Part shown: positions 1 to 64,000 of the stretch, piece by piece
Layout: each line of letters starts with the position of its first letter
How positions within the stretch are numbered: position 1 is the first letter of the stretch
Virus record (IMG/VR): IMGVR_UViG_3300020202_000061
Location: 1 to 64,000 of that record
Length of the DNA: 64,000 nt
Strand: one strand, 5' to 3'
Translations under genes and position numbers: made by a program
The notes under the pieces: model-generated
Database searches by the model: none
The model's input: the letters and a program-made list of their open reading frames with translations, nothing else
Told to the model about the DNA's origin: nothing

Positions 1-545
1 TAACGGATCGTGCAGTTGATCGTCATGTAACGCTGCTCGTCGTAGTTCATCTCGCCGAGTTCCACGTTGGTCAGCATGCATCCGGCGTAGCACCACTTCT
101 GAAGGATGTTGGGGTCCGCAGCAGAGGCACCGGCCGAGGCTCCACCCGCGAGCACGTCCAGGTCCATCTCGAACTTGTAGTTCTCACCAGCACGGCTCAT
201 GGTCTGGTCGAAGAAGTTCTGCTGCTTCGCGATCTGATTCTGAACACGAGTCTGAACACTGTTGGTGATGTCATCGAAGAACACCACGTTCATCTCGGCC
301 CACTCACCACGGTTGATCACGTAGACCGTGCTCGCATACGAGTAGAGAGACTGAGCCTCAAACTGCACGGTCGGACGGTTGATCGTCTTGATCTGACGAG
401 TCAGGTCATACGGAGCAGGCTCATTGGCCGCACCGAAGTTGAAGAACAGCACACGAAAACGATTCGAAAAGATCGGCTGCAACACAGCAGAGCGATCCCC
501 GTTCATTCCCGGTACGCCAAAATTGGCCAAACTGTTGATAGTCAT
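1..545 (-). CDS. Tail tube protein (T4 gp19-like), runs off the window start
   Basis: Not in the ORF track. Translated by hand from ATG at 545: MTINSLANFGVPG..LQPIFSNRFRVLF..DLTRQIKTINRPTVQFE..GEWAEMNVVFFDDITN..QKWWYAGCMLTNVELGEMNY. Downstream of the sheath gene, with TAAATA upstream. Confidence 0.85.
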   Translation of the reverse strand, partial: MTINSLANFGVPGMNGDRSAVLQPIFSNRFRVLFFNFGAANEPAPYDLTRQIKTINRPTVQFEAQSLYSYASTVYVINRGEWAEMNVVFFDDITNSVQTRVQNQIAKQQNFFDQTMSRAGENYKFEMDLDVLAGGASAGASAADPNILQKWCYAGCMLTNVELGEMNYDEQRYMTINCTIR

Positions 546-592
546 TTAGGTTTCTCTCCACTGACCCGAATATTTACGGACTTCCCAAGTAT

Positions 593-1156
593 TTAGCCTT
601 TTGGATCAGGCCGTTTGCCATTCCAGAAATAAGGCATCGCCGCCTCCACACGGGATTCGATGATTTCATCGGGTTCCGCGCCCCTCAGGAGCCCCATCAG
701 GACCTTCAAGGGAGTTTCGTGCCGAACCACCAGGACAGACTGGTTCCGGTCTAGAGCGGGCCACAGCGTGCTTCTGGCCCAGGTCTGGATGCGATCTTCC
801 AGGTCCTGGTAGGATTCGCCACCGGGAGGGCACCGGAAATAATCACGTTCCCACAGCTTGTAGCGTTTCGGAGGCAGTTCCTGACGGATTTCCTCCCAGA
901 GACGCCCCTCGATGGCTCCGCCCCGGCGCTCGTCCAGGGCGTGCGTGATAATGACATCCTCTCGGAACAGACGGGCCGCGCAGATTGCCGCCTCACTCCG
1001 ACCGCAATAAATCACATCCCATTGACGGTCTCGAATCTCCACCCCACCCTCTCGAAGCCGTTCATAACCCCGAGCGGTCATAATATCGGTGTGGGCACCG
1101 GGCATCTTGGCATCGGCTTCGGCATGGGTCTGACCCACCCTCATCATGACTAACAT
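593..1156 (-). CDS. Histidine phosphatase (phosphoglycerate mutase-like) family protein with degenerate RHG motif
   Basis: MMRVGQT at the RHG position, LDER, PPGGESYQDLEDRI, VLVVRH. Confidence 0.7.
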   Translation of the reverse strand: MLVMMRVGQTHAEADAKMPGAHTDIMTARGYERLREGGVEIRDRQWDVIYCGRSEAAICAARLFREDVIITHALDERRGGAIEGRLWEEIRQELPPKRYKLWERDYFRCPPGGESYQDLEDRIQTWARSTLWPALDRNQSVLVVRHETPLKVLMGLLRGAEPDEIIESRVEAAMPYFWNGKRPDPKG

Positions 1157-1650
1157 CGATAAATCGTCCTCTGGAATGGGTTTTCACCCGCAATCCTGTT
1201 GATCCAAACCTCATTGATCTTCATGAAGAAATTATCACTGGGACGGACCATCTGATCCATCATGTCCATGATGCGGTCGATCCTGATCTGGGAGACCCGG
1301 TCGGTCTGGAAACTCTCGTAGAACTTCCGCAACGGCATGATCTCTCCACGATATCGCTTGGGGAGACCATCTTTCTCCTCCAGAATCAGACTCACCGCGA
1401 CCAGATCGCGACGGGTGAAATCGTCCATGGTGAAACCCTGGTTCTCATCCTGGGGCTTTTTCGCCATGATGTACTCGACGATGAATTCGAACGCCCAGAC
1501 CTCCTCCTCGATGTGAAGCTTGGTCGGTCCCACAATGCGGGTGCCCGCATCCACTTCGGGAATGCCAACGAGCGGCTTGGTCTTTTCCAATTCACCCGCC
1601 AACAACGTATTGATTGTCTTAAAACTTTCTTGATCGACGTTCGGTTTCAT
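1150..1650 (-). CDS. Hypothetical protein (late)
   Basis: 166 aa ORF with GGAGG RBS and TAAATA at 1666-1671. Confidence 0.7.
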   Translation of the reverse strand: MKPNVDQESFKTINTLLAGELEKTKPLVGIPEVDAGTRIVGPTKLHIEEEVWAFEFIVEYIMAKKPQDENQGFTMDDFTRRDLVAVSLILEEKDGLPKRYRGEIMPLRKFYESFQTDRVSQIRIDRIMDMMDQMVRPSDNFFMKINEVWINRIAGENPFQRTIYRC

Positions 1651-1683
1651 CGGAACCTCCGAACGTATTTAGGATGGGAAATT

Positions 1684-1926
1684 TCAGAAAAAGCGACCTG
1701 TTACCAAATTGAAGAATCCCACCAAGACCGGCGGAACCACAATGAAACAGAATCGGCCACCAGCGGTGGTCTCGGCGATCCAGGCAAGGTCCCAGGAGAT
1801 GAACGCGATCAGCAGGTAAGCGACCAAATAGGTCAGGACAAACATTCCGGCAGTCAGACCGATGACGATGGTCGTCTCTTTCTCACTGTCCCGGAATGTT
1901 GCCCAAAGCTTACTGAGCCAACCCAT
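1684..1926 (-). CDS. Small membrane protein (2 TM)
   Basis: Two hydrophobic segments; directly follows the sheath gene. Confidence 0.6.
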   Translation of the reverse strand: MGWLSKLWATFRDSEKETTIVIGLTAGMFVLTYLVAYLLIAFISWDLAWIAETTAGGRFCFIVVPPVLVGFFNLVTGRFF

Positions 1927-1944
1927 GTCTATTCACCGCGCTCC

Positions 1945-4308
1945 TTAGAAGGGGAACTGATCACCCGTGTTCAGGACGGTGATCGGCACGTAGATGAATT
2001 CGATGGCCTTGGCGGGCTTAATCGCCACGTCCACCCACAACTCATAACGGTCGATACGGTCAGCCGTGTTGTTGGATTCGTCGCAACGCACCGCGTAGTC
2101 GTAGAGAGCACGGAGCGACTTCAACCCGGCCAGATAACGCTCGGTCACAACCTGAGCAGAACGGCGAGTTACGGCGTCGTTGATCTCGAACAGGAACGGC
2201 TCCAGCAGACGCTGCAAGTCGTACTTCATCTTCGCAATCAAACGCGCCACGTTCACACGATCCAGAGCACTGGCAATGGCCGAGTTCGTCTTCTGACCGA
2301 AGATCACCAGACCACGGTTCGGAATGAACGTGATCGGGTTCACACGGTTCTGATAGGCGATATCACGCATGGAGCGGGTCATGATCAGCGGGATGTAATC
2401 ACCGTCGTTGTCGAGGTAACCCACGCTGGTCGCATTGTCCACACGACCACGAGTGTAACCGGCGGGCGGGAACCACGGAGCGGCCACGCTGTCGGAGTAG
2501 CTGATCGCACGCATCACCATATGGCTGGGCGGTGCGAACACATCCTGTCCGTCCGTAACGTTCGTGGTCAGGCACCAGGGGTACCAGAAACCCGCATACG
2601 GAGTCGGAGCCCGGCTGAAGCCCTGCTCACCAGTCGCCGCGACATTGTTGGCGTTGCTCATCCACTCCCGCACGGTCACTTCACGACCCACCGGGATTCC
2701 CGAGGGGCGCATGAACTTCGGAGTATCCGCGACGATGAACGCGGTCTCGTTGTTGTCCGTGTTCAGTGCGAGCATCTCGTCGTAGAGTTCGGGATAACCC
2801 GGCGCAGCGATAAGCTGGAAGTAGTTCACCTCGTTACGAACCTCTTCGTTCGCGACGATGGCCTTCTGCATACCCTCCACCACCACTTCACGCTGAGCCT
2901 TACGACCGAAGGTCGCTCCGGCAGCGGGCTCCCAGTGATTGTCCGTCTCATCCACCACCACGAAGAAGCCAGCCTCCAGGACCACCTTCTTCGGCGTGTA
3001 GTCGGGGTTGAACTTCTTCACCGTGAAGGTGGTCTTGGACTCACCCAGGTTGAGCCAGAACGTGCCATTGACGACAGCGCTGGCCAGCGGGTCCTGATCC
3101 GTTATCTTGACGTTCCGGGTGATGTCCACCCACGATCCCAGAGTGTACCTCTTAATGATCGGATAGTTGTCGAAGTTCTGCGGATTCCGGATGTCCACCC
3201 AGATCGCACCCTCTGCGGGGAACTGCGGAGCACTGCCCGAGATGACCTTCTGCTCGGCCGTGGGATTGCTCACAGTCGTAGTCAGGATCGGAACCCACTC
3301 GTTGCCACGACCGAAGTCGGTGCCCTCCACATACAGGGCGAAGTCCGTGAACGTGTCGTTGAACCACAGGGTGCCGGTCTCGGGGTCGCTCACCGGCTGA
3401 TTCGGCTGCACCACAACGGCCAGCGGAATGAACCGGGTTCCAGTTCCCACGTAGAGCGGACGCGCTCCAGTGGACGCGATCAGACTGGTATCCTCCCACA
3501 CTGTGTTCTGATTGGGCGTCGGCATGCTGGGCTGACGAATCACAGGCTGGCTCACAAACACACCATCGACGGCACGGAAACGTGCCACCTTCAGGTTGGT
3601 GCCACCACTGGACTGGGTCGTCTTGTACCAGAAATCACCCGTCTGCGGGCTCACCGGAGCGGTGGGCTGAACATGCAGGTTGCAGGTCGAGCCGAAATCC
3701 GCGATCAGATTCGCTGCGGTCGCGGCCTTCCAGGTGCCGCCTTCCTTGTAGCGGATCGTGCCATCGAGATTGGTGTAGTCGAAAGCCCAATCCCCATCAG
3801 CACCGTCCGAGCCGCTGAGCGGCGACGTGGCCACGCGAAATCCCTGCGCAACCCAAGAGGTGCCATTGAACTTGAAGATACCACCGACGACCGCATCCCG
3901 GTCCAACCAGTAGGTGCCATCGGGCGGCGGAAGAACCGGCTCATTGGTGCTCGGCACCAACTCACCCAGATCGACATCCGCACGCAAAATGTAGGCGCGG
4001 TTACCACGGCCCAAGAAGGACCATGCCGCCAACAGACCATACTCGCAAGTCTCGTCCCCGAACACCGGGTCACCCGCGCTCGTCACGAACACCGGGTTAC
4101 CATAGTTCTGGAGCAGTTCACGCTGCGAAGCCACCAGACGAAGCTTGTCCCGCTCGACCGTACCCAGTGCGGTGCCGGTTCCATCCGGCGCGGTCTTGTT
4201 CCGGCGCGTAGCCAGAACCACCAGAGGAATGGTTGTCGGATTCGGGGACCGGTAGATCGACAGGTCCTGCACGAAAACCCGGACGCCAGCGGAAATCAGT
4301 TGAGGCAT
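1945..4308 (-). CDS. Tail sheath protein (T4 gp18-like) with inserted P-x-x-P-x-x-G-x-x-W repeat region
   Basis: N-terminal LISAGVRVFVQDLS; C-terminal PWFPPAGYTRG, YQNRVNPI, IFGQKT, LDRVNVARL, FLFEIND, VRCDESNNT, IKPAKAIEFIY. Confidence 0.95.
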   Translation of the reverse strand: MPQLISAGVRVFVQDLSIYRSPNPTTIPLVVLATRRNKTAPDGTGTALGTVERDKLRLVASQRELLQNYGNPVFVTSAGDPVFGDETCEYGLLAAWSFLGRGNRAYILRADVDLGELVPSTNEPVLPPPDGTYWLDRDAVVGGIFKFNGTSWVAQGFRVATSPLSGSDGADGDWAFDYTNLDGTIRYKEGGTWKAATAANLIADFGSTCNLHVQPTAPVSPQTGDFWYKTTQSSGGTNLKVARFRAVDGVFVSQPVIRQPSMPTPNQNTVWEDTSLIASTGARPLYVGTGTRFIPLAVVVQPNQPVSDPETGTLWFNDTFTDFALYVEGTDFGRGNEWVPILTTTVSNPTAEQKVISGSAPQFPAEGAIWVDIRNPQNFDNYPIIKRYTLGSWVDITRNVKITDQDPLASAVVNGTFWLNLGESKTTFTVKKFNPDYTPKKVVLEAGFFVVVDETDNHWEPAAGATFGRKAQREVVVEGMQKAIVANEEVRNEVNYFQLIAAPGYPELYDEMLALNTDNNETAFIVADTPKFMRPSGIPVGREVTVREWMSNANNVAATGEQGFSRAPTPYAGFWYPWCLTTNVTDGQDVFAPPSHMVMRAISYSDSVAAPWFPPAGYTRGRVDNATSVGYLDNDGDYIPLIMTRSMRDIAYQNRVNPITFIPNRGLVIFGQKTNSAIASALDRVNVARLIAKMKYDLQRLLEPFLFEINDAVTRRSAQVVTERYLAGLKSLRALYDYAVRCDESNNTADRIDRYELWVDVAIKPAKAIEFIYVPITVLNTGDQFPF

Positions 4309-4348
4309 TTAAGGTTACCCTCGGCTTAAAGAGAATTCTCTATCCCGA

Positions 4349-4354
4349 TATTTA
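4349..4354 (-). promoter_or_regulatory. Late promoter core TAAATA (sheath gene), representative of about 16 copies
   Basis: Same motif upstream of the tube, gp15-like, gp13-like and fibre genes; resembles the T4 late promoter TATAAATA. Confidence 0.7.
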
Positions 4355-4389
4355 CGGGGCCAAGGGGTTTACCGTGTTCGTATCAGGAG

Positions 4390-4695
4390 TTAGGAAGTGC
4401 CCTGACGAATTAGTCGAAGACGAGCGGGTTTGACAATATTCCAAAACACCCACCACGTATCGTCCGGATCGGGAGGGTCCGTGGTATGATCCGGGTCCAA
4501 GCGCAGACCAGAGACATCTACCTCCCAGATGTCACCGGTTCCATGATTGGGGTCCAATTTGGTGGCCATATACACACCCCCAGCCCGACCCGGCACCAAG
4601 CCTCGACGACGAATCCGTGCACGATTTTCCGATGCCGTGTAGTGATACATCACCGATGGGTGATCAAAACCCTCTTTTAGATCAGTAAGTTTCAT
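4390..4695 (-). CDS. Small ADP-ribosyltransferase-fold (Tpt1/KptA-like) protein with MKLTDLKE leader
   Basis: Start reassigned to ATG 4695 (ATGA overlap with upstream stop); YHYT..RARIRRRGLVP..GVYM..IWEVDV..VKPARL. Confidence 0.55.
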   Translation of the reverse strand: MKLTDLKEGFDHPSVMYHYTASENRARIRRRGLVPGRAGGVYMATKLDPNHGTGDIWEVDVSGLRLDPDHTTDPPDPDDTWWVFWNIVKPARLRLIRQGTS

Positions 4696-5489
4696 CCAAG
4701 GCTCTCGAACACCAGGATATCGTTCTCGTCCGCACGGATAATCAACTCGTCCAGGGTCTGGAACCGGTCGAAGTCCATCCGCTCGTCCAGTTGCTTGATC
4801 GGGACGTGAATCTCGTAAATGTGCTTGGTTTCGTAGACCTTGGCCGGGGGGTTCATCCAGACCGGCTCCAACACGAACGGTAACGTGAACACGTATAGCG
4901 GATTCGCCTCCAACCCGGTGGGCACGGCCTTCTCCATGCGAACCTCGCCCTCGAAACGGATATTCCGCATGAACGTCCAATCAGCCGGACTATTCCGGAG
5001 TTCGATATCGAGGGATGGATTAAATTGAGTACAAAGCTGCTCGACCAATTGGTAACCCTGGTCGTTGTTGGAGGCCCACATCCGAACCTCGACGTTCACG
5101 GTGTATGGGACGGCCATGTGACGTTCCACGGTCTTCTTTTTGCCGGGTTGGTTCACCAAGAGTTCTCCGTCCGGGGTCATGGCGCGTTCGATATAGTTGT
5201 ATTTTTCCCGATGCTGCGGGTTCAGGCGGAGTTCGTCCGACTGTCTGAGACCGGTCATGTAGATGGCCATCACCGGTAGGTAGGCCATGGTGTTGTCGGA
5301 CCCACCGTGCATGATGTAGGCTCCGACCGTTCCCATATCCCCATACTTCACCGGTACGTCCAGGAATCGGGACTTCCCATCACGCTGGATACCGGTCTGG
5401 ACCTGATAACCCCGGAACGCCGCCATCACCTGTACGAGGTAGCGCTTCAACTGGGCATCGTAGAAAAATGGTTTGCGTTTGAGTACCAT
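4692..5489 (-). CDS. Tail sheath stabilizer / tail completion protein (T4 gp15-like)
   Basis: FFYDAQLKRYLVQ, VPVKYGD, VERHMAVPY, QLVEQLCTQFNPSLDI, WMNPPAKV; context next to the sheath gene. Confidence 0.8.
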   Translation of the reverse strand: MVLKRKPFFYDAQLKRYLVQVMAAFRGYQVQTGIQRDGKSRFLDVPVKYGDMGTVGAYIMHGGSDNTMAYLPVMAIYMTGLRQSDELRLNPQHREKYNYIERAMTPDGELLVNQPGKKKTVERHMAVPYTVNVEVRMWASNNDQGYQLVEQLCTQFNPSLDIELRNSPADWTFMRNIRFEGEVRMEKAVPTGLEANPLYVFTLPFVLEPVWMNPPAKVYETKHIYEIHVPIKQLDERMDFDRFQTLDELIIRADENDILVFESLG

Positions 5490-5497
5490 GCGAATAT

Positions 5498-5920
5498 TTA
5501 CTCTCCCCCGATCATAGCCGTCCGGAACTGAGCGAGGAATCGACGCAACAAACGGGGATCAGTGAAGGCAGCGTTCTTTCGAGGCTCTTTCTCGGTGCCG
5601 TATTCGAAATAGACGATCCGATTGAACGGGTTCTGGTCGAGGAACTCCATAGCCATCTGATGCAACTCCTTCAGGGCCGCTCGGGTTACTGTATCGGTCT
5701 GGAACTCCACACCCATTTCCTTGGTGTGCTGGAACACTCTGATCCAACCCCAACGATAGCCCATGGTGTAACTCCAATGTGGTTCTTGCTGGCCTGTGAG
5801 TTCACGAGCACGGTCACGGATCACTTCCCAATGAGCACCATCACGGAAATTACCGTCGTCCATGATCCAGCCAGCACGATTATAGATGTAGCCTTCTCTG
5901 AGAAGTTCGACCAACCTCAT
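5498..5920 (-). CDS. Putative internal head protein, single GWI-H-GWIR domain
   Basis: MRLVELLRE leader; AGWIMDDG..H..GWIRV. Confidence 0.7.
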   Translation of the reverse strand: MRLVELLREGYIYNRAGWIMDDGNFRDGAHWEVIRDRARELTGQQEPHWSYTMGYRWGWIRVFQHTKEMGVEFQTDTVTRAALKELHQMAMEFLDQNPFNRIVYFEYGTEKEPRKNAAFTDPRLLRRFLAQFRTAMIGGE

Positions 5921-7437
5921 CTGCGATGGCTCTCTGCCGCTTTCATCTTCGGACGTGGCACAAATTTACCGCCGATGTATTTCTGTGCATCCTCATCGAA
6001 TGTGTCGAGCCATTCGTTGTAGGCGTCGATCACCCTCTGACTGGGATTGTCAATCTGACGCATCAGCTTGGGATGGTTCTTGACCATGGTGATCAGGATA
6101 TCGTCGGGAATCTGATACTTGAAACGGGTCGAAGCCCTGAGGAGGTATTCGCCGCTCTTCGGAGCCGCAAGCTGCATCGCCTCACGAGTCGGGTGCGGGA
6201 TGTCCAGAATGGTCGAACCCACTCGGGACACTGCGAGCCTCTGGAGTTCCGGCGTCTGATCCTTGACGTGGGCAATCGTCCTGGGCACCCGCTGGACCGC
6301 AACTTTCATGGCCAGCGGGTCCTGATCCTTGATGACCTGAATCAGATCGGGATTCTCCTGTGCCACAAAGCGTTGAACCTCCGGACCCGGATTAACGATC
6401 TGACGGATACTCTCGGGATCAAGATGAACCGCATGCAACTTCAAGTCATCACTGATACCGGGGAACTTCTTGAGAATCTCGACCAGAGCCATGTTTCGAT
6501 GACCATAGCGGGGCTGCGGGGTCATATTCATGGCCAATTCAATCTCATCCTCGGTGGGATTCGAGATGTTAAAGAGGTTCCTCCAGTTCTTTCTGATACC
6601 GTTCTGCCTCATCTCCTCGCTGGGATTCTCGAACATCCAAAGTGCCCCATTGAGTTCGGCTTTCTTGGCGATTTCCGGAATCTTACTGAGCCAACGATAG
6701 TTGTGAGCGAGGCTGAACTTCTGTTGCTCCTCGGCGGGCTCTCCACGGATTGATTTGTACTTGGCCGGGAACGTCGGAATCTCCTTATCATTCTCGTCCA
6801 TGAACTGGTTGCTCTCGAAGTGCATCTGCACCTTTCGCCCGTTCGGGGTCAGGACGATGTAGAGCGGCCCATCTTTGTTGTAATCATTGAAGTGGTTCTG
6901 GCTCTCCGTAGATGCCGTACACCACTGGGTACCACGACCAAGATAGCAGGAGGCTTCCTCCGTGGTCGGCACATACACAGCGCCTTCCGGCCCCCTGTAG
7001 ACGACACGAACCTGCTCCTTCAACTTAGCATCGATCATGGCCTGAATCTGACGCTCACTCGTGGTGTCCACGAGTTCCATCGGCTTGATCACCTTCGTGT
7101 AGAGATCAATCGGTCCCTTGTAGCGGTTGATGTCGCGCTGTGCGGGTTCCAGCTTGGGCTTCAACGCATCGAATCGGCTCAGATAGCTCTTGGTTCGGTC
7201 GATATCCTCGACACGAAAGAGACCACCCAGATATGAACGGATCACCCACTGAGCATACTTTTTGTCCCCGGTCGGGTCCGTACTGATAATCACGTCGAAA
7301 AACGTCTCCGGATGCATGAACGTGCGACTGGGGGAATTACGCTCGTTCTGGACAGCGTGATCCCACAACGCCTGCTGGTAATTCCGGCGAAGGAAATCAA
7401 TGCGATTCTCTAACAGGAGGAATTCCAGTAATCTCAC
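5917..7437 (-). CDS. Putative internal head protein with GTQWCTA domain and C-terminal short helical repeats
   Basis: GTG start, MRLLEFLLLE leader; DPTGDKKYAQW, ASCYLGRGTQWCTA, QFMDEND; ~23 aa repeats (I.NP..E.Q..AV). Confidence 0.75.
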   Translation of the reverse strand: MRLLEFLLLENRIDFLRRNYQQALWDHAVQNERNSPSRTFMHPETFFDVIISTDPTGDKKYAQWVIRSYLGGLFRVEDIDRTKSYLSRFDALKPKLEPAQRDINRYKGPIDLYTKVIKPMELVDTTSERQIQAMIDAKLKEQVRVVYRGPEGAVYVPTTEEASCYLGRGTQWCTASTESQNHFNDYNKDGPLYIVLTPNGRKVQMHFESNQFMDENDKEIPTFPAKYKSIRGEPAEEQQKFSLAHNYRWLSKIPEIAKKAELNGALWMFENPSEEMRQNGIRKNWRNLFNISNPTEDEIELAMNMTPQPRYGHRNMALVEILKKFPGISDDLKLHAVHLDPESIRQIVNPGPEVQRFVAQENPDLIQVIKDQDPLAMKVAVQRVPRTIAHVKDQTPELQRLAVSRVGSTILDIPHPTREAMQLAAPKSGEYLLRASTRFKYQIPDDILITMVKNHPKLMRQIDNPSQRVIDAYNEWLDTFDEDAQKYIGGKFVPRPKMKAAESHRR

Positions 7438-7447
7438 GATAAGTCCC

Positions 7448-9097
7448 TCACATGACGTAATATTTACCCACAGACTGATTCAGGACTTTTTCGAACGCCT
7501 GTTCGAGTTGGTGCTCGAATCGAGCGATGAGTTTGGTGGTGAACTGTTCCGCACCCGGTCTCAGAGTGTGATCCCGGTCCAGACGACGTGGAAGCTGACG
7601 ATTCAGACGGACGCGGCCCGTCATCAGGTACTGGGTGAACCGCTCGTAGACCCACTCCGCATACTGCACGAGCTTTCCCTTACGGGCGGAGTTCATCCGC
7701 CCCAGCATGTGACCGAGGAGCTTCCCGTAGGCCCGGAAATAATCACGACGGAAAATCTCCCGATTCCAACCACTCACCTTGGGCCACTCCACCCCATAAG
7801 CACGCCGGGTTAAGCTCTCGACGAACTTATCGAACATCCCATGGATATTCGGCTCATAACCCTGAGTAAGGACGTGTGCGGTTCGGTGCGCCATCATCCA
7901 GGGCGACCGCATCGGCACATACGCCTCGTCCCGAAGGTTTCCGGTGTGAATGATGTTGATCCGGTTCCGCGCATTATTCAGGCGGGAGATTCTCTGGGCC
8001 ACATCCGGTCCCATACGCTCGCTGATCCAATCCAGCCGGACCTCACCCTTCTGGGTGTGCCAGTCATAGTCGGGATCAGGATTGGCCCAGAAATACAGAT
8101 TGAGGTTCTGTGGAATGCGGGCGAACTTCGTGGCGATCTTCCGGATCACTTCGGGATCACGAATCGCTTTCACATCCCTGTCCGAGAAGTGCTGTTTCTC
8201 ACGCTCGTAGCCGTGCCACTTCCGACGCTGCGTGGCCAGATTCTGTTCCAGATCGGGATCGACCTGGAAGTCACCGAGCGGGGCTTCGTTGAGCTTGGAC
8301 TTGAGCAGATCACGCACAAACGTATTCACGTCCACCTCGCGGTAGAACGATCTACTACCACCCTCGTACTCGTCAATGCGATAGACTTTCTTGGGCGAGT
8401 CCTTGATCAGGATGAGCATCCGGTAAATCGCGAGTCTCGTGACGTTGCGGATGGACCAACCAAAACCCAATCCATCGTCGGTCTCAACCACACGAATCCA
8501 CCCGCTCTTCAGGGCAAGACCACCAGCCATTCCATGCTCGTCCGGATTGTAATGCGGGAAATAGCCCTCCGCCTCTGCTTCATGATTCTCGAACCCGACC
8601 GGGATGAACTCACCTCGGTCAGTAATCCAATAACCATAGTCCGTACCGGGAATCTCAACGGCTTCGGTGATCACCCCACGATAACGCTGATTTAGCCAGC
8701 GCTGGGCCTGTCTGGGGTCGTCAAAGCGGCCCCAATCCTGACCGATCTGGAGCATGATCTTGTAGTCGAACCGATCCTTGATGATCTCGTAGACTTTACG
8801 AACCGCTTCACGGCTCGGTTCCAGACCGAGTTGGAACCCGATCTCACCACCCTCGGTGTAGACGCGGACCCACCCGTTACTGAACCCGTACAGGTAAAAG
8901 TCACTGTCCGGGACAAGATTCATCTTATTTTTGATGATATGAGGATCGCGTCCTTCCAGGTCCATATCGGAAACGATCTGATCGTAGAACGCCTCCTGCA
9001 TGATCTGGGTATGACCACCCTCGTGGTAGACCCCATCGGCGTCGATCCAGCCATAGTAGTAGAGATGAGATTCGAGGAGCAGGTCGATCAACTTCAT
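7448..9097 (-). CDS. Putative internal head polyprotein: 2x GWI-H-GWIR domain + HRxxH domain
   Basis: MKLIDLLLE leader (ATG 9097 or GTG 9100); modules linked by VITE and KLNE; PWMMAHRTAH. Confidence 0.75.
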   Translation of the reverse strand: MKLIDLLLESHLYYYGWIDADGVYHEGGHTQIMQEAFYDQIVSDMDLEGRDPHIIKNKMNLVPDSDFYLYGFSNGWVRVYTEGGEIGFQLGLEPSREAVRKVYEIIKDRFDYKIMLQIGQDWGRFDDPRQAQRWLNQRYRGVITEAVEIPGTDYGYWITDRGEFIPVGFENHEAEAEGYFPHYNPDEHGMAGGLALKSGWIRVVETDDGLGFGWSIRNVTRLAIYRMLILIKDSPKKVYRIDEYEGGSRSFYREVDVNTFVRDLLKSKLNEAPLGDFQVDPDLEQNLATQRRKWHGYEREKQHFSDRDVKAIRDPEVIRKIATKFARIPQNLNLYFWANPDPDYDWHTQKGEVRLDWISERMGPDVAQRISRLNNARNRINIIHTGNLRDEAYVPMRSPWMMAHRTAHVLTQGYEPNIHGMFDKFVESLTRRAYGVEWPKVSGWNREIFRRDYFRAYGKLLGHMLGRMNSARKGKLVQYAEWVYERFTQYLMTGRVRLNRQLPRRLDRDHTLRPGAEQFTTKLIARFEHQLEQAFEKVLNQSVGKYYVM

Positions 9098-10398
9098 CAC
9101 ATCACCATGATCTTGCCTACGGAACTCTCCATGAGATGGCCGAGTTCGTGATTGATGATCTTCTCGAACAGTTTGACGGAGCGGTTCAACTCCTGGACGC
9201 TACCCTCCAGGACGGCGTCGTCGTAGTGGTATTCCCCAGATTCATTCGGACGCCCCCAGGGGAGTTCCGAGGGGAGATTCGCGTTGAATACGGTTCGACC
9301 CAGCAGCATATACTGGGTGACGGCCTCCACCAGGAATTCACCGGGGTTGTTCAGGTTGCCATCGCGTGCGGCACGGGTGGTTCCCAGAACGTGGCAGATC
9401 GCCCGCACATAGGTGTTGCGGTACCAGGGACTGGCAAAGTCCTTCAGAGCCTCGGGATGTGCTTCCGCATCCAAATGATACTGCTTCAGGGTTTCCTCCA
9501 GGAACTCTCTGAACATCCCTGAAATTTTCCCACCCTGTGTGGTCATCAACAGGACGTGGGCGATACGGTGAGCGACCATCCAGGGCGAACGCAGGCTGAC
9601 AAATCCAACATCCGTCGCCAAGTTGTTCGCGATCACGATGGTGATCGACTGCTTCTGATCGGGCATCCGGAGGACACGACGAGCCGCGTCCGGACCGATA
9701 TGCAGACCGAGATTCCGAGGCCGTACCACACCCAGGAGAAGATTGCCGGGTCCACGCGTCTCCTCCGTGTTGGGATGACCCTCACTGGTCCAGAAATACA
9801 GATTGATCTTCTGTGGCACTTTAAGGAAGCGCCGCTCGATCTTCTTCAGCACGCCAGGATCATTCAGAGCCTTGACATCGACTGGTCGATAATCCGGGCG
9901 GAACTTCTCCTTCGGGCCGGTCCAGGTCTGCTGCTGGATCAGGTTGTTCGCGTTGAAATCGGGGTCTACCTGCATCGCATTGATCGGGGCCTCCGCCACC
10001 ATCCGAGTGGGACTCTTCATGAACTCGCGGATGAACGCGTTGGCCTTGCCGATGTCGGTGAAATCTCCATACCTGTCCTGCCCAGTGGTCCGTTCCGCAT
10101 CCACTCCGATCTCGTCCGGGTCCATCGTCCTGATGAGTTCGAGCACCGCATAGAGTGCACGATTCGTCACGGTCTCGATCAGGAAGTCGATCTCCAACCG
10201 GGTGTAACTCTGAACCACACGAACCCAACCCTTCCTCAGGGCCGCAACACGTCCCGCCACGGGCGAACCCTGGAAGCGGACGTTTGCCTCGTAATCGTGC
10301 TCCTGGAAGCCCACGTTGATGAACTCACCCTGATCGGTGATCCAGTAGCCGTAATCGGTCTCGGGGATGGCCCCCTCTAGGAGTTGGAGCAGTCTCAT
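9097..10398 (-). CDS. Putative internal head polyprotein: GWI-H-GWIR domain + HRxxH domain
   Basis: MRLLQLLE leader; YGYWITDQG..H..GWVRV; MVAE linker; PWMVAHRIAH. Confidence 0.75.
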   Translation of the reverse strand: MRLLQLLEGAIPETDYGYWITDQGEFINVGFQEHDYEANVRFQGSPVAGRVAALRKGWVRVVQSYTRLEIDFLIETVTNRALYAVLELIRTMDPDEIGVDAERTTGQDRYGDFTDIGKANAFIREFMKSPTRMVAEAPINAMQVDPDFNANNLIQQQTWTGPKEKFRPDYRPVDVKALNDPGVLKKIERRFLKVPQKINLYFWTSEGHPNTEETRGPGNLLLGVVRPRNLGLHIGPDAARRVLRMPDQKQSITIVIANNLATDVGFVSLRSPWMVAHRIAHVLLMTTQGGKISGMFREFLEETLKQYHLDAEAHPEALKDFASPWYRNTYVRAICHVLGTTRAARDGNLNNPGEFLVEAVTQYMLLGRTVFNANLPSELPWGRPNESGEYHYDDAVLEGSVQELNRSVKLFEKIINHELGHLMESSVGKIMVM

Positions 10399-11597
10399 AC
10401 GCGTGCCTCCGGCCGGAGCTTCATCAGGTCACGAACGAACGCGTTGGCCTCGGCCTCACCATCGAATCTATGCGTGGGCGGGGTAGCCCCGAGCAGATCA
10501 AAAGTGACGCGGATGGGTTCGGGCCAGGGGTCACTCTGCTTGATCAGTTTCAATACCCCATAGAGGGCAAGCTTCCGCACACTCCTTGGGTTCAGATCGA
10601 AGTCCAGATAGCGCGGTTCCGTCACGACCCTGATCCACCCCGCCTTGTAGGCGCGGACGATCCGATTCAGACCCTCACCCTTAGGGAAATACTGATCCGA
10701 GACGACCTGATGGAACTGACCGCGCACCGGAATGAATTTGCCCTCGGCGGTGATCCAGTAGCCGTAGGAGGTGAACGGGATTTCCTCCTCGGTGATCTGA
10801 CCCTTCAGGAGGGCGCGAATAGCCTGGGTGAGCTTCTGACGGGTCATTTCCCCACCCGCTTTTCCAGTCTCCAGATAGCAATTATTGGTCTCGGCGTTCT
10901 TGATTAGCGCTAGAAGACTTTTCAACGCGTCTTTTGTGGCGTATCTGGGATCGAGTTCGACATCAAATTCATGTCCGTTATCGATGACTCTGATCCACCC
11001 TGAACGCTTCGCCACACCTGTGCCATCCGTAAGCTTCTCCATAGGGATGCCAAAGGCTTTACGTGCGTCTCTTTCATGTTGTTCATGTGCGACTGCATGC
11101 ACCTTACCCTGCGCGTCGATCCAATACCCATACGGAGACCAATCGTGGTTTTCCGCCACCATCTGGGGTCGCCGCTTCCCGAGGAGGAAACGCATGAAAT
11201 ACTTGGTGAGTTCTTGCTTGGTCGGGTAGTGCCGACGCTTGAACTTGGGCTGGTCGTAGGCGAACCGCACATCGAACGCGATCTGGTTGTCGTCGTGAAT
11301 CTGATGGATGTAGGGGAGCACCGCACGCAGCGCCTCGGCCGTGCACGTCTTGGGATCGCGCACCGCGATGCTCACGCCGTTACGGTCGATGATCCTGATC
11401 CAGCCCAGACGGTATGCCTGTTCGTAACCGGTAATTCCGGGTGTGGTTATCTCCTCCGGATGCCTCTGAAAATACCTGTGAGCAACCATCGCATGGCTCT
11501 CGTAGGGCACCTCCAGATACTCACCATGATGGGTGATCCAGTAACCGTATTCGGTATCGGGGATGTTGGCCTCAATCAGGAGGTCGAGCAGTCTCAT
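10395..11597 (-). CDS. Putative internal head polyprotein: 3x GWI-H-GWIR domain
   Basis: Start reassigned to ATG 11597 (MRLLDLLIE, ATGA overlap); three YGYWI modules linked by MVAE and QITE. Confidence 0.75.
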   Translation of the reverse strand: MRLLDLLIEANIPDTEYGYWITHHGEYLEVPYESHAMVAHRYFQRHPEEITTPGITGYEQAYRLGWIRIIDRNGVSIAVRDPKTCTAEALRAVLPYIHQIHDDNQIAFDVRFAYDQPKFKRRHYPTKQELTKYFMRFLLGKRRPQMVAENHDWSPYGYWIDAQGKVHAVAHEQHERDARKAFGIPMEKLTDGTGVAKRSGWIRVIDNGHEFDVELDPRYATKDALKSLLALIKNAETNNCYLETGKAGGEMTRQKLTQAIRALLKGQITEEEIPFTSYGYWITAEGKFIPVRGQFHQVVSDQYFPKGEGLNRIVRAYKAGWIRVVTEPRYLDFDLNPRSVRKLALYGVLKLIKQSDPWPEPIRVTFDLLGATPPTHRFDGEAEANAFVRDLMKLRPEARV

Positions 11598-12910
11598 GCC
11601 GCTTTCCCCCTCTGACGGTTCGCCTTGTAGAGTTCCCGGAAATACTGATAGAGTTGGTTCTTGGTCGGGTAGCTTCCCCATGGGGGCAACTTGAAACCAC
11701 GTCCTATATCGAAAATGATCGTGTGGGGATCACGCCGATCATCCACCCCACGAATGAAGGGGAGGATTGCGCGGGCTGCGGCCGGTGCAACATCTCTGGG
11801 GTCCAGGATCGACACGTGCACGTAATCGTTGGGATCATTCGGGTCGATGATCCTGATCCAGCCCTTCTTGTAGGCGGTCTCGAACACCCCAAGCTCTCGG
11901 GTATTGCCCTCATGGGGATTCTGTTCGAACCACTGCTGCGCCGTCCAATGATGGGCCTCGTCGTCCACCTGGAGATACTCCCCGGTGTGGGTGATCCAGT
12001 AGCCATAGTAGGTGCCGGGGATATCCACGGCCTCCGCCACATTCCTGCGAGAGGTGGAGAAGAACAACTTCTTGAAAAACTGCATGACCTCGGCCTTCTC
12101 CGGTCGATGCGGCTTTGTGAAATTCAGACTCGTGTGCGGATCGTACACGTCCAGGTAGATCGTGGTGGCATCGGTCTGGGCGAGATAGCCCAGAACCGTA
12201 TTCAGGGCTTCGCGGGTGAGCTTCTTCGGGTCTTCCACGCTGATGTGGATGACGTGCTCCAGATTGCCTCCGGCACGAACCGTATACTTCTGCTGGTCCA
12301 CGATCCTGATCCAACCACGTTCATAAGCCGTGGTGATTGTGTGATCGTAGGTGAGGTGGCTGTAATCGATTCCTAGATGACGGGCCGCGACCGCACCATG
12401 AGCCTCAGCCGGAACCGGAATCATTCTGCCCCGGTCGGTGATCCAGTAGCCATAGTCGGTCTCGGGAATCTCCATCTCCATCAGGGTGGATTCCCTGACA
12501 ATCTGACGCCGCATCTGATTGAGCCAGCGTAGTGCCCGCCTAGCGTCTGGGAACTCGTCGTAGGTGTTGTTGAGTTGAATCCCGATTAGGCGACCGTCCA
12601 CGATGTCCTTGATCAGTCTCTTCATGCCCCGGAGCGCATTCTTGGTGGTGTTGCGACTGACCTCGAATGCCACCTCACGATTGGACGAACTCACCCTGAT
12701 CCAACCCGCTTTGAACGCGTATCCGTAGTGCTCGGCTTCGACCAAGTCGTATACCGACTGGCCCTTCTGGAGCGGCCCATGATCGCGCAGAATATCATCG
12801 GCGAAGTATTCGGACACGATTATCTCATGACTTCCCGATAGGAACTTGCCCTCGGACGTGATCCATCCGTAGATGGTTTGGGATTCGGTGAGGAAGTCGA
12901 GCAGTCTCAT
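11594..12910 (-). CDS. Putative internal head polyprotein: 3x GWI-H-GWIR domain
   Basis: MRLLDFLTE leader; three modules linked by IVRE/TLME and NVAE. Confidence 0.75.
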   Translation of the reverse strand: MRLLDFLTESQTIYGWITSEGKFLSGSHEIIVSEYFADDILRDHGPLQKGQSVYDLVEAEHYGYAFKAGWIRVSSSNREVAFEVSRNTTKNALRGMKRLIKDIVDGRLIGIQLNNTYDEFPDARRALRWLNQMRRQIVRESTLMEMEIPETDYGYWITDRGRMIPVPAEAHGAVAARHLGIDYSHLTYDHTITTAYERGWIRIVDQQKYTVRAGGNLEHVIHISVEDPKKLTREALNTVLGYLAQTDATTIYLDVYDPHTSLNFTKPHRPEKAEVMQFFKKLFFSTSRRNVAEAVDIPGTYYGYWITHTGEYLQVDDEAHHWTAQQWFEQNPHEGNTRELGVFETAYKKGWIRIIDPNDPNDYVHVSILDPRDVAPAAARAILPFIRGVDDRRDPHTIIFDIGRGFKLPPWGSYPTKNQLYQYFRELYKANRQRGKAA

Positions 12911-15033
12911 TGCCGATCCCTCACGAAAGCCACACCACGAATTCCGTTCCAGGCCCCGGACATCCGGTAACGACCATCATCCTTAAGGAGTTCGAAACGA
13001 TATCCCTGAGGGGTCCACCCCGCGTAGTTTTTCGCGTTGAATTCGTTGCGCTTGGCATCCTCCCCGTTGATCTCCAACACGGCGGGTTTCACGCGCTGGA
13101 TGAACTCCAGGGTGATTCGCTTGAGCATCTCCGTGATCTTCGGGAACAGTCCGGTCCCACCCTGGGGACGCTTCCCAATCACACGCCAGACCCTGAAATA
13201 ATGATCATCCGGATCGAACGGACCGCGCAGGAACCGGGCCTCAAAATCGTACGGACCGATCCGGAACTGAGCAGTGTTCTGGTCCTCCCAGTAGTAGCGA
13301 TCCTGAACGGGCTGATCCTCCAGCAGTCTGGGCTGATGATACCTGAAGAAGTAAATCCGATATTCCGGATAGGCACGACGCAACACCTTATGGACGTAAT
13401 CCAGACGGTGCTCGTCCATCGGGCGTCGATCATCCGGATCGCGAATGCTGATCATCTTTCGTCGATCATCAATACGACCCACGGCCAGGGCGTTCCCTGC
13501 CTCATCCGGATTGTGCATGGACCGGGACACACCCTGATCCTTCACGGTCTTCAATTTCCCACCCGGCATCACATAGAACATCAACCCACCCCTGTGATGA
13601 CCGATGTCGAAATAGTGGAGACGCTCGTCCTCCATGATCTGCCTGATCTCACTCGCGCCTTTTCCGAAGTACCAAATCTCATACTCCGGGTATTGCTGAC
13701 GAAGCTTCTTCGCGGCGAACTCGATGGTGCGCTCGGGCAGATCGAAGTAGGAGTTTCCCGGAGCCAATGGGGTGCGGATGCTGATCTTCTTTCGGAGATC
13801 ATCGATACGTCCCACCGCGAGGGTATTCTCCTCGATCTCGGGATTGTGGTTCATCAACCCATCACGCTCATCACTGACAGACTCGAAGTCTTCAGGGGTG
13901 GCACCGACCATCATGTAGCCGACATCATCGACGATGAGCTTTCCACCCTTCAGGAGGTACCAGAGTTTGGCCCCACGGTAGTGGCCGATCTCCTGGTAGT
14001 TATCCCAGGATTCGTGGATCACATCCCGCTGGGGATTGAACCCGCTCTGAATGGCCCGCTTGATCTGGTTCGGATAGAACGCGAGCCAGACAGTTTCAGA
14101 CCCACCTGAAGAATTGTTCTCTTCGAACATAACCCCATCGAAGCCCGCAGCTTTAATGGCCTGGACGAACCATTCGCCTTCCTTATCGTCGAAAAACTCC
14201 CAGGTGTTCTGGGGATTGCCAATGTAATTCTCCATCCAATCCATATCCACGCCTTGGGCGGCAAGCTTCTGGACATCCTTCCAATAGATGCCAGCCTCGT
14301 AAGTAATTCTCAATGGATTCTGGATGCTCAGATAGACCGGGATCACTCCACCCTTGCCACGATGTCTGGGTTGGTTCACAAATTCCCTGGCGAACGCTTC
14401 GTTCTCGGCGAAGTAAAATCCGTGGCGCTGCACCTCCACGGGAATACCCATGAACGTGGTGAATCCTTTACGATTCTCAAACTTATCGAAGAGCGGGCTC
14501 GGGGTGCCATGGAACACCACTAGGGGATTTCCCTGCTGGTCCACGACCTTGCTCTGCTTGAACCACGCACGAAATTGGGGGCTCTGGATAAGTGAAGGCT
14601 GTACATCTTCACGAAGGCTGCTCTTGAATTTTTCAAGCGCCTCATGACCGCGAATCTTCGAGATGATTTTGACCTGACGGGGATCGAACGCGACATACTC
14701 TTGCTGACCATTCGGATATTGGCCAATCATGCTGTCATACCCGGCCGCTTCCAATTCGTCACGGCGCTTCGGACTGACCGACTGGAACGTCTTGGCATCG
14801 GTCCGGTGATAGGGATTCTGAAATAGGAGTTCGGCCTGGATCACGATGGGCTCATCCCCATCGACTTCCGAATCCATCATAGCGTAATCCAACGCGTCCT
14901 TGAAGGACGGACTGAAATAGGCTCCCACGCCGAATGCTCCGCCTTGTCGGCGAAACTCATCCTTATCGATGGCCGTGCCATGATAGCCCACAAGCGGTGT
15001 GATGTTGGTTTCGAGCAGGTCTAGGAGCCTCAT
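12907..15033 (-). CDS. Polyvalent protein: 2x ADP-ribosyltransferase (ART-PolyVal-like) + 2x IGH domain + C-terminal domain
   Basis: MRLLDLLE leader; GYHGT..GVGAYFS..AGYDSM..EYVAFDPRQVK and FRAWFKQSKVVDQQGNPLVVFHGT..GFYFA..AGFDGV..AFYPNQIK; duplicated IGH..GGKL..HNP..LAVGRIDD..ISIR. Confidence 0.75.
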   Translation of the reverse strand: MRLLDLLETNITPLVGYHGTAIDKDEFRRQGGAFGVGAYFSPSFKDALDYAMMDSEVDGDEPIVIQAELLFQNPYHRTDAKTFQSVSPKRRDELEAAGYDSMIGQYPNGQQEYVAFDPRQVKIISKIRGHEALEKFKSSLREDVQPSLIQSPQFRAWFKQSKVVDQQGNPLVVFHGTPSPLFDKFENRKGFTTFMGIPVEVQRHGFYFAENEAFAREFVNQPRHRGKGGVIPVYLSIQNPLRITYEAGIYWKDVQKLAAQGVDMDWMENYIGNPQNTWEFFDDKEGEWFVQAIKAAGFDGVMFEENNSSGGSETVWLAFYPNQIKRAIQSGFNPQRDVIHESWDNYQEIGHYRGAKLWYLLKGGKLIVDDVGYMMVGATPEDFESVSDERDGLMNHNPEIEENTLAVGRIDDLRKKISIRTPLAPGNSYFDLPERTIEFAAKKLRQQYPEYEIWYFGKGASEIRQIMEDERLHYFDIGHHRGGLMFYVMPGGKLKTVKDQGVSRSMHNPDEAGNALAVGRIDDRRKMISIRDPDDRRPMDEHRLDYVHKVLRRAYPEYRIYFFRYHQPRLLEDQPVQDRYYWEDQNTAQFRIGPYDFEARFLRGPFDPDDHYFRVWRVIGKRPQGGTGLFPKITEMLKRITLEFIQRVKPAVLEINGEDAKRNEFNAKNYAGWTPQGYRFELLKDDGRYRMSGAWNGIRGVAFVRDRQ

Positions 15034-16178
15034 GTCGTGTGCAGCCCCAGCTTCTTGCGCTCGTCCTCATCCCCGGTCGGATCGGAACGCTTCTCACGGT
15101 CCGTGATCACATCATGGATCGAACGTAGCTCGAACTTGCGCTCGCGATCCTTCTCGGAGCGATCCCGCAGGAAGTCGCGGAACTTGGCGGTCCAGTTGTA
15201 GGGTTGCCACTCACGCTTGTTGTCGATCTCTCGAAGCTTCCACTTCCCACCCTGAAGGCGATAGAGACGATTCGGCACAAAATCGATGCGGAGGAACCAG
15301 TCCCCTTCGATGGCATTGGCCGGGAATGTCGTGCCCTGGGTCACGGGCAGACCATTATCGGGCTTGCCATCGTCGTTCCAACGATACGGCTTTCTCCGAG
15401 GGTGATCCGGGTCGAACCACATGATGGTGGTGTCGTACCACGTGGTGTAGGCGTGCTCGTTTGCGAGCCGCTGGTTCGCCTCGGTCAGTGCCATGTCCTG
15501 AGCCTGGGTCCGGGCTTGTTCGGCCAGAGTCTTTCCGTACTGGTCCTTGCGCTCGAACAGATCGAGGAACTCCTGCTGGTGACGGAGCGGCTTCAGGACC
15601 ACACCCATGATGTGTCTGATCCACATCGGGTCCACCCCGTTCGGTGCCCACGCGTGCTTCCGCACCTCATACCACTTGTTGGCCACTCGACCGTTCTGAT
15701 CGACATCACGGAGGTGGGGCATCTCGATCACGTCGCCCGGAATCAATCGGCGACCGAGTTCGGCCTCCATCGTGTTCACATGGAGTTCCAGCGTGATGAT
15801 GTCGTTGGCCAAGGCCATACCGAACTTGGCGTATTCGAGTTCGAACTGGCTGATCTGGTAGACCCCACGAAGCATGGGGATCACCTCGAAGTCATACTCA
15901 CGGTCGCGGTTCTCACCGAGGATCGTGTCCTGCAACCCCATGAACGCACCGATCCGGGTCGGTTCCTCCACCCGGTTTTTATCATCCACCTTCACGTTCA
16001 GGGCATCGCGATCCTGCGCGAATACCCCCTTCATCCTGTAGACGTTGACCAGGACCCCACCCATGTTGATGTGATCCTTCACGATGTCCCGGATGAACGC
16101 GGAGGTTTTCCGGGGCGCACCACCGTGGGTACCCGCCTCATACAGTTCGAACGGCTTCACCGGAGAAAACTTTGGCAT
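15030..16178 (-). CDS. Neck / head completion protein (T4 gp14-like)
   Basis: LQDTILGENRDREYD, LRGVYQI, KFGM, LGRRLIPGDVIEMPHLRD; adjacent to the gp13-like gene. Confidence 0.75.
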   Translation of the reverse strand: MPKFSPVKPFELYEAGTHGGAPRKTSAFIRDIVKDHINMGGVLVNVYRMKGVFAQDRDALNVKVDDKNRVEEPTRIGAFMGLQDTILGENRDREYDFEVIPMLRGVYQISQFELEYAKFGMALANDIITLELHVNTMEAELGRRLIPGDVIEMPHLRDVDQNGRVANKWYEVRKHAWAPNGVDPMWIRHIMGVVLKPLRHQQEFLDLFERKDQYGKTLAEQARTQAQDMALTEANQRLANEHAYTTWYDTTIMWFDPDHPRRKPYRWNDDGKPDNGLPVTQGTTFPANAIEGDWFLRIDFVPNRLYRLQGGKWKLREIDNKREWQPYNWTAKFRDFLRDRSEKDRERKFELRSIHDVITDREKRSDPTGDEDERKKLGLHTT

Positions 16179-16184
16179 CGGGGG

Positions 16185-17000
16185 TTATCCTCGGATCGGC
16201 AATGGAATCTCGGAGTTGTCCGCGTAGAGTCTCAAATCCTCTTCCAGCTTCTCGCACTCATCCAGGCCGGACTGCTTCAGGGCATCACCCTTCAGGGTGG
16301 TTCCGCCTTGAGCGCCCGGCAGCGATCCGAACAACGAGTACTTCTCACCGAGGTGAATCTTCAGCTTTGCCAGGGTGAATCGTTGGAGCCAGTTATAGGC
16401 TTGGTGATCGTTGAGGAGTTCCTCATACCGCTTCATCACCCAAATCTTCAGCCCGACCGTCTCCTTCACGCGCGGGGTCTGGGTGATGATCAGGGTGTGG
16501 TTCTCGTTGCGGAACCGGAAATGGATGTGGCGGGCGAACAGACGGTCCAAGGTCTCCTGGTACTGCATGAGAAAGTCGTACCGGGCCAAGTCCATCGTCG
16601 CCCCATACTGACCCGCGCCGCCACGGAGCAGGATGTTGGCGGTGGCCGCACCGAACGATTCGAACCGTCCCACACCACCACCGACGCCCCCGAACAATCC
16701 ACGACCACGGAAGATGTACTCGATGTTGTCGATGCGCTCGTTCAACTGATAGACCTGTCGGAGCGGCTCCAGCGTGAGAAACGCATACCGCACGTAGACC
16801 CGTCGAGACCGGGTGACACGATACTGGTTTACGGCCGCCTCGAACGCGATCTGGTAGTCGAGGTCTTCCAGATGGACCGTGATCCGCGCTCCACCCAGTT
16901 GGGTGTTACAGATCAGGAACAGGCGTTCCATCTTCTTTCGGGTTTCCTCGGAGACTTTCTGTCCGAAATCAAGGGGTTCAATCGTGCTAAGGTCGCTCAT
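16185..17000 (-). CDS. Neck protein (T4 gp13-like)
   Basis: Start reassigned to ATG 17000 (GGAG RBS, TAAATA at 17027-32); LGGARITVHL, WLQRFTLAKLKIHLGEKYSLFGSLPGAQGGTTLKGDALK. Confidence 0.85.
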   Translation of the reverse strand: MSDLSTIEPLDFGQKVSEETRKKMERLFLICNTQLGGARITVHLEDLDYQIAFEAAVNQYRVTRSRRVYVRYAFLTLEPLRQVYQLNERIDNIEYIFRGRGLFGGVGGGVGRFESFGAATANILLRGGAGQYGATMDLARYDFLMQYQETLDRLFARHIHFRFRNENHTLIITQTPRVKETVGLKIWVMKRYEELLNDHQAYNWLQRFTLAKLKIHLGEKYSLFGSLPGAQGGTTLKGDALKQSGLDECEKLEEDLRLYADNSEIPLPIRG

Positions 17001-17072
17001 CGGGGTCTCCCCAAGGGGTTTCCCGGTATTTAGGACTTGAATTTGTTTGGGTAATTCCTCATCTCCACAGGG

Positions 17073-17300
17073 ATGAATGAGTTCTTCGATACCCCTTGGA
17101 GCGGCGTTTATTTTGTGGTCCTCGAAGTGGTCACCCTGTGGCACGCCTGGACCTGGGCCAAGTCACAGAACTCGGAGAATTTCTGGGATTTGTTTCTGGG
17201 CAGATTCGCCCTCTGCCAGTTCGCCGCAATGGGCTTCTACCTGATTCTTAACTACTCCACCAAAGTCATGATGGGGTTGCTCAACTGGATGGTTATCTGA
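17073..17300 (+). CDS. Small membrane protein
   Basis: Two hydrophobic segments; coupled to the next ORF. Confidence 0.55.
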   Translation: MNEFFDTPWSGVYFVVLEVVTLWHAWTWAKSQNSENFWDLFLGRFALCQFAAMGFYLILNYSTKVMMGLLNWMVI

Positions 17301-17548
17301 TGTGGGATTATCTCTACGATATCATGGTGCCGCAGACCAGCTACGAATGGATCAAGCTGGTCTGGGTGTTCGCACTGACCTACCTGTTAATCCGATTCAT
17401 GGAGACGGCTTGGTACCAGGCTCGTGGCCTCGTGGGTAAGGTTCTGGCCTATCTCGGGTTCATCCTGGGATTGGTCGTCCTGAACAGCCTGCTGGTGTCG
17501 CCGATCACCGCCCTGATCCTGGGTGTGGAGATCGCCGTAATTCCCTAG
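17300..17548 (+). CDS. Small membrane protein
   Basis: Two hydrophobic segments; TGATG overlap. Confidence 0.55.
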   Translation: MWDYLYDIMVPQTSYEWIKLVWVFALTYLLIRFMETAWYQARGLVGKVLAYLGFILGLVVLNSLLVSPITALILGVEIAVIP

Positions 17549-17988
17549 AGAACCTGAAACAGTCTGTTGGGTCGTTCCAGGCAGGCCAGGGCGTGCTTCC
17601 AGGTGGCCTGTTCATGGTCGTCCCACGGGAGCCACACCAGAAGGTCATCAGGGCCTTGCTGGAGGCTGTGGCGGCGATGGGCGGTGAATTCCACCAGCAT
17701 GCCCTGGCGGAGCACCAGGGGCGGCTGGGCGTGCACCTTGAACACGGGCTGGTTCGTCCTCAGCACCAGGACATAGCCCCAGGGCTCGAACTCCATGTCG
17801 GTATGGGGGAAGATGTTACCCCTGGCCACCAGCACATCCCGATGACCCTGGTCGAACCGCATACGATGGCCGGTCACGCTATTCTCGACGAACTCATCCT
17901 CGACCAGTTGGGCGGCGGCCTCATAGAACGGCCGGACCCAGTCCAGGTCGGTCTGTATCCATCTGAGAGAGGGCTTCATCAGGGGCAT
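17545..17988 (-). CDS. Putative 2OG-Fe(II) oxygenase / cupin-fold protein
   Basis: IFPHTD (HxD) and distal RRHSL, with a beta-rich core. Confidence 0.5.
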   Translation of the reverse strand: MPLMKPSLRWIQTDLDWVRPFYEAAAQLVEDEFVENSVTGHRMRFDQGHRDVLVARGNIFPHTDMEFEPWGYVLVLRTNQPVFKVHAQPPLVLRQGMLVEFTAHRRHSLQQGPDDLLVWLPWDDHEQATWKHALACLERPNRLFQVL

Positions 17989-18102
17989 GGACTAGAATAC
18001 CACAAAACTCCAGGATTGTCCAGGGATGAGGGCAACATCCCCGATATATGGTTGTGAAAACCAAAACAACTAGAAAAATATTGGGGTGCAAAATTAACCA
18101 TT

Positions 18103-18202
18103 AGGACTGCAAAAAGGGTTACAAGTTTTTGCAGTCCTGCTTCTATCCCATTCCTCTTTCAATATAATTTCGAACTGGCGACCCCTGGTTCAGGGGTCGC
18201 CA
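18103..18202. repeat. Two perfect inverted repeats in an AT-rich divergent intergenic region
   Basis: AGGACTGCAAAAA-N10-TTTTTGCAGTCCT (18103-18138) and TGGCGACCCCTG-GTT-CAGGGGTCGCCA (18176-18202). Confidence 0.85.
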
Positions 18203-18313
18203 AGGCCCACCACACACGCATCAATTGAATAACCATGTGATTTTCAACCATCCTCTTGAACTCCTTGAAAATAAAGAGTATATCGGTATTCCTGTAATGC
18301 GGAGATAACGACT

Positions 18314-18865
18314 ATGACGACGAAAACTAAAACACTACGGAAGCTTCCTCGGATTCATCATGACCGAGTTCGTATCATCAAGGATATGGGTCAAGACTGG
18401 GTTGATGCGAAGGCAGACTTACGCCTGTTCATTACTCAACGTGATTGCAATCGTGCCGTTCCTGGCGATCCAAACCGTTGCGTCATTGCCCAAACTCTCC
18501 GACACACCTTGGGTGGTGAGATAACGAATTTCGAGGTTCGAAACAAAACTGCGATTATTCGATACATCGACGCCAACGGAAATCCAGTTGTCGAGCGTTA
18601 CTATCTCGGCAAGCGTGCTCGCCAGATCGTCCTAGATAACGATGCTGGTAAGCCCGTTGCACCACAAGAAATCACGCTCAAACGTCCACATCCATCCATG
18701 CGTGCTGAGGCTCGTCAGAATGAAAAATTCAAACGACGTGAACGTGAACGCCAAAAAGCTCTACGGGGTGGACGACGAGTTAGCACTAATCCTGCTCGTC
18801 GCCCGAAAAGCGCCAACGTCGTAGTAGGACCTCGTATCACCACACTACGTAAGCGTGCGAAATGA
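18314..18865 (+). CDS. Basic Arg/Lys-rich hypothetical protein
   Basis: GGAG RBS; GDPNRCVIAQ motif; very basic C-terminus. Confidence 0.7.
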   Translation: MTTKTKTLRKLPRIHHDRVRIIKDMGQDWVDAKADLRLFITQRDCNRAVPGDPNRCVIAQTLRHTLGGEITNFEVRNKTAIIRYIDANGNPVVERYYLGKRARQIVLDNDAGKPVAPQEITLKRPHPSMRAEARQNEKFKRRERERQKALRGGRRVSTNPARRPKSANVVVGPRITTLRKRAK

Positions 18866-19254
18866 CAACAGCCTCGATTCGACGTGGATTCTACGAGAAG
18901 TCCGGTCCAGAACAAATTCAGGTTTTGGAGGACTACATCAAGAAAGAACACTGGCGTAGGGATATGGCCAGGGCGATCAGACACGCGATCAATGGTGTCG
19001 TCACACTGAAAATTCCAATCCCGGTCCATCGGAGAGACGATCACTTAGCCCGATTCTACTATACGAGTCTGGCTGATCTGATCGTTTTCCAATCCCAAGA
19101 TGGATGTCTGTACGACATCAAATGGAATCGAGATTACTTCCCGTATCTGGAAATCATGTGGCATCGAAATTGGAGCAAACGATTCTGGGATGCTGCCCTG
19201 GAGGGGAAAACAACCAACGTGGTCAATCTCGTCACGAACTGGAACAAATCCTAG
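18862..19254 (+). CDS. Hypothetical protein
   Basis: ATGA-coupled to the previous gene. Confidence 0.65.
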   Translation: MTTASIRRGFYEKSGPEQIQVLEDYIKKEHWRRDMARAIRHAINGVVTLKIPIPVHRRDDHLARFYYTSLADLIVFQSQDGCLYDIKWNRDYFPYLEIMWHRNWSKRFWDAALEGKTTNVVNLVTNWNKS

Positions 19255-19399
19255 AAAATTATCGGAAACCCCTGGATTAAATTTGTTCCTCGCCTATATA
19301 CGAGTCGTGGCAATTAAGCCACGTGAAGTCTTCAGGCAGTAAAGTCCACAGCATGTGATGCGTGGCATGGAAGTCCTGGAGCAGTAAAGGAAAGCTGTC

Positions 19400-20311
19400 A
19401 TGTACAACTCGACTCACGAGTATGAGGCGACTATTGTCGTCAACCGTAAGCCTGTGACGGAAGTTTACCATCAGGCCCGTACCTTCATCGAAGGTCGCAA
19501 GAACTCCAACTACGAACTGTTCTTCAAGAACAACTCCTCCAGCAAGGTCCTGGTCATCCCGAGTGTGGACGGGCTGGGTGTGATCGACGGCAAACCCGCT
19601 GGTATCGATTCGCCGGGATTTGTCGTGAATGCGTACGGCTCGATCACGATTCCGGGTTGGAAGGTGGACTCGAAGAAGGCCGCGAAGTTCGTGTTCAAAC
19701 CGCAGCACGCCGAGAACGAGCGTGACCAGACCTACGTCGAGGCGGTCGGACAGGACGAGACCAACCAGGGCACCATCGGGTTCATGGTGTTCAAGGAGAA
19801 GCCGGTTCCGTTCAATTGGAATTGGAACCTCTACAATGGACCACCCACTATCACCCGTCGGTACGTCAAAGGGATGAGCGGGGAATCGTGGCACGGTACG
19901 GGCTCGTTCCAGGCCAACCAACTGAATGCGTCTTCCGCTGTCGGGGCAAACGTCTCGAACACGTTGGGTAGCAACTCGGCGGATGCACCACGTGGCATCG
20001 CTCCGTCCTTCGAGACCCAGGCCATGTACTGCGCGGATGTGGATCAGGATAAGTCCCTGGGTACGGGCTTCGGTAAGGCCACCGGGTTCAACACGGTCGA
20101 GACCACATTTGAGCGTGAGACCCCGACTCAACCCCAGGCGATCTTCGTGTTCTACTACGACTCCCTACGGGGTTTGAAGCGCCGTGGTGTTCCGGTGGAG
20201 CGATTCCAGAAGTCCTACAAGAAGACCCAGGTCGAGGCGAATCCTTTCCCGAAGTCTCCCGGACTGACCGGATCAACCGGATGCCCACTCCCGCCGGGTT
20301 GGAAGCGCTAA
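19400..20311 (+). CDS. Conserved hypothetical protein (SVDG..IDGK..IPGW family)
   Basis: Strong codon bias; FIEGRKNSNYEL, IPSVDGLGVIDGK, ITIPGW, GTIG, LGTGFG. Confidence 0.8.
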   Translation: MYNSTHEYEATIVVNRKPVTEVYHQARTFIEGRKNSNYELFFKNNSSSKVLVIPSVDGLGVIDGKPAGIDSPGFVVNAYGSITIPGWKVDSKKAAKFVFKPQHAENERDQTYVEAVGQDETNQGTIGFMVFKEKPVPFNWNWNLYNGPPTITRRYVKGMSGESWHGTGSFQANQLNASSAVGANVSNTLGSNSADAPRGIAPSFETQAMYCADVDQDKSLGTGFGKATGFNTVETTFERETPTQPQAIFVFYYDSLRGLKRRGVPVERFQKSYKKTQVEANPFPKSPGLTGSTGCPLPPGWKR

Positions 20312-20312
20312 G

Positions 20313-20594
20313 ATGACCGCGATTGCTTGGCCCAGCCAGACACCGGCCGAGGACGAATACCGTTGGGAACCGAGGACGCCCGTGCAGCCATGGGCTCCCG
20401 GACCCAATGGTCCTGCGCCGGTCCCGATCAATCCGACTGCTCCGGATTGGCCCACGATCCCAAAGTGGCCGCTTCCTTCCCGACAGGGATGGGAGTGCCC
20501 CCGCTGTGGAACCGTGCACAGCCCGGATACGCGATCCTGCTACTGCTCGACCCGCACCTGGTACACAACGACAACCAACACTAGATGTTTCTGA
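20313..20594 (+). CDS. Pro-rich small protein with zinc ribbon
   Basis: GWECPRCG..SP..CYC. Confidence 0.6.
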   Translation: MTAIAWPSQTPAEDEYRWEPRTPVQPWAPGPNGPAPVPINPTAPDWPTIPKWPLPSRQGWECPRCGTVHSPDTRSCYCSTRTWYTTTTNTRCF

Positions 20595-20607
20595 GGAGAA
20601 ACCAAAC

Positions 20608-21315
20608 ATGACCGATTTCAAAGTGAACAACGAGATTGATGCCGACACCCTGATCCGAGTAGTCCTGGACCGCTCCGGCAGCATGGGTGGCCGAGTCCGC
20701 CACGACACCATTGGCGGCTACAACGAGTATCTGAGGGAACTCAAGGAGAAGAACCCAGGTCGAACCCTGTTCAGCCTGTATCAGTTCGATTCGAGCGGTT
20801 CCGTGACCAACCTGGAATGCACCGTGGACAGTGTCGATCTGAACGCGGTGCCCGAACTCACCCTGGAGACCTATCAGCCGCGTGGCGGCACCCCGTTGTA
20901 CGATGCGGTGGGACAGGTCATCATGCAGACGGAGGACCAGATCAAGGCGTCCCAGAACAAGCCGAACGTCCTGCTGGTGATCATCACCGATGGTGAGAAT
21001 ACCGACAGTCAGGGTTACCAGGACAGCGACGTGAAGGGCATGATCAAGCGCCTGGAAGAGGACAAGACCTGGACCGTGGCGTATCTCGGCGCGAACCAGG
21101 ATGCCTGGGCCGTGGGACAGACCATGGGCTTGGCCAAGGGCAACACCATGACGTATTCGGTGGCCAGCATGTCAAAGACCATGAAGGGGTTGGCCAGCGC
21201 CAGTGTCAGTTATGCCGCCGCATCCACCCGCTCAAAGCTGGCTGATCCGCAAGCCTCCTACGTGACCCGTTCCTTCTACGGGGACGCCGGACTCGACCAG
21301 GAGGATTTCGACTAA
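20608..21315 (+). CDS. von Willebrand factor A (vWA) domain protein
   Basis: Start at ATG 20608 after GAGGAG; MIDAS DRSGSM, PRGGTPLYDAVG, IITDGEN, YLGANQDA. Confidence 0.9.
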   Translation: MTDFKVNNEIDADTLIRVVLDRSGSMGGRVRHDTIGGYNEYLRELKEKNPGRTLFSLYQFDSSGSVTNLECTVDSVDLNAVPELTLETYQPRGGTPLYDAVGQVIMQTEDQIKASQNKPNVLLVIITDGENTDSQGYQDSDVKGMIKRLEEDKTWTVAYLGANQDAWAVGQTMGLAKGNTMTYSVASMSKTMKGLASASVSYAAASTRSKLADPQASYVTRSFYGDAGLDQEDFD

Positions 21316-21345
21316 AGACAAGGGGCCTTTCGGCCCCTTGTCTTT
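21314..21345. terminator. Bidirectional intrinsic terminator
   Basis: AAAGACAAGGGGCC-TTTC-GGCCCCTTGTCTTT between convergent genes. Confidence 0.85.
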
Positions 21346-21378
21346 TGGTCACCAAGTAGGCTCTTCACCAATATGCGG

Positions 21379-21639
21379 CTAGGGTTTTGGCCCGCTCGCA
21401 GCATTACCCTTGGTGTTCTTCTTGCCCGGAAACAGGACCACTAGGGTTCCGAGAATTCCCAGCGTCACGGCGGTGCTCGATCCCACCACCAGGATCGCAT
21501 TGAACGGGTATGGGAGATCACCGAACAAGGAGTCGAACGCGACGATGAGTCCGCCCAATAACCCAAGCAGAATGGCGATGCTGAGGAACGCTCCGATTGT
21601 GATTCCCAGGAATGTGGCCACGGCCGTGGGGATGTTCAT
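21379..21639 (-). CDS. Small membrane protein
   Basis: Two TM segments. Confidence 0.6.
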   Translation of the reverse strand: MNIPTAVATFLGITIGAFLSIAILLGLLGGLIVAFDSLFGDLPYPFNAILVVGSSTAVTLGILGTLVVLFPGKKNTKGNAASGPKP

Positions 21640-21956
21640 TGTTGGCTCCCGATTCGGTTGAGTTCGCCCGACTTGACCTTGGCGAGCACGTTCAGGACGT
21701 GCCCAGCGGTCACGTTCCCGTATTTGGTTCGAGGCTCAAAACCATCCAGGTGCTCGATGAGAGCCGCTGCCCAATCCGGCAACGGTATCGGGCTCTTATC
21801 GACCAAGGCATATCCTGGACTCACGCTCACATCTTCATGACCCTGATGGATCAGAAATTTCGCCACCGGACAATGCGAGCAATCCCTGACCTGGGCGATC
21901 ACTTTATCCTGGGAAAATCCACGGAGCCACGTCTCAAACTCATACAGATCGATCAT
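21636..21956 (-). CDS. Hypothetical protein (CxxCPVA motif), paralog of the next gene
   Basis: FETWLR..CSHCPVAKFL..LPDWAAALI..LD. Confidence 0.65.
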   Translation of the reverse strand: MIDLYEFETWLRGFSQDKVIAQVRDCSHCPVAKFLIHQGHEDVSVSPGYALVDKSPIPLPDWAAALIEHLDGFEPRTKYGNVTAGHVLNVLAKVKSGELNRIGSQQ

Positions 21957-22276
21957 TCGGTGTGTTCCAGCATTCGAAGGGCATCATCTGGTGAAATTCT
22001 TCTCTCGGTTGTGCTGGACCCATCGACGATTCTGATGAAGGTCTGTTGCCAGGGTTCCAGTGAAAAATCCTTCCAAACAAATGTGGACCCGGACGGGTCC
22101 ACATTTGGCATGGCTACACGTGTGCCATGGAGACTCACCACGGCATGTTCATAAGGACTGCCCCTACGGGTGATGAATCGGGCCAACGGACAGTCACAGG
22201 ATGTACCGGATCGCCCTACGATACGGTCGGGATGATTCCTCAACCAGTCGCGAAATTCTTCCTTGGAAAACCCCAT
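21953..22276 (-). CDS. Hypothetical protein (CPLA motif)
   Basis: FRDWLR..SCDCPLARFI..LEPWQQTFI..VD; ATG 22276 with GAGGGG RBS. Confidence 0.65.
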   Translation of the reverse strand: MGFSKEEFRDWLRNHPDRIVGRSGTSCDCPLARFITRRGSPYEHAVVSLHGTRVAMPNVDPSGSTFVWKDFSLEPWQQTFIRIVDGSSTTERRISPDDALRMLEHTE

Positions 22277-22345
22277 GAATCCCCTCAAACAAAACGGGCC
22301 TACCCGAGATATGGATAGGCCGGTCCGGGGTTCAAGGGGTTTCGA

Positions 22346-22963
22346 TCAGACCCGGCGGATGTTCCCCATCAGGTAGATCAGGTCATCCACGTAGAGATCG
22401 ACCGAGAGGCCGCCGTCCTTCACGATCCGAACCAGTGGGTCCGGACGAGGCGTCTCGTCGGACTTGTTCTTGTAGTTGGCCAGGACGTGGCCCTCGATGC
22501 CCGCGTTGTCCGGCTCGTGCATGTCACGACCGCAGCCCTTGGTGAGTTCCTTGAGGGCGGCGAGCGCCGCGTGGGCGCGGTCGGCGTAGCGGTAGTCGTC
22601 GGGACGGTTGATATTCGACCGGATCGGACCATACTCGCGCAGGACCGCCAGCATCGTGGCGAGATTGAACTGGGCGATGGGAAACTTCTTCTTCTCCGGC
22701 CGACCATCGTAGAACGACTCCAGCACCAGGACGATCTCCTGGAAGCCCTTGGTGACGCCCTCGATGCTGATGTAGTCGCCCTGGGCGTTGTCCAGGTGAT
22801 ACCCAACCACACTGACGGTGTAGCTGATCGCGTCGGAACTGGGGTTGAGAAACGCCTCGATAGGCAGGTCCGCAAAGACCTTGCGGAAATCCTGGATCAT
22901 CTTGAGCAGGTAGCGGGTCGTCTCATCGACCTCGTTATCCACAACGCGTAGGGTCTTACCCAT
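22346..22963 (-). CDS. Hypothetical protein
   Basis: GGAGG RBS, strong codon bias, sigma70 promoter upstream. Confidence 0.75.
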   Translation of the reverse strand: MGKTLRVVDNEVDETTRYLLKMIQDFRKVFADLPIEAFLNPSSDAISYTVSVVGYHLDNAQGDYISIEGVTKGFQEIVLVLESFYDGRPEKKKFPIAQFNLATMLAVLREYGPIRSNINRPDDYRYADRAHAALAALKELTKGCGRDMHEPDNAGIEGHVLANYKNKSDETPRPDPLVRIVKDGGLSVDLYVDDLIYLMGNIRRV

Positions 22964-22995
22964 AAGTCCTCCAGGCAGGGGTTATCCGATGCCGG

Positions 22996-23024
22996 AGATT
23001 ACCAGAAATCCCAGGGATTGTCAA
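22996..23024 (-). promoter_or_regulatory. Sigma70-type promoter
   Basis: TTGACA-N17-TAATCT. Confidence 0.7.
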
Positions 23025-23569
23025 GAAAGACTTACGACAACCTTACCCTTCCATTCCGAATCGAGCCACTGGAATAGTTCCTGGGCGAGGTTCGCGTAGA
23101 GGAATTCCAGGACGATTTTGCAGAGGAAGATCGAGGCCCAAATCCAAAACGACCAGGACATCCCCATCGAGTAGAGCAGCATCATTTGGGCGAGCCAGAC
23201 CAGCGGGGTCCAATTACGGTAATTCCCCACGATCATCATCCCACCGCGTTGGGAAAATAACTGCTTGGCCAGGAGGCCACGAATCTTGGGATTTCCAAGA
23301 TTTTCACGATAGACGGCCTCCGACCACAGAGCGAGTCCGCACAGAATACCCTCGACGAGGGTGAACAGGAACAGGGTGATCCAGGTGAACTCGATCATCC
23401 ACGGACTGAGCCAGTCCAGACTCATCAGCAGGAGCAGTACCGGCAGGTAGAAGGTCATCACCCCATACAGGAATTCGTCCAAGCGGGACCTAGGTCTCTC
23501 CGAGACATAATGCTCCATCCCGTATTCCAGAATACGCTCGGTCAACTCTGTAGTGGCGCGGAGTTTCAT
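23021..23569 (-). CDS. Membrane protein
   Basis: About 4 TM segments; TTGACG..TAATAT promoter just upstream. Confidence 0.65.
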   Translation of the reverse strand: MKLRATTELTERILEYGMEHYVSERPRSRLDEFLYGVMTFYLPVLLLLMSLDWLSPWMIEFTWITLFLFTLVEGILCGLALWSEAVYRENLGNPKIRGLLAKQLFSQRGGMMIVGNYRNWTPLVWLAQMMLLYSMGMSWSFWIWASIFLCKIVLEFLYANLAQELFQWLDSEWKGKVVVSLS

Positions 23570-23646
23570 AGAGTTAATATTACAAACCCCTGAGGCTTCG
23601 TCAATACTTAGATACTCAGATAAATACGACGAAGAGGAGATTCCGC

Positions 23647-24024
23647 ATGTTCAAATTTGAAGGTCGAGCAGTCAATGATGTACTGGTTGAGTGGAACGGT
23701 CCCGTGACCGGTCGCAACTACAACGTCTATCAGGTGGCGGCCCCGGCCCCGGCTCTGGTCCATATCAAGGTTTGGGGATCAGGAGCGGTAAAACTCCAAC
23801 ACAACAATACGTTCATATTCAAGACTCCGGGCGGAGATCAAAATCGCCACCGGTTGGATAAGGTTCCAGCCGAGACTGGTTGGACTGATGATGGTGCTGC
23901 CATCAGCGAGGCGGACCGGTATCAGACCCGTACCATCACGGTTGATCCGGCAACCCTCTATCTGCGTGTCATCTTAACCACGGCCGGAACTGGTCGTGTC
24001 GAGATCAAATCGAACTGGAACTAA
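23647..24024 (+). CDS. Putative virion protein (late)
   Basis: TAAATA at 23621-26, GAGGAG RBS, beta-rich sequence. Confidence 0.65.
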   Translation: MFKFEGRAVNDVLVEWNGPVTGRNYNVYQVAAPAPALVHIKVWGSGAVKLQHNNTFIFKTPGGDQNRHRLDKVPAETGWTDDGAAISEADRYQTRTITVDPATLYLRVILTTAGTGRVEIKSNWN

Positions 24025-24614
24025 AGGTTGACTTCGCCGTTCCAGGCCGGATCAACCTGCTTGAAAATGATCTCCGTCAGCCCCTGATATTGCCAGATCG
24101 TGATATGGATCAGGACCAGAGCCGCCATCGACATCAGGGCAATTCCGATCCAGCCGTTCCACATGAGCAGCGCCCAATAGGGCAGGCTCATGAACAGGAA
24201 ACGCCACATGGTCAGCTTGGCCGCGCCCAGCTTACCGACATCCGCCACCCGCAGCTTGTACTTGTTCAGGTCAAACAGAGGTTTGTGCTGGGCACCCATA
24301 ACCGACTCGAATAGCTTGTCGCCGTCAATGACCGTCTTAACGGTATGACAGGTGTAGCCGAGAGCCACCACAACGATGAGGCTCATGATGAAGCCGATGC
24401 TCTGGAGCGTACCCAGGACCCACCAAAGCAGGTCCCCATAATTCTGGTCGAGCCAGCCCATACCATTGAGGAAGAGCAACCCGATCCAGATCGGCGTCAG
24501 GATAAACGCGATGTTCTTCCTGAACCAAGACTCCTCGGGCTTCGCCGGGACCTCGGACAGAAACATGTCGATCTGCTCGGAACGCGGCGAATACTTCAGA
24601 GTAAGCTGGGTCAT
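24021..24614 (-). CDS. Membrane protein, similar layout to 23021..23569
   Basis: Start reassigned to ATG 24614 (AAGGAG RBS); about 4 TM segments. Confidence 0.65.
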   Translation of the reverse strand: MTQLTLKYSPRSEQIDMFLSEVPAKPEESWFRKNIAFILTPIWIGLLFLNGMGWLDQNYGDLLWWVLGTLQSIGFIMSLIVVVALGYTCHTVKTVIDGDKLFESVMGAQHKPLFDLNKYKLRVADVGKLGAAKLTMWRFLFMSLPYWALLMWNGWIGIALMSMAALVLIHITIWQYQGLTEIIFKQVDPAWNGEVNL

Positions 24615-24658
24615 CGAGTTCTCCTTTCCCATAATATATCAGAAAACCCCAGGGTTTG

Positions 24659-25120
24659 TCAAGCGAGTCCACGTTTCCTCAACCATTCCATATGGTCACG
24701 CTCGGCCTTCTCTCTGAAATCCCTACGAAATTTCCTACCCGCTCGACGATGGTAACTCTCCGACATTATCCTGAGATTCGCCCCCACATGCAATCCACAC
24801 ACATGAGGATGAGCCAACGGCACCTGATGCCGCACCAACAAGGGCACGGCCCGGCTCGGAATCCTTCGGAAACACTCCTCATAAACTCTTCGAATCTCTA
24901 TCAAAGTGGTCCAACCCGGCGTAGCCTGGATCAGAACAGATCGACGCCTCGCATCCCTCCGAAACCACATCTCCTCAGGCTGTTCTAGGAATTCTTTCTC
25001 TGTAGGCATTCCCGAGTGACGATACCTTCTCATCCAGTCGTTATAGGCTGTGCGATGGTTCGAACGCCATCGACGGACACGGTCATAATCCTTTGATCCA
25101 AGAGGTTCATTTTCGTTCAT
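24659..25120 (-). CDS. HNH endonuclease-like protein, probably degenerate
   Basis: QATPGW..IRRVY..VRHQVPL..VCGLHVGANLRIM. Confidence 0.65.
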   Translation of the reverse strand: MNENEPLGSKDYDRVRRWRSNHRTAYNDWMRRYRHSGMPTEKEFLEQPEEMWFRRDARRRSVLIQATPGWTTLIEIRRVYEECFRRIPSRAVPLLVRHQVPLAHPHVCGLHVGANLRIMSESYHRRAGRKFRRDFREKAERDHMEWLRKRGLA

Positions 25121-25210
25121 ACCACGTATCTACACGAATCTGTTTTGCGAATCCTGATATTCCCCCACCATTGCTAAATAATCTCCGAAAGCCTTTCGGA
25201 GGTAACAGAT

Positions 25211-27463
25211 ATGGCAGTGAAGACTCTTCTTTCTCAGACTGGTGTTGTGGGTGCAGGCCCGATCCAGTCGTTTCCGGGTGCGGATGATGTTCGCACGATC
25301 CAGTTCAACCCGCAGGTGGGTGTTGGATTCAGCGGTTCGGTGCTGATTGAGGGCTCTTATGCAGCCCGGCCTAGCTCGAATGATTTTCAGACCCTGGCCC
25401 AGGTGACGTTCACCGGCCACACCGCGAATTTCTCTCTCGACATCGACAGCGATGCTCCCTGGGTGCGTGCCCGCGTAGCTGTGGCTTCGATTGGTGCGAT
25501 CTCGGTCTATGGTGATTCCCGTATGGGTGCGATCTCGGGCGGTCAGTCTGGTCCGGGTACGAACACCGCGATCATCGACTCCCAGTTGAAGTGCGCTGGT
25601 ACCGGCACGAACTTCCTGATCAATTCCCCGGTTGTTCCACAGTTCACCACGGATGACGTGGTCTACGTGAATGACTTCAGCAAGACGCTGACCGACATCC
25701 TGGACGGCACCAACGGAGCCGTTGGTAAGCAGAACAAGATCGGCACCGGAGTGATCACGGCGAACCAGAACGACGTGAACGTGCTCACGGGCACCGCCGC
25801 GTATGGGCTGCTTGTCACTGACATGCAGAAGCTGGCCGACGTGACTGTGAGTGCGACCGAATTGAATCGCCTCGCTGGTGTCTCCAGCAATGTGCAGACC
25901 CAGTTGAATGCGATTGCGGCCTCGGTTCCGACCAGCCTCACCGGCACGACTGTGACTGCGGCGGCTTTGAACTCGTTCTTCAACGTGGTTCCGACCGTCA
26001 ACATGACCAACCTGAACAATCTGTCGGGACTGACTGCGTCGGCCGCCGATATGAACGTGCTGGCTGGACATGCTCTGGATTGGACTGGTGATGACATCGT
26101 GAAGCTCGGTGACATCACCGCTTCGGCGACCGATCTCAACCGTATCAGTGGATTCTCTGGTAACTCCAGCGATCTGAACAAGCTGGTCGGTATGAACTCA
26201 TCCACTGCCGATCTGAATGCGATTGCGGGTCTCGCCGGAACCGGCGTCAGCACCACACAGTTGGCGTTCCTGATCGGTCTGAACACGAATGTTCAGGCTG
26301 CTCTGAATGCGGTTCCGAACCTCGCTGGTCTGACTGCCTCGGTCAACGATCTGAACACACTGACCGGAATCTTCACCGGTTCGGGTGCGTTCCCCGCCCA
26401 GATTAGCTCCACCGAGCTTGGTTACCTGGAAGGCACAAGCTCGAACATCCAGGCTCAGTTGAACAACCGTCGCTCAATCGGCGTGCCGATTGGTATTGCG
26501 GAAATCTCGGGCGCGGCCATCACCACGACCGAACTCAACTACCTCCAGGGTGCGACCAGCAACATCCAGGCCCAGATCAACGCGATCTCTTCGTCGTCGA
26601 TCACTCCGGCTGGTGGTAACTTCTCGGGTCCGGTTGGATTCGCCGATGGTACCGCTGCGGCTCCGTCGATCCGCTTCACTGCGGACACCGACACCGGCTT
26701 CTACCGCGTCGGTGGCAACACACTGGGCTTCGCCGCGAACGCCACTCGTATCATGTCGATCAGCACTGCAAACGTGTTGTTCGGTAACGGTATCACCAAC
26801 GGCGCTCCGGCTCTTCAGCACACCGGTTTCGGTGCGGGCACCCCAGCTTACCAGTTCGTGAACGATGGCAACACCGGCATGTACTGGATCAGCGCGGACT
26901 CCATCGGATTCTCCGTGGGCGGCAACAACATCCTCACTCTGGATGGTGTGGCCAGCACCGTCACCATCGGTGGCGCGACAAACCTGAACAACTCAGTGGT
27001 GGTCTCCGGTAAGTTCTCCGGTGAAAAGCTGCTGGGTGTAGCCACGGTGCAAGCGGGTCTCGTCACTGGTGCTACCGGTCAGACCACGATCTACACGGTG
27101 GCCGCCGGACGTTCGGCGATTGTCACGAAGATTCTCGTTCGTATCACCAACCGCTTGCAGGGTGGTGGAACCGGATCGACGGCGGCTTTCCGCATGAACA
27201 TCGGCGTGAGCCCGCAGTTCGACGAACTGCTGGACAACACCAACAACGCAACCGTGTTCAATCCGGGAGCCTACTCGTTCAGCACTGTCGGTCAGGTCAT
27301 GCCGCTCGGTCAGGGTGACAATGCGTTCCCCGCGATCTGCGGTGCGAACGGTGCCGACTATCAGGTGTTCACGGCGGGTGCGGTAATCCGTGCCAACGTC
27401 ACGGTCCAGGCGCAGTTCGACCAGTTCGACCTGCAACTGATCGCGTTCGGATACGAATTCTAA
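25211..27463 (+). CDS. Tail fibre / virion structural protein
   Basis: TAAATA at 25175; G/A/T/S/N-rich; repeats of TxxELNxLxGxxSNIQxQLN; ADGTAAAPSIRF..DTDTGFY motif twice. Confidence 0.8.
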   Translation: MAVKTLLSQTGVVGAGPIQSFPGADDVRTIQFNPQVGVGFSGSVLIEGSYAARPSSNDFQTLAQVTFTGHTANFSLDIDSDAPWVRARVAVASIGAISVYGDSRMGAISGGQSGPGTNTAIIDSQLKCAGTGTNFLINSPVVPQFTTDDVVYVNDFSKTLTDILDGTNGAVGKQNKIGTGVITANQNDVNVLTGTAAYGLLVTDMQKLADVTVSATELNRLAGVSSNVQTQLNAIAASVPTSLTGTTVTAAALNSFFNVVPTVNMTNLNNLSGLTASAADMNVLAGHALDWTGDDIVKLGDITASATDLNRISGFSGNSSDLNKLVGMNSSTADLNAIAGLAGTGVSTTQLAFLIGLNTNVQAALNAVPNLAGLTASVNDLNTLTGIFTGSGAFPAQISSTELGYLEGTSSNIQAQLNNRRSIGVPIGIAEISGAAITTTELNYLQGATSNIQAQINAISSSSITPAGGNFSGPVGFADGTAAAPSIRFTADTDTGFYRVGGNTLGFAANATRIMSISTANVLFGNGITNGAPALQHTGFGAGTPAYQFVNDGNTGMYWISADSIGFSVGGNNILTLDGVASTVTIGGATNLNNSVVVSGKFSGEKLLGVATVQAGLVTGATGQTTIYTVAAGRSAIVTKILVRITNRLQGGGTGSTAAFRMNIGVSPQFDELLDNTNNATVFNPGAYSFSTVGQVMPLGQGDNAFPAICGANGADYQVFTAGAVIRANVTVQAQFDQFDLQLIAFGYEF

Positions 27464-27490
27464 TAAGTAGAATTGGTCTTCGTTAGAGCG

Positions 27491-27522
27491 GAAGAGGGTC
27501 GGGATTTCTCCCGACCCTTTTC
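27491..27522. terminator. Intrinsic terminator between convergent genes
   Basis: GAAGAGGGTCGGGA-TTTC-TCCCGACCCTTTTC. Confidence 0.75.
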
Positions 27523-28278
27523 TTATGGGGTTGGTGGATGGTTGATGACGGTCGGATATAACGAATTGATATTGAACGTTGAATGAAGTGATCTTCCAGT
27601 TGATCCGAAGTTCGTAAAAACCATCACACCACGATTTAAGAGGGTGTCAATCGTCGGAACATTGCTAAGTGGACCTTGGTCGCGCAGCATCATGCCGAGA
27701 CTCATAAAGGCCATGCGTTGGATATTGTCACGGAACCATGGAGGTTCTTTGAGCAGGGTCAGACCGGCTTGCTCCATCATGGGGTCGGTCACCCGATTCC
27801 CGTGCAGATACCACTCGATTCGCCCATACTGATCGATAATGGCTGGACCATCAGGGCTATGGATTCGTCCGTCCTTGAACCAGACCTCTGCCCAACGCTC
27901 ATCCTTGTCCTTGAATTCGGCTTCTTTGATCCAACCGATCCAGGCTGGACCATCGACCCGATCCTTTTTCCCTCGACTATTCAACCACTCCTGCGATCCA
28001 TTGCGATAGATTGTCGAGGGGCCTCCATAGGGACGAGGTCGATGCCATTTCCGACAATATGCATCGATGTGGTCGGGACGATCCAAGATGCGCGAGTGGG
28101 ACCCACGCTCGTTGAATCCCTCGGCATCGTTCTCGTACCACTCTTTGGTCCAGGGATAGTTCTTGTCCTTGTGGGTCGGCGGGTCCGTGATCTCCCACCA
28201 GACGTTGCGCAACCCACGACCTAGATTCCCCAGAGCTAGACCCACCGAACTAGGTGGTGACGGTATGCGTATCCCCAT
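27523..28278 (-). CDS. Hypothetical protein with H/R-x-DGPA repeats (PWF family)
   Basis: DRVDGPA, IHSPDGPAII, EWYLHG, PPWFRDNIQRM; start uncertain. Confidence 0.65.
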   Translation of the reverse strand: MGIRIPSPPSSVGLALGNLGRGLRNVWWEITDPPTHKDKNYPWTKEWYENDAEGFNERGSHSRILDRPDHIDAYCRKWHRPRPYGGPSTIYRNGSQEWLNSRGKKDRVDGPAWIGWIKEAEFKDKDERWAEVWFKDGRIHSPDGPAIIDQYGRIEWYLHGNRVTDPMMEQAGLTLLKEPPWFRDNIQRMAFMSLGMMLRDQGPLSNVPTIDTLLNRGVMVFTNFGSTGRSLHSTFNINSLYPTVINHPPTP

Positions 28279-28774
28279 GTCCCCCAGAACCTCCGTAAAC
28301 TGATACCCCACCTACACCAGCGAGACCGGGCTTCGGTGTTATCCAACTGCTCCCACCCCCACCGCCTCCAAACGAGACCATAAGCCTCAACCTACAATCC
28401 TGTTCCAGGATGTAGTGATTTCCCTCTTTATCCCTAAAAATCTTTCCAACATTATCTTGTCGAAATTTCCTGGCATTGTCCAGGAAAATCATACGATCCA
28501 TGGAGTTTCGGAACCACGGCTCCTTGTCGAGGAGATCAATTCCTTTGGATCGGAACCATTCCTGATCCAGGTGCTCCCCATAGACGAACCACGCCCGTTG
28601 ATATAGGTCGTCAAAGAACGGTCCATCCAAGTTGTGGTAGAGGATGCGCTCTGGAGTTACTCGGATGTGGTACTGCGAGTTGGAATAGGCAAAGGTCTGC
28701 CCGCTCACATTCGGTTCGAATGGTGGAGCCGGATCAAGAAAATCCTTCAGCTTCCGGGCCAAGGCTTTGAACAT
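28250..28774 (-). CDS. Hypothetical protein (PWF family)
   Basis: YHNLDGP, WFVYG, EPWFRNSMDRM; TTGACC-N17-TACATT promoter. Confidence 0.65.
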   Translation of the reverse strand: MFKALARKLKDFLDPAPPFEPNVSGQTFAYSNSQYHIRVTPERILYHNLDGPFFDDLYQRAWFVYGEHLDQEWFRSKGIDLLDKEPWFRNSMDRMIFLDNARKFRQDNVGKIFRDKEGNHYILEQDCRLRLMVSFGGGGGGSSWITPKPGLAGVGGVSVYGGSGGHGDTHTVTT

Positions 28775-28852
28775 GCACCCAATGTAAGGAATCCCCTCGA
28801 TCTGGTCAATCCCCTGGGGCCTAAATACCAGGATTAACGAGGGAATCCCCGA

Positions 28853-31729
28853 ATGGTGAGAAGGTTTTATTGGAGAGACGTACTCTGGGAAGGTGATATT
28901 GTTGACCTTTCATCGGTCGGTCCCGAGGGCGTAATCCTTCCGGCCGGAACCACCGGACAGCGTCCTCTCGCCCCGAACGAGGGCACAATCCGCTACAACA
29001 CCACGATCACCGGCACCGAGGTCTATCAGAACGGTGTTTGGGCACCAATTACCACGGCTGGAACCACCGGGTTCAGCACCGCGACCAATCTGGGCGCGGG
29101 CCAAGGTCTCCTGGTTACCCCGGTAATCCTGCCGAATCTCCAGTTCAAATCGTTGATTCCGGGCACCGGAGTCAGCTTCGTTGTTACCCCCACGGACATC
29201 CGTATCGACGCGCCGGGTATCGGTGAGGCCAATACCGCCGCGAACGTCGGCTCGGGTGTTGGCGTGTTCGACGGCAAGGTTGGTGTGAATCTGAACTTCC
29301 GCTCCATCGCCACAACCACACCGGGACAGATCGGGATCAGCAACTCCGGCGGTGGTGAGGTCCTGATCGACTTCGTGGGTAGTCTGGGTGAGATCAACAC
29401 CGGGTCTAACCTCGGTGGTGGCGCACAGATATTCGAGAGCAAGGTCGGCACGACTCTGCGATTCCGCTCAATAACCTCGGGTGGCGCACCGATCACGGTC
29501 ACCCAGAACGCCAACGACATCGCGATTGCGATTTCCCCGAACCCGGTTATTCCGGGCACCGCCAGCATGACGATTCCAGCCGGAACCACCGGTAGTGAAC
29601 CTGCTGCGGTCAACGGCATGATTCGTTACGACACCACCCTCCAACAGTTCCGTGCCGTTATCAATGGGGTGTGGAGCACCATCTCAACCACCGCTGGAAC
29701 CTTCCTGCCACTCTCTGGTGGATCAATGACCGGCAACATCTCCATGACGGGTGGTTCGGATATTCTATTAGGGGCGGGTTCTGACATCACCTTCGCAGGT
29801 GGTTCTCTGATCATGACCTCAGGGTCCGGCATCAATATGACTGCTGGCGGCAACATCACCATGGCTCCGGGTGCAACCGTCGATAGCCGCGATGTCAGTG
29901 CGGATGGTCTGGTTATGGACTCGATCAACGGTGCCGGTAACGGGATCGTTGTGAAAACCAACTCCAACGTGTTTAACCGCCGCACTCTCACAGGTACGAC
30001 CGATCAGATCACCATAACCAACGGAGATGGTGTCAGTGGCAATCCGACTTTTGCCATCACCACGGACCCGGTCATTCCCGGAACCGGTGCGATCACGATT
30101 CCGTCCGGAACCGATGCCCAACGTCCTGGCTCACCTGTAAACGCCATGCTTCGTCAGAACACCGATTCGGGATTGCCCGAGTATTTCTTTGGTGGTGGTT
30201 GGAATGAATTCATTACTCAGGTCGGTGGAGTTCTCCGGGGTAACCTCGTCCTAGACACCGGCAATATCACGATGATCGGTAACGAGACCGTGGACGGCCG
30301 TGATCTAAGTCAAGACGGTATTGTGATCGATCAGATCAATGCGATTTCCAATGATTCTGGTGTGTTGGTCCGTTCTGGTGGTGCGGTAGTTTCCCGCGAA
30401 ATTAGCCCGGCTGCGGCCTCGCATCTAAATGGCATCAGTGTGACCAACGGCAACGGTGCCGGTGTGATCGAGATCGGTTTGGATATCAATGGTCTGCCCT
30501 CGATCAGCGGTCTGAATCTGGCCGACTCCATCGTGGTCTATGACAGTGGAAGCTCTGCCAATACCAAAGCCACGATCAGTGACTTTGCTGCGTTCGTCGG
30601 TACTGCGGGTCTCGACTCTTTGTTCCTGAACACCATCGGCGATACCCAGTACGGCGACATCCGTATGGATGGCGCGAACATGACGTTCACGAACAATCGT
30701 GCATCGGTTGTGGGAACCTTTGGGGCGGTATCGGGACCGGCGGGAACAATCACCATCAATGGTATTGGACCGATCACAATCAATGCGGGTTCTAATGCGG
30801 GGGTCATGGCCACGGCCATCAATAACTTCCCCGGTATCATCTCGGATGGAACAATTGTGGCCGATGCAGTCGGATCGCCCACGGCCTTGCGTATCTACAA
30901 GACCGGTGGTGGAGACTTAATTCTGGCTGACACCAGTAATACACCATTGGCAGACGTAGGCATCACCCCAGGCACATATAACCCGATTGGGCGAGTTGAT
31001 GGACGTGATGTCAGTGCAGACGGAGCGGTCCTCGACAATATCAACACCACTGCTCAATTCGGATTCGTAGCTCGCACCGCAGATGGTGCACCAGCCACGT
31101 TCGCTCGTCGCAGTATCACTGCAAGTGCCGTGGCCAACCGGCTCGGACTGAGTGTGACCAACGGTAATGGCGTGGTGGGTAATCCCGAGGTGGGTCTGAA
31201 CATTACCGGACTGACCAATATCGGAACTATTGCTGGTGCCGATGAAATTCCGATCTTTGATCAGAACATCACGACCAATCGCAAGGCCAACATGAACGAT
31301 GTGTTGACGTTCATTCGTGCGAACGCCAACAACACCATGGTCCGTGCTCAGTCGTTGAATCTTGCCATCTCGAACGGCATGAACGCGACGATCAACCTGA
31401 CCACGGTCATCTTCGACAATGATGGTTCGTTCAATAACCTTACGGATACCCTGACGATTCCAGTCAATGGTATCTATAGGATGACTGCCTACATCGAGGT
31501 CGGACTGGCCACGGTATCCGGACGTTATGAGATCAGAATGCGTCGTAACGGTACGGCCGAGGGTAATATTGGAGTGGTCGAGTCGAACGCCGCGAACACC
31601 TTCACGGCTTATGCCGACGATATGTTCCAATGCACTGCTGGTGATGCATTCACCGTCGAACTCAACAACACATCGGGCAGTGCCTCGACGATTCCGGCAA
31701 TTCGCTGGATCGTGCAGCGTGTCTTCTGA
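28853..31729 (+). CDS. Tail fibre / virion structural protein
   Basis: TAAATA at 28822; repeated P.GT...P....G.IRY, GE.NT..N.G.G..KVG..L.FRSI and VDGRDVSADG modules; C1q-like beta C-terminus. Confidence 0.8.
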   Translation: MVRRFYWRDVLWEGDIVDLSSVGPEGVILPAGTTGQRPLAPNEGTIRYNTTITGTEVYQNGVWAPITTAGTTGFSTATNLGAGQGLLVTPVILPNLQFKSLIPGTGVSFVVTPTDIRIDAPGIGEANTAANVGSGVGVFDGKVGVNLNFRSIATTTPGQIGISNSGGGEVLIDFVGSLGEINTGSNLGGGAQIFESKVGTTLRFRSITSGGAPITVTQNANDIAIAISPNPVIPGTASMTIPAGTTGSEPAAVNGMIRYDTTLQQFRAVINGVWSTISTTAGTFLPLSGGSMTGNISMTGGSDILLGAGSDITFAGGSLIMTSGSGINMTAGGNITMAPGATVDSRDVSADGLVMDSINGAGNGIVVKTNSNVFNRRTLTGTTDQITITNGDGVSGNPTFAITTDPVIPGTGAITIPSGTDAQRPGSPVNAMLRQNTDSGLPEYFFGGGWNEFITQVGGVLRGNLVLDTGNITMIGNETVDGRDLSQDGIVIDQINAISNDSGVLVRSGGAVVSREISPAAASHLNGISVTNGNGAGVIEIGLDINGLPSISGLNLADSIVVYDSGSSANTKATISDFAAFVGTAGLDSLFLNTIGDTQYGDIRMDGANMTFTNNRASVVGTFGAVSGPAGTITINGIGPITINAGSNAGVMATAINNFPGIISDGTIVADAVGSPTALRIYKTGGGDLILADTSNTPLADVGITPGTYNPIGRVDGRDVSADGAVLDNINTTAQFGFVARTADGAPATFARRSITASAVANRLGLSVTNGNGVVGNPEVGLNITGLTNIGTIAGADEIPIFDQNITTNRKANMNDVLTFIRANANNTMVRAQSLNLAISNGMNATINLTTVIFDNDGSFNNLTDTLTIPVNGIYRMTAYIEVGLATVSGRYEIRMRRNGTAEGNIGVVESNAANTFTAYADDMFQCTAGDAFTVELNNTSGSASTIPAIRWIVQRVF

Positions 31730-31740
31730 GGAATTTATAG

Positions 31741-32499
31741 ATGCCACTTCTTGGTCTTACACCGAAGAATAGATTTTGGGAGCGTATCAGTCTTCCTGTG
31801 GTGGCCTCGCTCACACCGGGTCCCTACACGAATCCGTCGATGACGGTGGACGAATATGGGCGTGTCACCACGATCAGTTCGAATCCGTTGACCGCGTCCA
31901 TGAACATGTTCGACGAGGGTGGTATCGTTGCGGGTGGTCCATTCAGCCGGATCAACTTCGCTGGAGCCGGTGTTCTCGCCACAAACGGAGGCGGCGGACA
32001 GCTTACCGTGACCATCTCGGGTGGTTCGGCAGGTATCGGAATCGAAAAGAACGCGGTGCCTGTGGCTGGAGGACCTCACACGATTCTGAACTTCCAGAGC
32101 ACCGTGGTGAATCTGACCGATCAGGGTGGTGGTCGAGTTCTGATCACGATCTCTGAACCCGCGACCAACGTGAAGTATCGTATGGCTTCGGTTGCGTTGT
32201 TCGCCTCCACCAGTATTGGTGCTCCACTAGAGTCGAACGCGACGATCCGTCGTATTACAGTCGCCATCAACACAGCCTATTCGGTTGGCGCGACTATCCG
32301 TATCGAGGATGGGGGTGGGAACGTTTTGATGGCCACGGATAAGATCAATCCACAACTCACTGGTATCTACGAGGTGGAACTAGCCAATGTATCGGCTCAG
32401 GTCGGTGTGGGTAATGAGCAGTTGGTCGCTGTGGTTAGTGGTGCGCCCGTGGCGGGTGTTGCTGTGGTGACCATCTGGTACCTGCTGCCGTCTGCATAA
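31741..32499 (+). CDS. Virion structural protein (fibre-associated)
   Basis: TPGPYTNPSMTVDEYGRVT motif typical of phage fibres; internal VAGGP..INF repeat. Confidence 0.7.
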   Translation: MPLLGLTPKNRFWERISLPVVASLTPGPYTNPSMTVDEYGRVTTISSNPLTASMNMFDEGGIVAGGPFSRINFAGAGVLATNGGGGQLTVTISGGSAGIGIEKNAVPVAGGPHTILNFQSTVVNLTDQGGGRVLITISEPATNVKYRMASVALFASTSIGAPLESNATIRRITVAINTAYSVGATIRIEDGGGNVLMATDKINPQLTGIYEVELANVSAQVGVGNEQLVAVVSGAPVAGVAVVTIWYLLPSA

Positions 32500-32506
32500 A
32501 ATGAAA

Positions 32507-32539
32507 ATGGGGAAGGCTAACGCGCGTTCCCTTCCCCAT
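32507..32539. terminator. Terminator hairpin between convergent genes
   Basis: ATGGGGAAGG-N13-CCTTCCCCAT with a T-tract on the minus strand. Confidence 0.65.
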
Positions 32540-32694
32540 CCATCCGAATCCTCTGGTCGGCGTCAAGCACAGGCACCACCGGCTTTCATGGGTCTCTGTT
32601 TATGGTACAGCGACAAAACCGAGTTGTTTCACGACGTTTGGGCAAGGCACATACCTGAACAACCCTACAACGACCTGCCTTCTCGTACCAACCT

Positions 32695-33585
32695 TTAGGG
32701 CTGGGGAACATAACGGTTCAGAACCTCACGGAGGTCCCTCGCCATTGCCTCGATGTCCGGGTCAATTCTGATGGCCTCGGACAGACTACCATAGTGCATC
32801 TCCAAGCATTCCAGCAGAAGAGCTTTGATGGCCTCTTCGTCTGGTCTGTTCCTCAATGTAGACTTGGCATTGAGGTCTTCAAGATGCTTTTCCTTCTTGG
32901 TGAACCAATCCTTCAACTCATCCAGGGTCCACTCACCACGACGGATCGACTTTAGCTGTTCGCGATTCGCTTCCAAGTCGAGGTCATGGAGATCGAGAAT
33001 CTGTTCGCACTCGTTCGCCAATCGCACAACATGATAGGCGAACTTCGTGTCGTAACCGAACTTCTCGACCAATTCCATACGCTTCGGATTGGTCGTGTTG
33101 CGCTTGCCGATGGCGTTCATCTGAGCGTAGGCGTAGCCCTTGAACTTCGGAAACGCCCCACGATGCAGGAACAGCTTTCTGTGCTCGCGTACTCTTTCAC
33201 CGATCTGCGTCGTATGAAGGACGCAGCGACGAGGCGTAAACAACGAGTCCACCATGTTCGGGTTGTTCTCCATGCACAGGTGGAAATACTTCACGATGTT
33301 GTAGACCGAGAAGTCATATTCCTTTCTGGCGGATTCGTCCTTCACATGGTGTTGCTGCCACTGCTCGAAGCGCTCTTTCTGGCGACCGAATCCCATGATC
33401 TCCCCACGCAGATGCGGGAAAACCATGTCCTTGTGGGGCACACAGAATCCGTAAACGTCGCTGTCGGAGGTGTCCGAGGATACGCCATAGGCCACCGAGC
33501 CCATCAACGTAAGATAATGGGTGTTATCCGGGAGATATGGCGGGGGTTGAATCAACCCCTTCTTTTTCAGGTCGTGGAGTAGCAT
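32695..33585 (-). CDS. DNA polymerase beta superfamily nucleotidyltransferase (RlaP-like)
   Basis: GSVAYGVSSDTSDSDVYG, NNPNMVDSLF, FKGYAYAQM, GYDTKFAYHVVRL, LKSIRRGE. Confidence 0.85.
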   Translation of the reverse strand: MLLHDLKKKGLIQPPPYLPDNTHYLTLMGSVAYGVSSDTSDSDVYGFCVPHKDMVFPHLRGEIMGFGRQKERFEQWQQHHVKDESARKEYDFSVYNIVKYFHLCMENNPNMVDSLFTPRRCVLHTTQIGERVREHRKLFLHRGAFPKFKGYAYAQMNAIGKRNTTNPKRMELVEKFGYDTKFAYHVVRLANECEQILDLHDLDLEANREQLKSIRRGEWTLDELKDWFTKKEKHLEDLNAKSTLRNRPDEEAIKALLLECLEMHYGSLSEAIRIDPDIEAMARDLREVLNRYVPQP

Positions 33586-33829
33586 CTAACGCACCTCGCA
33601 GGGCCGCCAACGCGGCCTCCGGGCTTGCGTAGCTGCCAATCAGTTGGGGATCACGGAAGCTCATAAAGATCGACTCGCTGTTGTACCAGCGGACAATCCC
33701 ATGTCCTTCGAATCGACCATTGCCGGGATAACGCGGAAACCATCGGGTCCTCCTACGAGACCTGGGGACGAAGTTGTGATCCTGTTCGAGGAGCCTACCG
33801 ATCTCCTCGTAAAACTGTTTCTCTTCCAT
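33524..33829 (-). CDS. Hypothetical protein
   Basis: Start at ATG 33829; RRTRW..R.PGNGRF.G.G motif; TTGACA promoter upstream. Confidence 0.65.
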   Translation of the reverse strand: MEEKQFYEEIGRLLEQDHNFVPRSRRRTRWFPRYPGNGRFEGHGIVRWYNSESIFMSFRDPQLIGSYASPEAALAALRGALDATPRPEKEGVDSTPAISPG

Positions 33830-33886
33830 CCTCCAGGTATCTACACAAAAATCCTGGAATGTCAAGAGAATCCTTGGGATAAGTGA

Positions 33887-34594
33887 TTAGATGCTGAGTT
33901 CCTGATCGATGGCCCGACCATGACACTGGGTCAACTTGTCCAGATAACCGGTGTTGCGGAGAACCTTGAACGCAAGGTTCTCGACCCGTGATTCCCCGCC
34001 CTTGGCAAGTCCAGCCTGACGCATACCCCAGACCTTATCCTTGATCTTGTTGATGGCCTCGGGATTCCTGCACGGAGGCAAATTGTCGATTATGTGCACG
34101 ATATGAGCGACCTTCCTGCGAATGGCCGGTTCATTGATCTGGGGTTTCTGATAGGTCGGCTTCTTTAGCCAGTCATCACGAAGCAGGGAATACTCACCCT
34201 GGGTCACTGCGGGTTCCTTGGTGTCCTCCACGTAGAGTTCCACCGGGAAGCCGTGCACGGTGATGTCACGGGCATCGTTCCAGATACGCTTCTTCGATTG
34301 GATGTAGTCGTCAAGGAGTTCCGGGCAAAGTTCACGAAACTGGTCGAAATCCACGATCAGATGCAGATCAATATCCCGGAACTTTGTCCAGTTGAATCCG
34401 GCCGAGGAGCCGGTTACCACCACATCCTCCACGCGAAGGCCCGGAATCTTCAAGTAGGTCAGGAAGGCTTCGGCGATCCTCATCAGGGCCTCACGGACCT
34501 CCGGGCGCATCTCAAACCCCTGCCATACAGCGGGGTTCAGTTCTTCGTGGTACTGGATCGTGTCCAGGGGGTCTTGTAGCTCGTTGAGTCTCAT
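33887..34594 (-). CDS. Nucleotidyltransferase (pol beta-like), late, with MRLNEL leader
   Basis: VTGSSAGFNW..DIDLHLIVD, VELYVED, RQAGL..GGE.RVENLAFKVLR; TAAATA at 34601. Confidence 0.8.
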   Translation of the reverse strand: MRLNELQDPLDTIQYHEELNPAVWQGFEMRPEVREALMRIAEAFLTYLKIPGLRVEDVVVTGSSAGFNWTKFRDIDLHLIVDFDQFRELCPELLDDYIQSKKRIWNDARDITVHGFPVELYVEDTKEPAVTQGEYSLLRDDWLKKPTYQKPQINEPAIRRKVAHIVHIIDNLPPCRNPEAINKIKDKVWGMRQAGLAKGGESRVENLAFKVLRNTGYLDKLTQCHGRAIDQELSI

Positions 34595-34599
34595 GAATT

Positions 34600-36537
34600 T
34601 TATTTAGCCCATGCCATGTAATCACTGAAAGCTCGAAACTTCTGTTGAGCTTCCTGGGGGTTGTTCACGTAGAGTGCTTGGAGATATTCCCAGATCAGAT
34701 CGAAGATCACTTTTGGTTTCACCTGGAGCTTACTCTCCTGATAGGCGTCATGAAGATCACTAGAAACTGCCGCTAGAATCTGATCGATTTTGCGTGCTCC
34801 GAAGAACTGTTGGATCATGGTCAGGGCGATTCCGGACTTCCTGGTGTATTGGTCGATCTGCGGGATGATCGGTTTGATCTTCTCACGATATGCAATGTAG
34901 TTCCGGAGCATCTTGTAGGTCTCCGGATATACGCGAAGAGTGTTTAGCAGACCCTGGAGAATCGGCTCTGGCATCTTATCATAATTGGTTACGACCGGTT
35001 CCAGGGCATGGGCTGGATTGTTGTCGATGTCTTTGATCTTCTTCATAACAATCTGAATTCCAGCCTGAGTGAGCTTCTTCCGGAATTGCTTGTCCGCGTT
35101 CATTCCAAACCGGAGCAATCCGATGATGGCCCGCACCGCATATTTGTTGACCCAATACCCGGAGGACCGAAGCACATTCAGGATGCGTTGCTGAATCCAT
35201 CCGGGTAGACGAGAGATCACCTGCTTCTCATCACGAGTGAATTCCTCACCCCAGCGATCCTGTTCCACATCTTGTTCTGGTCGGATCAGATTGAAAATCT
35301 TCTTCATGTAGGTATCGACATGAAGGTCCGGCGATGCACCTAAAATCACGGCGAAGCAGAACTGGAACAGGGTGCGTTTGATCTCGTCAAAACGACGCTC
35401 ATACTTGTCGTTGCCCCAGACACGAAACTCGATACGACCCTGGTGATCGCGAAATCCACTGATATTGAAGGTGCTGTATTTCTCAGCCTCTTGCGTGAAC
35501 ATGTCACGCATGGGCTGAACCAGCTTGGTAAACCCATCCTGACGAATGATCCGGGCAATGGCCCGGCTCGATTCACCACCGATCTTGGCTATCTGGTCCC
35601 GGAAATACTGACGAATTCGATCCAGAGGAGTCTGCGTGTAAGTGGATTTGCGACGGTCGAAATCCGAGAGCACACGTTCGTCACCCATGAACAGTGCAAC
35701 CTTGAACCAATCGATGTCCTCAAGCTGTTTGGGTTGTTTGAAACTGACCCGAATATGCAGGCCGGTATTGCTGTTGGTGTAGCCAGTTCGATCAATGAAC
35801 CGAAACATCTTCTCCAACCACTCCAGACCCTCTTGCATGTCCATCGCCGGAGATGAAATCTCAGCACCGCCTCGTGGATTATCCGAATCGTCAACCGTGC
35901 TATCAGCCATGACACGCCACACCGCACTTTGATGTCCGGGAATCTTCGCGTATTCACGTTCCTGATAAAGTTTAACTCCAAACTGTTCTTGGAAATCCTG
36001 AGCGAGCTTCCCGAAGATTTCACGTTGAGGTGGAAACACAGTGATATAATGACCATCCTCATCCTGCTGCACCGCATGCCTGAACGAGTAGCGGAAGTTA
36101 TTCAGGACCCATTCCGATCCTTTGATCCTCAACAAGGCGTGGGAAAGACCCATCATGTCGAGCCTATCCAGAATCAACATCAGATAAGGAAGATCACGAG
36201 CCCTCTCACCCCGCTTGATATTACCGAGCATATCCAGGTTGATTGGTTGCAAACCCAGGTTCTGATGAGAATTGTATTCCTGAACGAACTGATCCCAGTT
36301 ATGGATCAGGGAACGAGCGACCTCAAGCAGGGCAGACCCACCCTTCAACTCAATCAGGTCGAGGAGTTTGTCCCAATCCTTCAACCGAACTCGCTTGAAC
36401 CGGTAATGATTCGCACCACGCTCGTAATAGAACTCGACCTCGAAACCCATGCGGAACCAAGCCAGGATATTCGTGACATCCTTCCGGCTTAATTTGGCTC
36501 CCTCATAGAGCGGGGCAAGAAATTCGACAAGACGCAT
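34600..36537 (-). CDS. Putative amidoligase (COOH-NH2 ligase) domain protein, late, with MRLVEFLAPLYE leader
   Basis: MGFEVEF, WRVMADSTV, GAEISSP, TNSNTGLHI, KYSTFN, IEFRVWG; TAAATA at 36560. Confidence 0.75.
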   Translation of the reverse strand: MRLVEFLAPLYEGAKLSRKDVTNILAWFRMGFEVEFYYERGANHYRFKRVRLKDWDKLLDLIELKGGSALLEVARSLIHNWDQFVQEYNSHQNLGLQPINLDMLGNIKRGERARDLPYLMLILDRLDMMGLSHALLRIKGSEWVLNNFRYSFRHAVQQDEDGHYITVFPPQREIFGKLAQDFQEQFGVKLYQEREYAKIPGHQSAVWRVMADSTVDDSDNPRGGAEISSPAMDMQEGLEWLEKMFRFIDRTGYTNSNTGLHIRVSFKQPKQLEDIDWFKVALFMGDERVLSDFDRRKSTYTQTPLDRIRQYFRDQIAKIGGESSRAIARIIRQDGFTKLVQPMRDMFTQEAEKYSTFNISGFRDHQGRIEFRVWGNDKYERRFDEIKRTLFQFCFAVILGASPDLHVDTYMKKIFNLIRPEQDVEQDRWGEEFTRDEKQVISRLPGWIQQRILNVLRSSGYWVNKYAVRAIIGLLRFGMNADKQFRKKLTQAGIQIVMKKIKDIDNNPAHALEPVVTNYDKMPEPILQGLLNTLRVYPETYKMLRNYIAYREKIKPIIPQIDQYTRKSGIALTMIQQFFGARKIDQILAAVSSDLHDAYQESKLQVKPKVIFDLIWEYLQALYVNNPQEAQQKFRAFSDYMAWAK

Positions 36538-36598
36538 GGAATTATCCTGGTTGACCCGGTATTTAGGTCAGCCCGACCATGCTGGATTGTAAAATTTA

Positions 36599-37273
36599 TC
36601 AGAGTTTTTGGACTTCGATTCCTACGCGGATTTCTGCCCACACATCGGGATGAATCACATTCGACGTGAGCATGTCCTGGAGGAAATCACCGGAGGGTTT
36701 TTCCGGTTCCTCATCCCCAAAGATACAGCGGATCATCTTCTTGTAGCGCTCGCCCAAGAGCTTTCGATTCATCGCGTTGATGGTGGGATCAACCCCGTTC
36801 AGAACCAGCAAGAGGCGAGCCTCGCGATTGATGTAGGCCACCCGTGTGAATGCACGGGGGATGATCTCCCCCAGATGGCTGCATGTCCCCAGGGCGTCCA
36901 GAGATTCCTGCCAACCAAATCCGGCCAGGGTCAGATCGATAAGACGATCCCTGAAAAACCGAGTGCGCTGCTCACGAGTCAGATTGGGCATGGCCGCAAT
37001 CTTCTGTTCAGCCGCATCCTCGTCCGCAAACAGACTCAGGGGATGTAACTTGAGGCGGTCGATCTCAATGATTGCGAGACGACCATCGGCGGGGAACAAC
37101 GTGGCATTCCCAGCGAAGTGCAGAGCAAAGGCCGAATCCGTCAAGTAAACGCCTCGGGTGTTACTCTCCACCGTATGGGCGTAGTTGCCCTTGCGGACGC
37201 CCCTCGGCTTCAACCCGGCGTAGACCGCTTTCTCAGCCACACGCTCACAAGTTCCGTGATACAGAAAGTTCAT
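36599..37273 (-). CDS. ADP-ribosyltransferase-fold protein
   Basis: LYHGT..GLKPRG..GVYLTD..FA..IIEID..DED. Confidence 0.55.
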   Translation of the reverse strand: MNFLYHGTCERVAEKAVYAGLKPRGVRKGNYAHTVESNTRGVYLTDSAFALHFAGNATLFPADGRLAIIEIDRLKLHPLSLFADEDAAEQKIAAMPNLTREQRTRFFRDRLIDLTLAGFGWQESLDALGTCSHLGEIIPRAFTRVAYINREARLLLVLNGVDPTINAMNRKLLGERYKKMIRCIFGDEEPEKPSGDFLQDMLTSNVIHPDVWAEIRVGIEVQKL

Positions 37274-37279
37274 CGGGTC

Positions 37280-37342
37280 AATCTAACAGACCCGTTCATC
37301 CCGGTCAAGGTCTTTGACATTTCCAGGGGTTTCTGTTATATC
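37280..37342. promoter_or_regulatory. Back-to-back sigma70-type promoters
   Basis: Minus: TTGACC-N17-TAGATT (37308-37280). Plus: TTGACA-N17-TATATC (37314-37342). Confidence 0.7.
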
Positions 37343-37370
37343 TTCGGGATTCGTCACCCGGAGTCCGGTC

Positions 37371-38066
37371 ATGATTACCCATCCACCCAAATACCCGAGC
37401 ACTCCACACTGGCCGTGGTCCCAGAAGGTCCACCGTGACGACTCCTATCATGAGGAGCCAGAGTTCTTCCTGGGCAAGCGTGTGGTTATCACGGAAAAAC
37501 TGGACGGTGGGAATACCTGCCTCTGGAATGGGAACGTCTATGCCCGTTCCACCACGCTCCCGGCCGGTGACGGCTGGTTCGCCATGGTCAAGAAGCACCA
37601 TGCGTGGAAAACCCACAGCACACCCTGGATGGCTCTCTACGGGGAGGACCTCTACGGTATCCACTCCATCGAGTATGGTCCGGTCCATGAGGATCAGACC
37701 TATCGCATGTTCGCGTCCCGCCATTTCGATGAAACCTACGACCGTTTCATGGACTGGGATGAAACCTTCAATGACTCTGAAATATTCGACCTCCCATTGG
37801 TTCCAATCCGTTTCACCGGAACCTTCTACGAGGTTGATGCGATCACCAAGTGGTTCGAGAAGGAACTCCAGAAACCGTCCGAACTCGGCGGCCCCTGCGA
37901 GGGCTTCGTGATGCGAACCTGGGATGGGTTCGACGCGGTGGATTTCCGTCGCCACGTCTGCAAATATGTCCGTGCCAACCACGTCCAGACGGACGAGCAC
38001 TGGACCAAGAACTGGAAACCCTGTCCGATCCTGGAGCGAGGCGAACAGGTCTACGGGAAGAAGTGA
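37371..38066 (+). CDS. ATP-dependent RNA ligase family protein
   Basis: KYPSTPHWPWS, motif I TEKLDGGN, YGE, EGFVMR, KYVRANHVQTDEHW; start at ATG 37371. Confidence 0.85.
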   Translation: MITHPPKYPSTPHWPWSQKVHRDDSYHEEPEFFLGKRVVITEKLDGGNTCLWNGNVYARSTTLPAGDGWFAMVKKHHAWKTHSTPWMALYGEDLYGIHSIEYGPVHEDQTYRMFASRHFDETYDRFMDWDETFNDSEIFDLPLVPIRFTGTFYEVDAITKWFEKELQKPSELGGPCEGFVMRTWDGFDAVDFRRHVCKYVRANHVQTDEHWTKNWKPCPILERGEQVYGKK

Positions 38067-38096
38067 GGGGCGGGTCACGCCCGCCCCTCCTGGGTT

Positions 38097-38585
38097 TTAC
38101 TCGGCGGCCACCTTCAACTGAGGTTTGTCCAGTTTGAGCAGCGAATCGCCGTTGCCAATAGGGATCAGCCTCGGTTTCTCCTCCTCCGGGAGGCGGCGCT
38201 CCAGATCGACCATCAAGATACCGTCCTTGAGATCGGCCGAGACGACCTCGGTGTATTCGGCGAGCTTGAATTTCTGATGGAACGCACGATTGGCGATTCC
38301 ACGATAGACGAACCGCTTCTTCTCGTCGGCCTTCTTGTCGCCCTCGACCGAGAGGCAGTCCTTCACCACGGACACGGTGATGTCGTCTTGGCCAAAACCG
38401 GCCACTGCCATCACAATACGAAACTTCGTGGCGTTGCCGTCCTCATCCGACTCCAGCGCCTCAATATTGTAGGGCGGGTAGGATTGGGCGGTTGAATTGA
38501 GAATGCTGTCGATGTCCCTGAACAAGGTTGAGAACCCCAGGAAACGGGGATCAGTAAACAGGGACGCATACAGATCACGTGCCAT
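38097..38585 (-). CDS. hsp20: Small heat shock protein Hsp20 (IbpA-like)
   Basis: YPPYNIE, MAVAGF, YRGIANRAF, ADLKDGIL, PEEEKPRLI; start at ATG 38585 with GGAGG. Confidence 0.95.
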   Translation of the reverse strand: MARDLYASLFTDPRFLGFSTLFRDIDSILNSTAQSYPPYNIEALESDEDGNATKFRIVMAVAGFGQDDITVSVVKDCLSVEGDKKADEKKRFVYRGIANRAFHQKFKLAEYTEVVSADLKDGILMVDLERRLPEEEKPRLIPIGNGDSLLKLDKPQLKVAAE

Positions 38586-38680
38586 TGTCGTATCCTCCAA
38601 TAAAGCAAGGTTATGTTTTGGACCCCTTTCGGGCATCCGGTCGGGAATCCCACATGGGCGATTCCGCAGCGATATTTATA
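38586..38680 (-). promoter_or_regulatory. TATAAATA late promoter plus ROSE-like RNA thermometer leader of hsp20
   Basis: TATAAATA at 38673-80, two hairpins, then CCUUGCU-uuauu-GGAGG pairing over the SD. Confidence 0.6.
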
Positions 38681-38708
38681 TCACACATTTTCGGAGTCAA
38701 GGGGTTTC

Positions 38709-38737
38709 TTGACATTTCGGCTAATTTCAGATATATT
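38709..38737 (+). promoter_or_regulatory. Sigma70-type promoter
   Basis: TTGACA-N17-TATATT, with ATG 6 nt downstream. Confidence 0.7.
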
Positions 38738-38743
38738 CAAAAC

Positions 38744-39031
38744 ATGCCTCAGAAATTCGGTTCCCGTATGCGTGCGGATCGTCTCTACAAGTCCGAATAC
38801 GGTGGACGCTTCAAGGCGCTCGTCGATGAAGGGTTGAGATTGGCGGCCGATCTCGGTCATGACATCCCACCTCTGGATCAGTGGACGAACGATCCCCAAT
38901 TTATGGGCACCTACTACGGTCCCTGTACCAAATGCAAGATGGCGGTCCGCATCAGCATGGAGCAGGATGAACTCTCCAAGGGACCGGCCCTGGCCACCAC
39001 AACCACCTGTCCGGGTCGTCCGTGGCTCTAG
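38744..39031 (+). CDS. Hypothetical protein with His/Cys motif
   Basis: LGH..CTKC..C; start reassigned to 38744. Confidence 0.6.
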   Translation: MPQKFGSRMRADRLYKSEYGGRFKALVDEGLRLAADLGHDIPPLDQWTNDPQFMGTYYGPCTKCKMAVRISMEQDELSKGPALATTTTCPGRPWL

Positions 39032-39264
39032 CCGAGCTATACTTTGTCATGGTTCTGTCCTATCAGGCCGAACCCCAGACAAAGGATTTCGTTCGAATCG
39101 ACATGGAAACCGCCGATGCTTGCCTGGATGCGGTCGCCAACCTTGTCTCTGCCGAGGACGAATACCCGGTGCGTCCCGAGAACACCATCAAATGGGCATT
39201 CTGCGTGGATCGCCGTAACCTCAAACCGATCCTCGAATATCGAATATCCCTAGAAACTCCTTGA
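39022..39264 (+). CDS. Small hypothetical protein (two-Cys family)
   Basis: Hydrophobic N-terminus, T.DAC..AFCV. Confidence 0.5.
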   Translation: MALAELYFVMVLSYQAEPQTKDFVRIDMETADACLDAVANLVSAEDEYPVRPENTIKWAFCVDRRNLKPILEYRISLETP

Positions 39265-39315
39265 CGTTTCTCTACATTTCTGGTAGAATTGTTGGATTAA
39301 CGAGGAGGAGTTTCC

Positions 39316-39891
39316 ATGACCCGAGTGATGCCGTCCCGTCTGAACCTGGGCAGCTACATGCAGTCCACGATGGCTCACCCCCTGCATATGCGCCGTGGGG
39401 CGGCCGAGAACCCAGAGTTCTACAACCCGCAGGGGTTGCCCACGATCATGGGCTTCGTCATCCCGACGTGGCAGCGTCCGTTGGTCTGGACCGAGGATCA
39501 GAAGGTGAGGTTCGTCGAGTCCGCTTGGTACGGCATCAACCTGGGCACCTACACATACCAGCAGCAGGACTACGACAAACATCCTGATGGTTCGTACACC
39601 CCGAGCCCCTACAATGGGTATCTGATCGATGGTCAGCAGCGCATGTCCGCGCTCCAGGACTACTTCGACGACAAACTTACGGTGTTCGGCTACAAGTGGT
39701 CGGAAGTCGATGTGACTGACCGCCGAAGCTTCGAAATGACCAGCAGCTTCTCCTGCTACATTTCGCGCTTCCAGACCGAGGCCGAAATGATCGAGATGTA
39801 CGAACGTCTGAGCTTCGGCGGCACCCCGCATACCGAGGCCGACCGCCCCTCGCAGAAGGGCAGCAAGACGTTCAAGCCCGGCGTTCGCTGA
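39316..39891 (+). CDS. DUF262 (ParB/sulfiredoxin-like) domain protein
   Basis: IPTWQRPLVW, FVES, LIDGQQRMSAL; TTGACG-N17-TAGAAT promoter and GAGGAG RBS. Confidence 0.85.
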   Translation: MTRVMPSRLNLGSYMQSTMAHPLHMRRGAAENPEFYNPQGLPTIMGFVIPTWQRPLVWTEDQKVRFVESAWYGINLGTYTYQQQDYDKHPDGSYTPSPYNGYLIDGQQRMSALQDYFDDKLTVFGYKWSEVDVTDRRSFEMTSSFSCYISRFQTEAEMIEMYERLSFGGTPHTEADRPSQKGSKTFKPGVR

Positions 39892-40080
39892 TCATTCCTG
39901 ATCGAACCGTGCGTCCCTGGCGCGAGTGCGTTCCTCACGGAGCATTCGCGTCAGGATGTACGTGATCAAGACGTTCGAGCGTTCAATCGCCGCTTCCGCC
40001 CCGACCGAGTTACGACTCAGATCGTTCTGTAGCTCCCTGGCCATTGTCAGCGCCTCGCCTAGGTTAATGGGCGACTTCAC
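39892..40080 (-). CDS. Hypothetical protein
   Basis: GTG start overlapping the upstream stop. Confidence 0.45.
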   Translation of the reverse strand: MKSPINLGEALTMARELQNDLSRNSVGAEAAIERSNVLITYILTRMLREERTRARDARFDQE

Positions 40081-40535
40081 GCGGCCACCTTCTGTTGGAG
40101 CTTCTCGTGGTTCCTCCACGCCTTCATCGCCGCCATACACAGGGCAAGCTGTCTGGTGCGGCCTTGGACCTCGTACACGCCCAACGCGCCAGGGTTGGCT
40201 TGGTGACGCGGAATCGACCAGTGCACGACCTTGACCAGGACTGGGCGGTTGTTGGCGGGTTCAAAGTCCTCCTGAATACGAACCTCGTAATCCTTCAAGA
40301 ACAACTTGAACAGGAGTAGGGCCGTGTCGGTATCGGTGGTGAAATGGGGGATGGCCGGACGCCCCGGCAGGTCCTTGTGTGGAGCCTTCCATTTGCCCTG
40401 ACTGGTCTGTCGGTAACCGAAGAACTCCGCCACGACCTGATCCAGGTCCTTGTTCCCCTCGGGACTCTTGGTGCTGGCTTCGTAAAACTGGGTATACAAA
40501 CCCTGGTAATCGATCTCTTTCTTGATCTTTGGCAT
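40077..40535 (-). CDS. Hypothetical protein
   Basis: LD..VAE..G, PHFTTD.D.A, LALCMAA motifs common in small phage proteins. Confidence 0.7.
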   Translation of the reverse strand: MPKIKKEIDYQGLYTQFYEASTKSPEGNKDLDQVVAEFFGYRQTSQGKWKAPHKDLPGRPAIPHFTTDTDTALLLFKLFLKDYEVRIQEDFEPANNRPVLVKVVHWSIPRHQANPGALGVYEVQGRTRQLALCMAAMKAWRNHEKLQQKVAA

Positions 40536-40595
40536 AAACCCTCTCTTGCCTAACCCCTCGAAATATCAATATAGTGGGGTAGGAGATAAAGGCAA

Positions 40596-41231
40596 ATGGC
40601 ACTCCATACGATGAAAAATCCGATTTTCGAGAATCGTAACAATTCCCAACAGCTTCATTCCGAAGATGACAAACCTGCCAGGATAACGAAACTCTATGAT
40701 CCAGTCGTATGGAAGGACATGATCGTACAGGAATGGTACCATCATGGCTATCGCCATCGCAACGACAAACCCGCGATAGAACGTTCAGACGGTCATCAAG
40801 AATGGTGGAATATGGACTGCCGTCATAATCCGGCTGGTCCTGCAATCATCCGGCCGGATGGAACTGGTACGTTCTACATCTTCGACGAAGAGCTAATCCC
40901 GGAGAAGGTCAAGAAGGAGTGCGGGGCACGTATCTCCACAACTCCACCTTACTTTGAATCCGCCACCGATAAAATGATCTGGCTCAGTTATGTGGCGAAA
41001 CTGATGGCTGATCCTCTCTTCTCGGCAAGGAAGCTTGAGAAGATTTTGGCCGATGAGATTCGAAAAGAGATCGATGCGGAGATCATCAAGACAATTGTGA
41101 CAGGGTCAAAATCTCGTAGCCTGTCGCTGTCACCAGAACTGTGTGCTCGAACTGTGCCGACAGTGATCGATCTCTTGTCACTACGGTCCATCCATCCTGG
41201 AGTAACTTTACCTCTGCCTTTCCGACGTTGA
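40596..41231 (+). CDS. Hypothetical protein with HRxDxPA repeats (PWF family)
   Basis: LHSEDDKPA, RHRNDKPAI, RHNPAGPAI, PPYFESATDKM; 3' end overlaps map. Confidence 0.7.
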   Translation: MALHTMKNPIFENRNNSQQLHSEDDKPARITKLYDPVVWKDMIVQEWYHHGYRHRNDKPAIERSDGHQEWWNMDCRHNPAGPAIIRPDGTGTFYIFDEELIPEKVKKECGARISTTPPYFESATDKMIWLSYVAKLMADPLFSARKLEKILADEIRKEIDAEIIKTIVTGSKSRSLSLSPELCARTVPTVIDLLSLRSIHPGVTLPLPFRR

Positions 41232-41823
41232 CCATAGGTTCCACTGTGAAGGTCATACCCGGTATCATCTTCGGACCAGGATTACCGAACCAGAAATGAG
41301 GGACCTGAGGCTGATCATGATAGATCGTGTTCACACCATGGCCGACATAATCACGCACGACTGAGAAGCCTTGAGACTCCACATAGGTTTGGATCGCGAG
41401 CCCGATGTAGCCGATATGAGCGTCCGGCTTGACCTGCTCAATCCCCATGTACATGGCCTTCTGGGTGACATCGATCAGACGTTGTGCCTTCACCCCGATC
41501 TTCCCCACCGGGAAGGTTCGCGAAGTATCACCGATATGATCATCCAGGGTCACAGCCACATCCAGATTGACGATGTCGCCCTCTACCAGCTTCTTCTCAC
41601 CAGGAATACCATGGCAGACCACGTGATTCGGACTAGTGCAGATCGACTTCGGAAAGCCCCTGTAGTTGAGACTGGACGGCACCGCATCGTGCTCGATGAT
41701 GTAATCGTGGCAGAGCTTGTCCAATTCGCCCGTGGACACACCTGGAACAACGAACGGAGTGATGTAGTCGAGGGTGTCAGCGGCGAGCCTTCCGGCCGCA
41801 CGCATCTTACTTATATCGGCCAT
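41086..41823 (-). CDS. map: Methionine aminopeptidase type I
   Basis: FPKSICTSPNHVVCHGIP, DVAV..GDTSRT, GHGV..H, FTVEPMVN, SAQFEHT. Confidence 0.95.
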   Translation of the reverse strand: MADISKMRAAGRLAADTLDYITPFVVPGVSTGELDKLCHDYIIEHDAVPSSLNYRGFPKSICTSPNHVVCHGIPGEKKLVEGDIVNLDVAVTLDDHIGDTSRTFPVGKIGVKAQRLIDVTQKAMYMGIEQVKPDAHIGYIGLAIQTYVESQGFSVVRDYVGHGVNTIYHDQPQVPHFWFGNPGPKMIPGMTFTVEPMVNVGKAEVKLLQDGWTVVTRDRSLSAQFEHTVLVTATGYEILTLSQLS

Positions 41824-42226
41824 TCGGATTCACCACCCACACCCAAATCATCGGAGAATCTCCTTGCGTATCGTATGTCCCCGGACTCGGCGGACTATAA
41901 GTCGCACTGTAGAAACCTTCCTTCTTGAAAGCGGCATCGATCCTCGCCATCACCTCCGTGTCTTCCTCATACGGGATGAAACTCGGATAATCACGAAGGC
42001 TACTAATCAGAAAGAATTCACGTCTTTTGTTGTAGCGCTTCATCTCTTCCTGATATTCCTTCTCGAAGGCGGCCTTCCACCCACCCTCTTCGACCCAGGC
42101 TAGAAGCTTTTCCCACTCCCTCCTACGGGAACGTTTGTTATCGATCTCATCCTGCTTCGCACGACGCTCTAGCTCCGTCAGATGGTCGCAGACATCAGCG
42201 GTCATTTTTTCAACAAAGGAAATCAT
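41807..42226 (-). CDS. Hypothetical protein
   Basis: ORF with AGGGG RBS, upstream of map. Confidence 0.6.
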   Translation of the reverse strand: MISFVEKMTADVCDHLTELERRAKQDEIDNKRSRRREWEKLLAWVEEGGWKAAFEKEYQEEMKRYNKRREFFLISSLRDYPSFIPYEEDTEVMARIDAAFKKEGFYSATYSPPSPGTYDTQGDSPMIWVWVVNPNGRYK

Positions 42227-42268
42227 GGTATCCCCCTGAAACAAATGTAGGGAGAATTCGAGGGATTA

Positions 42269-42436
42269 TCAACGACGATTGGTCATGAAATACCAAACCG
42301 AGCCGATGATCGAGGCCGTCATCATAGCCATGCAGCCCACCGACCAGAGTTGGTTCGGAATGTCTTGAAGCAATTCCAGCTTGAACAAGATTAACGAGAA
42401 GAGAAACGTGATCAGGAAAAATTGCCACTTCTTCAT
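42269..42436 (-). CDS. Small membrane protein
   Basis: MKKWQFFLITFLF; 2 TM; ATGA overlap. Confidence 0.5.
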   Translation of the reverse strand: MKKWQFFLITFLFSLILFKLELLQDIPNQLWSVGCMAMMTASIIGSVWYFMTNRR

Positions 42437-42873
42437 ACTTGCATCTCCGCGAGTATAGTGGCGTGTCCCTGCTTCCTCAGTCGCAGCTTGAAGCCACCCG
42501 GATAGAGCCGACGCAGCACCTGATGCTGGCTGATCCACCGTGCCCATTCGTCGAATTCTTCTTTCCGGAACCGATAGAGTTCGTTCTTGAAGTTGGCCCA
42601 GACCTCCGTCGTGTAAAGGTCAATGGCAACGCCATCAAAGGGTTTGCCCACGGAGACCATGGTCTCACGTACCTGATCGGCTGTGGCCTTGAATGCTTCC
42701 CAGAGGTGAAGCTGACTGCCCAGGAGCCCACGTAACGATCCGAACTGAGATTCACGCAGTAACTGCTCAAATTCGGCCTTCGAGGGATTACGGAAGACCT
42801 GGACATCATTGGACCCGTTCACGATAGGTCCGTAATAAATCAGGTTTACCGAATGGTTAAGATCAGGAATCAT
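42433..42873 (-). CDS. Hypothetical late protein
   Basis: TAAATA 5 nt upstream of ATG; VFRNPSKAEF..LRGLL..LW. Confidence 0.65.
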   Translation of the reverse strand: MIPDLNHSVNLIYYGPIVNGSNDVQVFRNPSKAEFEQLLRESQFGSLRGLLGSQLHLWEAFKATADQVRETMVSVGKPFDGVAIDLYTTEVWANFKNELYRFRKEEFDEWARWISQHQVLRRLYPGGFKLRLRKQGHATILAEMQV

Positions 42874-42975
42874 CCCCTTATTTAGGAGTCAGAAACCCCC
42901 ATAAAGAAACCCCCCAGTGACAGGTGGGGGAACCTGCCCTGGGGGATTCATCACAGGCGAGATCGACCGCTGGAT

Positions 42976-43296
42976 TTACGCGGCGGCCTTCTGCGAATTT
43001 GCGGCTGGCTGGCCCTGGCCTTGCCCCGCCTTATTCTTCGGGGGGCGTCCCGGTGGGCGGCCGGTTGGGATGTAGTAGGACTTCTTCTTCTTTTTGGGTT
43101 TGGTCGGCATCGGATGGACATTACCGCCGGTCCCCTGTGTGGTCTTGGTCGGGGTATCGACCGTGTGTTCGTCGAGCCACTTCAGGTAGGCATCGGCTTC
43201 TTCGATCACCGCTTCCGCCGTCCGTGGTGCCATGCCCTGTTGGGGTGACCGGGCAATTTTGATCACTTCGAGAGCGATCTCAGGTCTAACGCTCAT
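42976..43296 (-). CDS. AYLKW-family protein with basic AT-hook-like tail
   Basis: Start at ATG 43296 after AAGGAG; EEADAYLKWL; KPKKKKK..GRPPGRPPKNK. Confidence 0.7.
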   Translation of the reverse strand: MSVRPEIALEVIKIARSPQQGMAPRTAEAVIEEADAYLKWLDEHTVDTPTKTTQGTGGNVHPMPTKPKKKKKSYYIPTGRPPGRPPKNKAGQGQGQPAANSQKAAA

Positions 43297-43407
43297 AGAG
43301 TTACTCCTTAGTGTGGGGGATGACCTGCACACCCCGTGCAGGGCACAAAGGAGTAAACAACTACCTACGAAAAAGTTCCACAACTTTTTTCGTTTTCCTC
43401 CTCTACC

Positions 43408-43776
43408 TTATTTCGGTGATTCCGGAGGATTGACTTGCCAGGAAACGTGCATGAACGTCCCTTGCCCATTTGAGCAAAAGTTAACATCCATGCGTCGTTC
43501 TCTAAAATACGCCACAAGCCACTCTCGATCTTCCTCCGGCGGAGACTCGCTGGGAGTTGGAATGTCAAAGGTGGCTCTGGTATTCGGTCCTTGTGGCTGT
43601 ATCGCCATCCGGAACAGACTGGCCTGGGCCAGATGCATCCAGACGCGATCCTCTACTGTCACACAAAAGGCTCGCCACGACTGTCGAAGAACATATTCGC
43701 GGGCTTCTGCGAGGTGTCTCTCCCCATCAAGGAGATTCACGTAGAATGCTCTTAGTTCCTCATCGTCTTTCAGCAA
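43408..43776 (-). CDS. Hypothetical protein
   Basis: ORF in the minus-strand gene run; start uncertain. Confidence 0.5.
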   Translation of the reverse strand: MLKDDEELRAFYVNLLDGERHLAEAREYVLRQSWRAFCVTVEDRVWMHLAQASLFRMAIQPQGPNTRATFDIPTPSESPPEEDREWLVAYFRERRMDVNFCSNGQGTFMHVSWQVNPPESPK

Positions 43777-43814
43777 GTTCCACCCTTAGCAGAGTTCCGA
43801 ATCCGGATCAATAC

Positions 43815-44090
43815 TCAGACTTCGGTTTCTGGCTTCGTTAACCAATTCCTATGCAGGGTGGCGTTTCTGAGAACTTCCTCGGTCGATAGACCATATACAC
43901 GAGCGTGGATCAGAATTTCGTAACTCTGATCCGCTGGGAGACGATTGTTTTCGTTGATCCACTTCAGATAGGCTTCTGCACGATCTGTGATATCTGAAAA
44001 AGCAGCATGCGGCTCAACATCGTTCTTGGCCAACATCAAAACCGACTGACGCATGTCCAAAGAGAATTTGCGCATTAACTTACGATCCAT
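43815..44090 (-). CDS. AYLKW-family protein
   Basis: DRAEAYLKWI; EEVLRNATLHRNWL. Confidence 0.65.
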   Translation of the reverse strand: MDRKLMRKFSLDMRQSVLMLAKNDVEPHAAFSDITDRAEAYLKWINENNRLPADQSYEILIHARVYGLSTEEVLRNATLHRNWLTKPETEV

Positions 44091-44104
44091 AACTGATTAC
44101 CCCC

Positions 44105-44551
44105 TTAGTTGAGTTTCGGACCCAAATGGAACAGGTCCACATACTTCTGAGTACGTTTCAGGATGTTCTGGATTGTGTCTGGTTCACCTTCATCCGTCGC
44201 CGACGATAGGGAGACCAGAGACATCAGGTCCTGAATCGAGATCAGGGGGTTCTTCTTGTGGCGGCTCACCAACCAATCCAAAAGCTGACTGGCGTGATGG
44301 AGTTGATCCGTTGGATTGTCTGGCACCGGATGGGCGATAGCTGCCGCCAATATCAGGATGTCCAGGGTTTGCTCATAGGTCAGGACCATGGCGTTGTTCA
44401 CATCACCCTGGACCTCTTCAAACCACTTCAGATAGGCTGCGGTTTCCCTCACCACCTCATCAGCCGGAATTTTACCAGTTGATGCCTCAGTGCGGGTAGC
44501 AATCATACCGAAAGCGTGCTCGGCGAGTCTGACCTTAAGCTCGGATTTCAT
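44105..44551 (-). CDS. AYLKW-family protein (three repeats)
   Basis: RETAAYLKWF, HASQLLDWL, KRTQKYVDL. Confidence 0.65.
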   Translation of the reverse strand: MKSELKVRLAEHAFGMIATRTEASTGKIPADEVVRETAAYLKWFEEVQGDVNNAMVLTYEQTLDILILAAAIAHPVPDNPTDQLHHASQLLDWLVSRHKKNPLISIQDLMSLVSLSSATDEGEPDTIQNILKRTQKYVDLFHLGPKLN

Positions 44552-44607
44552 ATTTCCCCCAATAACACACTACCCAAACATAGGGTTTCCAGGGGGATTT
44601 TCAATGA

Positions 44608-44976
44608 TCAACCGTGCTTAGAATCGACCCCGAGCTTTTTGAATCTAGGCTGGCCATCAACAAGGTTACTGAAGAACATCTCGACCGGTCTCAGCCAGAG
44701 CCCACGCACGTGTGGCCACAGATGCTCGTAGAGCACCAATGACTCTTTCGAATCATCATTGGACTGATGGATCACGTCGAGAAATCGATAGAGCCCACCT
44801 TTGTAGTGACGATGAGTAGCTTTGGCCAGGGCTTCATCCTCATCGATACCCGGAAACAAGGTCTCCCTGAAAATCAGGTCTGGTTCGATCCAAAAACCCC
44901 TATCAGGTTCCCAGAACACCGCGAACTGCTGTTGGGTCTCGGTATGAATAGCTGGACGCAAAAAGACCGGAATCAT
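44608..44976 (-). CDS. DUF1653 domain protein
   Basis: RHYKGGLY, LVLYEHL, LWLRPVEMF, PRF. Confidence 0.8.
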   Translation of the reverse strand: MIPVFLRPAIHTETQQQFAVFWEPDRGFWIEPDLIFRETLFPGIDEDEALAKATHRHYKGGLYRFLDVIHQSNDDSKESLVLYEHLWPHVRGLWLRPVEMFFSNLVDGQPRFKKLGVDSKHG

Positions 44977-45717
44977 CTACTCTTCCTCGTCGTATTCGGG
45001 AAGGCGTCCGTAGCAGATTTGATGGATACGTTCCGTTTCTGGATCACGCCTCTCAGGCTTGGTTTTATTGAGAGTAAACTTGCCGTCTCGGCCGGTTCCG
45101 GTCGCCATGAAGTTCCAACCCTCATCGAACGCGTAATACTCAAAGGTCAGATCGGATTCGACCTCAGTTAGTTTTTCCAGAACCGGGGTGGGGCAACTCC
45201 ATGCGGTTTGAAAGCGAAGCTCTGCCTGTTTGTCCTCACCTCGAACAACCGTCTGCATGACACTGTCGTAGGCGTTCCACTTCGTGCCCCAGTGATGGAT
45301 CGACCACTCATACCAGGATTTGTAGCCAGTCTCACCGATGCAGCGAGCCATGAGACGGGCATTGGCAATTGCACCCGGATAGGCTTTTTCCACCTTCTCC
45401 AACTTGGCCTCGATCTTCTCATAGGCCAAGCCGATCCAGGGACCTAGAATCTTATCGCGGTCGGTTCGACACAGATCATCCCAAGCCGTTATCATTCCGG
45501 GACCACCCACCATCAACGTGATAATAGTGGGAGCCAAACTCGACTCCACGACCTGAGCCGCGACCTCCGGCATCGGTATCAATTGGTTGAAATCGAACGT
45601 CGGACCGTACATCTGACCGGGTTTATCCGGATCAGGAAGCATCAGGAAATACTTTCGCATCCGGTCGGTCACATCCGGACCACTCACCATCAAGACGTTC
45701 TGAACATGATTTGGCAT
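44977..45717 (-). CDS. DUF1281 / YubB ferredoxin-like domain protein
   Basis: MPNHVQN, FDFNQLIPMPE, WYEWSIHHWGTKWNA, FQTAWSCP. Confidence 0.75.
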   Translation of the reverse strand: MPNHVQNVLMVSGPDVTDRMRKYFLMLPDPDKPGQMYGPTFDFNQLIPMPEVAAQVVESSLAPTIITLMVGGPGMITAWDDLCRTDRDKILGPWIGLAYEKIEAKLEKVEKAYPGAIANARLMARCIGETGYKSWYEWSIHHWGTKWNAYDSVMQTVVRGEDKQAELRFQTAWSCPTPVLEKLTEVESDLTFEYYAFDEGWNFMATGTGRDGKFTLNKTKPERRDPETERIHQICYGRLPEYDEEE

Positions 45718-45971
45718 CAGCCTTCTCCGAAGATTTCTTTGTAGCGGACCTCACCGAGATCGACCAGACGCGGTTCCTGCGGTTGATAGTAATAGTCCGG
45801 TGCGATACGGCTGGGATTGCGCTTGAGTTCATCCGCAAGCCATTTATCGCAAACGTCTTGGGCTTCCTTCTTGGTCTTGTAGTAGGTAGTGTCGTCGATC
45901 TTGCTGCCCCATCCGCGTTCGGATTCGAGCCAATCTATCGCGTATGCCGCCCAAACTAGACGCTCGGACAT
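45717..45971 (-). CDS. Hypothetical protein
   Basis: ESERGWGSKID, PDYY motif; start reassigned. Confidence 0.65.
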   Translation of the reverse strand: MSERLVWAAYAIDWLESERGWGSKIDDTTYYKTKKEAQDVCDKWLADELKRNPSRIAPDYYYQPQEPRLVDLGEVRYKEIFGEG

Positions 45972-45981
45972 CTCACACCTC

Positions 45982-46347
45982 TCAGTCTTTGGGATCACCA
46001 TGTAGGGTCCAGGCAATCGGATCGAAATCGTAAAAACGATCCGTGATATCATTGGGGTTGCCTTGGACCACCGCGATCTTACGATGCTCGTCCGTGAGTT
46101 CGGGAAGTTCTCTACTGGAATGGATGCGGGCATGCGGTTTGAAGTCTCCGTCCCCATCACAGTAGAATCCGACGTATCGGGACGATCCCCATCCACCCAG
46201 TGAGTTCCAGTATTCCAGCATGGCTTCCATGGCAAGAGCCTGAGGCTCTGTAAGTTCCATCTGGATCGTCAAGAGGGTGCGCTTCTTGTAGGGTTGCTTC
46301 TCAATGGTTCGAGTCGCCATCTCCGCCTGGGTCGTTCTGATATTCAT
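45982..46347 (-). CDS. Hypothetical protein
   Basis: LG.WGSSR.VGFYCDGDGDF.P motif. Confidence 0.65.
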   Translation of the reverse strand: MNIRTTQAEMATRTIEKQPYKKRTLLTIQMELTEPQALAMEAMLEYWNSLGGWGSSRYVGFYCDGDGDFKPHARIHSSRELPELTDEHRKIAVVQGNPNDITDRFYDFDPIAWTLHGDPKD

Positions 46348-46748
46348 CGAATGTCCCCGGAACCCCTCATTGTGCCACGTTGCTTACGCGAGTTGATCTT
46401 GTTAACGTTTGCCTCCATAACATCCTGGAAGCTCATACCGAACTGCGAAGCAATACGACAGAGATAATAGAGCACATCACCAAGTTCAAGCTTTAGGGTT
46501 TCTTTGTCAAGGGTTTTGTCTCGGACATACTTCTTGAGCTTCTCCATGACCTCGCCAGCCTCGCCTGCGGTACCGGTGCTCATCACGTAGAGGTCTTTGA
46601 GTTCACGATTCTCCATGAACAACTTGTTCACATAAGCCTGGATATCCTCATCCCCTTGGAGCAGCTTGTGCGAGATGTCGTTCGGAATCTCCGGCGGGCT
46701 GCTCATCCAAACCGAGTCAACCCATTTCTGATACTCATTCCAATTCAT
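46344..46748 (-). CDS. MazG-like nucleoside triphosphate pyrophosphohydrolase
   Basis: GEAGEVMEKLKK, ELGDVLYY, NVNKINSRKQRG..GSGD. Confidence 0.85.
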   Translation of the reverse strand: MNWNEYQKWVDSVWMSSPPEIPNDISHKLLQGDEDIQAYVNKLFMENRELKDLYVMSTGTAGEAGEVMEKLKKYVRDKTLDKETLKLELGDVLYYLCRIASQFGMSFQDVMEANVNKINSRKQRGTMRGSGDIR

Positions 46749-46797
46749 GTGATTTCCCCTTCCGATCAAAGGTAGTCCCAGGTCGGAAGGGGTCAAG

Positions 46798-46899
46798 TCA
46801 CTTGGCCAGATAGAAAACTAAGGCTCCCACAAGGGCCACGATCATCGCAGCAACAGGATACCAAAAGGCATAACGGTTTCGCTTCCTGGACTTAGCCAT
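46798..46899 (-). CDS. 33 aa single-TM peptide
   Basis: Below the ORF-track cutoff: MAKSRKRNRYAFWYPVAAMIVALVGALVFYLAK, with GAGGA RBS. Confidence 0.5.
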   Translation of the reverse strand: MAKSRKRNRYAFWYPVAAMIVALVGALVFYLAK

Positions 46900-46918
46900 A
46901 GCAAGTCCTCCTTTGTGA

Positions 46919-47149
46919 TTAGCAAGCGACCCTGAAATTGGTCAGGTCGAATGCCGGGGACGACATTGAATGAAGCTCATTGAGCTTATCCTGATGTTCT
47001 TGATCTCCCATGCTCGGGTCAATCTCGTGATAGAACACCATATTCAGATGCTTGCGAATCAATTCTACCTGCTTCGCGTTGAGTTCGACTTCAGGCTCGG
47101 AAAGTTCGAAGAAACCCTGGAGCCAATAACAGAAATCACGACTTGTCAT
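46919..47149 (-). CDS. Hypothetical protein
   Basis: FCYWLQGFFEL..QVELIRKHLNMVF, a common phage motif. Confidence 0.7.
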   Translation of the reverse strand: MTSRDFCYWLQGFFELSEPEVELNAKQVELIRKHLNMVFYHEIDPSMGDQEHQDKLNELHSMSSPAFDLTNFRVAC

Positions 47150-47201
47150 GGTTTAACCCCTTTGCATAGGAGATATGCAAAGGGGTTAGACTAATCAAGT
47201 C

Positions 47202-48260
47202 TTAACGAAAATATCTGGTCCAAACGTGGCGAGATTTTCTGTTGTATTCGAGCAGTCCGTGGAGGCTGGGGTTCCAGCAAGGAATCCAATTCTGAACGAA
47301 CCACGCGAGGCTCATACGACCAAGAATGCCCCAGAACCGAGTGGGCTCGGCCTTGAACCAGGAACTGGCCCACTGAATCTCAGAACTCACCACGACCGGC
47401 ACGCCCTGGCTAACAAAGTCGGCGGCCGTGATGTTGAAGCTCTCGGAGAAGCTTACCTGGAGTCCCATGTCCATGTGACGAACCAGCTTGAGAAACTCCT
47501 CATGATCAAGCCAATCATGCTCAACCAATTTGCTATCGGGAGTCGCTGCAAACAACGCACGGAGGTTCTTCAGAATAGGTTCACCACGACCCTCAACGCG
47601 ACCCACATTGATGTGGAAGTGAAGCGGCTTACCCAGAAGTCTCGCGAATTTAATCGCGGCCATTGCCTGCATCAGATGGTTCTTGAGTGGACGAATCGCC
47701 CCGAAGCAACCGATGTCGATGTGTTTGGTCTCGCGGTGCTTGCGGGGCTTCTTCGTCACCGGATAGTAATTGGGCAGGTAGACCACACGTTGATCAACCT
47801 CAGCACACCGCATACCCAGGGTGTCTTGAGCGAGGAATCTGATCTCCTCATTGGTACGTTCGGAGTTCCGTGACACCACCACGTTCGGACGTTTCAGATA
47901 TTCCACGATCCAATTCATCACGTTGCCCTCGTTGGCGAGGAACGGAATCTCCGAATGATTGCGGATAATCCAGGTCACGTCTGGATGCAACTTGGTGAGG
48001 ATGTCAAACTTCTCCGGCACTACCCAGAATGCCTCGATGATCACGTGGGTCGGCTTGTATTGGGAGACCTCGCGGTCGATCCGATTGTTGTCCACGACCT
48101 GGACCAGCTTAGACTCGATGCCATTTCGTACGAGCATGTCATTGACGAATCGAGCCGAATTGAAAAGGCCCGAACTCAAATGGATCGCCGTCTCTCCCTG
48201 ATAGGAGTGACGCAGCTTCAAAATGAACAGAACACGCTTTTTCACGGGCAAACTTCTCAA
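47202..48260 (-). CDS. Glycosyltransferase (GT-B, GT4-like), late
   Basis: GCFGAIRPLKN, QVSFSESFNITAAD..GVPVV; TAAATA at 48273. Confidence 0.75.
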   Translation of the reverse strand: MRSLPVKKRVLFILKLRHSYQGETAIHLSSGLFNSARFVNDMLVRNGIESKLVQVVDNNRIDREVSQYKPTHVIIEAFWVVPEKFDILTKLHPDVTWIIRNHSEIPFLANEGNVMNWIVEYLKRPNVVVSRNSERTNEEIRFLAQDTLGMRCAEVDQRVVYLPNYYPVTKKPRKHRETKHIDIGCFGAIRPLKNHLMQAMAAIKFARLLGKPLHFHINVGRVEGRGEPILKNLRALFAATPDSKLVEHDWLDHEEFLKLVRHMDMGLQVSFSESFNITAADFVSQGVPVVVSSEIQWASSWFKAEPTRFWGILGRMSLAWFVQNWIPCWNPSLHGLLEYNRKSRHVWTRYFR

Positions 48261-48342
48261 AGGATTTGCCCGTATTTAACTGGCTCAGGGATAAGACAAC
48301 ACGCCTGTCAAAGTCACAGTTTTGTCACTAACTTCAATAGGT

Positions 48343-48585
48343 TCAGAGCCCACCGGTCTCGTGGATGTGACGCTCCAAATCACCCGAATCGGGCCACTTC
48401 ACAGCATGGGCTCGTTCCGTAAACACCCACCATGCAGCGCGAATGCGCTCCTTTAGGGTGCCCGGATATGGAACTGGGACTGCACGGACATATCGGCCAT
48501 CCGGAAGTCCAGCTTGGGCGTTTTTCGAACCCAGCATGTCTTCGAGATGGTGGATACCCCAGGGGGTTGGGTCATTGGGCTTCAT
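48343..48585 (-). CDS. Hypothetical protein
   Basis: RIRAAWWVFT.RA.AV.W motif. Confidence 0.6.
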   Translation of the reverse strand: MKPNDPTPWGIHHLEDMLGSKNAQAGLPDGRYVRAVPVPYPGTLKERIRAAWWVFTERAHAVKWPDSGDLERHIHETGGL

Positions 48586-48637
48586 ACCTTGAACTCCTCA
48601 AAACTTCAGACACATTCAAGATTGTCAGGGGGTTTCC

Positions 48638-49588
48638 ATGTTCAAGGCATTCTTCGGTTCCAAAGAGTATAAAATCTGGGCATGGTCCGTTTTGACCCTC
48701 CTTCTCGGGCTTACGGTAGCGCAGGTCTATCTGAACTATCAGTTCAACAATTGGTATGGTGAGTTCTACAACATTCTGGAACAGAAGGATGCAGCCGGAT
48801 TTGGACCCAGCATCTTCAAGTTTTCTTGGATGGCCGGGATCAGCATCCTTCTATCCACGGCCAGTTTCTACGTGTCTCAGCATTTCAGCTTTCGTTGGCG
48901 AGAGGCACTGACCAAGAACTATCTTCCCCGATGGGCTGCGATCACCACCGAGTACTATGAGGGTTCGAGCCAACGTATCCAAGAGGATACTATGAGGTTC
49001 GCTCGAATCCTGGAGAGTCTTGGTCTGGGCACGTTCAAGGCAGTGCTCACACTAATCGCGTTCATCCCAATGCTTTGGGGATTTTCTGCGGTGGTGAAGA
49101 TTCCCTACTTCGACGTACCGGGCTCTTTGGTGTGGATCGCATTGGTCACCAGCATTGGTGGTATGATTATCTCATGGTTCGTCGGCTATCGCTTACCCCG
49201 CTTGGAATATAACAATCAGAAGGTCGAGGCTGCTTTCCGCAAAGAACTCGTCTACGGTGAGGACAACAAAGCTCAGATAAATGTGGCGAATCTCCTGGAG
49301 CTATTCACGGGAGTTCGTACCAACTACTTCGCCCTGTTCAACGCCTACAAGTGGTTCACAGTATGGCAGACCTTCTACTTCCAGGCCGCCATCATCCTAC
49401 CGTTTCTGGTGGGTGCACCTAGCTTCTTTGCCGGTGTGATCACGTTGGGAGTGTTGGTCCAGATCAGCAACGCCTTCGATAAGGTCCACGGCAGCTTCAG
49501 TTACTTTCTGGATAATTGGCTCAGTGTGAACGAATTGCGTTCGATCAACCGCCGTTTGAATGAATTCGAATCAGTTCTTCCGGAGTAA
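48638..49588 (+). CDS. SbmA/BacA-like inner-membrane peptide transporter (no ATPase domain)
   Basis: NNWYGEFYN, FRWREALT, EGSSQRIQEDT, YNNQKVEAAFRKELVYGED, QISNAF.KV, ELRSI..RL..FE. Confidence 0.85.
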   Translation: MFKAFFGSKEYKIWAWSVLTLLLGLTVAQVYLNYQFNNWYGEFYNILEQKDAAGFGPSIFKFSWMAGISILLSTASFYVSQHFSFRWREALTKNYLPRWAAITTEYYEGSSQRIQEDTMRFARILESLGLGTFKAVLTLIAFIPMLWGFSAVVKIPYFDVPGSLVWIALVTSIGGMIISWFVGYRLPRLEYNNQKVEAAFRKELVYGEDNKAQINVANLLELFTGVRTNYFALFNAYKWFTVWQTFYFQAAIILPFLVGAPSFFAGVITLGVLVQISNAFDKVHGSFSYFLDNWLSVNELRSINRRLNEFESVLPE

Positions 49589-49784
49589 TTTCGCAGAGAT
49601 GACTACCATTTCGGATGCGTTCGAACTCGAAGGGGATTCCGTCGAGTTCATCGATCCGTTGGACCATGTCGATCATGTCCCCGGTTCGTGCGGTCGAGCG
49701 AGCGAATAACAGAATGCGCTTGCCCATCATCGGTCGAGTGAACCACTTCCGAACCTGGGGATCAAACATACGACGATACGTCAT
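49545..49784 (-). CDS. Hypothetical protein
   Basis: GGAG RBS; ORF in gene run. Confidence 0.5.
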   Translation of the reverse strand: MTYRRMFDPQVRKWFTRPMMGKRILLFARSTARTGDMIDMVQRIDELDGIPFEFERIRNGSHLCEITPEELIRIHSNGG

Positions 49785-49803
49785 TGTCTTACTCCCTTAC
49801 TGA

Positions 49804-50034
49804 TCACCAGCCTACAGATCGCCCATACCCTTTGCCATTGGTTCGATCCTCAATCAGACCCGTATTATGATCCAACGCATATTGAGCATCTTCCCAGGTC
49901 GGGAACATGATCACGAATTGGATCACTGCCAGTGGGGTCTCCTCAGTCTGTGTGAGGCCGTATTTGAAGCCTTCGAAGAAGACATCGGCAAACTCGGCTC
50001 CGTGATGGGGATTGATCGCGTGAATATAGTACAT
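49804..50034 (-). CDS. Hypothetical protein
   Basis: TGATG-coupled start MYYIH. Confidence 0.5.
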   Translation of the reverse strand: MYYIHAINPHHGAEFADVFFEGFKYGLTQTEETPLAVIQFVIMFPTWEDAQYALDHNTGLIEDRTNGKGYGRSVGW

Positions 50035-50348
50035 CAGGGATACTCGTTCTTCCTGATCATCGCGGCCATCCTTTGAAGAAGTTGTGCCTCCATCTGCCAA
50101 CGACGATCTGCTTCTTCATCCTTGAGTCGCCAGTAGTTCTTCCGGATGTAATCCTCGATCTTCTTGGCGTTGCGCTCGCGCTCGTCCAGGATCGCGCTGT
50201 TGATCTTAGCCTCCTCGGGTTGGCGCTTGGTCAGGCTCCAGCACTGACGGGCGCACTCCTCCTTCCAGTACCACCCACACCCGCATACCTTGTCGGGGTT
50301 GGTCAGGAGAGAACGAACATGCGCTTCCTGCTCCTCATTGAGACTCAT
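50034..50348 (-). CDS. Hypothetical protein (Cys-rich N-terminus)
   Basis: CGCGWY..EC..C; coupled to neighbours. Confidence 0.6.
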   Translation of the reverse strand: MSLNEEQEAHVRSLLTNPDKVCGCGWYWKEECARQCWSLTKRQPEEAKINSAILDERERNAKKIEDYIRKNYWRLKDEEADRRWQMEAQLLQRMAAMIRKNEYP

Positions 50349-50725
50349 TCATCACTCCAGGAATAGAACGGGCAGGAACGACCGGACTTCTCTGGCTCGC
50401 CCTCGATGCGTTGCGGGCAGAAACGCCAGATACATTCTCCATCGTTGTTGGATTGACACTGCTTGTGATCTGGACCCGGTTCGGGTTTCGAATAAGGCCA
50501 TTCTGGTGCAGAGGGGTCCTGCGGCACACCCGTATAGGGATTGCGCCCGACCGGTAATTCGGTCAGAACCAACTGACCGTCATTCTGTCTGATCGCCTTG
50601 GTCAACCTGATCACAAGCGCGGCATCATCCGGATACAGAAGCTTTCCTATTCTGCGGATGATACGTTCGCGCTCATCTGCTCGAATGTCAGCTTCGGAGT
50701 TGAGAACCTTGGGATCGTAAGTCAT
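50345..50725 (-). CDS. Hypothetical protein (Cys-rich C-terminus)
   Basis: C..DGEC.W..CPQ..R.CP. Confidence 0.6.
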   Translation of the reverse strand: MTYDPKVLNSEADIRADERERIIRRIGKLLYPDDAALVIRLTKAIRQNDGQLVLTELPVGRNPYTGVPQDPSAPEWPYSKPEPGPDHKQCQSNNDGECIWRFCPQRIEGEPEKSGRSCPFYSWSDE

Positions 50726-51000
50726 CAGGGTCGTTGTTGGAGAGGTGAATCGGCGCAGGTCGATTCATACCCGCTAATGATCTGCCCCAACTGGAACGGC
50801 CAGTACAGAGGCCAATAAAATGAGGCTATTAAATCACCACCACCCCCATAAGAACGTTCGTTCGGGTAGATCGAATTGCAGTCGGGATCATAACGCACGA
50901 CATACGAGTTGGTTAGACCCGCGACCATCATATAGAATACAAACCCGATGACCGCCTTGGGCCAGAAATTCTCCCTGATATAACCGATCATTTCTTCCAA
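50725..51000 (-). CDS. Small membrane protein
   Basis: TM segments, FYWPLYWP. Confidence 0.5.
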   Translation of the reverse strand: MEEMIGYIRENFWPKAVIGFVFYMMVAGLTNSYVVRYDPDCNSIYPNERSYGGGGDLIASFYWPLYWPFQLGQIISGYESTCADSPLQQRP

Positions 51001-51371
51001 TCCCCACCAATAATCTTCTCGATGTCAGGTGCATTGCTTTCAGGTTCAGGCTGCTTCTTTCGGAACCACTCACAGGGACTCGTGAGGGCTCGACGGCTGA
51101 AAAACTCACTCAACGGATCGTAATAGGTTTGAATGAGCAGTCCTGTTACCACCAAGAGAATTGGAAACAACCAGAGCAGTCCGAGCCACATCATGAGCAG
51201 ACCCAGAAAAAGATGACCCACTGTGATGGACCGACATTGTTCGTGTTCCAACTTCTCAAAGAGTTGGTACGCGACATGCCAGAGCACGTAGCCCGACAAT
51301 AACCAAATGAATAGAAACGTCCACATGGAAACCCCCAGACCCGTATATGGGAAGGGTTTGGGAAATTCCAA
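50988..51371 (-). CDS. Membrane protein
   Basis: 2-3 TM segments; start uncertain. Confidence 0.5.
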   Translation of the reverse strand: MEFPKPFPYTGLGVSMWTFLFIWLLSGYVLWHVAYQLFEKLEHEQCRSITVGHLFLGLLMMWLGLLWLFPILLVVTGLLIQTYYDPLSEFFSRRALTSPCEWFRKKQPEPESNAPDIEKIIGGDWKK

Positions 51372-51373
51372 GA

Positions 51374-52387
51374 TCAGATCGTGACGATAGTCGCACCCTC
51401 CAGGTGTTCGAGAATCGAATGGAATGCCTTGTTCAAGTCATCCTCTATCTGTTTGACCATTTTTGAGATTTTCGTAATCCAACGTTTGTTTGACAATGCC
51501 ACCTGCAACGTCTTGGGTACGTTCTGACCCCAGAAACCCGAGCTTCTCGCGCGGGTCATCCAAGTTTCCGGACCCTGTAAGGTGACACGACCCTGAATAA
51601 TAAACTGAGCCATGCATTCGATCAGGAATTCCGAATCCTGCAATGTCCCATCTCGGGCCGAACGAAATCCGCCCATAAGCTTCTGAACCATCCCTTTCCA
51701 GTAAAGCGGACTGGTATAGTTGCGGTCTAATGGATCGATGAGCTTACCCAGGGTGTCTTGAACACCACGACTTGAAGCGATTCGGACAAGTTCAGCAACG
51801 ATCTTCGAAGTCATCTGATTGGCACCGGCCACATCATTTTCCTGGTTGATGCTATCGTGGGCGAACTCACCCTGGGAGACTGCATCAAAAATACCATGGG
51901 CAATGCGATGGGCGACGATCCACGGAGTCATCGGAATCTTACTCGGACCAGGATTGGCATTCCGTTTGAAAATCATCCGGATTGCTTTGGGCCGAGACGG
52001 AATCAGACCGAACTCATTGTATTTGCCATGCTCGGTCCAGAACACATTGGGTACCGTGTTGAGTAGCTGAGAAAACTCGTTCTCCATATGCTCGACTGGA
52101 TTCTTTGGTGCATCTGGATCATAAGGGTTCTCTTTATAAGAGAAATCATCACCCTGATCGTATTCACCCTCCAACCCATCCAAATTGGAATCCCGATTAT
52201 CCATGTAGATGTCGAAGATAAAGGGAGTGCGCCGAAACGCACGGCCGAGCTTCTCCACATAGCTGGGTTGCTTCATCATCTTCATTTCGGGCGCACGAAA
52301 CCGGACGGGTTCGTCGTTGAATCCCTGAAGATGGAAGTTTCCGAGTGGGGTCTCGAAAAGCGGATTTGTTAAATCTTTCAAGCGCAT
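51374..52387 (-). CDS. Stand-alone HRxxH-domain protein, late, with MRLKDL..LFE leader
   Basis: Start reassigned to ATG 52387, 5 nt after TAAATA; TPLGNF, MTPWIVAHRIAH, SARDG..EFLIECMAQF..GRV; homologous to the C-domains of the 7448 and 9097 genes. Confidence 0.75.
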   Translation of the reverse strand: MRLKDLTNPLFETPLGNFHLQGFNDEPVRFRAPEMKMMKQPSYVEKLGRAFRRTPFIFDIYMDNRDSNLDGLEGEYDQGDDFSYKENPYDPDAPKNPVEHMENEFSQLLNTVPNVFWTEHGKYNEFGLIPSRPKAIRMIFKRNANPGPSKIPMTPWIVAHRIAHGIFDAVSQGEFAHDSINQENDVAGANQMTSKIVAELVRIASSRGVQDTLGKLIDPLDRNYTSPLYWKGMVQKLMGGFRSARDGTLQDSEFLIECMAQFIIQGRVTLQGPETWMTRARSSGFWGQNVPKTLQVALSNKRWITKISKMVKQIEDDLNKAFHSILEHLEGATIVTI

Positions 52388-52403
52388 GCCCATATTTAGG
52401 GCA

Positions 52404-52592
52404 TCATCCCTCCTTGGGATTTTCAAATACTATACCGACTGGACCCCGTTCGACCGGCTTCATCCAGTTCGCAGGATGTTGATCCCTCCTGGATGCGACC
52501 TTCCAACACCTCCAGGTCTCGAATTCCTTACAGCGCTCGACCGGGATCAAGAACCAGTTGCCGCTAAAATCATTGCGGAGGCAAAATTTCAT
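52404..52592 (-). CDS. Hypothetical protein
   Basis: D.SG.W.LIP..F..W..FENP motif. Confidence 0.5.
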   Translation of the reverse strand: MKFCLRNDFSGNWFLIPVERCKEFETWRCWKVASRRDQHPANWMKPVERGPVGIVFENPKEG

Positions 52593-52785
52593 TTGATTGT
52601 TCCGGGTAGTATTGGACTAGGGTATCACAACGCTCACAGTCGTAGAAATGGCAGGTGCGACCGGCGTGATGAACCTCGATCATCCCACCACAATGAATCT
52701 CGGTCTTGGACGGGATATGGATGACGTGCAGACGATCCCCTTTCTGGTGGAGACCAAACCAACACAGAAGATCGCCCCAGTTCAT
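52570..52785 (-). CDS. Small Cys/His protein
   Basis: LLCWFGLH..CERC. Confidence 0.55.
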   Translation of the reverse strand: MNWGDLLCWFGLHQKGDRLHVIHIPSKTEIHCGGMIEVHHAGRTCHFYDCERCDTLVQYYPEQSNEILPPQ

Positions 52786-53015
52786 TTCAACACCTGGGCT
52801 AGGGCGTCGTTGGGGTTCTCCGCTACCACGCAGTAGGCGACGGCCCCACCAGCACCCCATTCGGCCGCAAAAGGCGCGGCAAAGTGGATGGCATCGTTCT
52901 GGCAGATAGCCATGCCGTTGGCCTCAACCTCGGCCTGGAGCCACGATCCAGCCGTGATCATGGTGTCCTGTGGTTCCGAGTAGAACAGGGTGACGACCAG
53001 ATAGACAATTTTCAT
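52782..53015 (-). CDS. Small exported two-Cys family protein
   Basis: MKIVYLVVTLFYSE..C..GAGGAVAYCV. Confidence 0.6.
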   Translation of the reverse strand: MKIVYLVVTLFYSEPQDTMITAGSWLQAEVEANGMAICQNDAIHFAAPFAAEWGAGGAVAYCVVAENPNDALAQVLK

Positions 53016-53251
53016 GGCAGCAGAAACCTTTCCACGAGTCCATCCCAAAATCGCCCCAGCGGACCTCGTGCCTCCGGTAGGGTCTCGACGAGTTCTAGCC
53101 ATTCGGGCCATTCTTCAAGAGCATCCCCATCGCCCTCATACCATGCGCGGAGAAACTCCATGCCGTCCCAGCGATCACTCTGCTCAAAGGCGAATCTCAT
53201 CGCCTCCAAAGCCTCATCCTTCTTGGTGCCGATCAACATCCTTGACCTCAT
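53012..53251 (-). CDS. Hypothetical protein
   Basis: EFLRAW.EG..EEWPE motif; true start may be further upstream. Confidence 0.55.
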   Translation of the reverse strand: MRSRMLIGTKKDEALEAMRFAFEQSDRWDGMEFLRAWYEGDGDALEEWPEWLELVETLPEARGPLGRFWDGLVERFLLP

Positions 53252-53337
53252 CCGTCAGTAGAATCTCATCCGTGACCCAGTCGTCCTCGATCTGAGGAGC
53301 GCTCGCTCGAAGTCCCGGAAATGTCTCTTCCAGAAAC

Positions 53338-53550
53338 TTACGGTGGACTACTCGGTCGATTCACCCACCAGAGCCACCAATCATGATTGACCCAGTTCAG
53401 GGCCTTCTCCAGATTGTGTCTCCAGGTGTTGTGCCAGCTTCCGGTCAGACAGAGATCGCAATCATCACGGCTGCGTTGGTGGGCCGAGCAGATTGAATAG
53501 TATCGCTCATGCCACCACAATCGACCGCGCTCTTTGAGAAGGAACCCCAT
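53338..53550 (-). CDS. Small Cys/His protein
   Basis: SICSAH..DCDLC..G.W. Confidence 0.55.
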   Translation of the reverse strand: MGFLLKERGRLWWHERYYSICSAHQRSRDDCDLCLTGSWHNTWRHNLEKALNWVNHDWWLWWVNRPSSPP

Positions 53551-54065
53551 CAGTTGTCGAACCAGAATACGAGTCGGACTTCTTGTCCATGCCACTCAAG
53601 CTCTTTCATCGCACCGAGCAGCCCCCAGTATCCCACCGAGATATGACTCGGATTAATCCTACCCAAGACCTGAGCTAACTCATCTGTGGTGATCCAAGAG
53701 TGTGTGTGCCAGTCCGGATGCTCGACCTTCTCCGGCGTTCCATCCTCTTTGTAGATGATTTTGTGCCCGTATTTGACCCACTCCTCCGCTTTCTCTCGGG
53801 TAGTGTATCCTTCCATATCCTTGTATTCGTCATTGATCCGGAGGTAGTAGTCACCCGCTGTTTCCCAACTCATATCCTCGGGAACTCCACGTGGCTCCAC
53901 CACAGGTTCGGTGCTGGAACGAACTCCAGCGAGATGACCAAACACCTCGTAGTTTCGACCAGGATAGATGCGAGACCAACCCGTCCACTGGATTACTCCA
54001 TCCTGAGGTTTCCACTCAGGATTCGGATCACGGTATTCAAGATAGCAATGGATGTCACAGCCCAT
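53550..54065 (-). CDS. Conserved phage hypothetical protein
   Basis: MGCDIH, RNYEVFGHLAGVR, PRGVPED, HTHSW, RLVFWFDN. Confidence 0.8.
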   Translation of the reverse strand: MGCDIHCYLEYRDPNPEWKPQDGVIQWTGWSRIYPGRNYEVFGHLAGVRSSTEPVVEPRGVPEDMSWETAGDYYLRINDEYKDMEGYTTREKAEEWVKYGHKIIYKEDGTPEKVEHPDWHTHSWITTDELAQVLGRINPSHISVGYWGLLGAMKELEWHGQEVRLVFWFDN

Positions 54066-54110
54066 CAGGGTCTCCTGGTAAACCACAAGTATATGGGGAA
54101 ACCACAGGAA

Positions 54111-54142
54111 AAGTAAAGGGGCCAGACCGAAGCCTGACCCCT
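54111..54142 (-). terminator. Intrinsic terminator
   Basis: AGGGGTCAGGC-TTCG-GTCTGGCCCCT-TTACTT on the minus strand. Confidence 0.75.
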
Positions 54143-54168
54143 GCGTTACCCTCCGAAGGCAATCTTAC

Positions 54169-54438
54169 TTAGGGATGATACTCGCGTTCCCTCATGGTTT
54201 CGAAGACGTAGACGTTTCGCGGTGTCACCACGATCTGAAGAAGCGCTGCGATAGCCGCACTCTCGGCCTCATCCAGAGCATAATCATAGAGGGGTGGATT
54301 ATCCGGGATATTCCCAACACGGATCGCTTCCTGAAGCTTATCCTCAGGAATTAACACGTCCCGGAGGAATCGACCAGCCCCGTTGTATTCGGCAAACCAA
54401 TACTCGATTCGTTGTCCAAGCACTTCCATCGGAACCAC
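54169..54438 (-). CDS. Hypothetical protein
   Basis: 89 aa ORF between two terminators. Confidence 0.55.
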   Translation of the reverse strand: MVPMEVLGQRIEYWFAEYNGAGRFLRDVLIPEDKLQEAIRVGNIPDNPPLYDYALDEAESAAIAALLQIVVTPRNVYVFETMREREYHP

Positions 54439-54444
54439 CCTAGA

Positions 54445-54567
54445 ATAAACCCCAGGGGTTTCCCCCTGGGGCCTAGACCGGGTTCGCCCCGGCCGGAGAT
54501 GACTGCTCTCTCAATCGTCAAGTTCTAGTCCATGCCCTTAAGAGAGGGGCATCGGGTTTGAACTTCC
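54445..54567 (-). ncRNA. Candidate structured RNA with complementary loops, ending in an intrinsic terminator
   Basis: Promoter TTGACA-N16-TAATAT (54599-54572); three stems; loops CUCUCUUAA and UUGAGAGAG; terminator CCCCAGGGG-GAAA-CCCCUGGGG-UUUAUU. Confidence 0.6.
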
Positions 54568-54595
54568 AGGAATATTAGGGTATTCCCGGAATTTG

Positions 54596-55663
54596 TCAAG
54601 CACCAATACCCTTGTCCTGAATGAATTGTTTTGTCGCCAACCACCAGGGTCTGTTGTAGTCGAACTGTGGTGATCCACTGGCCATCGTCCAGATGACGAT
54701 TCCGTCAGCAGCACCACCATTGGCAGTGAGATCATCGAAGCCGACGCGCAACATCTCGTACCACGCCTCATATCCGAACTGACCCGCCGGAGCGTGAATA
54801 TCCTCGGCTACCCTCTTGTGCGGAGTATAGACCGGATAGCACGGAATCGACGGACGCAGACGACGGCACTCCGAGATCATGTCCTTGCAATAACGAGCCC
54901 AGCTATTCTGGGCATTAGCCGTGGACGGCGTATTCACATCCTGTGCGGTCACGTTGTCGTCGTGATGATCCACAAGGGAATAGACGGACGGGCAGAAGAA
55001 ATCCACCGCGTTCGCAATCCGCATCAACGCGTTGTTCTTTGCCTGCCACGTTGCGGTACGTGCCGCGACATCCGTATTGAGATGGTTGAGACTACGGATC
55101 GGAACCTCACCGTAATAACCGATCTTCAGACCGGGCCAATCCGTGCGGAAGCAATCCAACACGTCCAGATGGTACTGGATATTCTGCTGCAACACGGTAC
55201 CGGTCGTGTCCTGAAGCTTCCAATGTTCGATATCGATGATGAGATGTGTCAGACCAGGATTCTGATTCTTCCACTTCGGAATCATCGTGTTCTTGATGTA
55301 GGTCTTGTTCGGAACTGAATGATCCGAGGTCGGCCAAAACTCTGACTCGTAGGCGATCTTAAACTTGCGTAGACCAAACCGAGTGAGGTCTGGGCTTCCA
55401 GGAAAACGCATCGAATCATAAATCTTGAAACGACCCTTGCGGGTGAGCGCCTTGAGTTCGGCGATGAGTGCATTCGCCGATGCAAGATTAGCCGTCAGTG
55501 TGGCATTGGCCGTGACGAGCGAACTGTTCTGTGTGGTCAGTGCAGTGTTCTGCGCGGTAAGTGTCCCAATCTGGGTCTGTGCCGCATTCAAGTTGATTTG
55601 GAATTGCGTGTAATCGGCATCAACCAAAGCCAATAGTGCACGAATATCATCAGTGTGACTCAT
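54596..55663 (-). CDS. Coiled-coil + glycoside hydrolase-like TIM barrel (hyaluronidase GH56-like motifs), late
   Basis: Heptad N-terminus; IIDIEHW, KIGYYG, DFFCPSVY, DGIVIW; TAAATA at 55703. Confidence 0.6.
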   Translation of the reverse strand: MSHTDDIRALLALVDADYTQFQINLNAAQTQIGTLTAQNTALTTQNSSLVTANATLTANLASANALIAELKALTRKGRFKIYDSMRFPGSPDLTRFGLRKFKIAYESEFWPTSDHSVPNKTYIKNTMIPKWKNQNPGLTHLIIDIEHWKLQDTTGTVLQQNIQYHLDVLDCFRTDWPGLKIGYYGEVPIRSLNHLNTDVAARTATWQAKNNALMRIANAVDFFCPSVYSLVDHHDDNVTAQDVNTPSTANAQNSWARYCKDMISECRRLRPSIPCYPVYTPHKRVAEDIHAPAGQFGYEAWYEMLRVGFDDLTANGGAADGIVIWTMASGSPQFDYNRPWWLATKQFIQDKGIGA

Positions 55664-55773
55664 GTCTCAATATCCTCGTTGTTTTTGAAACTCCTACGAG
55701 GATATTTAGTGGAACTAACTATGAGACAACATAGCTAAATCATTATAAGACAACGATAATTTACACTATTGCG

Positions 55774-56202
55774 TCAGTCACTAACAGGTTGTTCGACCGT
55801 CCCTTTAGTCTGTTCGGACTGAATCACGCGGACGCTCTCGGCGATGAATTCTCCGAGTTTTTGTTCATAGTCGAATTCGCGCTTCTGCCATGAAACTGTG
55901 AGGGCGTCCTCGACGAGGTCCTTGAGAAATACTCCCGAACCTTCAAAGCCCATATCTCCGGCGACCAATCCGTGAATCTCGCCATACACGTCGATGGTCC
56001 AGCCGTAAGCGGTATCGAAAAGTTCGATGAGGCCACTAAGGTTGATGGGTTCATCCGTGTGCGGACGCTCTGCCTTTTCGCGTGCCACATAGAGGAAGTG
56101 GATCAGGTCGTTCTTCTGCTCCGGTGTGATCGAACGTCCCTCTGCGAGTTCGTTCAGCAGGACGTGTGCGATCTGACATTGCGTCTTGAAATCAGGTGCC
56201 AT
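55774..56202 (-). CDS. Hypothetical protein
   Basis: ORF in a coupled gene run. Confidence 0.6.
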   Translation of the reverse strand: MAPDFKTQCQIAHVLLNELAEGRSITPEQKNDLIHFLYVAREKAERPHTDEPINLSGLIELFDTAYGWTIDVYGEIHGLVAGDMGFEGSGVFLKDLVEDALTVSWQKREFDYEQKLGEFIAESVRVIQSEQTKGTVEQPVSD

Positions 56203-56398
56203 TGTCGAAATCCAGTTCGAGTTCTTCCGCTGTGAGACCCGCGATGATTGTGGTTACAATGATCCAGATTACACGGCCAGCCATATCCATAAGAGGAATC
56301 CAGAGGAGGTCCCAATAGATCAGGGCGAACATCAGGTAGGAGAGCAAGAACACCATCGAGAAGATCAGTGTCTTCTGTAGAAACTCACCTAAGGACAT
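56192..56398 (-). CDS. Small membrane protein
   Basis: 2 TM segments. Confidence 0.5.
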   Translation of the reverse strand: MSLGEFLQKTLIFSMVFLLSYLMFALIYWDLLWIPLMDMAGRVIWIIVTTIIAGLTAEELELDFDNGT

Positions 56399-56630
56399 AC
56401 TTCTCCTCCACGTATGGAATCAAATAGATGCAGGTCTGATAGGGGCGATTATCAGCACTCGTACGAAGGTTCATATACTGGTGCTTCACACGAACCACCT
56501 CGTAGAGTTCGTCATCATCCAGAACCTCGATAAGGTCGCCCTTCTGGGGAACCGCATCCACCTCGGATCGATACGGAAATCGATTGAGCGGCGTGCCATT
56601 CGGTGCCAACAGGATGTAGGTGACCTTCAT
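56385..56630 (-). CDS. Hypothetical protein
   Basis: GGAGG RBS; VPQKGD.I..Y.V..V.H. Confidence 0.6.
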   Translation of the reverse strand: MKVTYILLAPNGTPLNRFPYRSEVDAVPQKGDLIEVLDDDELYEVVRVKHQYMNLRTSADNRPYQTCIYLIPYVEEKYVLR

Positions 56631-56660
56631 GATTCCTCCACGTATTGAATAAGCACGGCC

Positions 56661-56843
56661 TTAAACATCCATCATCACCAAACCGATTATCACTGCCATG
56701 CCCAGAATCAGGCAGGAGATCACCACGATATGTTCACGCCACTTCTTCTCCCAGGCGCATGCCTTGCAGACGGTCACGACGGTGCGTTCACCCTCCTCGG
56801 TGAACCACACCCCACGACCGGCACACTTCGGATCGTGTTGCAT
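56661..56843 (-). CDS. Small Cys protein with C-terminal TM
   Basis: C.GRG..C..C plus TM. Confidence 0.45.
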   Translation of the reverse strand: MQHDPKCAGRGVWFTEEGERTVVTVCKACAWEKKWREHIVVISCLILGMAVIIGLVMMDV

Positions 56844-57076
56844 CAGGCACCCACCTGTTCCCGCGACCAACGCTCCCAAGCTCGGTCGAGTTCTTCTTGC
56901 TCTCTGGCGGCGATGTATTCACTGACACCTTGTCCCTGAGGAATAGAATACGTTCGGCTCATCCCGTAAAGATCACGTGCCATCGCATATCCTTCCTGGA
57001 ATACTCGCTTGCGTTCAGCATCAATAGGGTCTTTTACAGCGGCCCATAACGTCGATTGTGTATTGTCGTACGGCAT
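56843..57076 (-). CDS. Hypothetical protein
   Basis: TGATG-coupled ORF. Confidence 0.5.
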   Translation of the reverse strand: MPYDNTQSTLWAAVKDPIDAERKRVFQEGYAMARDLYGMSRTYSIPQGQGVSEYIAAREQEELDRAWERWSREQVGA

Positions 57077-57378
57077 CAGTTCCTCACCACAACTAGGATG
57101 TCCACGTCGGGCGGAACATTCGTGTCATTGCGGGCTTTCACACGGAGTTCCAGATCGTAAAGCAGGCATGCATCGATGCTGCTGTAGCAGCCGACGCGAA
57201 CTTTCCGTTGCTGGTAATGGCCCATGAAGTAGGCAAGGCAATTCCAGCGAAAGAATCTGGAATTGTCCACCCTACGGTTTTCCAGGGTGATCCCCCTCAC
57301 GCCATCCAAGTTGGCAAAGCCATGGATGTCCTTCAGGCCCAGCTTTTCGAGCTTCTCGATCAGACGATGTTCACTCAC
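57076..57378 (-). CDS. Hypothetical protein
   Basis: GGAGGAG RBS, coupled ORF. Confidence 0.55.
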   Translation of the reverse strand: MSEHRLIEKLEKLGLKDIHGFANLDGVRGITLENRRVDNSRFFRWNCLAYFMGHYQQRKVRVGCYSSIDACLLYDLELRVKARNDTNVPPDVDILVVVRN

Positions 57379-57707
57379 TCGGTCTCCTCCTGTTCGATCT
57401 GAGTCGAGTTCTTCCAGAGCTTCCCGTGTGAGATCAACTCGCGCATGATCCGACCACCCCCGAACGGAGTGAAGTTGTATTTGGCCTCACAGTCGTCATT
57501 CGCACACATATAGTTGGTGCTCATTCCGCCCGATGGTCCCTCATACCAATCGGAACTCCCGCACTCCGGACACTTCCCGGAACTGGTCCAAACATGGTTG
57601 GGATCATCCGCCACCGGAACATCCATATCCTTCTTGGACTTCGGACGCACCGTGGCTTCTTTTCCACCACGCAGCAAGAACAAGAGTTGATCCCAAAAAC
57701 TACCCAT
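57375..57707 (-). CDS. Zinc-ribbon protein
   Basis: CPECG..EGPSGG...C...C...N. Confidence 0.65.
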   Translation of the reverse strand: MGSFWDQLLFLLRGGKEATVRPKSKKDMDVPVADDPNHVWTSSGKCPECGSSDWYEGPSGGMSTNYMCANDDCEAKYNFTPFGGGRIMRELISHGKLWKNSTQIEQEETE

Positions 57708-57715
57708 GATTTACC

Positions 57716-58402
57716 TCAACACGAGCAGGAGAAGAAACTGCCACGATCATCCGGACTGACCTTCTCTCCGGTCAACACCTCGTAGGCGTTCCAGAAGTCA
57801 TCACCCACGTACCAGGATTCCATTTCGCCCACGTTCATGTAGTCTCCGTTCTCCAAGTAATAACGGCCACGAGAGATGGCAGATTCAGCCGAACCCATCC
57901 CATGAGTTCGGGCGAATTCCTCCATGAATTCTTGCGCCGCTACTTTTGGGTCCACCGGCTTGTCCTTCTTTCGAATGGACGGTGGAAGACTCGCTTCGAG
58001 AGCCTCAACCGAAGTTTCGGCGAGTGGAAACTCTTCTGCGTCGAACGTATTTGGATCAATCGTTCCAGGACGATGCCCACCGGTTTCGCCCTCGAAGTGT
58101 GGATGAGTCCACATATGACGGAGACTCGTAATGGTACCGGGGTACAGGAAGAGCCAAAACTTTTGTCCATCATAGACAGGTGATTTCAAATAGGGATCGA
58201 CAATACCAAGCGAGGTTGTTCCGATGTCAGCCTTACCCCGAATCAGACCCACATGTTGACCCGGATACAGCTTAGTCCCAGCTGTGACGGGAACCACCGC
58301 GATATGGATGGCATCACGCTCGGCCTCACCCTCGATCAGCTTACCAACACCGATCCCCTCGGCACTAGCCTGATGGCGTGCGAAACTCTCTGACTTGCTC
58401 AT
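57716..58402 (-). CDS. Conserved hypothetical protein (RDAIH family)
   Basis: RDAIHIAVVPV, GIVDPYL, PGTITSLRHMWTHP; C-terminal FFSCSC. Confidence 0.75.
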   Translation of the reverse strand: MSKSESFARHQASAEGIGVGKLIEGEAERDAIHIAVVPVTAGTKLYPGQHVGLIRGKADIGTTSLGIVDPYLKSPVYDGQKFWLFLYPGTITSLRHMWTHPHFEGETGGHRPGTIDPNTFDAEEFPLAETSVEALEASLPPSIRKKDKPVDPKVAAQEFMEEFARTHGMGSAESAISRGRYYLENGDYMNVGEMESWYVGDDFWNAYEVLTGEKVSPDDRGSFFSCSC

Positions 58403-58493
58403 AATCCCCCACGTAAACAGATACCAAGTCCCGCAACCAATCCGACCATACAGATCGAACTGATCACCATCAAAATCAGATGAACACGATCAC

Positions 58494-59078
58494 TCAATCA
58501 CAACCTCGGCAGGACGGATCGCTCTCGTGTCCGAGTTGTCCCTGGTCCATCCAGAAACTCGGATGCTCCCAGTAGTGGATCAGGCTTGTGATGGTACCGG
58601 GCATGACCAGGAGCCAACAGGATTGACCCTCCTCGACCGGCTCGCGCAGGAACGGATCGATGATTCCAACTGGGTAGTAGTCCCAATTGGTCGGCCGGAC
58701 CTCTCCATTCGAGTCCATCTGCACAGGCTCACCGGGCTTGCATTGACGCGCTGCTGTGACCGGCGCAACCGCCACATGGGTGGCATCACGACGAGCCTCG
58801 GTCTGATCCGGGATCAACTGGCCCAGACGCACACCCAATTCGGTCGCCTTGTGACGGGCCATCGGCGAGTCGTCGGTCATCTTGGGCTTCTCAACCTCGA
58901 CCTGGGTCAGCTTAGTCTTGAGCAGTTCCAGCGAATCCGAGATGGACGTGCTTCCACCAGCCGTATCCCAGGGAAGACCCAGAAGTTCACAAAGTGCCTT
59001 CTCCAGGTCAGTCTTAACCTTACGGCCCTTGAGGACCTCATTCTCCAGGTCCGAGACCTGCTGTAGTAGAGTGCTCAT
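58494..59078 (-). CDS. Conserved hypothetical protein (RDAIH family), tandem paralog
   Basis: RDATHVAVAPV, GIIDPFL, PGTITSLIHYWEHP; C-terminal CRGC. Confidence 0.75.
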   Translation of the reverse strand: MSTLLQQVSDLENEVLKGRKVKTDLEKALCELLGLPWDTAGGSTSISDSLELLKTKLTQVEVEKPKMTDDSPMARHKATELGVRLGQLIPDQTEARRDATHVAVAPVTAARQCKPGEPVQMDSNGEVRPTNWDYYPVGIIDPFLREPVEEGQSCWLLVMPGTITSLIHYWEHPSFWMDQGQLGHESDPSCRGCD

Positions 59079-59080
59079 GA

Positions 59081-59347
59081 TCAGTCCTTGTTTCTCTCAG
59101 GCGAATAAGCGCGATTCTGGGTCTCGTCCCAGAGCAGTTCCAGTGCGGGATCATCCGATGCCACACAGAACACCACTGCGCCACCAGCCCCATTACGTGC
59201 CGCCATCTTCAAGGCTTTGTCCGAACCCGCCCTCATACAACCTGCCTTGGACTCGTAGCGTTCGCCCATGCTGGCGTAGGCACGACTCTGGCCGTCCGGA
59301 AGAGTCTCGCTGTAGAGCAGACCAATTGCCAATACCCATTCAATCAT
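59081..59347 (-). CDS. Small exported two-Cys family protein
   Basis: MIEWVLAIGLLYSE..YESKAGC..GAGGAVVFCV. Confidence 0.6.
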   Translation of the reverse strand: MIEWVLAIGLLYSETLPDGQSRAYASMGERYESKAGCMRAGSDKALKMAARNGAGGAVVFCVASDDPALELLWDETQNRAYSPERNKD

Positions 59348-59357
59348 AACTTCCCCC

Positions 59358-59723
59358 TCACACGTTCACGTCGTCTCGAAATTCCCGATCCTGCTTGCGT
59401 CGAACCTGTTGGTTCAGATCGGTCTTCTTCTTTCTCATTATCTGCCCATTCGGGCAGAAGCAGTAAGTCAGACCCCCACAGGATTGTCCGGCTGGGGTGC
59501 GTAAGGTAAACCTCGTATCGATGAACCCCCAATTACCACAGACCATACAAAATCCACCCGGAGAATAGTGATCCAGCCAATACTGTTTGACTGCGGCACT
59601 ACGAATGGCGGGCTTTCGTGTCGATGCGGCAGGTTCGGGCTCGTTCAGCGCCTCGTTGATCTGCTTCATCGCTACCGGACAAGGGGTCCAGGGATGGCCA
59701 CCGCCACAGATTCGGCAAGGCAT
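59358..59723 (-). CDS. Cys-rich zinc-binding protein
   Basis: CRICG..H...C; CMVCGN.G..YCFCPNG. Confidence 0.6.
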   Translation of the reverse strand: MPCRICGGGHPWTPCPVAMKQINEALNEPEPAASTRKPAIRSAAVKQYWLDHYSPGGFCMVCGNWGFIDTRFTLRTPAGQSCGGLTYCFCPNGQIMRKKKTDLNQQVRRKQDREFRDDVNV

Positions 59724-60098
59724 CTACTTGACCTCGTCCCACTCGACTCGGCCCTTGAGCTTGGTCATCCCACCCTTGCCATCGAATCGGTAGCCCCAGA
59801 ACTCTCCGTAGTTGTCCCCGTCGAAGTCACAGAACGTGATGTCACCCTTGACCTCGTATCGGAGAAGAACCTCCTGGAGTTCCTCACGCCAGACCCAATC
59901 CATATGCTCCTGATGATCCCGGTTGAAATGGAGACGCACGGTCTCTTTGACACGCTTGCCCCGACCCTCGCGCTCCTTCGTGGTCACCTCACTAAGGTTG
60001 TAGAAGACCTCCTGGTACTCATCCGCCCTGAGTAGGTCCTCAGCCAGCCCCGATGGGACATTCACGGTGTTATCGACCAGATTGATCCGCCAGCCCAT
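59724..60098 (-). CDS. Hypothetical protein
   Basis: EHMDW, VKGDI.F...DGDN...FWGY.FDG. Confidence 0.65.
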   Translation of the reverse strand: MGWRINLVDNTVNVPSGLAEDLLRADEYQEVFYNLSEVTTKEREGRGKRVKETVRLHFNRDHQEHMDWVWREELQEVLLRYEVKGDITFCDFDGDNYGEFWGYRFDGKGGMTKLKGRVEWDEVK

Positions 60099-60319
60099 TA
60101 GAGATTCCTCTTGAATAGTTTCTTGAAGGCGTCATTGATGTCCAACGATTCCACCTCAACGCAATAAACCACACCGGAACGCTCCTGCTCGGCCAGCATC
60201 TCTGCGGCCTTTCCACGATGTTCCAGGCAGGTTTCATGATCGAGGAAGGCTCGATCATGACCGACCGCGTAATCTCCCCAGGGAATCCACGCGATCAGAA
60301 AGAAAACCGTGGTATTCAT
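60098..60319 (-). CDS. Small exported two-Cys family protein
   Basis: Hydrophobic N-terminus, FLDHETC..VYCV. Confidence 0.55.
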   Translation of the reverse strand: MNTTVFFLIAWIPWGDYAVGHDRAFLDHETCLEHRGKAAEMLAEQERSGVVYCVEVESLDINDAFKKLFKRNL

Positions 60320-60431
60320 TTCGAACTACACCAACGCCCGATCAGCCCATCGTGTGGGCGCGAGCAGTCGAAGAACCTCAATACGGCTTTCAATAACTTC
60401 ATGGAATCCCCCTCACCGATATGGTGCTGGC

Positions 60432-60812
60432 TTAGGGGTTTTCAATCCGGGCTAAGAGAGATTCGCGAAGTTCTCTCATATGAGGCCAATTTAGGATTTC
60501 CTCCCGCGAGTGAATCTCACGGGATCGATAGGGTTCACCCTCAAGGGGTTGTTCCAGGTCCACGACCAAATCAATCCCGACCTCATCCAATATCACCGGG
60601 AGATCGAGATTCCGCACCACACAATCCTGGACACGACAATCATACCGACCAGAGACCCGCAGACACTGGACCAGTTTGGGTATGATCGGGGGATAGCAGG
60701 AAACCTCCAGCAACGCATCCAGCAGAGGTTCAACCCGTACAGGGCCTCGTGCATGCAACTGAATGTTTACGCCCTGCGGCCATCCATACGGAGCGGGAAG
60801 CAGCTTCATCAA
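60432..60812 (-). CDS. Hypothetical protein
   Basis: Coupled ORF. Confidence 0.5.
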   Translation of the reverse strand: MMKLLPAPYGWPQGVNIQLHARGPVRVEPLLDALLEVSCYPPIIPKLVQCLRVSGRYDCRVQDCVVRNLDLPVILDEVGIDLVVDLEQPLEGEPYRSREIHSREEILNWPHMRELRESLLARIENP

Positions 60813-61048
60813 TATGCGTTGGTGCGGTCCAGGACGAACTCCAACTTGACATCATCCGGGGTATCACCCGGAACACAGGCCAGGACCGCACCCATCGCAC
60901 CATAATTGCGAGCCGTGACCAGAGTTCGAAGTGGTCCCTGTTCGAGGCATTCCTGCTCGGTTCGGAACCAATGGTGTCCGGTCTCTCCCAGTAGGGTCGC
61001 ATCGGCTGGATTCACATAGAGAAACGCCACGATCAAAACCCAATCCAT
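60809..61048 (-). CDS. Small exported two-Cys family protein
   Basis: MDWVLIVAFLY..FRTEQEC..GAMGAVLACV. Confidence 0.6.
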   Translation of the reverse strand: MDWVLIVAFLYVNPADATLLGETGHHWFRTEQECLEQGPLRTLVTARNYGAMGAVLACVPGDTPDDVKLEFVLDRTNAY

Positions 61049-61051
61049 AAA

Positions 61052-61318
61052 CTATCCCCCTCTGACGAGTTTGGTAATCTCTTCGGCGAGTTGCTCTCGC
61101 CCTTCTCGGATTCCACGCGAGTACGCATGGGCGATGTGACGGGCTGTGTGCTCGTCGAAGTAATAGCCCAGAAACATATCACCCTCGGCGTGGACACGAT
61201 CATCCGACCAACCCTCCGGGATCGGATTCACGTAGAGAATATACGGGGGATCGTTATCGCAAGGGACCGCACTGAGACGGCCCATGTCGATGCGTTTATG
61301 AACGCGGTTCTTCCCCAT
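61052..61318 (-). CDS. Hypothetical protein
   Basis: ORF with GGGGG RBS. Confidence 0.55.
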   Translation of the reverse strand: MGKNRVHKRIDMGRLSAVPCDNDPPYILYVNPIPEGWSDDRVHAEGDMFLGYYFDEHTARHIAHAYSRGIREGREQLAEEITKLVRGG

Positions 61319-61345
61319 ACTTTCCCCCGAGACGCTCGATCACGG

Positions 61346-61699
61346 TCATTCCCCACCCGATTGGATCATCACCCGGATAGCTCCACGTGTGTCTGGGTTC
61401 ACATAAGCCCAGGCATCAGTGAGCTTCATCGTCGCATCCAGACGAGCCGCAATGCGGTCACGGTCGGCCTGGACGAACTCCATGATGAGCTTGCCGAAGT
61501 GCTTCTCGAACCGACCGGAATGATCCGGACCGCGATACCACTCGTTGGCTTCTTCCTCTAGCCGTTCCAGGAACGCCAAGAACGGGTCCGGATTCACATA
61601 GGTGAGTTTGGCCAGTTGCTCTCGAAGTCTGGTGAGGCTTTTCTCCTCCACCTCAATCTCACGTTCGAGATCGACGATCCTCTGTGCTTTACTACTCAT
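61346..61699 (-). CDS. Hypothetical protein with N-terminal coiled coil
   Basis: GAGG RBS, heptad pattern. Confidence 0.55.
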   Translation of the reverse strand: MSSKAQRIVDLEREIEVEEKSLTRLREQLAKLTYVNPDPFLAFLERLEEEANEWYRGPDHSGRFEKHFGKLIMEFVQADRDRIAARLDATMKLTDAWAYVNPDTRGAIRVMIQSGGE

Positions 61700-61705
61700 C
61701 GTGCC

Positions 61706-61903
61706 TCACAATGGCATCCGGACCGTGGTCGTGTTGCTCTCGCTCACCTTGGTGTAACACCACTTCCGTGCGGGATACCCCTTGAGGGTCTTGCGTTCGG
61801 CGATCTCCTCAGCCTCTTCCGGACCGAACGCCTCCACCTCCATACCCAGGGCGACACCACCCCGCTTCGTCCGATACCCAACCTCAACGTGATACTTCGC
61901 CAT
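61706..61903 (-). CDS. Hypothetical protein
   Basis: Y.V.V..VEA..PEEAEE.A motif common in phages. Confidence 0.55.
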   Translation of the reverse strand: MAKYHVEVGYRTKRGGVALGMEVEAFGPEEAEEIAERKTLKGYPARKWCYTKVSESNTTTVRMPL

Positions 61904-61922
61904 CAGACCTTCCCCGTTTGGT

Positions 61923-62084
61923 TTACTTCTTCCCGGCCTCTTGGATGTGGACCTGAATCAGATCGCACAGAAGCTGGACAAATTCGTCATTGGTGTTTCC
62001 GAGGCTGTGACCGACCGTGGCGACCTGGGTCCGCCTCATATGGTCGATCAGTTCGTGTCGGACCTGTTCTAGTTTGTCGGTCAT
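61923..62084 (-). CDS. Hypothetical protein
   Basis: ATGA-coupled start MTDKLEQ. Confidence 0.45.
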   Translation of the reverse strand: MTDKLEQVRHELIDHMRRTQVATVGHSLGNTNDEFVQLLCDLIQVHIQEAGKK

Positions 62085-62263
62085 TCCCCAACCTCGTACG
62101 GGAGACACTCGTATTGACTCTCCCTGATCTGGTAGACCACCGCCTCCGTCTGGTTCATCCTCTGAACCAGTGCGTGGCACTCGGCCTCGGTGGCAATACC
62201 CGGCACACTGATGTAGCCGAGCTTCCACCCCATGAACGCGATCAACAAGAACTTCGTCATCAT
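62081..62263 (-). CDS. Small exported two-Cys family protein
   Basis: KFLLIAF..ATEAEC..YECLP. Confidence 0.55.
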   Translation of the reverse strand: MMTKFLLIAFMGWKLGYISVPGIATEAECHALVQRMNQTEAVVYQIRESQYECLPYEVGE

Positions 62264-62333
62264 TCGAAGTTGGGATCGAAACCCCAGGGTTTCAAGTCAT
62301 CGCAGAACGATTTCTCGACGTGATCCGTCTCAC

Positions 62334-62519
62334 CTAGTCCTGAGGTTTCTGCTTGTCCTCGTAGCGGCCGATAGCCTCGGCCAGCTTCTCCATCGCGCGT
62401 TCCCCGGCCCGACACCGTCTGGCCTCCTGGGGGAACCCCTCGAACGTCGCAAAGTCCGCCTCCCCGGCGAGTTGGAGCAGGGCCTCGGCCTGGAGCGGAG
62501 TCAATCTGAGTGTGATCAT
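62334..62519 (-). CDS. Hypothetical protein
   Basis: GGAG RBS; ITLRLT..QAEAL. Confidence 0.55.
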   Translation of the reverse strand: MITLRLTPLQAEALLQLAGEADFATFEGFPQEARRCRAGERAMEKLAEAIGRYEDKQKPQD

Positions 62520-62624
62520 GTCGATCTCCCTTCCCTACTCTATGGGCCAGATTCGGGAGAAATGTGCACGAGAACTTGACGAATTCTTGTTAACTCCCAC
62601 ATTCAACCCGATGAGGGAGTCAAT

Positions 62625-62972
62625 ATGAAGGTTTTGAGTCCGAGCCAACGAACGCGCCGTAATGATCCGGATACCTCTCTGGAGGCCGCAGCCTCCGTAA
62701 ACGTGTCGGAGCAGTCCATCACAATCCTTTGGTCCTATGCTAAAAGTGACAACCCCCTTTTGGATGTGGAAGCCTATCAGCTTGCTGGATTTCCCCCTAC
62801 TGCGTGTGACGGTCAGCGATGCTCAGACCTACGACGAGAGGGTCTAATCGCTCGCACTGGCGAACGCGCACAAACCCCCTCAGGTCGTCGCGGTCACCTA
62901 TGTGAGATCACCCAAAAGGGCTGGGAGTTTCTCGCGACTCTGTTGGATAAGCACCAACCAGATACCGATTGA
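62625..62972 (+). CDS. Winged-HTH DNA-binding protein
   Basis: RRNDPDTSLEAA..RCSDLRREGLI..TG...TPSGR; TTGACG promoter upstream. Confidence 0.65.
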   Translation: MKVLSPSQRTRRNDPDTSLEAAASVNVSEQSITILWSYAKSDNPLLDVEAYQLAGFPPTACDGQRCSDLRREGLIARTGERAQTPSGRRGHLCEITQKGWEFLATLLDKHQPDTD

Positions 62973-62993
62973 TATCGTTATCGTTTCGACGCA

Positions 62994-63497
62994 TCATATC
63001 CTCTCACTTTCCGGCACCATCGTAGATATGTAGCGATTGGCTTCGTGAATCCAGAGCATCTTGTCGATGTTGGTCTGGAACCACGGGGCCTGATCGAGAA
63101 TCCTGCACCCCAACGCCTTCGGGTCGTAGAGCTTCCCGTAGATGAACCACATCACCAGGGGTCCGTGTAGGAGTTCGTGTCTCCGCTTCCCCTGCTCATA
63201 CTGGAAATCGATCCGATCACCCTCGGTCAGGATCAGGGCAGGACCATCTGCACGGTGAATGATGCTCTCGGTGAGCCAGAACACGCGCTCCCGCTCCCAC
63301 AGACGGCGATCCCTGCGGCTCACCCACATGTGGACCTCGGAACCCGTGGGGAATCGCTGCCACGTGCGGGGATGATGTACCTCACCGTGATCCAGAATCA
63401 GAGTGCTGGCCCAGTCACGTATCGGCCTGATCCGGTACGTCTCAATCGGGGCTCTCCACTCACGACGTTTCTTCAACATGAGGGCTCGCTCCGACAT
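62994..63497 (-). CDS. Hypothetical protein (PWF family)
   Basis: IHRADGPALI, WFIYG, APWFQTNIDKM; start at ATG 63497 after GAGG. Confidence 0.65.
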   Translation of the reverse strand: MSERALMLKKRREWRAPIETYRIRPIRDWASTLILDHGEVHHPRTWQRFPTGSEVHMWVSRRDRRLWERERVFWLTESIIHRADGPALILTEGDRIDFQYEQGKRRHELLHGPLVMWFIYGKLYDPKALGCRILDQAPWFQTNIDKMLWIHEANRYISTMVPESERI

Positions 63498-63531
63498 GAA
63501 TACCTCTTGGTTAATCTCCATCGAAACGATA

Positions 63532-64000
63532 TCAACCACCCAACACCTTCAACATCTGTTCGTCGATAGAGCCGGAACCTTCATCTCCAATTTGGTTTCG
63601 CCCACGTAGTCGCACCACAGTATACCCAAGGAATTCTGCTTGCATAGTCCAAAACTGATCAGTCTTTTGCTGTTCGAGGAATGTTTGTTCGGGATTTTCA
63701 CAACTCCACCATGGTCCTTCCCAATGATGAGGACCATCGCATTCAACTAAAATATGATATTGTGGTAGATAAAAATCGAATGGATGTGATGTCTTACTAC
63801 TCAATGAGATAAAAAATTGTGGCACACATTCAATTTCCAACTCGTCACACCACGCCTTAAACTCGATCTCCAGCTTCGTATTGGTGAATTTCTGCCACGT
63901 CTCGGGATTCTCAATCATCCACTTGATACGAGCCCTGCGATAGGTCTCGCGTTGTTCAGGAGTACGTTTCTTTCCTAAGACATAAGAGCGCAATCGATCT
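63532..64000 (-). CDS. DUF559/Vsr-like (PD-D/ExK) endonuclease with NUMOD3-like motif, probably 5'-truncated by the window; likely homing endonuclease
   Basis: LGKKRTPEQRE; TKLEIEF, QF, FDFY, VECDGPHHW, GYTVVRL; lower GC than neighbours. Confidence 0.7.
   Translation of the reverse strand, partial: DRLRSYVLGKKRTPEQRETYRRARIKWMIENPETWQKFTNTKLEIEFKAWCDELEIECVPQFFISLSSKTSHPFDFYLPQYHILVECDGPHHWEGPWWSCENPEQTFLEQQKTDQFWTMQAEFLGYTVVRLRGRNQIGDEGSGSIDEQMLKVLGG

What the first reader, a model, noticed from the sequence alone, without database searches (positions are those of the whole stretch)
33887..36537. Enzymes outside the array carry the same leader and their own late promoters
Seen: the nucleotidyltransferase starts MRLNEL and the amidoligase-like protein MRLVEFLAPLYE, each with TAAATA upstream. 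The HRxxH gene at 51374 (MRLKDL..LFE) has both features too, and the small ART at 4390 (MKLTDLKE) has the leader. The first three do not use ATGA overlaps, so the M-R start is not a coupling artefact. Inference: the injected payload includes nucleotidylating, peptide-ligating and ADP-ribosylating enzymes that could modify host targets before phage transcription starts.
Basis: inference. Interest (0 to 1): 0.62.

Follow-up and report, generated by a model that had tools for sequence, protein, structure and literature searches.

The report
Capsid-targeting leader on phage enzymes
About nineteen unrelated proteins of an uncultivated soil jumbo phage, including a nucleotidyltransferase and an amidoligase, start with the same short peptide, which most likely directs them into the phage head for delivery with the DNA, so the packaged cargo can be predicted from sequence.

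Summary
The window is the first 64 kb of a 347.5-kb soil-metagenome jumbo myovirus with a T4-type capsid protein, S77 prohead protease and gp55-like late sigma factor.

- **Leader.** The nucleotidyltransferase (33887-34594, minus strand) and the amidoligase (34600-36537, minus) start MRLNEL and MRLVEFLAPLYE. M[RK]Lx[ED][LF] begins 14 genes where 0.14 are expected, about 19 with looser matching. Carriers fall into at least 11 unrelated families. In 17 of 19 an L-x-E, the T4 prohead-protease cleavage motif, ends at residue 8-12.
- **Promoter.** TAAATA lies just upstream of both genes and nowhere else in 6.5 kb. Genome-wide it sits in front of structural genes.
- **Relatives.** Distant amidoligase homologues keep an equivalent leader. 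In the cultured relative Atu_ph07, all four annotated genes with this leader, and the amidoligase homologue gp196, are in the published virion proteome.

Best reading: a variant of the T4 capsid-targeting sequence that loads enzymes into the prohead.

Cleavage, ejection and host modification are inferred, not shown. The "small ART" and the "HRxxH" enzyme labels are unconfirmed. An early-type promoter upstream could also transcribe both genes. I rate this a new variant of a known kind.

The parts
33887..34594 (-). Nucleotidyltransferase gene (235 aa): Pol-beta-type NTase domain followed by a C-terminal three-helix bundle
   Evidence: ORF. phrog_36119, E 1.7e-55. Pfam NTP_transf_2 16.7 bits, below the 21-bit cut-off. 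G62, D74, D76 and E119 are invariant in 43 homologues. AF2 pLDDT 88. Best fold matches are minimal NTases, CD-NTases and aminoglycoside adenylyltransferases, all weak (Foldseek E >= 0.004, Z 5.5-7).
34559..34594 (-). NTase leader MRLNELQDPLDT. It has L-N-E at residues 3-5 but P-L-D where paralogous leaders have P-L-[YF]-E
   Evidence: First 10 residues have pLDDT 56. 65 of 120 family members start M[RK]xx[DE][LFI], and 14 lack the extension.
34601..34606 (-). TAAATA 6 nt upstream of the NTase ATG, overlapping the amidoligase stop codon
   Evidence: Conserved in the 409-kb relative.
34600..36537 (-). Amidoligase gene (645 aa): glutamine-synthetase-like Amidoligase_2 core (about 28-420) with a helical insert (about 45-170) and a C-terminal helical region
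   Evidence: PF12224, 31.5 bits against a 22-bit cut-off. Invariant G31 F32 E33 E35, E226, H261, R295, E370, R372. Top Foldseek rows are glutamine synthetases at weak E (0.02-0.1) on a model of pLDDT 66.
36502..36537 (-). Amidoligase leader MRLVEFLAPLYE, ending in L-Y-E before Gly13
   Evidence: Homologues at 23-69% identity keep equivalent leaders: MRLIEFLEPLYEG, MKLFEVMQPVLEL, MKIFEILTE...TLFEG. Residues 1-10 have pLDDT 43.
36538..36569 (-). Conserved upstream region holding TAAATA (36560-36565) 22 nt before the amidoligase ATG
   Evidence: These 32 nt are identical in the relative contig, whose protein is only 69% identical.
51374..52387 (-). Leader-bearing protein MRLKDLTNPLFE|TPLGNF with a domain of unknown function carrying an AHRxxH motif. 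TAAATA at 52393-52398, 5 nt upstream
   Evidence: No Pfam or PHROG family. The domain is shared with 344975-345838 and with the C-terminal halves of 7448-9097 and 9097-10398.
4390..4695 (-). 101-aa protein MKLTDLKE... with a YHYT motif just after the leader. ATGA-coupled to the gp15-like gene
   Evidence: It aligns over a YH[GY]T...GLxP module with the N-termini of 12907-15033, 157755-160940 and 36599-37273. ART identity is not confirmed.
5498..15033 (-). Array of seven leader-bearing genes (starts at 5920, 7437, 9097, 10398, 11597, 12910, 15033), downstream of neck genes and upstream of the gp15-like and sheath genes
   Evidence: ART-PolyVal PF18760, E 2.5e-37, in 12907-15033. Partial paralogy among members.
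36599..37308 (-). Context: leaderless-peptide YHGT gene (36599-37273) with a sigma-70-like promoter TTGACC-17-TAGATT (37280-37308) upstream. No predicted terminator before the amidoligase
   Evidence: The promoter is conserved in the relative.

Best explanation
The N-terminal peptide M-[RK]-L-x-[ED]-[LF] followed by L-x-E at residue 8-12 is a capsid-targeting propeptide, a variant of the T4 internal-protein capsid-targeting sequence (CTS).

Proposed steps:
1. The NTase, the amidoligase and about 17 other proteins are made late from TAAATA promoters read by host RNA polymerase with the phage gp55-like sigma factor. The other carriers include ART-PolyVal, NUDIX, GNAT, DnaJ-like and AHRxxH-domain proteins.
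2. The leader docks them onto the scaffolding core while the prohead assembles.
3. The S77 (T4 gp21-type) prohead protease cuts after the Glu of L-x-E and frees the mature enzymes inside the head.
4. The enzymes leave with the DNA at infection.

Shown here: the shared leader, the protease, the L-x-E-rich scaffold-position protein, the late-type motif, and virion presence of leader proteins in a cultured relative.

Inferred: docking, cleavage, ejection, and any action on host molecules.
For: - Leader enrichment: 14 observed against 0.14 expected; 19 against 5 by DNA pattern.
- Carriers belong to at least 11 families with no similarity beyond the leader. Their domains are those typical of injected polyvalent proteins: ART, GNAT, NTase, NUDIX (PMC5512222).
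- 17 of 19 leaders have L-x-E ending at residue 8-12, against 47 of 443 genes overall. T4 gp21 cuts after L/I-x-E, and the 10-residue T4 CTS is sufficient for packaging (PMC9026906).
- T4 ipII and ipIII start MKTYQEFIAE|A, the same type of peptide.
- The genome encodes an S77 protease. The protein in the scaffold position has 19 [LI]xE against 3.9 expected, P = 3e-8. There is a gp23-type capsid protein and a gp55-like sigma factor.
- In the AHRxxH paralogues, the leader|domain junction (PLFE|TPLGNF) aligns with an internal LNE|APLGDF junction in the multidomain array proteins.
- The amidoligase leader persists in homologues down to 23% identity. Atu_ph07 gp196 and RsoM2USA_26 have ...LTELKM and ...LSELKM N-termini and ATAAATA upstream.
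- Atu_ph07 gp196 is in purified virions: 14 peptides, 30% coverage.
- The four annotated Atu_ph07 genes that start M[RK]Lx[ED][LF] are gp043, gp199, gp561 and gp672. Three read MRLIDLLE.... All four are in the virion proteome, where 131 of 714 proteins are (chance about 0.001).
- Atu_ph07 gp199 sits just downstream of the portal gene, where T4 has the prohead-core gene 67 (the T4 gene order is from my own knowledge).
- The leaders are low-confidence, detached segments in both AF2 models.
Against: - There are no proteomic or expression data for this uncultivated phage. No RNA runs hold it.
- The Atu_ph07 proteome does not separate head from tail, and gives no N-terminal peptides. gp199 rests on a single peptide.
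- The NTase and the 163692-164234 protein have L-x-E only at residues 3-5.
- The NTase and amidoligase lie among RNA-repair-like and early-looking genes, downstream of a sigma-70-like promoter with no predicted terminator.
- M[RK]xx[DE][LF] is common across the whole NTase family (65 of 120), so for that protein it could be a family feature.
- The leader differs in register from the T4 CTS, so homology is not established.
Confidence: 0.65

Rival explanations
1. The leader targets proteins to the virion, but to a site other than the head interior (neck, tail, baseplate or whiskers), or to an ejection complex, and works without protease cleavage.
For: The array lies between neck genes and the gp15-like and sheath genes. 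A second leader cluster follows a GH108 lysozyme gene. The Atu_ph07 proteome is of the whole virion.
Against: L-x-E at a fixed distance fits the specificity of a head protease. Atu_ph07 gp199 sits directly downstream of the portal gene, the position of prohead-core gene 67 in T4 (my own knowledge). The cargo is soluble enzymes rather than structural folds.
Confidence: 0.12
2. The NTase and amidoligase act inside the infected cell late in infection, for example in RNA repair, nucleic-acid modification or modification of phage proteins. The N-terminal peptide would then be a family or translation feature and not a packaging signal. Virion detection of gp196 would be adventitious.
For: The neighbours are RlaP, an RNA ligase and a YHGT protein. 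An RlaP-like NTase also lies next to the amidoligase homologue in Atu_ph07. Most NTase family members carry M[RK]xx[DE][LF]. PEG-purified virion proteomes do contain contaminants; RecA-like, SSB and ribonucleotide reductase proteins are listed in Atu_ph07.
Against: The same peptide heads at least 11 unrelated families in one genome. Fourteen NTase homologues lack the extension altogether. gp196 has 14 peptides and 30% coverage, far above the contaminant-like entries with 1-3 peptides. Codon diversity argues against an mRNA-level feature.
Confidence: 0.13
3. The shared N-terminus is a by-product of gene duplication and N-terminal recombination within a hyperplastic region, or a translation-initiation adaptation of late mRNAs (some apparently leaderless), with no targeting role.
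For: Eleven of the 19 leader genes are tightly coupled to the preceding gene (most by an ATGA overlap), which forces an A after ATG. Several leader genes have TAAATA only 5-6 nt from the ATG.
Against: CGT, CGC and CGA Arg codons occur in uncoupled genes. Major late structural proteins (capsid, sheath, gp15-like) lack the peptide. The peptide is conserved between this phage and Atu_ph07, although their sheath proteins are only about 39% identical. It is tied to virion presence in Atu_ph07.
Confidence: 0.05

Closest known systems
[quoted passage not shown]
   Same: A short N-terminal peptide shared by otherwise unrelated proteins. It starts M-[KR] followed by a hydrophobic/acidic pattern and ends in L/I-x-E for the gp21-type prohead protease. 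T4 ipII and ipIII read MKTYQEFIAE|A (PMC9026906; PMC3012670). This phage encodes S77 protease, gp23-type capsid and gp55-type sigma homologues.
   Different: The sequence and register differ: M[RK]Lx[ED][LF] with E at 8-12, against MKT[YF]xEF with E at 10 or 19. There are about 19 carriers rather than three small basic proteins. Most carriers are large enzymes of 235-1061 aa, and many sit in an operon array. Nothing has been tested experimentally here.
T4 Alt ADP-ribosyltransferase
   Same: A late-made enzyme packaged in the head, trimmed by gp21 (7-residue N-terminal propeptide) and injected with the DNA to modify host proteins (PMC9026906; PMC5512222). This phage has leader-bearing ART-PolyVal and YHGT proteins.
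   Different: The ARTs here belong to the polyvalent-protein clade and not to the Alt/Mod family. The NTase and amidoligase have no T4 counterpart.
Polyvalent proteins of phages and conjugative elements (Iyer et al. 2017)
   Same: The same repertoire of effector domains (ART, GNAT, Pol-beta NTase, NUDIX), predicted to be packaged and injected (PMC5512222; PMC7824862).
   Different: Here the domains are mostly in separate genes, each with its own leader, not fused in one giant polypeptide. Amidoligase is not mentioned anywhere in that paper's text (0 occurrences).
Ejection and inner-body proteins of phiKZ-like phages (phiKZ, 201phi2-1, SPN3US)
   Same: Many head-internal proteins with propeptides removed after Glu by a diverged gp21-like protease (PMC9026906).
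   Different: Their motif is S/A-x-E, with no common N-terminal leader reported. The phage lineage is different, and this genome has a T4-type capsid protein.
Atu_ph07 virion proteins gp043, gp199, gp561, gp672 and gp196
   Same: The same leader (MRLIDLLE..., MKLTELFNPLTE...) and an amidoligase homologue, all detected in virions by ESI-MS/MS (PMC6102473 Table S5).
   Different: The published paper lists them as hypothetical proteins and does not point out the leader. A full-text search for these leader peptide strings found no paper that prints them.

Membership tests
T4-type capsid-targeting sequence system | One short N-terminal peptide shared by proteins that are otherwise unrelated | tested here: met
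   14 strict and about 19 loose carriers against 0.14 expected. At least 11 families with no similarity beyond residue 14.
T4-type capsid-targeting sequence system | The peptide ends in the prohead-protease motif L/I-x-E | tested here: met
   17 of 19 have L-x-E ending at residue 8-12. The NTase and 163692-164234 have it only at residues 3-5.
T4-type capsid-targeting sequence system | The phage encodes a gp21-type protease and a cleavable scaffolding core | tested here: met
   PF03420, 81 bits, and phrog_207, E 1e-45. The adjacent 354-aa protein has 19 [LI]xE, P = 3e-8. Its scaffold identity rests on position only.
T4-type capsid-targeting sequence system | Carriers are present in heads and the peptide is removed | not testable with these tools
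   Indirect only: Atu_ph07 proteins with this leader, and gp196, are in whole-virion MS. No N-terminal peptide data.
T4-type capsid-targeting sequence system | The peptide is sufficient to package a foreign protein | not testable with these tools
   Needs a fusion experiment in a cultured relative.
T4-type late promoter with gp55 | An A/T-rich -10-like element (T4: TATAAATA) placed just upstream of late genes, plus a gp55 sigma factor | tested here: met
   The core is TAAATA, preceded by C or G and not by TA. 63 of 108 copies are intergenic, and 61 lie within 60 nt of same-strand starts, including capsid, sheath and gp15-like genes. gp55-like protein: phrog_234, E 4.5e-30. Transcription start sites not tested.
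Pol-beta superfamily nucleotidyltransferase | G[SG] then D-x-D and a third acidic residue on the NTase fold | tested here: met
   G62-S63, D74-I-D76 and E119; G62, D74, D76 and E119 are invariant in 43 sequences. Fold matches to MNT, CD-NTase and ANT enzymes are weak. The Pfam score is below the cut-off. The subfamily and substrate remain open.
Amidoligase_2 (PF12224, glutamine-synthetase-like) | Pfam score above the gathering cut-off and conserved acidic, His and Arg residues | tested here: met
   31.5 against 22 bits. Invariant E33, E35, E226, H261, R295, E370, R372. Glutamine synthetases head the Foldseek list at weak E.
ADP-ribosyltransferase (for the 101-aa protein 4390-4695) | Recognisable ART domain with a catalytic H-Y-E or R-S-E triad | tested here: inconclusive
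   No Pfam or PHROG hit. Only a YH[GY]T...GLxP module is shared with three other proteins, one of which has a sub-threshold PARP hit.
Polyvalent proteins | Two to fifteen effector domains in one polypeptide | tested here: not met
   The NTase and amidoligase are single-enzyme proteins. Only some array and cluster members are multidomain.

The most novel reading that the evidence does not exclude
MRLxDLLE-type leaders are a portable head-loading and ejection signal conserved across a clade of soil and plant-associated jumbo T4-related phages (this phage, its 409-kb relative, Atu_ph07, probably RsoM2USA). If so, the whole injected enzyme set can be read from sequence. That set would include a previously unrecognised injected pair, a Pol-beta NTase and a glutamine-synthetase-like amidoligase, which covalently modify host macromolecules within seconds of infection.
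Probability: 0.3. Interest if true: 0.8.

Novelty: new variant of a known kind. Interest (0 to 1): 0.62.

Why it matters
T4's capsid-targeting sequence is the only well-studied signal that loads arbitrary proteins into a phage head. It is already used to engineer protein-delivering particles.

A second, different leader with at least a dozen natural enzyme cargoes would have three uses:
1. It would give a sequence rule for predicting packaged, and probably injected, proteins in uncultivated jumbo phages.
2. It would nominate new classes of first-seconds host-takeover enzymes (NTase, amidoligase, NUDIX, GNAT, ART) for biochemical study.
3. It would give Atu_ph07, a cultivable Agrobacterium phage, a ready test system and possibly a new packaging tag.

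It also suggests that the giant polyvalent proteins of other phages and these separately tagged enzymes are two solutions to the same delivery problem.

Tried and rejected
- **Nucleotide search.** Searching the two genes against 50,697 phage records found nothing.
- **IMG/VR scans.** Single-protein scans for close relatives of either protein found none. A 69%-identical relative came only from the protein word search and its contig. That contig could not be searched whole.
- **PDB sequence searches.** Profiles of both families gave nothing significant.
- **Fold searches.** Both gave only weak matches. I use them as consistent with the Pfam and motif calls, not as proof.
- **Complex prediction.** Prohead protease with amidoligase residues 1-40 returned 'no answer' (score 0.02). 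This is no evidence either way.
- **Sequencing runs.** Only two soil DNA runs hold the region and no RNA run does, so I did not lay reads.
- **Other proteomes.** RsoM2USA lists only ten gel bands. XacN1 is given only in a figure. Neither could be cross-checked.
- **Array proteins.** Array protein 7448-9097 has no match among cultured phages, and the ART-PolyVal protein 12907-15033 matches only partly (at most 46% of its length).
- **Iyer 2009.** The amidoligase paper is not held.
- **Rejected matches.** The ORF at 46970-47194 (MKLIELILMF...) fits the pattern but is hydrophobic and overlaps a better gene on the other strand. I did not count MKISMLREAQ (333659) or the RlaP start MLLHDL, because the acidic residue is not kept in the relative.
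Full report
**What the window is.** The window is the first 64 kb of a 347,504-bp IMG/VR virus record (about 90% complete) from soil metagenomes. It is a jumbo myovirus distantly related to T4.
- It has a gp23-type capsid protein at 64790-66028.
- It has an S77/gp21-type prohead protease at 67165-67794.
- It has a sheath at 1945-4308 and a gp15-like protein at 4692-5489.
- It has a gp55-like late sigma factor near 89.4 kb.
- The sheath is 38-41% identical to those of PA5oct, Atu_ph07 and related jumbo phages.

**The observation.** Both genes are on the minus strand. The 235-aa nucleotidyltransferase (NTase, 33887-34594) starts MRLNELQDPLDT. The 645-aa amidoligase (34600-36537) starts MRLVEFLAPLYE.

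TAAATA lies 6 nt upstream of the NTase ATG (34601-34606, overlapping the amidoligase stop) and 22 nt upstream of the amidoligase ATG (36560-36565). These are the only two copies on either strand in 32000-38500. The gene at 51374 really starts at 52387 (MRLKDLTNPLFE), with TAAATA 5 nt upstream. The 101-aa gene 4390-4695 starts MKLTDLKE and is ATGA-coupled to the gp15-like gene.

**Is it more than chance?**
- I called 443 genes with a simple codon-usage caller.
- M[RK]Lx[ED][LF] starts 14 genes, against 0.14 expected from the internal frequency of the same motif.
- As a DNA pattern it occurs 19 times, against 5 for the reversed control.
- Allowing one deviation gives about 19 carriers. Eleven are in the window (4390, the seven array genes 5498-15033, the NTase, the amidoligase, 51374). 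Eight are elsewhere (154568, 156865, 157755, 163692, 194403, 286265, 344253, 344975).
- Position 2 uses seven different Arg/Lys codons and position 3 uses five Leu codons, so the constraint is on the peptide.
- Without the first 14 residues, the NTase, the amidoligase and several others have no detectable similarity to any other carrier. At least 11 unrelated families are involved.

**What the carriers are.**
- NTase: G-S...D-x-D...E motif invariant in 43 homologues, AF2 pLDDT 88, weak fold matches to minimal NTases, CD-NTases and aminoglycoside adenylyltransferases.
- Amidoligase_2: above the Pfam cut-off, with conserved Glu, His and Arg residues. Glutamine synthetases are the best, weak, fold matches.
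- ART-PolyVal (12907-15033), NUDIX (154568), a DnaJ-like protein (156865), and a 1061-aa protein with a C-terminal GNAT and an N-terminal YHGT module (157755).
- A domain with an AHRxxH motif and no known family.

ART, GNAT, Pol-beta NTase and NUDIX are the domain types described in injected polyvalent proteins (PMC5512222).

**Link to the head protease.** In 17 of 19 leaders an L-x-E ends at residue 8-12, against 47 of 443 genes overall.

T4 gp21 cuts after L/I-x-E. The 10-residue T4 CTS is enough for packaging: residues 4 and 7 matter for targeting, and residues 8 and 10 for processing (PMC9026906). The T4 record gives MKTYQEFIAE|A for ipII and ipIII, and MKTFKEF...ITE|A for ipI.

In this phage:
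- The protein between protease and capsid genes has 19 [LI]xE, against 3.9 expected (P = 3e-8).
- The protease itself starts with two L-T-E sites.
- In the AHRxxH paralogues, the leader|domain junction (PLFE|TPLGNF, PLYE|APIGDF) aligns with an internal LNE|APLGDF junction in two multidomain array proteins. This is what one would expect if L-x-E marks cuts between modules.

**TAAATA as a late element.** The hexamer is not over-represented overall (108 against 96 expected). However, 63 copies are intergenic, where composition-matched hexamers reach 6-40. Sixty-one copies lie within 60 nt upstream of a same-strand start, including capsid, sheath, gp15-like and very large structural genes. The context is usually C/G-TAAATA-C/T.

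Eight of 19 leader genes have TAAATA within 60 nt upstream, against 59 of 444 genes (P = 0.0014). The rest are internal to operons. Spacing falls into two classes: 5-6 nt to the ATG, and 15-30 nt.

**Relatives.**
- A 409-kb JGI contig is syntenic: HSP20, RNA ligase, YHGT, amidoligase, NTase, RlaP. Its amidoligase is 69% identical, yet the 32 nt before the ATG, TAAATA included, are identical.
- Amidoligase homologues at 23-35% identity keep equivalent leaders.
- Atu_ph07 gp196 and RsoM2USA_26 have ...LTELKM and ...LSELKM N-termini and ATAAATA upstream.
- The NTase family is large (339 hits). Of the 120 listed, 65 start M[RK]xx[DE][LFI], against a background of 0.009 per position. Fourteen start directly at the conserved core, so the extension is optional for the fold.

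**Experimental anchor.** The Atu_ph07 virion proteome lists 131 of 714 proteins (PMC6102473, Table S5).
- It contains gp196 with 14 peptides and 30% coverage.
- A complete DNA-pattern scan of Atu_ph07 found four annotated genes that start with the strict leader:

| Gene | N-terminus |
|---|---|
| gp043 | MRLIDLLESS |
| gp199 | MKLTELFNPLTES |
| gp561 | MRLIDLLEDI |
| gp672 | MRLIDLLEHT |

- All four are in the proteome. gp561 has 7 peptides. gp199 has only one.
- Molecular weights confirm that the paper's gene numbers match the record's.
- The chance of four out of four is about 0.001.
- gp199 lies just downstream of the portal gene. From my own knowledge of the T4 gene order, that is where T4 has the prohead-core gene 67.
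- Atu_ph07 also has a gp21 homologue, gp204.
- The leader pattern is enriched in this phage, Atu_ph07 (14 against 4) and RsoM2USA (17 against 4). It is not enriched in PA5oct, T4, Cr30 or Molly.
- No held paper mentions these peptides.

**Weak points.**
- Nothing is known about expression or particle content of this phage itself.
- The Atu_ph07 proteome is of PEG-purified whole virions and includes some likely contaminants.
- A sigma-70-like promoter (37308-37280) precedes the YHGT gene, with no predicted terminator before the amidoligase. The intergenic RNA folds only modestly (z = -2.6).
- The NTase has P-L-D where its relatives have P-L-[YF]-E. In T4, Asp at the cleavage position blocks processing but not targeting, so the NTase may be packaged uncut or cut at L-N-E5.
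- ART status of the 101-aa protein is unproven.

**Verdict.** It is unproven for ejection and host modification.

This is a new variant of the T4 capsid-targeting principle. It has a different leader, many enzyme cargoes, and a ready experimental system in Atu_ph07.

Noticed in passing
window 4692-5489, 33887-34594, 42433-42873, 51374-52387; genome 148652, 190409, 194403, 216919, 286265, 308485, 327385: At least 11 genes have TAAATA exactly 5-6 nt before the ATG with no Shine-Dalgarno sequence. If TAAATA is a T4-type -10-like element, these late mRNAs would be leaderless or nearly so. A second class has 15-30 nt with a GGAG-like site.
   Followed up: partly
window 7448-9097 and 9097-10398 (internal), against 51374-52387 and genome 344975-345838 (N-terminal): The AHRxxH domain is preceded by LNE|APLGDF or VAE|APINAM inside the array proteins, and by the leader junction PLFE|TPLGNF or PLYE|APIGDF in the short paralogues. 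This suggests internal protease sites that would split multidomain proteins.
   Followed up: partly
window 32695-33585, 36599-37273, 37314-38066, 38097-38636: An RNA-repair-like neighbourhood: RlaP-type NTase, a YHGT protein with a sigma-70-like promoter, an RNA ligase and HSP20. It is syntenic in the 409-kb relative. An RlaP-like NTase also sits next to the amidoligase homologue in Atu_ph07.
   Followed up: partly
Atu_ph07 NC_042013 315526 (minus strand): An unannotated start reading MRLFDLFEKH overlaps the end of gp429. It is a possible missed or mis-started leader-bearing gene.
   Followed up: no
genome 286663-286710 (minus strand): A GC-rich hairpin (cccctgaag...cttcagggg) is followed immediately by cTAAATAtttccATG of a leader gene (MRLLALLEDN). 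This looks like a terminator-promoter junction.
   Followed up: no
genome 67797-68603 (minus strand; L001 1974-2780): A 268-aa protein between the portal and protease genes has an extremely acidic, Asp/Gly/Met-rich C-terminal half and no PHROG family. It may be a prohead-core component.
   Followed up: no
window 46970-47194 (plus strand): This ORF matches the leader pattern (MKLIELILMF...) but is hydrophobic and overlaps a better-scoring gene on the other strand. It is probably a chance match.
   Followed up: no
Synechococcus phage S-CRM01 NC_015569: The leader DNA pattern occurs 10 times against 1 for the control. One match is gene g122, three genes from the NTase homologue g125. A related leader may exist in some T4-like cyanophages.
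   Followed up: no

What the first reader, a model, noticed from the sequence alone, without database searches (positions are those of the whole stretch)
54445..54599. Self-contained structured RNA with a 9-bp loop-loop complement, between a sigma70 promoter and a terminator
Seen on the minus strand: TTGACA-N16-TAATAT, then AAGUUC..AUGCCC[CUCUCUUAA]GGGCAU..GAACUU, UGAC[GAUUGAGAGAGCA]GUCA, GGCCGGG[GCGAA]CCCGGUC, and CCCCAGGGG[GAAA]CCCCUGGGG-UUUAUU. Loop 1 (CUCUCUUAA) pairs with loop 2 (UUGAGAGAG) over 9 bp with one G-U. There is no convincing ORF, and I do not recognise a known riboswitch or ribozyme core. Inference: either a stand-alone small RNA (intramolecular kissing loop, hand-in-hand oligomer as in phi29 pRNA, or antitoxin/decoy RNA), or an attenuator for the 54438 gene, since CCGGGGC could also pair with the terminator 5' arm.
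Basis: partly seen in the sequence, partly recalled or inferred. Interest (0 to 1): 0.72.

Follow-up and report, generated by a model that had tools for sequence, protein, structure and literature searches.

The report
Conserved structured leader RNA in jumbo phages
A roughly 120-nucleotide folded RNA, with its own promoter and terminator, sits in front of a small immunity-protein-like gene in a few uncultured giant soil and wastewater phages; it is real and matches no described RNA family, but its job is unknown and the long loop-loop pairing that drew attention is mostly specific to this one genome.

Summary
The element exists as described, on the minus strand of a 347.5-kb jumbo-phage contig from a soil metagenome. 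It consists of a sigma70-type promoter, four hairpins and a terminator hairpin with a U-tract, followed 20 nt later by the start of an 86-codon gene.

I found five further sequence variants on metagenome contigs, plus a partial one. All lie directly upstream of the same 86-aa gene.
- **Promoter:** the hexamers are kept while the spacer varies.
- **Stems P4 and P5 (terminator):** both show compensatory changes, and 98% of base-pair cells are paired against 23-57% in slid controls. G-U pairs fix the strand.
- **Core:** a 38-nt stretch is almost invariant.

The advertised 9-bp loop-loop complement is not conserved. Only CUCUC/GAGAG (5 bp) survives, without covariation, and the geometry is awkward for an intramolecular kiss.

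No Rfam family matches. A 15-bit LOOT hit is chance. I found no conserved antiterminator, no conserved Shine-Dalgarno (SD) sequestration, no repeats and no phage mRNA target.

The downstream protein has a colicin-E3/pyocin-S6 immunity-like (DUF7683-like) fold.

Best reading: a leaky-terminator leader that yields a short structured RNA plus some read-through mRNA. This makes it a new RNA family of a kind already seen in giant phages (5'UTR-derived sRNAs). Its function is unresolved.

The parts
54594..54599 (-). -35 hexamer TTGACA. It overlaps the stop codon of the upstream 355-aa gene.
   Evidence: Kept in 5 of 6 variants (TTGAAA in L021) and in the partial X4 variant.
54572..54577 (-). -10 hexamer TAATAT, 16-nt spacer. 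Predicted start near A54565, which is the first base of P1.
   Evidence: ATAT is invariant while the spacer varies. The start site is inferred from spacing and was not measured.
54561..54594 (.). 14-nt inverted repeat (two TTCCNGGAA-like palindromes) bracketing the -10. Possible operator.
   Evidence: I1. It is only partly kept in relatives, judged by eye. Function is inferred.
54520..54565 (-). P1 (AAGUUC/GAACUU), a 4x4 internal loop (AAAC/ACUA), and P2 hairpin (CC-G-AUGCCC / GGGCAU-GG) with the 9-nt loop CUCUCUUAA (54538-54546).
   Evidence: P1 shows U-A to U-G changes. The P2 end pairs are invariant. The middle of P2 is partly compensated (A-U to G-C in L017; the stem is rebuilt in X4) but mismatched in L021/L022. 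Loop: CUCUC is invariant and the last 4 nt are variable.
54498..54519 (-). P3 hairpin GA-C-GAUUG[AGAGAG]CAGUC-A-UC. The loop can be read as A[GAGA]G.
   Evidence: It is invariant in all variants except the bulged C/G, so the pairing itself is untested.
54494..54531 (-). Nearly invariant 38-nt core GGACUAG RR CUUGA S GAUUGAGAGAGCAGUCAUCUCCG.
   Evidence: only 3 of 38 columns vary in six variants. It is more conserved than the flanking coding DNA.
54476..54494 (-). P4 hairpin GGCCGGG[GCGAA]CCCGGUC. Pentaloop consensus is NNGAA.
   Evidence: Covariation: the pair 54493-54477 is G-U, U-A or C-G (A-U in X4). The pair 54490-54480 is G-C or C-G (C.A in two). In X4 the pair 54489-54481 is A-U.
54441..54471 (-). 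P5 intrinsic terminator CCCCAGGGG[GAAA]CCCCUGGGG plus UUUAUUCUA.
   Evidence: The loop is always GNRA (GAAA or GAGA). There is a G-C to A-U change in L021/L022 and a G-U in L017/L020. Hairpins of the same design end other genes of this genome.
54169..54440 (-). SD GGGUGG (54435-54440) and an 86-codon gene (ATG at 54429). The product is acidic and has an Im3/DUF7683-like fold.
54088..54142 (-). Second terminator (UUCG loop, 54117-54142) and the next promoter (TTTACT-N18-TATACT). Together they close the one-gene unit.

Best explanation
This is a transcription unit of a giant phage, read by the host sigma70 RNA polymerase. A conserved promoter starts an RNA whose first base opens helix P1.

The RNA folds into four parts: a P1-internal loop-P2 arm, hairpin P3, hairpin P4, and a GC-rich GNRA-capped hairpin P5 with a U-tract. 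P5 has the same design as the terminators that end other genes in this genome.

Most transcripts therefore probably stop at P5 and give a stable structured RNA of about 115-125 nt. A minority read through and form the only mRNA for the 86-aa gene, whose start codon lies 20 nt further on. That gene is closed by a second terminator.

The working part of the RNA is the nearly invariant 38-nt core (the 3' side of the internal loop, the P1 3' strand, P3 and the UCUCC linker) together with the invariant CUCUC in the P2 loop. These are kept as sequence, not merely as pairs. I therefore infer that they are read by a partner (a protein, the polymerase or ribosome, or another RNA), or that they form a tertiary core. 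One example would be the A[GAGA]G loop of P3 docking on the P1/P2 internal loop, which lies at a matching height from the junction.

Shown: the conservation, the strand, the P4 and P5 pairing, and the linkage to the gene. Inferred: the transcription start, the terminator efficiency, and every statement about what the core binds.
For: - **Sequence and fold:**
- **Relatives:** six variants, all immediately upstream of the 86-aa gene, with the AUG at 137-138 nt from the P1 start in all six despite indels. This includes L021, where the upstream gene is unrelated, and L023/L024, where only its last third remains.
- **Promoter:** the hexamers are kept while the spacer varies.
- **Pairing:** 98.4% of base-pair cells are paired against 23-57% when partners are slid. 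In 0 of 500 shuffles was the covariation score or the paired fraction reached.
- **Compensatory changes:** seen in P4 and P5, plus an independent A-U replacement in a wastewater variant.
- **Strand:** G-U pairs in P1, P3, P4 and P5 would be A.C on the other strand.
- **Core conservation:** the core is more conserved than neighbouring coding DNA.
- **Terminator design:** P5-type hairpins end other genes in this genome.
- **No promoter can fit** between P5 and the ATG.
- **Precedent:** of 11 sRNAs reported in giant phage 201phi2-1, 8 arise by premature termination in 5'UTRs (PMC11512511).
Against: - There are no transcript data. No RNA run holding the element was listed, and the two 'RNA-Seq' runs with a relative look like DNA and are held only as contigs.
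- There are only six closely related variants, so the statistics are weak.
- P1, P2 and P3 have little or no true covariation.
- Two apparently compensatory pairs in P5 are a one-base register shift of 9-bp against 8-bp stems.
- Other intergenic signals in these phages are also nearly invariant, so invariance alone does not prove an RNA-level function.
- No target or partner was identified.
Confidence: 0.5

Rival explanations
1. A riboswitch-like or factor-dependent attenuator. P1-P3 would bind a small molecule or protein, and this would set whether P5 terminates, so controlling the 86-aa gene in cis.
For: The order promoter, structured leader, terminator, SD, gene is the classic one. An invariant core with covarying outer helices is what aptamers look like. 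The gene has no other promoter.
Against: - There is no conserved antiterminator. In nascent-RNA folds the terminator 5' arm pairs with nothing in the window, with the GGG of P1 in three variants, and with UCUCC in two.
- P4, an independent stable hairpin, separates the core from P5.
- No known aptamer matches.
- The product is acidic, so autoregulation by RNA binding is unlikely.
Confidence: 0.17
2. A cis-acting processive antitermination RNA. This could be like HK022 put, which binds the polymerase, or like nut, with a boxA-like CUCUC(UUAA) and a boxB-like pentaloop hairpin P4. It would let polymerase that started at this promoter pass P5 and later terminators.
For: It lies directly after the start site and before two terminators. 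Strict sequence invariance fits a conserved host target. In the window, loop 1 resembles lambda boxA, and the P4 loops GCGAA and GAGAA fit a GNR(N)A pentaloop. The boxA and pentaloop comparisons rest on my own knowledge and not on a tool test.
Against: The boxA-like UUAA is specific to the window. Four variants have UAGAA, which cannot form a GNRA-like fold. No N- or Q-like gene was identified. A fresh promoter follows the second terminator, which argues against long read-through.
Confidence: 0.08
The P2 loop CUCUC would pair with the P3 loop GAGAG, either within one molecule or between molecules (as in phi29 pRNA), to build a compact fold or an oligomer.
For: Both partners are invariant in six variants. 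The pairing is 9 bp in the window (-9.8 kcal/mol).
Against: The pairing beyond 5 bp is lost in every relative with no compensating change. The 5-bp core is worth only -4.9 kcal/mol. No covariation is possible because both partners are invariant. By my own geometric reasoning, the P2 loop sits about 16 stacked layers from the junction and the P3 loop about 7. The pRNA model of Rfam does not match.
Confidence: 0.07
4. An RNA partner of the protein. In a type III toxin-antitoxin-like or decoy arrangement, an abundant RNA and a scarce protein from one promoter would act on the same target, for example a host ribonuclease toxin.
For: The layout promoter, RNA, terminator, protein gene is that of ToxIN (my own knowledge). 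The protein has an rRNase-immunity-like fold. The RNA and the gene are never found apart.
Against: There are no tandem repeats. The protein resembles an inhibitor, not an endoribonuclease. The fold match is moderate (Z 6.3, TM 0.5-0.8) and has no sequence support. No similarity to rRNA target sites was established.
Confidence: 0.06
5. No dedicated RNA function. On this view the region holds only a promoter, DNA-level operator sites and a terminator for the upstream operon, and the hairpins are incidental.
For: Neighbouring promoter and terminator DNA is just as invariant. An operator-like palindrome overlaps the promoter.
Against: The terminator lies downstream of the promoter, not before it. 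There are compensatory changes in P4, which is not a terminator. The G-U pattern is strand-specific. The 38-nt invariant stretch contains no promoter-like site.
Confidence: 0.1

Closest known systems
5'UTR-derived small RNAs of giant phages made by premature termination (201phi2-1 sRNA005, phiKZ sRNA upstream of gp182; PMC11512511)
   Same: A start site followed within less than 250 nt by a terminator, just upstream of a protein gene. The sequence and predicted fold are conserved among related giant phages. The function is unknown.
   Different: The sequence and the gene context are unrelated (a small Im3-like gene, not a tail gene). Here the promoter is of the host sigma70 type. There are no transcript data for this element.
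Transcription attenuators and riboswitch leaders
   Same: The order promoter, structured leader, intrinsic terminator, SD, gene. A conserved core with covarying peripheral helices.
   Different: No conserved mutually exclusive antiterminator. An extra independent hairpin lies between the core and the terminator. No known aptamer matches.
LOOT RNA (Rfam RF03000)
   Same: A multi-hairpin environmental RNA with GNRA tetraloops. cmscan aligns the whole model to the window sequence.
   Different: The score is 15 bits against a gathering score of 46.4, with E = 1.7. Relative L017 gives no hit, and the family search of the whole genome finds nothing. This is a chance match.
   Same: A phage-encoded RNA of about 120 nt with two loops that are complementary to each other.
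   Different: No Rfam match. Only 5 bp are conserved. The context is not packaging. The phage type differs. Oligomerisation is untested.
Type III toxin-antitoxin loci (ToxIN)
   Same: Promoter, non-coding RNA, terminator and protein gene in one unit.
   Different: There are no tandem repeats. The protein is small, acidic and immunity-like, not a ToxN-type nuclease.
Lambda PR'-tR' 6S transcript, and put/nut antitermination RNAs
   Same: A short terminated transcript from a strong promoter just upstream of genes that need read-through.
   Different: No Q, N or put signature is conserved. A new promoter follows the next terminator.

Membership tests
Rfam LOOT (RF03000) | A covariance-model score at or above the gathering threshold of 46.4 bits. 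| tested here: not met
   15.0 bits, E = 1.7. No hit in the genome-wide family search.
Rfam LOOT (RF03000) | The match should be reproduced in homologous sequences. | tested here: not met
   L017 gives no LOOT hit. Its only hit is a chance NsiR1 terminator match at 16 bits.
Any Rfam 15 family (riboswitches, ribozymes, pRNA, 6S, tmRNA and others) | A match at the gathering score. | tested here: not met
   0 matches in the 64-kb window. Nothing else at E <= 10 in the element.
Sigma70-type promoter | -35 and -10 hexamers at 16-18 nt spacing, conserved as hexamers. | tested here: met
   TTGACA-16-TAATAT scores 10/12. The hexamers are kept and the spacer varies across six variants. Activity was not tested.
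Intrinsic (Rho-independent) terminator | A GC-rich hairpin directly followed by a U-tract, with the pairing maintained. | tested here: met
   A 9-bp stem, a GAAA loop and UUUAUUCUA. G-C to A-U and G-U changes keep the stem. The same design ends other genes. Efficiency was not measured.
Transcriptional riboswitch or attenuator | A conserved alternative (antiterminator) pairing that excludes the terminator. | tested here: not met
   Nascent-RNA folds of six variants give three different partners or none.
Transcriptional riboswitch or attenuator | Ligand-dependent structure or termination. | not testable with these tools
   Needs in-line probing or single-round transcription.
   The CUCUC/GAGAG partners are invariant, so no covariation is possible. 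The extra 4 bp in the window are lost in all relatives.
Type III toxin-antitoxin | Tandem direct repeats of the antitoxin RNA upstream of the terminator. | tested here: not met
   No tandem or direct repeats.
Base-pairing trans sRNA | A conserved single-stranded seed with a complementary target. | tested here: inconclusive
   Conserved candidate seeds exist. No translation-initiation region among my 456 crude ORF-based gene calls in the phage genome pairs better than with shuffled seeds. The host is unknown.
Colicin E3 / pyocin S6 immunity (Im3) and DUF7683, for the 86-aa product | Sequence-profile membership. | tested here: not met
   No Pfam hit even at E <= 1.
Colicin E3 / pyocin S6 immunity (Im3) and DUF7683, for the 86-aa product | The same fold over the whole domain. 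| tested here: met
   - 1e44_A is the top hit at Z 6.3, with 75 of 84 residues aligned.
- 3eip gives TM 0.51.
- DUF7683 gives TM 0.80 and pyocin S6 immunity TM 0.70.
- AFDB clusters give E = 2e-4 and TM 0.76.

This is moderate strength. A shared fold shows no function.

The most novel reading that the evidence does not exclude
The invariant core is a new RNA device, not a passive leader. It could be a compact tetraloop-receptor or pseudoknot fold that binds host polymerase, the ribosome or a host nuclease. It would be co-expressed from one promoter, in large excess, with an rRNase-immunity-like protein, giving a two-part RNA-plus-protein counter-defence cassette in giant phages.
Probability: 0.1. 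Interest if true: 0.8.

Novelty: new member of a known kind. Interest (0 to 1): 0.45.

Why it matters
Regulatory RNAs of giant phages are barely charted. Transcriptomics has begun to show many short RNAs made by early termination in 5'UTRs, and none has a known function. This element is a clean, comparatively supported example from uncultured soil and wastewater phages. It has a defined promoter, a terminator, two helices with covariation and a 38-nt invariant core. It is also strictly linked to a gene whose product looks like an inhibitor of ribosome-cutting toxins. That gives a concrete, small construct for asking what such phage leader RNAs do, and whether the RNA and the protein act together against a host system. 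As it stands, it is a new RNA family of modest reach (six variants) with no demonstrated function.

Tried and rejected
- **LOOT (RF03000):** rejected. 15 bits, and not reproduced in L017 or in the genome-wide search.
- **Second copies in the genome:** none. blastn and the covariance model R1 find only P5-like terminators.
- **Pattern scans:** the viral-contig pattern scans found only chance hits. The JGI metagenome scan found only the source contig. The GTDB genome scan found nothing.
- **Upstream protein in viral contigs:** a protein-based scan with the 355-aa protein confirmed no relative.
- **GenBank phages:** no DNA or protein match for the flanking genes. The next gene downstream has only distant (under 30% identity) relatives.
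- **Profile search of the 86-aa family:** one cluster only. The hits in very long proteins are repeat or bias artefacts.
- **Coding potential:** rejected. The 56-codon TTG frame and a 9-codon frame on the + strand are not conserved as protein.
- **Antiterminator:** rejected as a conserved feature.
- **UCUCC pairing with the SD:** suggested by RNAalifold, but it has probability 0.2-0.3 in three variants and is absent in three, so I did not adopt it.
- **Phage mRNA targets:** none beyond shuffled controls.
- **RNA-seq evidence:** no RNA run was listed for the element. Runs X3 and X4 gave only short contigs of a relative. These were useful as a seventh variant but not as expression data.
- **Self-correction:** I first thought the upstream gene differed in three relatives. 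In L023/L024 it is a truncated homolog. Only in L021 is it unrelated.

Full report
**Context.** The window is the first 64 kb of a 347.5-kb IMG/VR virus record, about 90% complete by CheckV. The source is a soil metagenome. The same protein set also occurs on a 401-kb contig. Genes around the finding all run on the minus strand and are small ORFs without Pfam families, which is typical of an accessory or early region of a jumbo phage.

**The observation.** Read on the minus strand, the region holds the following features, in order:
- TTGACA (54599-54594), a 16-nt spacer, then TAATAT (54577-54572). This is the best promoter-like site in 10 kb, at 10/12. The -35 overlaps the stop codon of the upstream 355-aa gene.
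- P1: AAGUUC (54565-54560) pairing with GAACUU (54525-54520).
- A 4x4 internal loop.
- P2 with the loop CUCUCUUAA.
- P3 around GAUUGAGAGAGCAGUC.
- P4: GGCCGGG[GCGAA]CCCGGUC.
- P5: CCCCAGGGG[GAAA]CCCCUGGGG followed by UUUAUUCUA.
- An SD (GGGUGG), then the ATG at 54429 of an 86-codon gene.

The 124-nt RNA folds at -61.7 kcal/mol, z = -4.5 against dinucleotide shuffles. The 9-nt loop complement is real in this sequence. There are no repeats and no conserved ORF.

**Relatives.** The element is single-copy in the genome. The flanking proteins led to metagenome contigs:
- L017, where the upstream protein is 83% identical.
- L020, L021, L022 (on a 409-kb JGI contig), L023 and L024, found through the 86-aa protein at 69-79% identity.

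Every one carries the element in the roughly 167-nt gap directly upstream of the 86-aa gene. This gives six distinct variants. Contigs from two wastewater runs add a partial seventh.

In L021 the upstream gene is unrelated. In L023/L024 only the last third of the 355-aa gene remains. The element therefore stays with the 86-aa gene. Pattern scans of IMG/VR, JGI metagenomes and GTDB genomes gave nothing further. A profile search of 1.8 billion representatives found only this one protein cluster.

**What is conserved.**
- **Promoter:** the hexamers are kept and the spacer varies. The partial variant also keeps TTGACA.
- **P1:** AGUUC/GRRCU, with U-A to U-G changes.
- **P2:** the outer CC/GG and inner CCC/GGG pairs are invariant. 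The middle is variable. It is partly compensated (A-U to G-C in L017, and a rebuilt perfect 7-bp stem in the wastewater variant) but mismatched (GCG/ACA) in L021/L022.
- **Loop 1:** CUCUC is invariant, followed by four variable bases.
- **Core (54531-54494):** three variable columns out of 38.
- **P4:** clear covariation.
  - The pair 54493-54477 occurs as G-U, U-A, C-G and A-U.
  - The pair 54490-54480 occurs as G-C and C-G (C.A in two).
  - The pair 54489-54481 occurs as G-C, G-U and, in the wastewater variant, A-U.
- **P5:** always has a GNRA loop, with G-C to A-U and G-U changes.

On the model-based alignment, 98.4% of cells pair against 23-57% in slid controls. No shuffle reaches the observed covariation score. 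Two "compensatory" pairs in P5 in that table are a register shift between 9-bp and 8-bp stems, and I do not count them. G-U pairs in four helices fix the strand as minus.

**The loop-loop pairing.** The 3' half of loop 1, which supplies four of the nine pairs, is the least conserved part of the RNA, while its partner never changes. In five of the six variants only CUCUC/GAGAG remains (-4.9 kcal/mol against -9.8 for the window's 9-mer).

A 5-bp Watson-Crick match between loops of these sizes has a chance of roughly 4%, by my own estimate. Its invariance is suggestive but could have other causes.

Geometry also argues against an intramolecular kiss. The P2 loop is about 16 stacked layers from the junction and the P3 loop about 7. 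P3's loop can instead be read as A[GAGA]G, a GNRA loop at the right height to dock on the P1/P2 internal loop. This is inference only.

GAUUG/CAGUC fits all of them but cannot be tested, because it never varies.

**Known families.** Rfam 15 gives no match at gathering scores. The only weak hit, LOOT at 15 bits over the full model, is not reproduced in L017 or in a genome-wide search. The covariance model R1 built here finds only P5-like terminators elsewhere in the genome. One of them lies 44 nt after a gene end. This supports P5 as an ordinary terminator of this phage.

**Mechanism.** There is no room for a promoter between P5 and the ATG, and a second conserved terminator plus a new promoter follow the gene. 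The gene is therefore a one-gene unit whose only access is through P5.

- I looked for a switch. Folding the nascent RNA without the terminator's 3' arm gives no common antiterminator.
- RNAalifold proposed UCUCC pairing with the SD, but partition-function folds support it only weakly, and only in half of the variants.
- No translation-initiation region among my crude ORF-based gene calls pairs with the conserved segments better than with shuffled seeds.

The simplest reading is a constitutive, leaky terminator that yields much short RNA and little mRNA. This is the arrangement reported for most sRNAs of giant phage 201phi2-1 (PMC11512511). What the invariant core recognises is unknown. Attenuation by a factor, put/nut-like antitermination, oligomerisation and a joint RNA-protein role remain possible, at lower probability.

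**The linked gene.** The 86-aa product is acidic and gives a confident model (pLDDT 83). Its fold repeatedly matches immunity proteins of ribosome-cutting bacteriocins:
- The colicin E3 immunity protein is the top hit by two aligners.
- "Pyocin S6 family immunity" and DUF7683 match in the ESM Atlas at TM 0.70-0.80.
- AlphaFold DB clusters match at E = 2e-4.

There is no sequence-level support, so this is a fold-level lead. An acidic inhibitor-like protein is unlikely to bind its own leader.

**Verdict.** The finding is a genuine, strand-specific, conserved structured RNA and a new RNA family. It belongs to a kind already seen in giant phages. The feature that made it look special, the 9-bp kissing complement, is largely an accident of this genome.

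Noticed in passing
window 54169-54429 (-): The 86-aa acidic protein has a confident AF2 model. Its fold matches the colicin E3 immunity protein, 'pyocin S6 family immunity' proteins and DUF7683. It has no Pfam hit by sequence. It could be an inhibitor of an rRNase-type toxin.
   Followed up: partly
window 54087-54168 (-): The intergenic region after the 86-aa gene is almost invariant in six relatives. It holds a small UUCG hairpin, a UUCG-loop terminator (54117-54142, with G-U to A-U changes) and a promoter TTTACT-N18-TATACT (54088-54117). It is more conserved than the coding DNA around it.
   Followed up: partly
window 54561-54594: A 14-nt inverted repeat made of two TTCCNGGAA-like palindromes brackets the -10 hexamer and the predicted start site. 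It is partly kept in relatives. It could be an operator, or a hairpin in read-through RNA from the upstream gene.
   Followed up: no
window 54596-55663 (-); L021, L023, L024: The upstream 355-aa ORFan is variable. Only its C-terminal third is present in L023/L024 (86% identity), and in L021 it is replaced by an unrelated 132-aa ORF. A 37%-identical homolog (L018) sits next to a DUF932 gene without the RNA.
   Followed up: partly
G000 64723-64746 (-), 129743-129764 (+), 188290-188311 (+): GC-rich terminators with GNRA loops, of the same design as P5, recur elsewhere in the genome. The one I read in detail (64723-64746) lies 44 nt after a gene end.
   Followed up: partly
L026 1428-1501 (+), which is G000 about 64636-64709, just beyond the window: ARAGORN calls a tRNA-like gene with an undetermined anticodon.
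   Followed up: no
whole record: The same proteins occur on a 401,308-nt contig elsewhere, and a relative lies on a 409,210-nt JGI contig. The true genome may therefore be larger than the 347.5-kb record.
   Followed up: no
window 34600-36537 (-) and 47202-48260 (-): A 645-aa protein has an Amidoligase_2 domain. A 352-aa protein has a weak match to a GT4 glycosyltransferase 'in conflict systems'.
   Followed up: no
alignment of six variants: The distance from the first base of P1 to the AUG is 137-138 nt in all six variants, despite several indels inside P4, P5 and the linkers.
   Followed up: no
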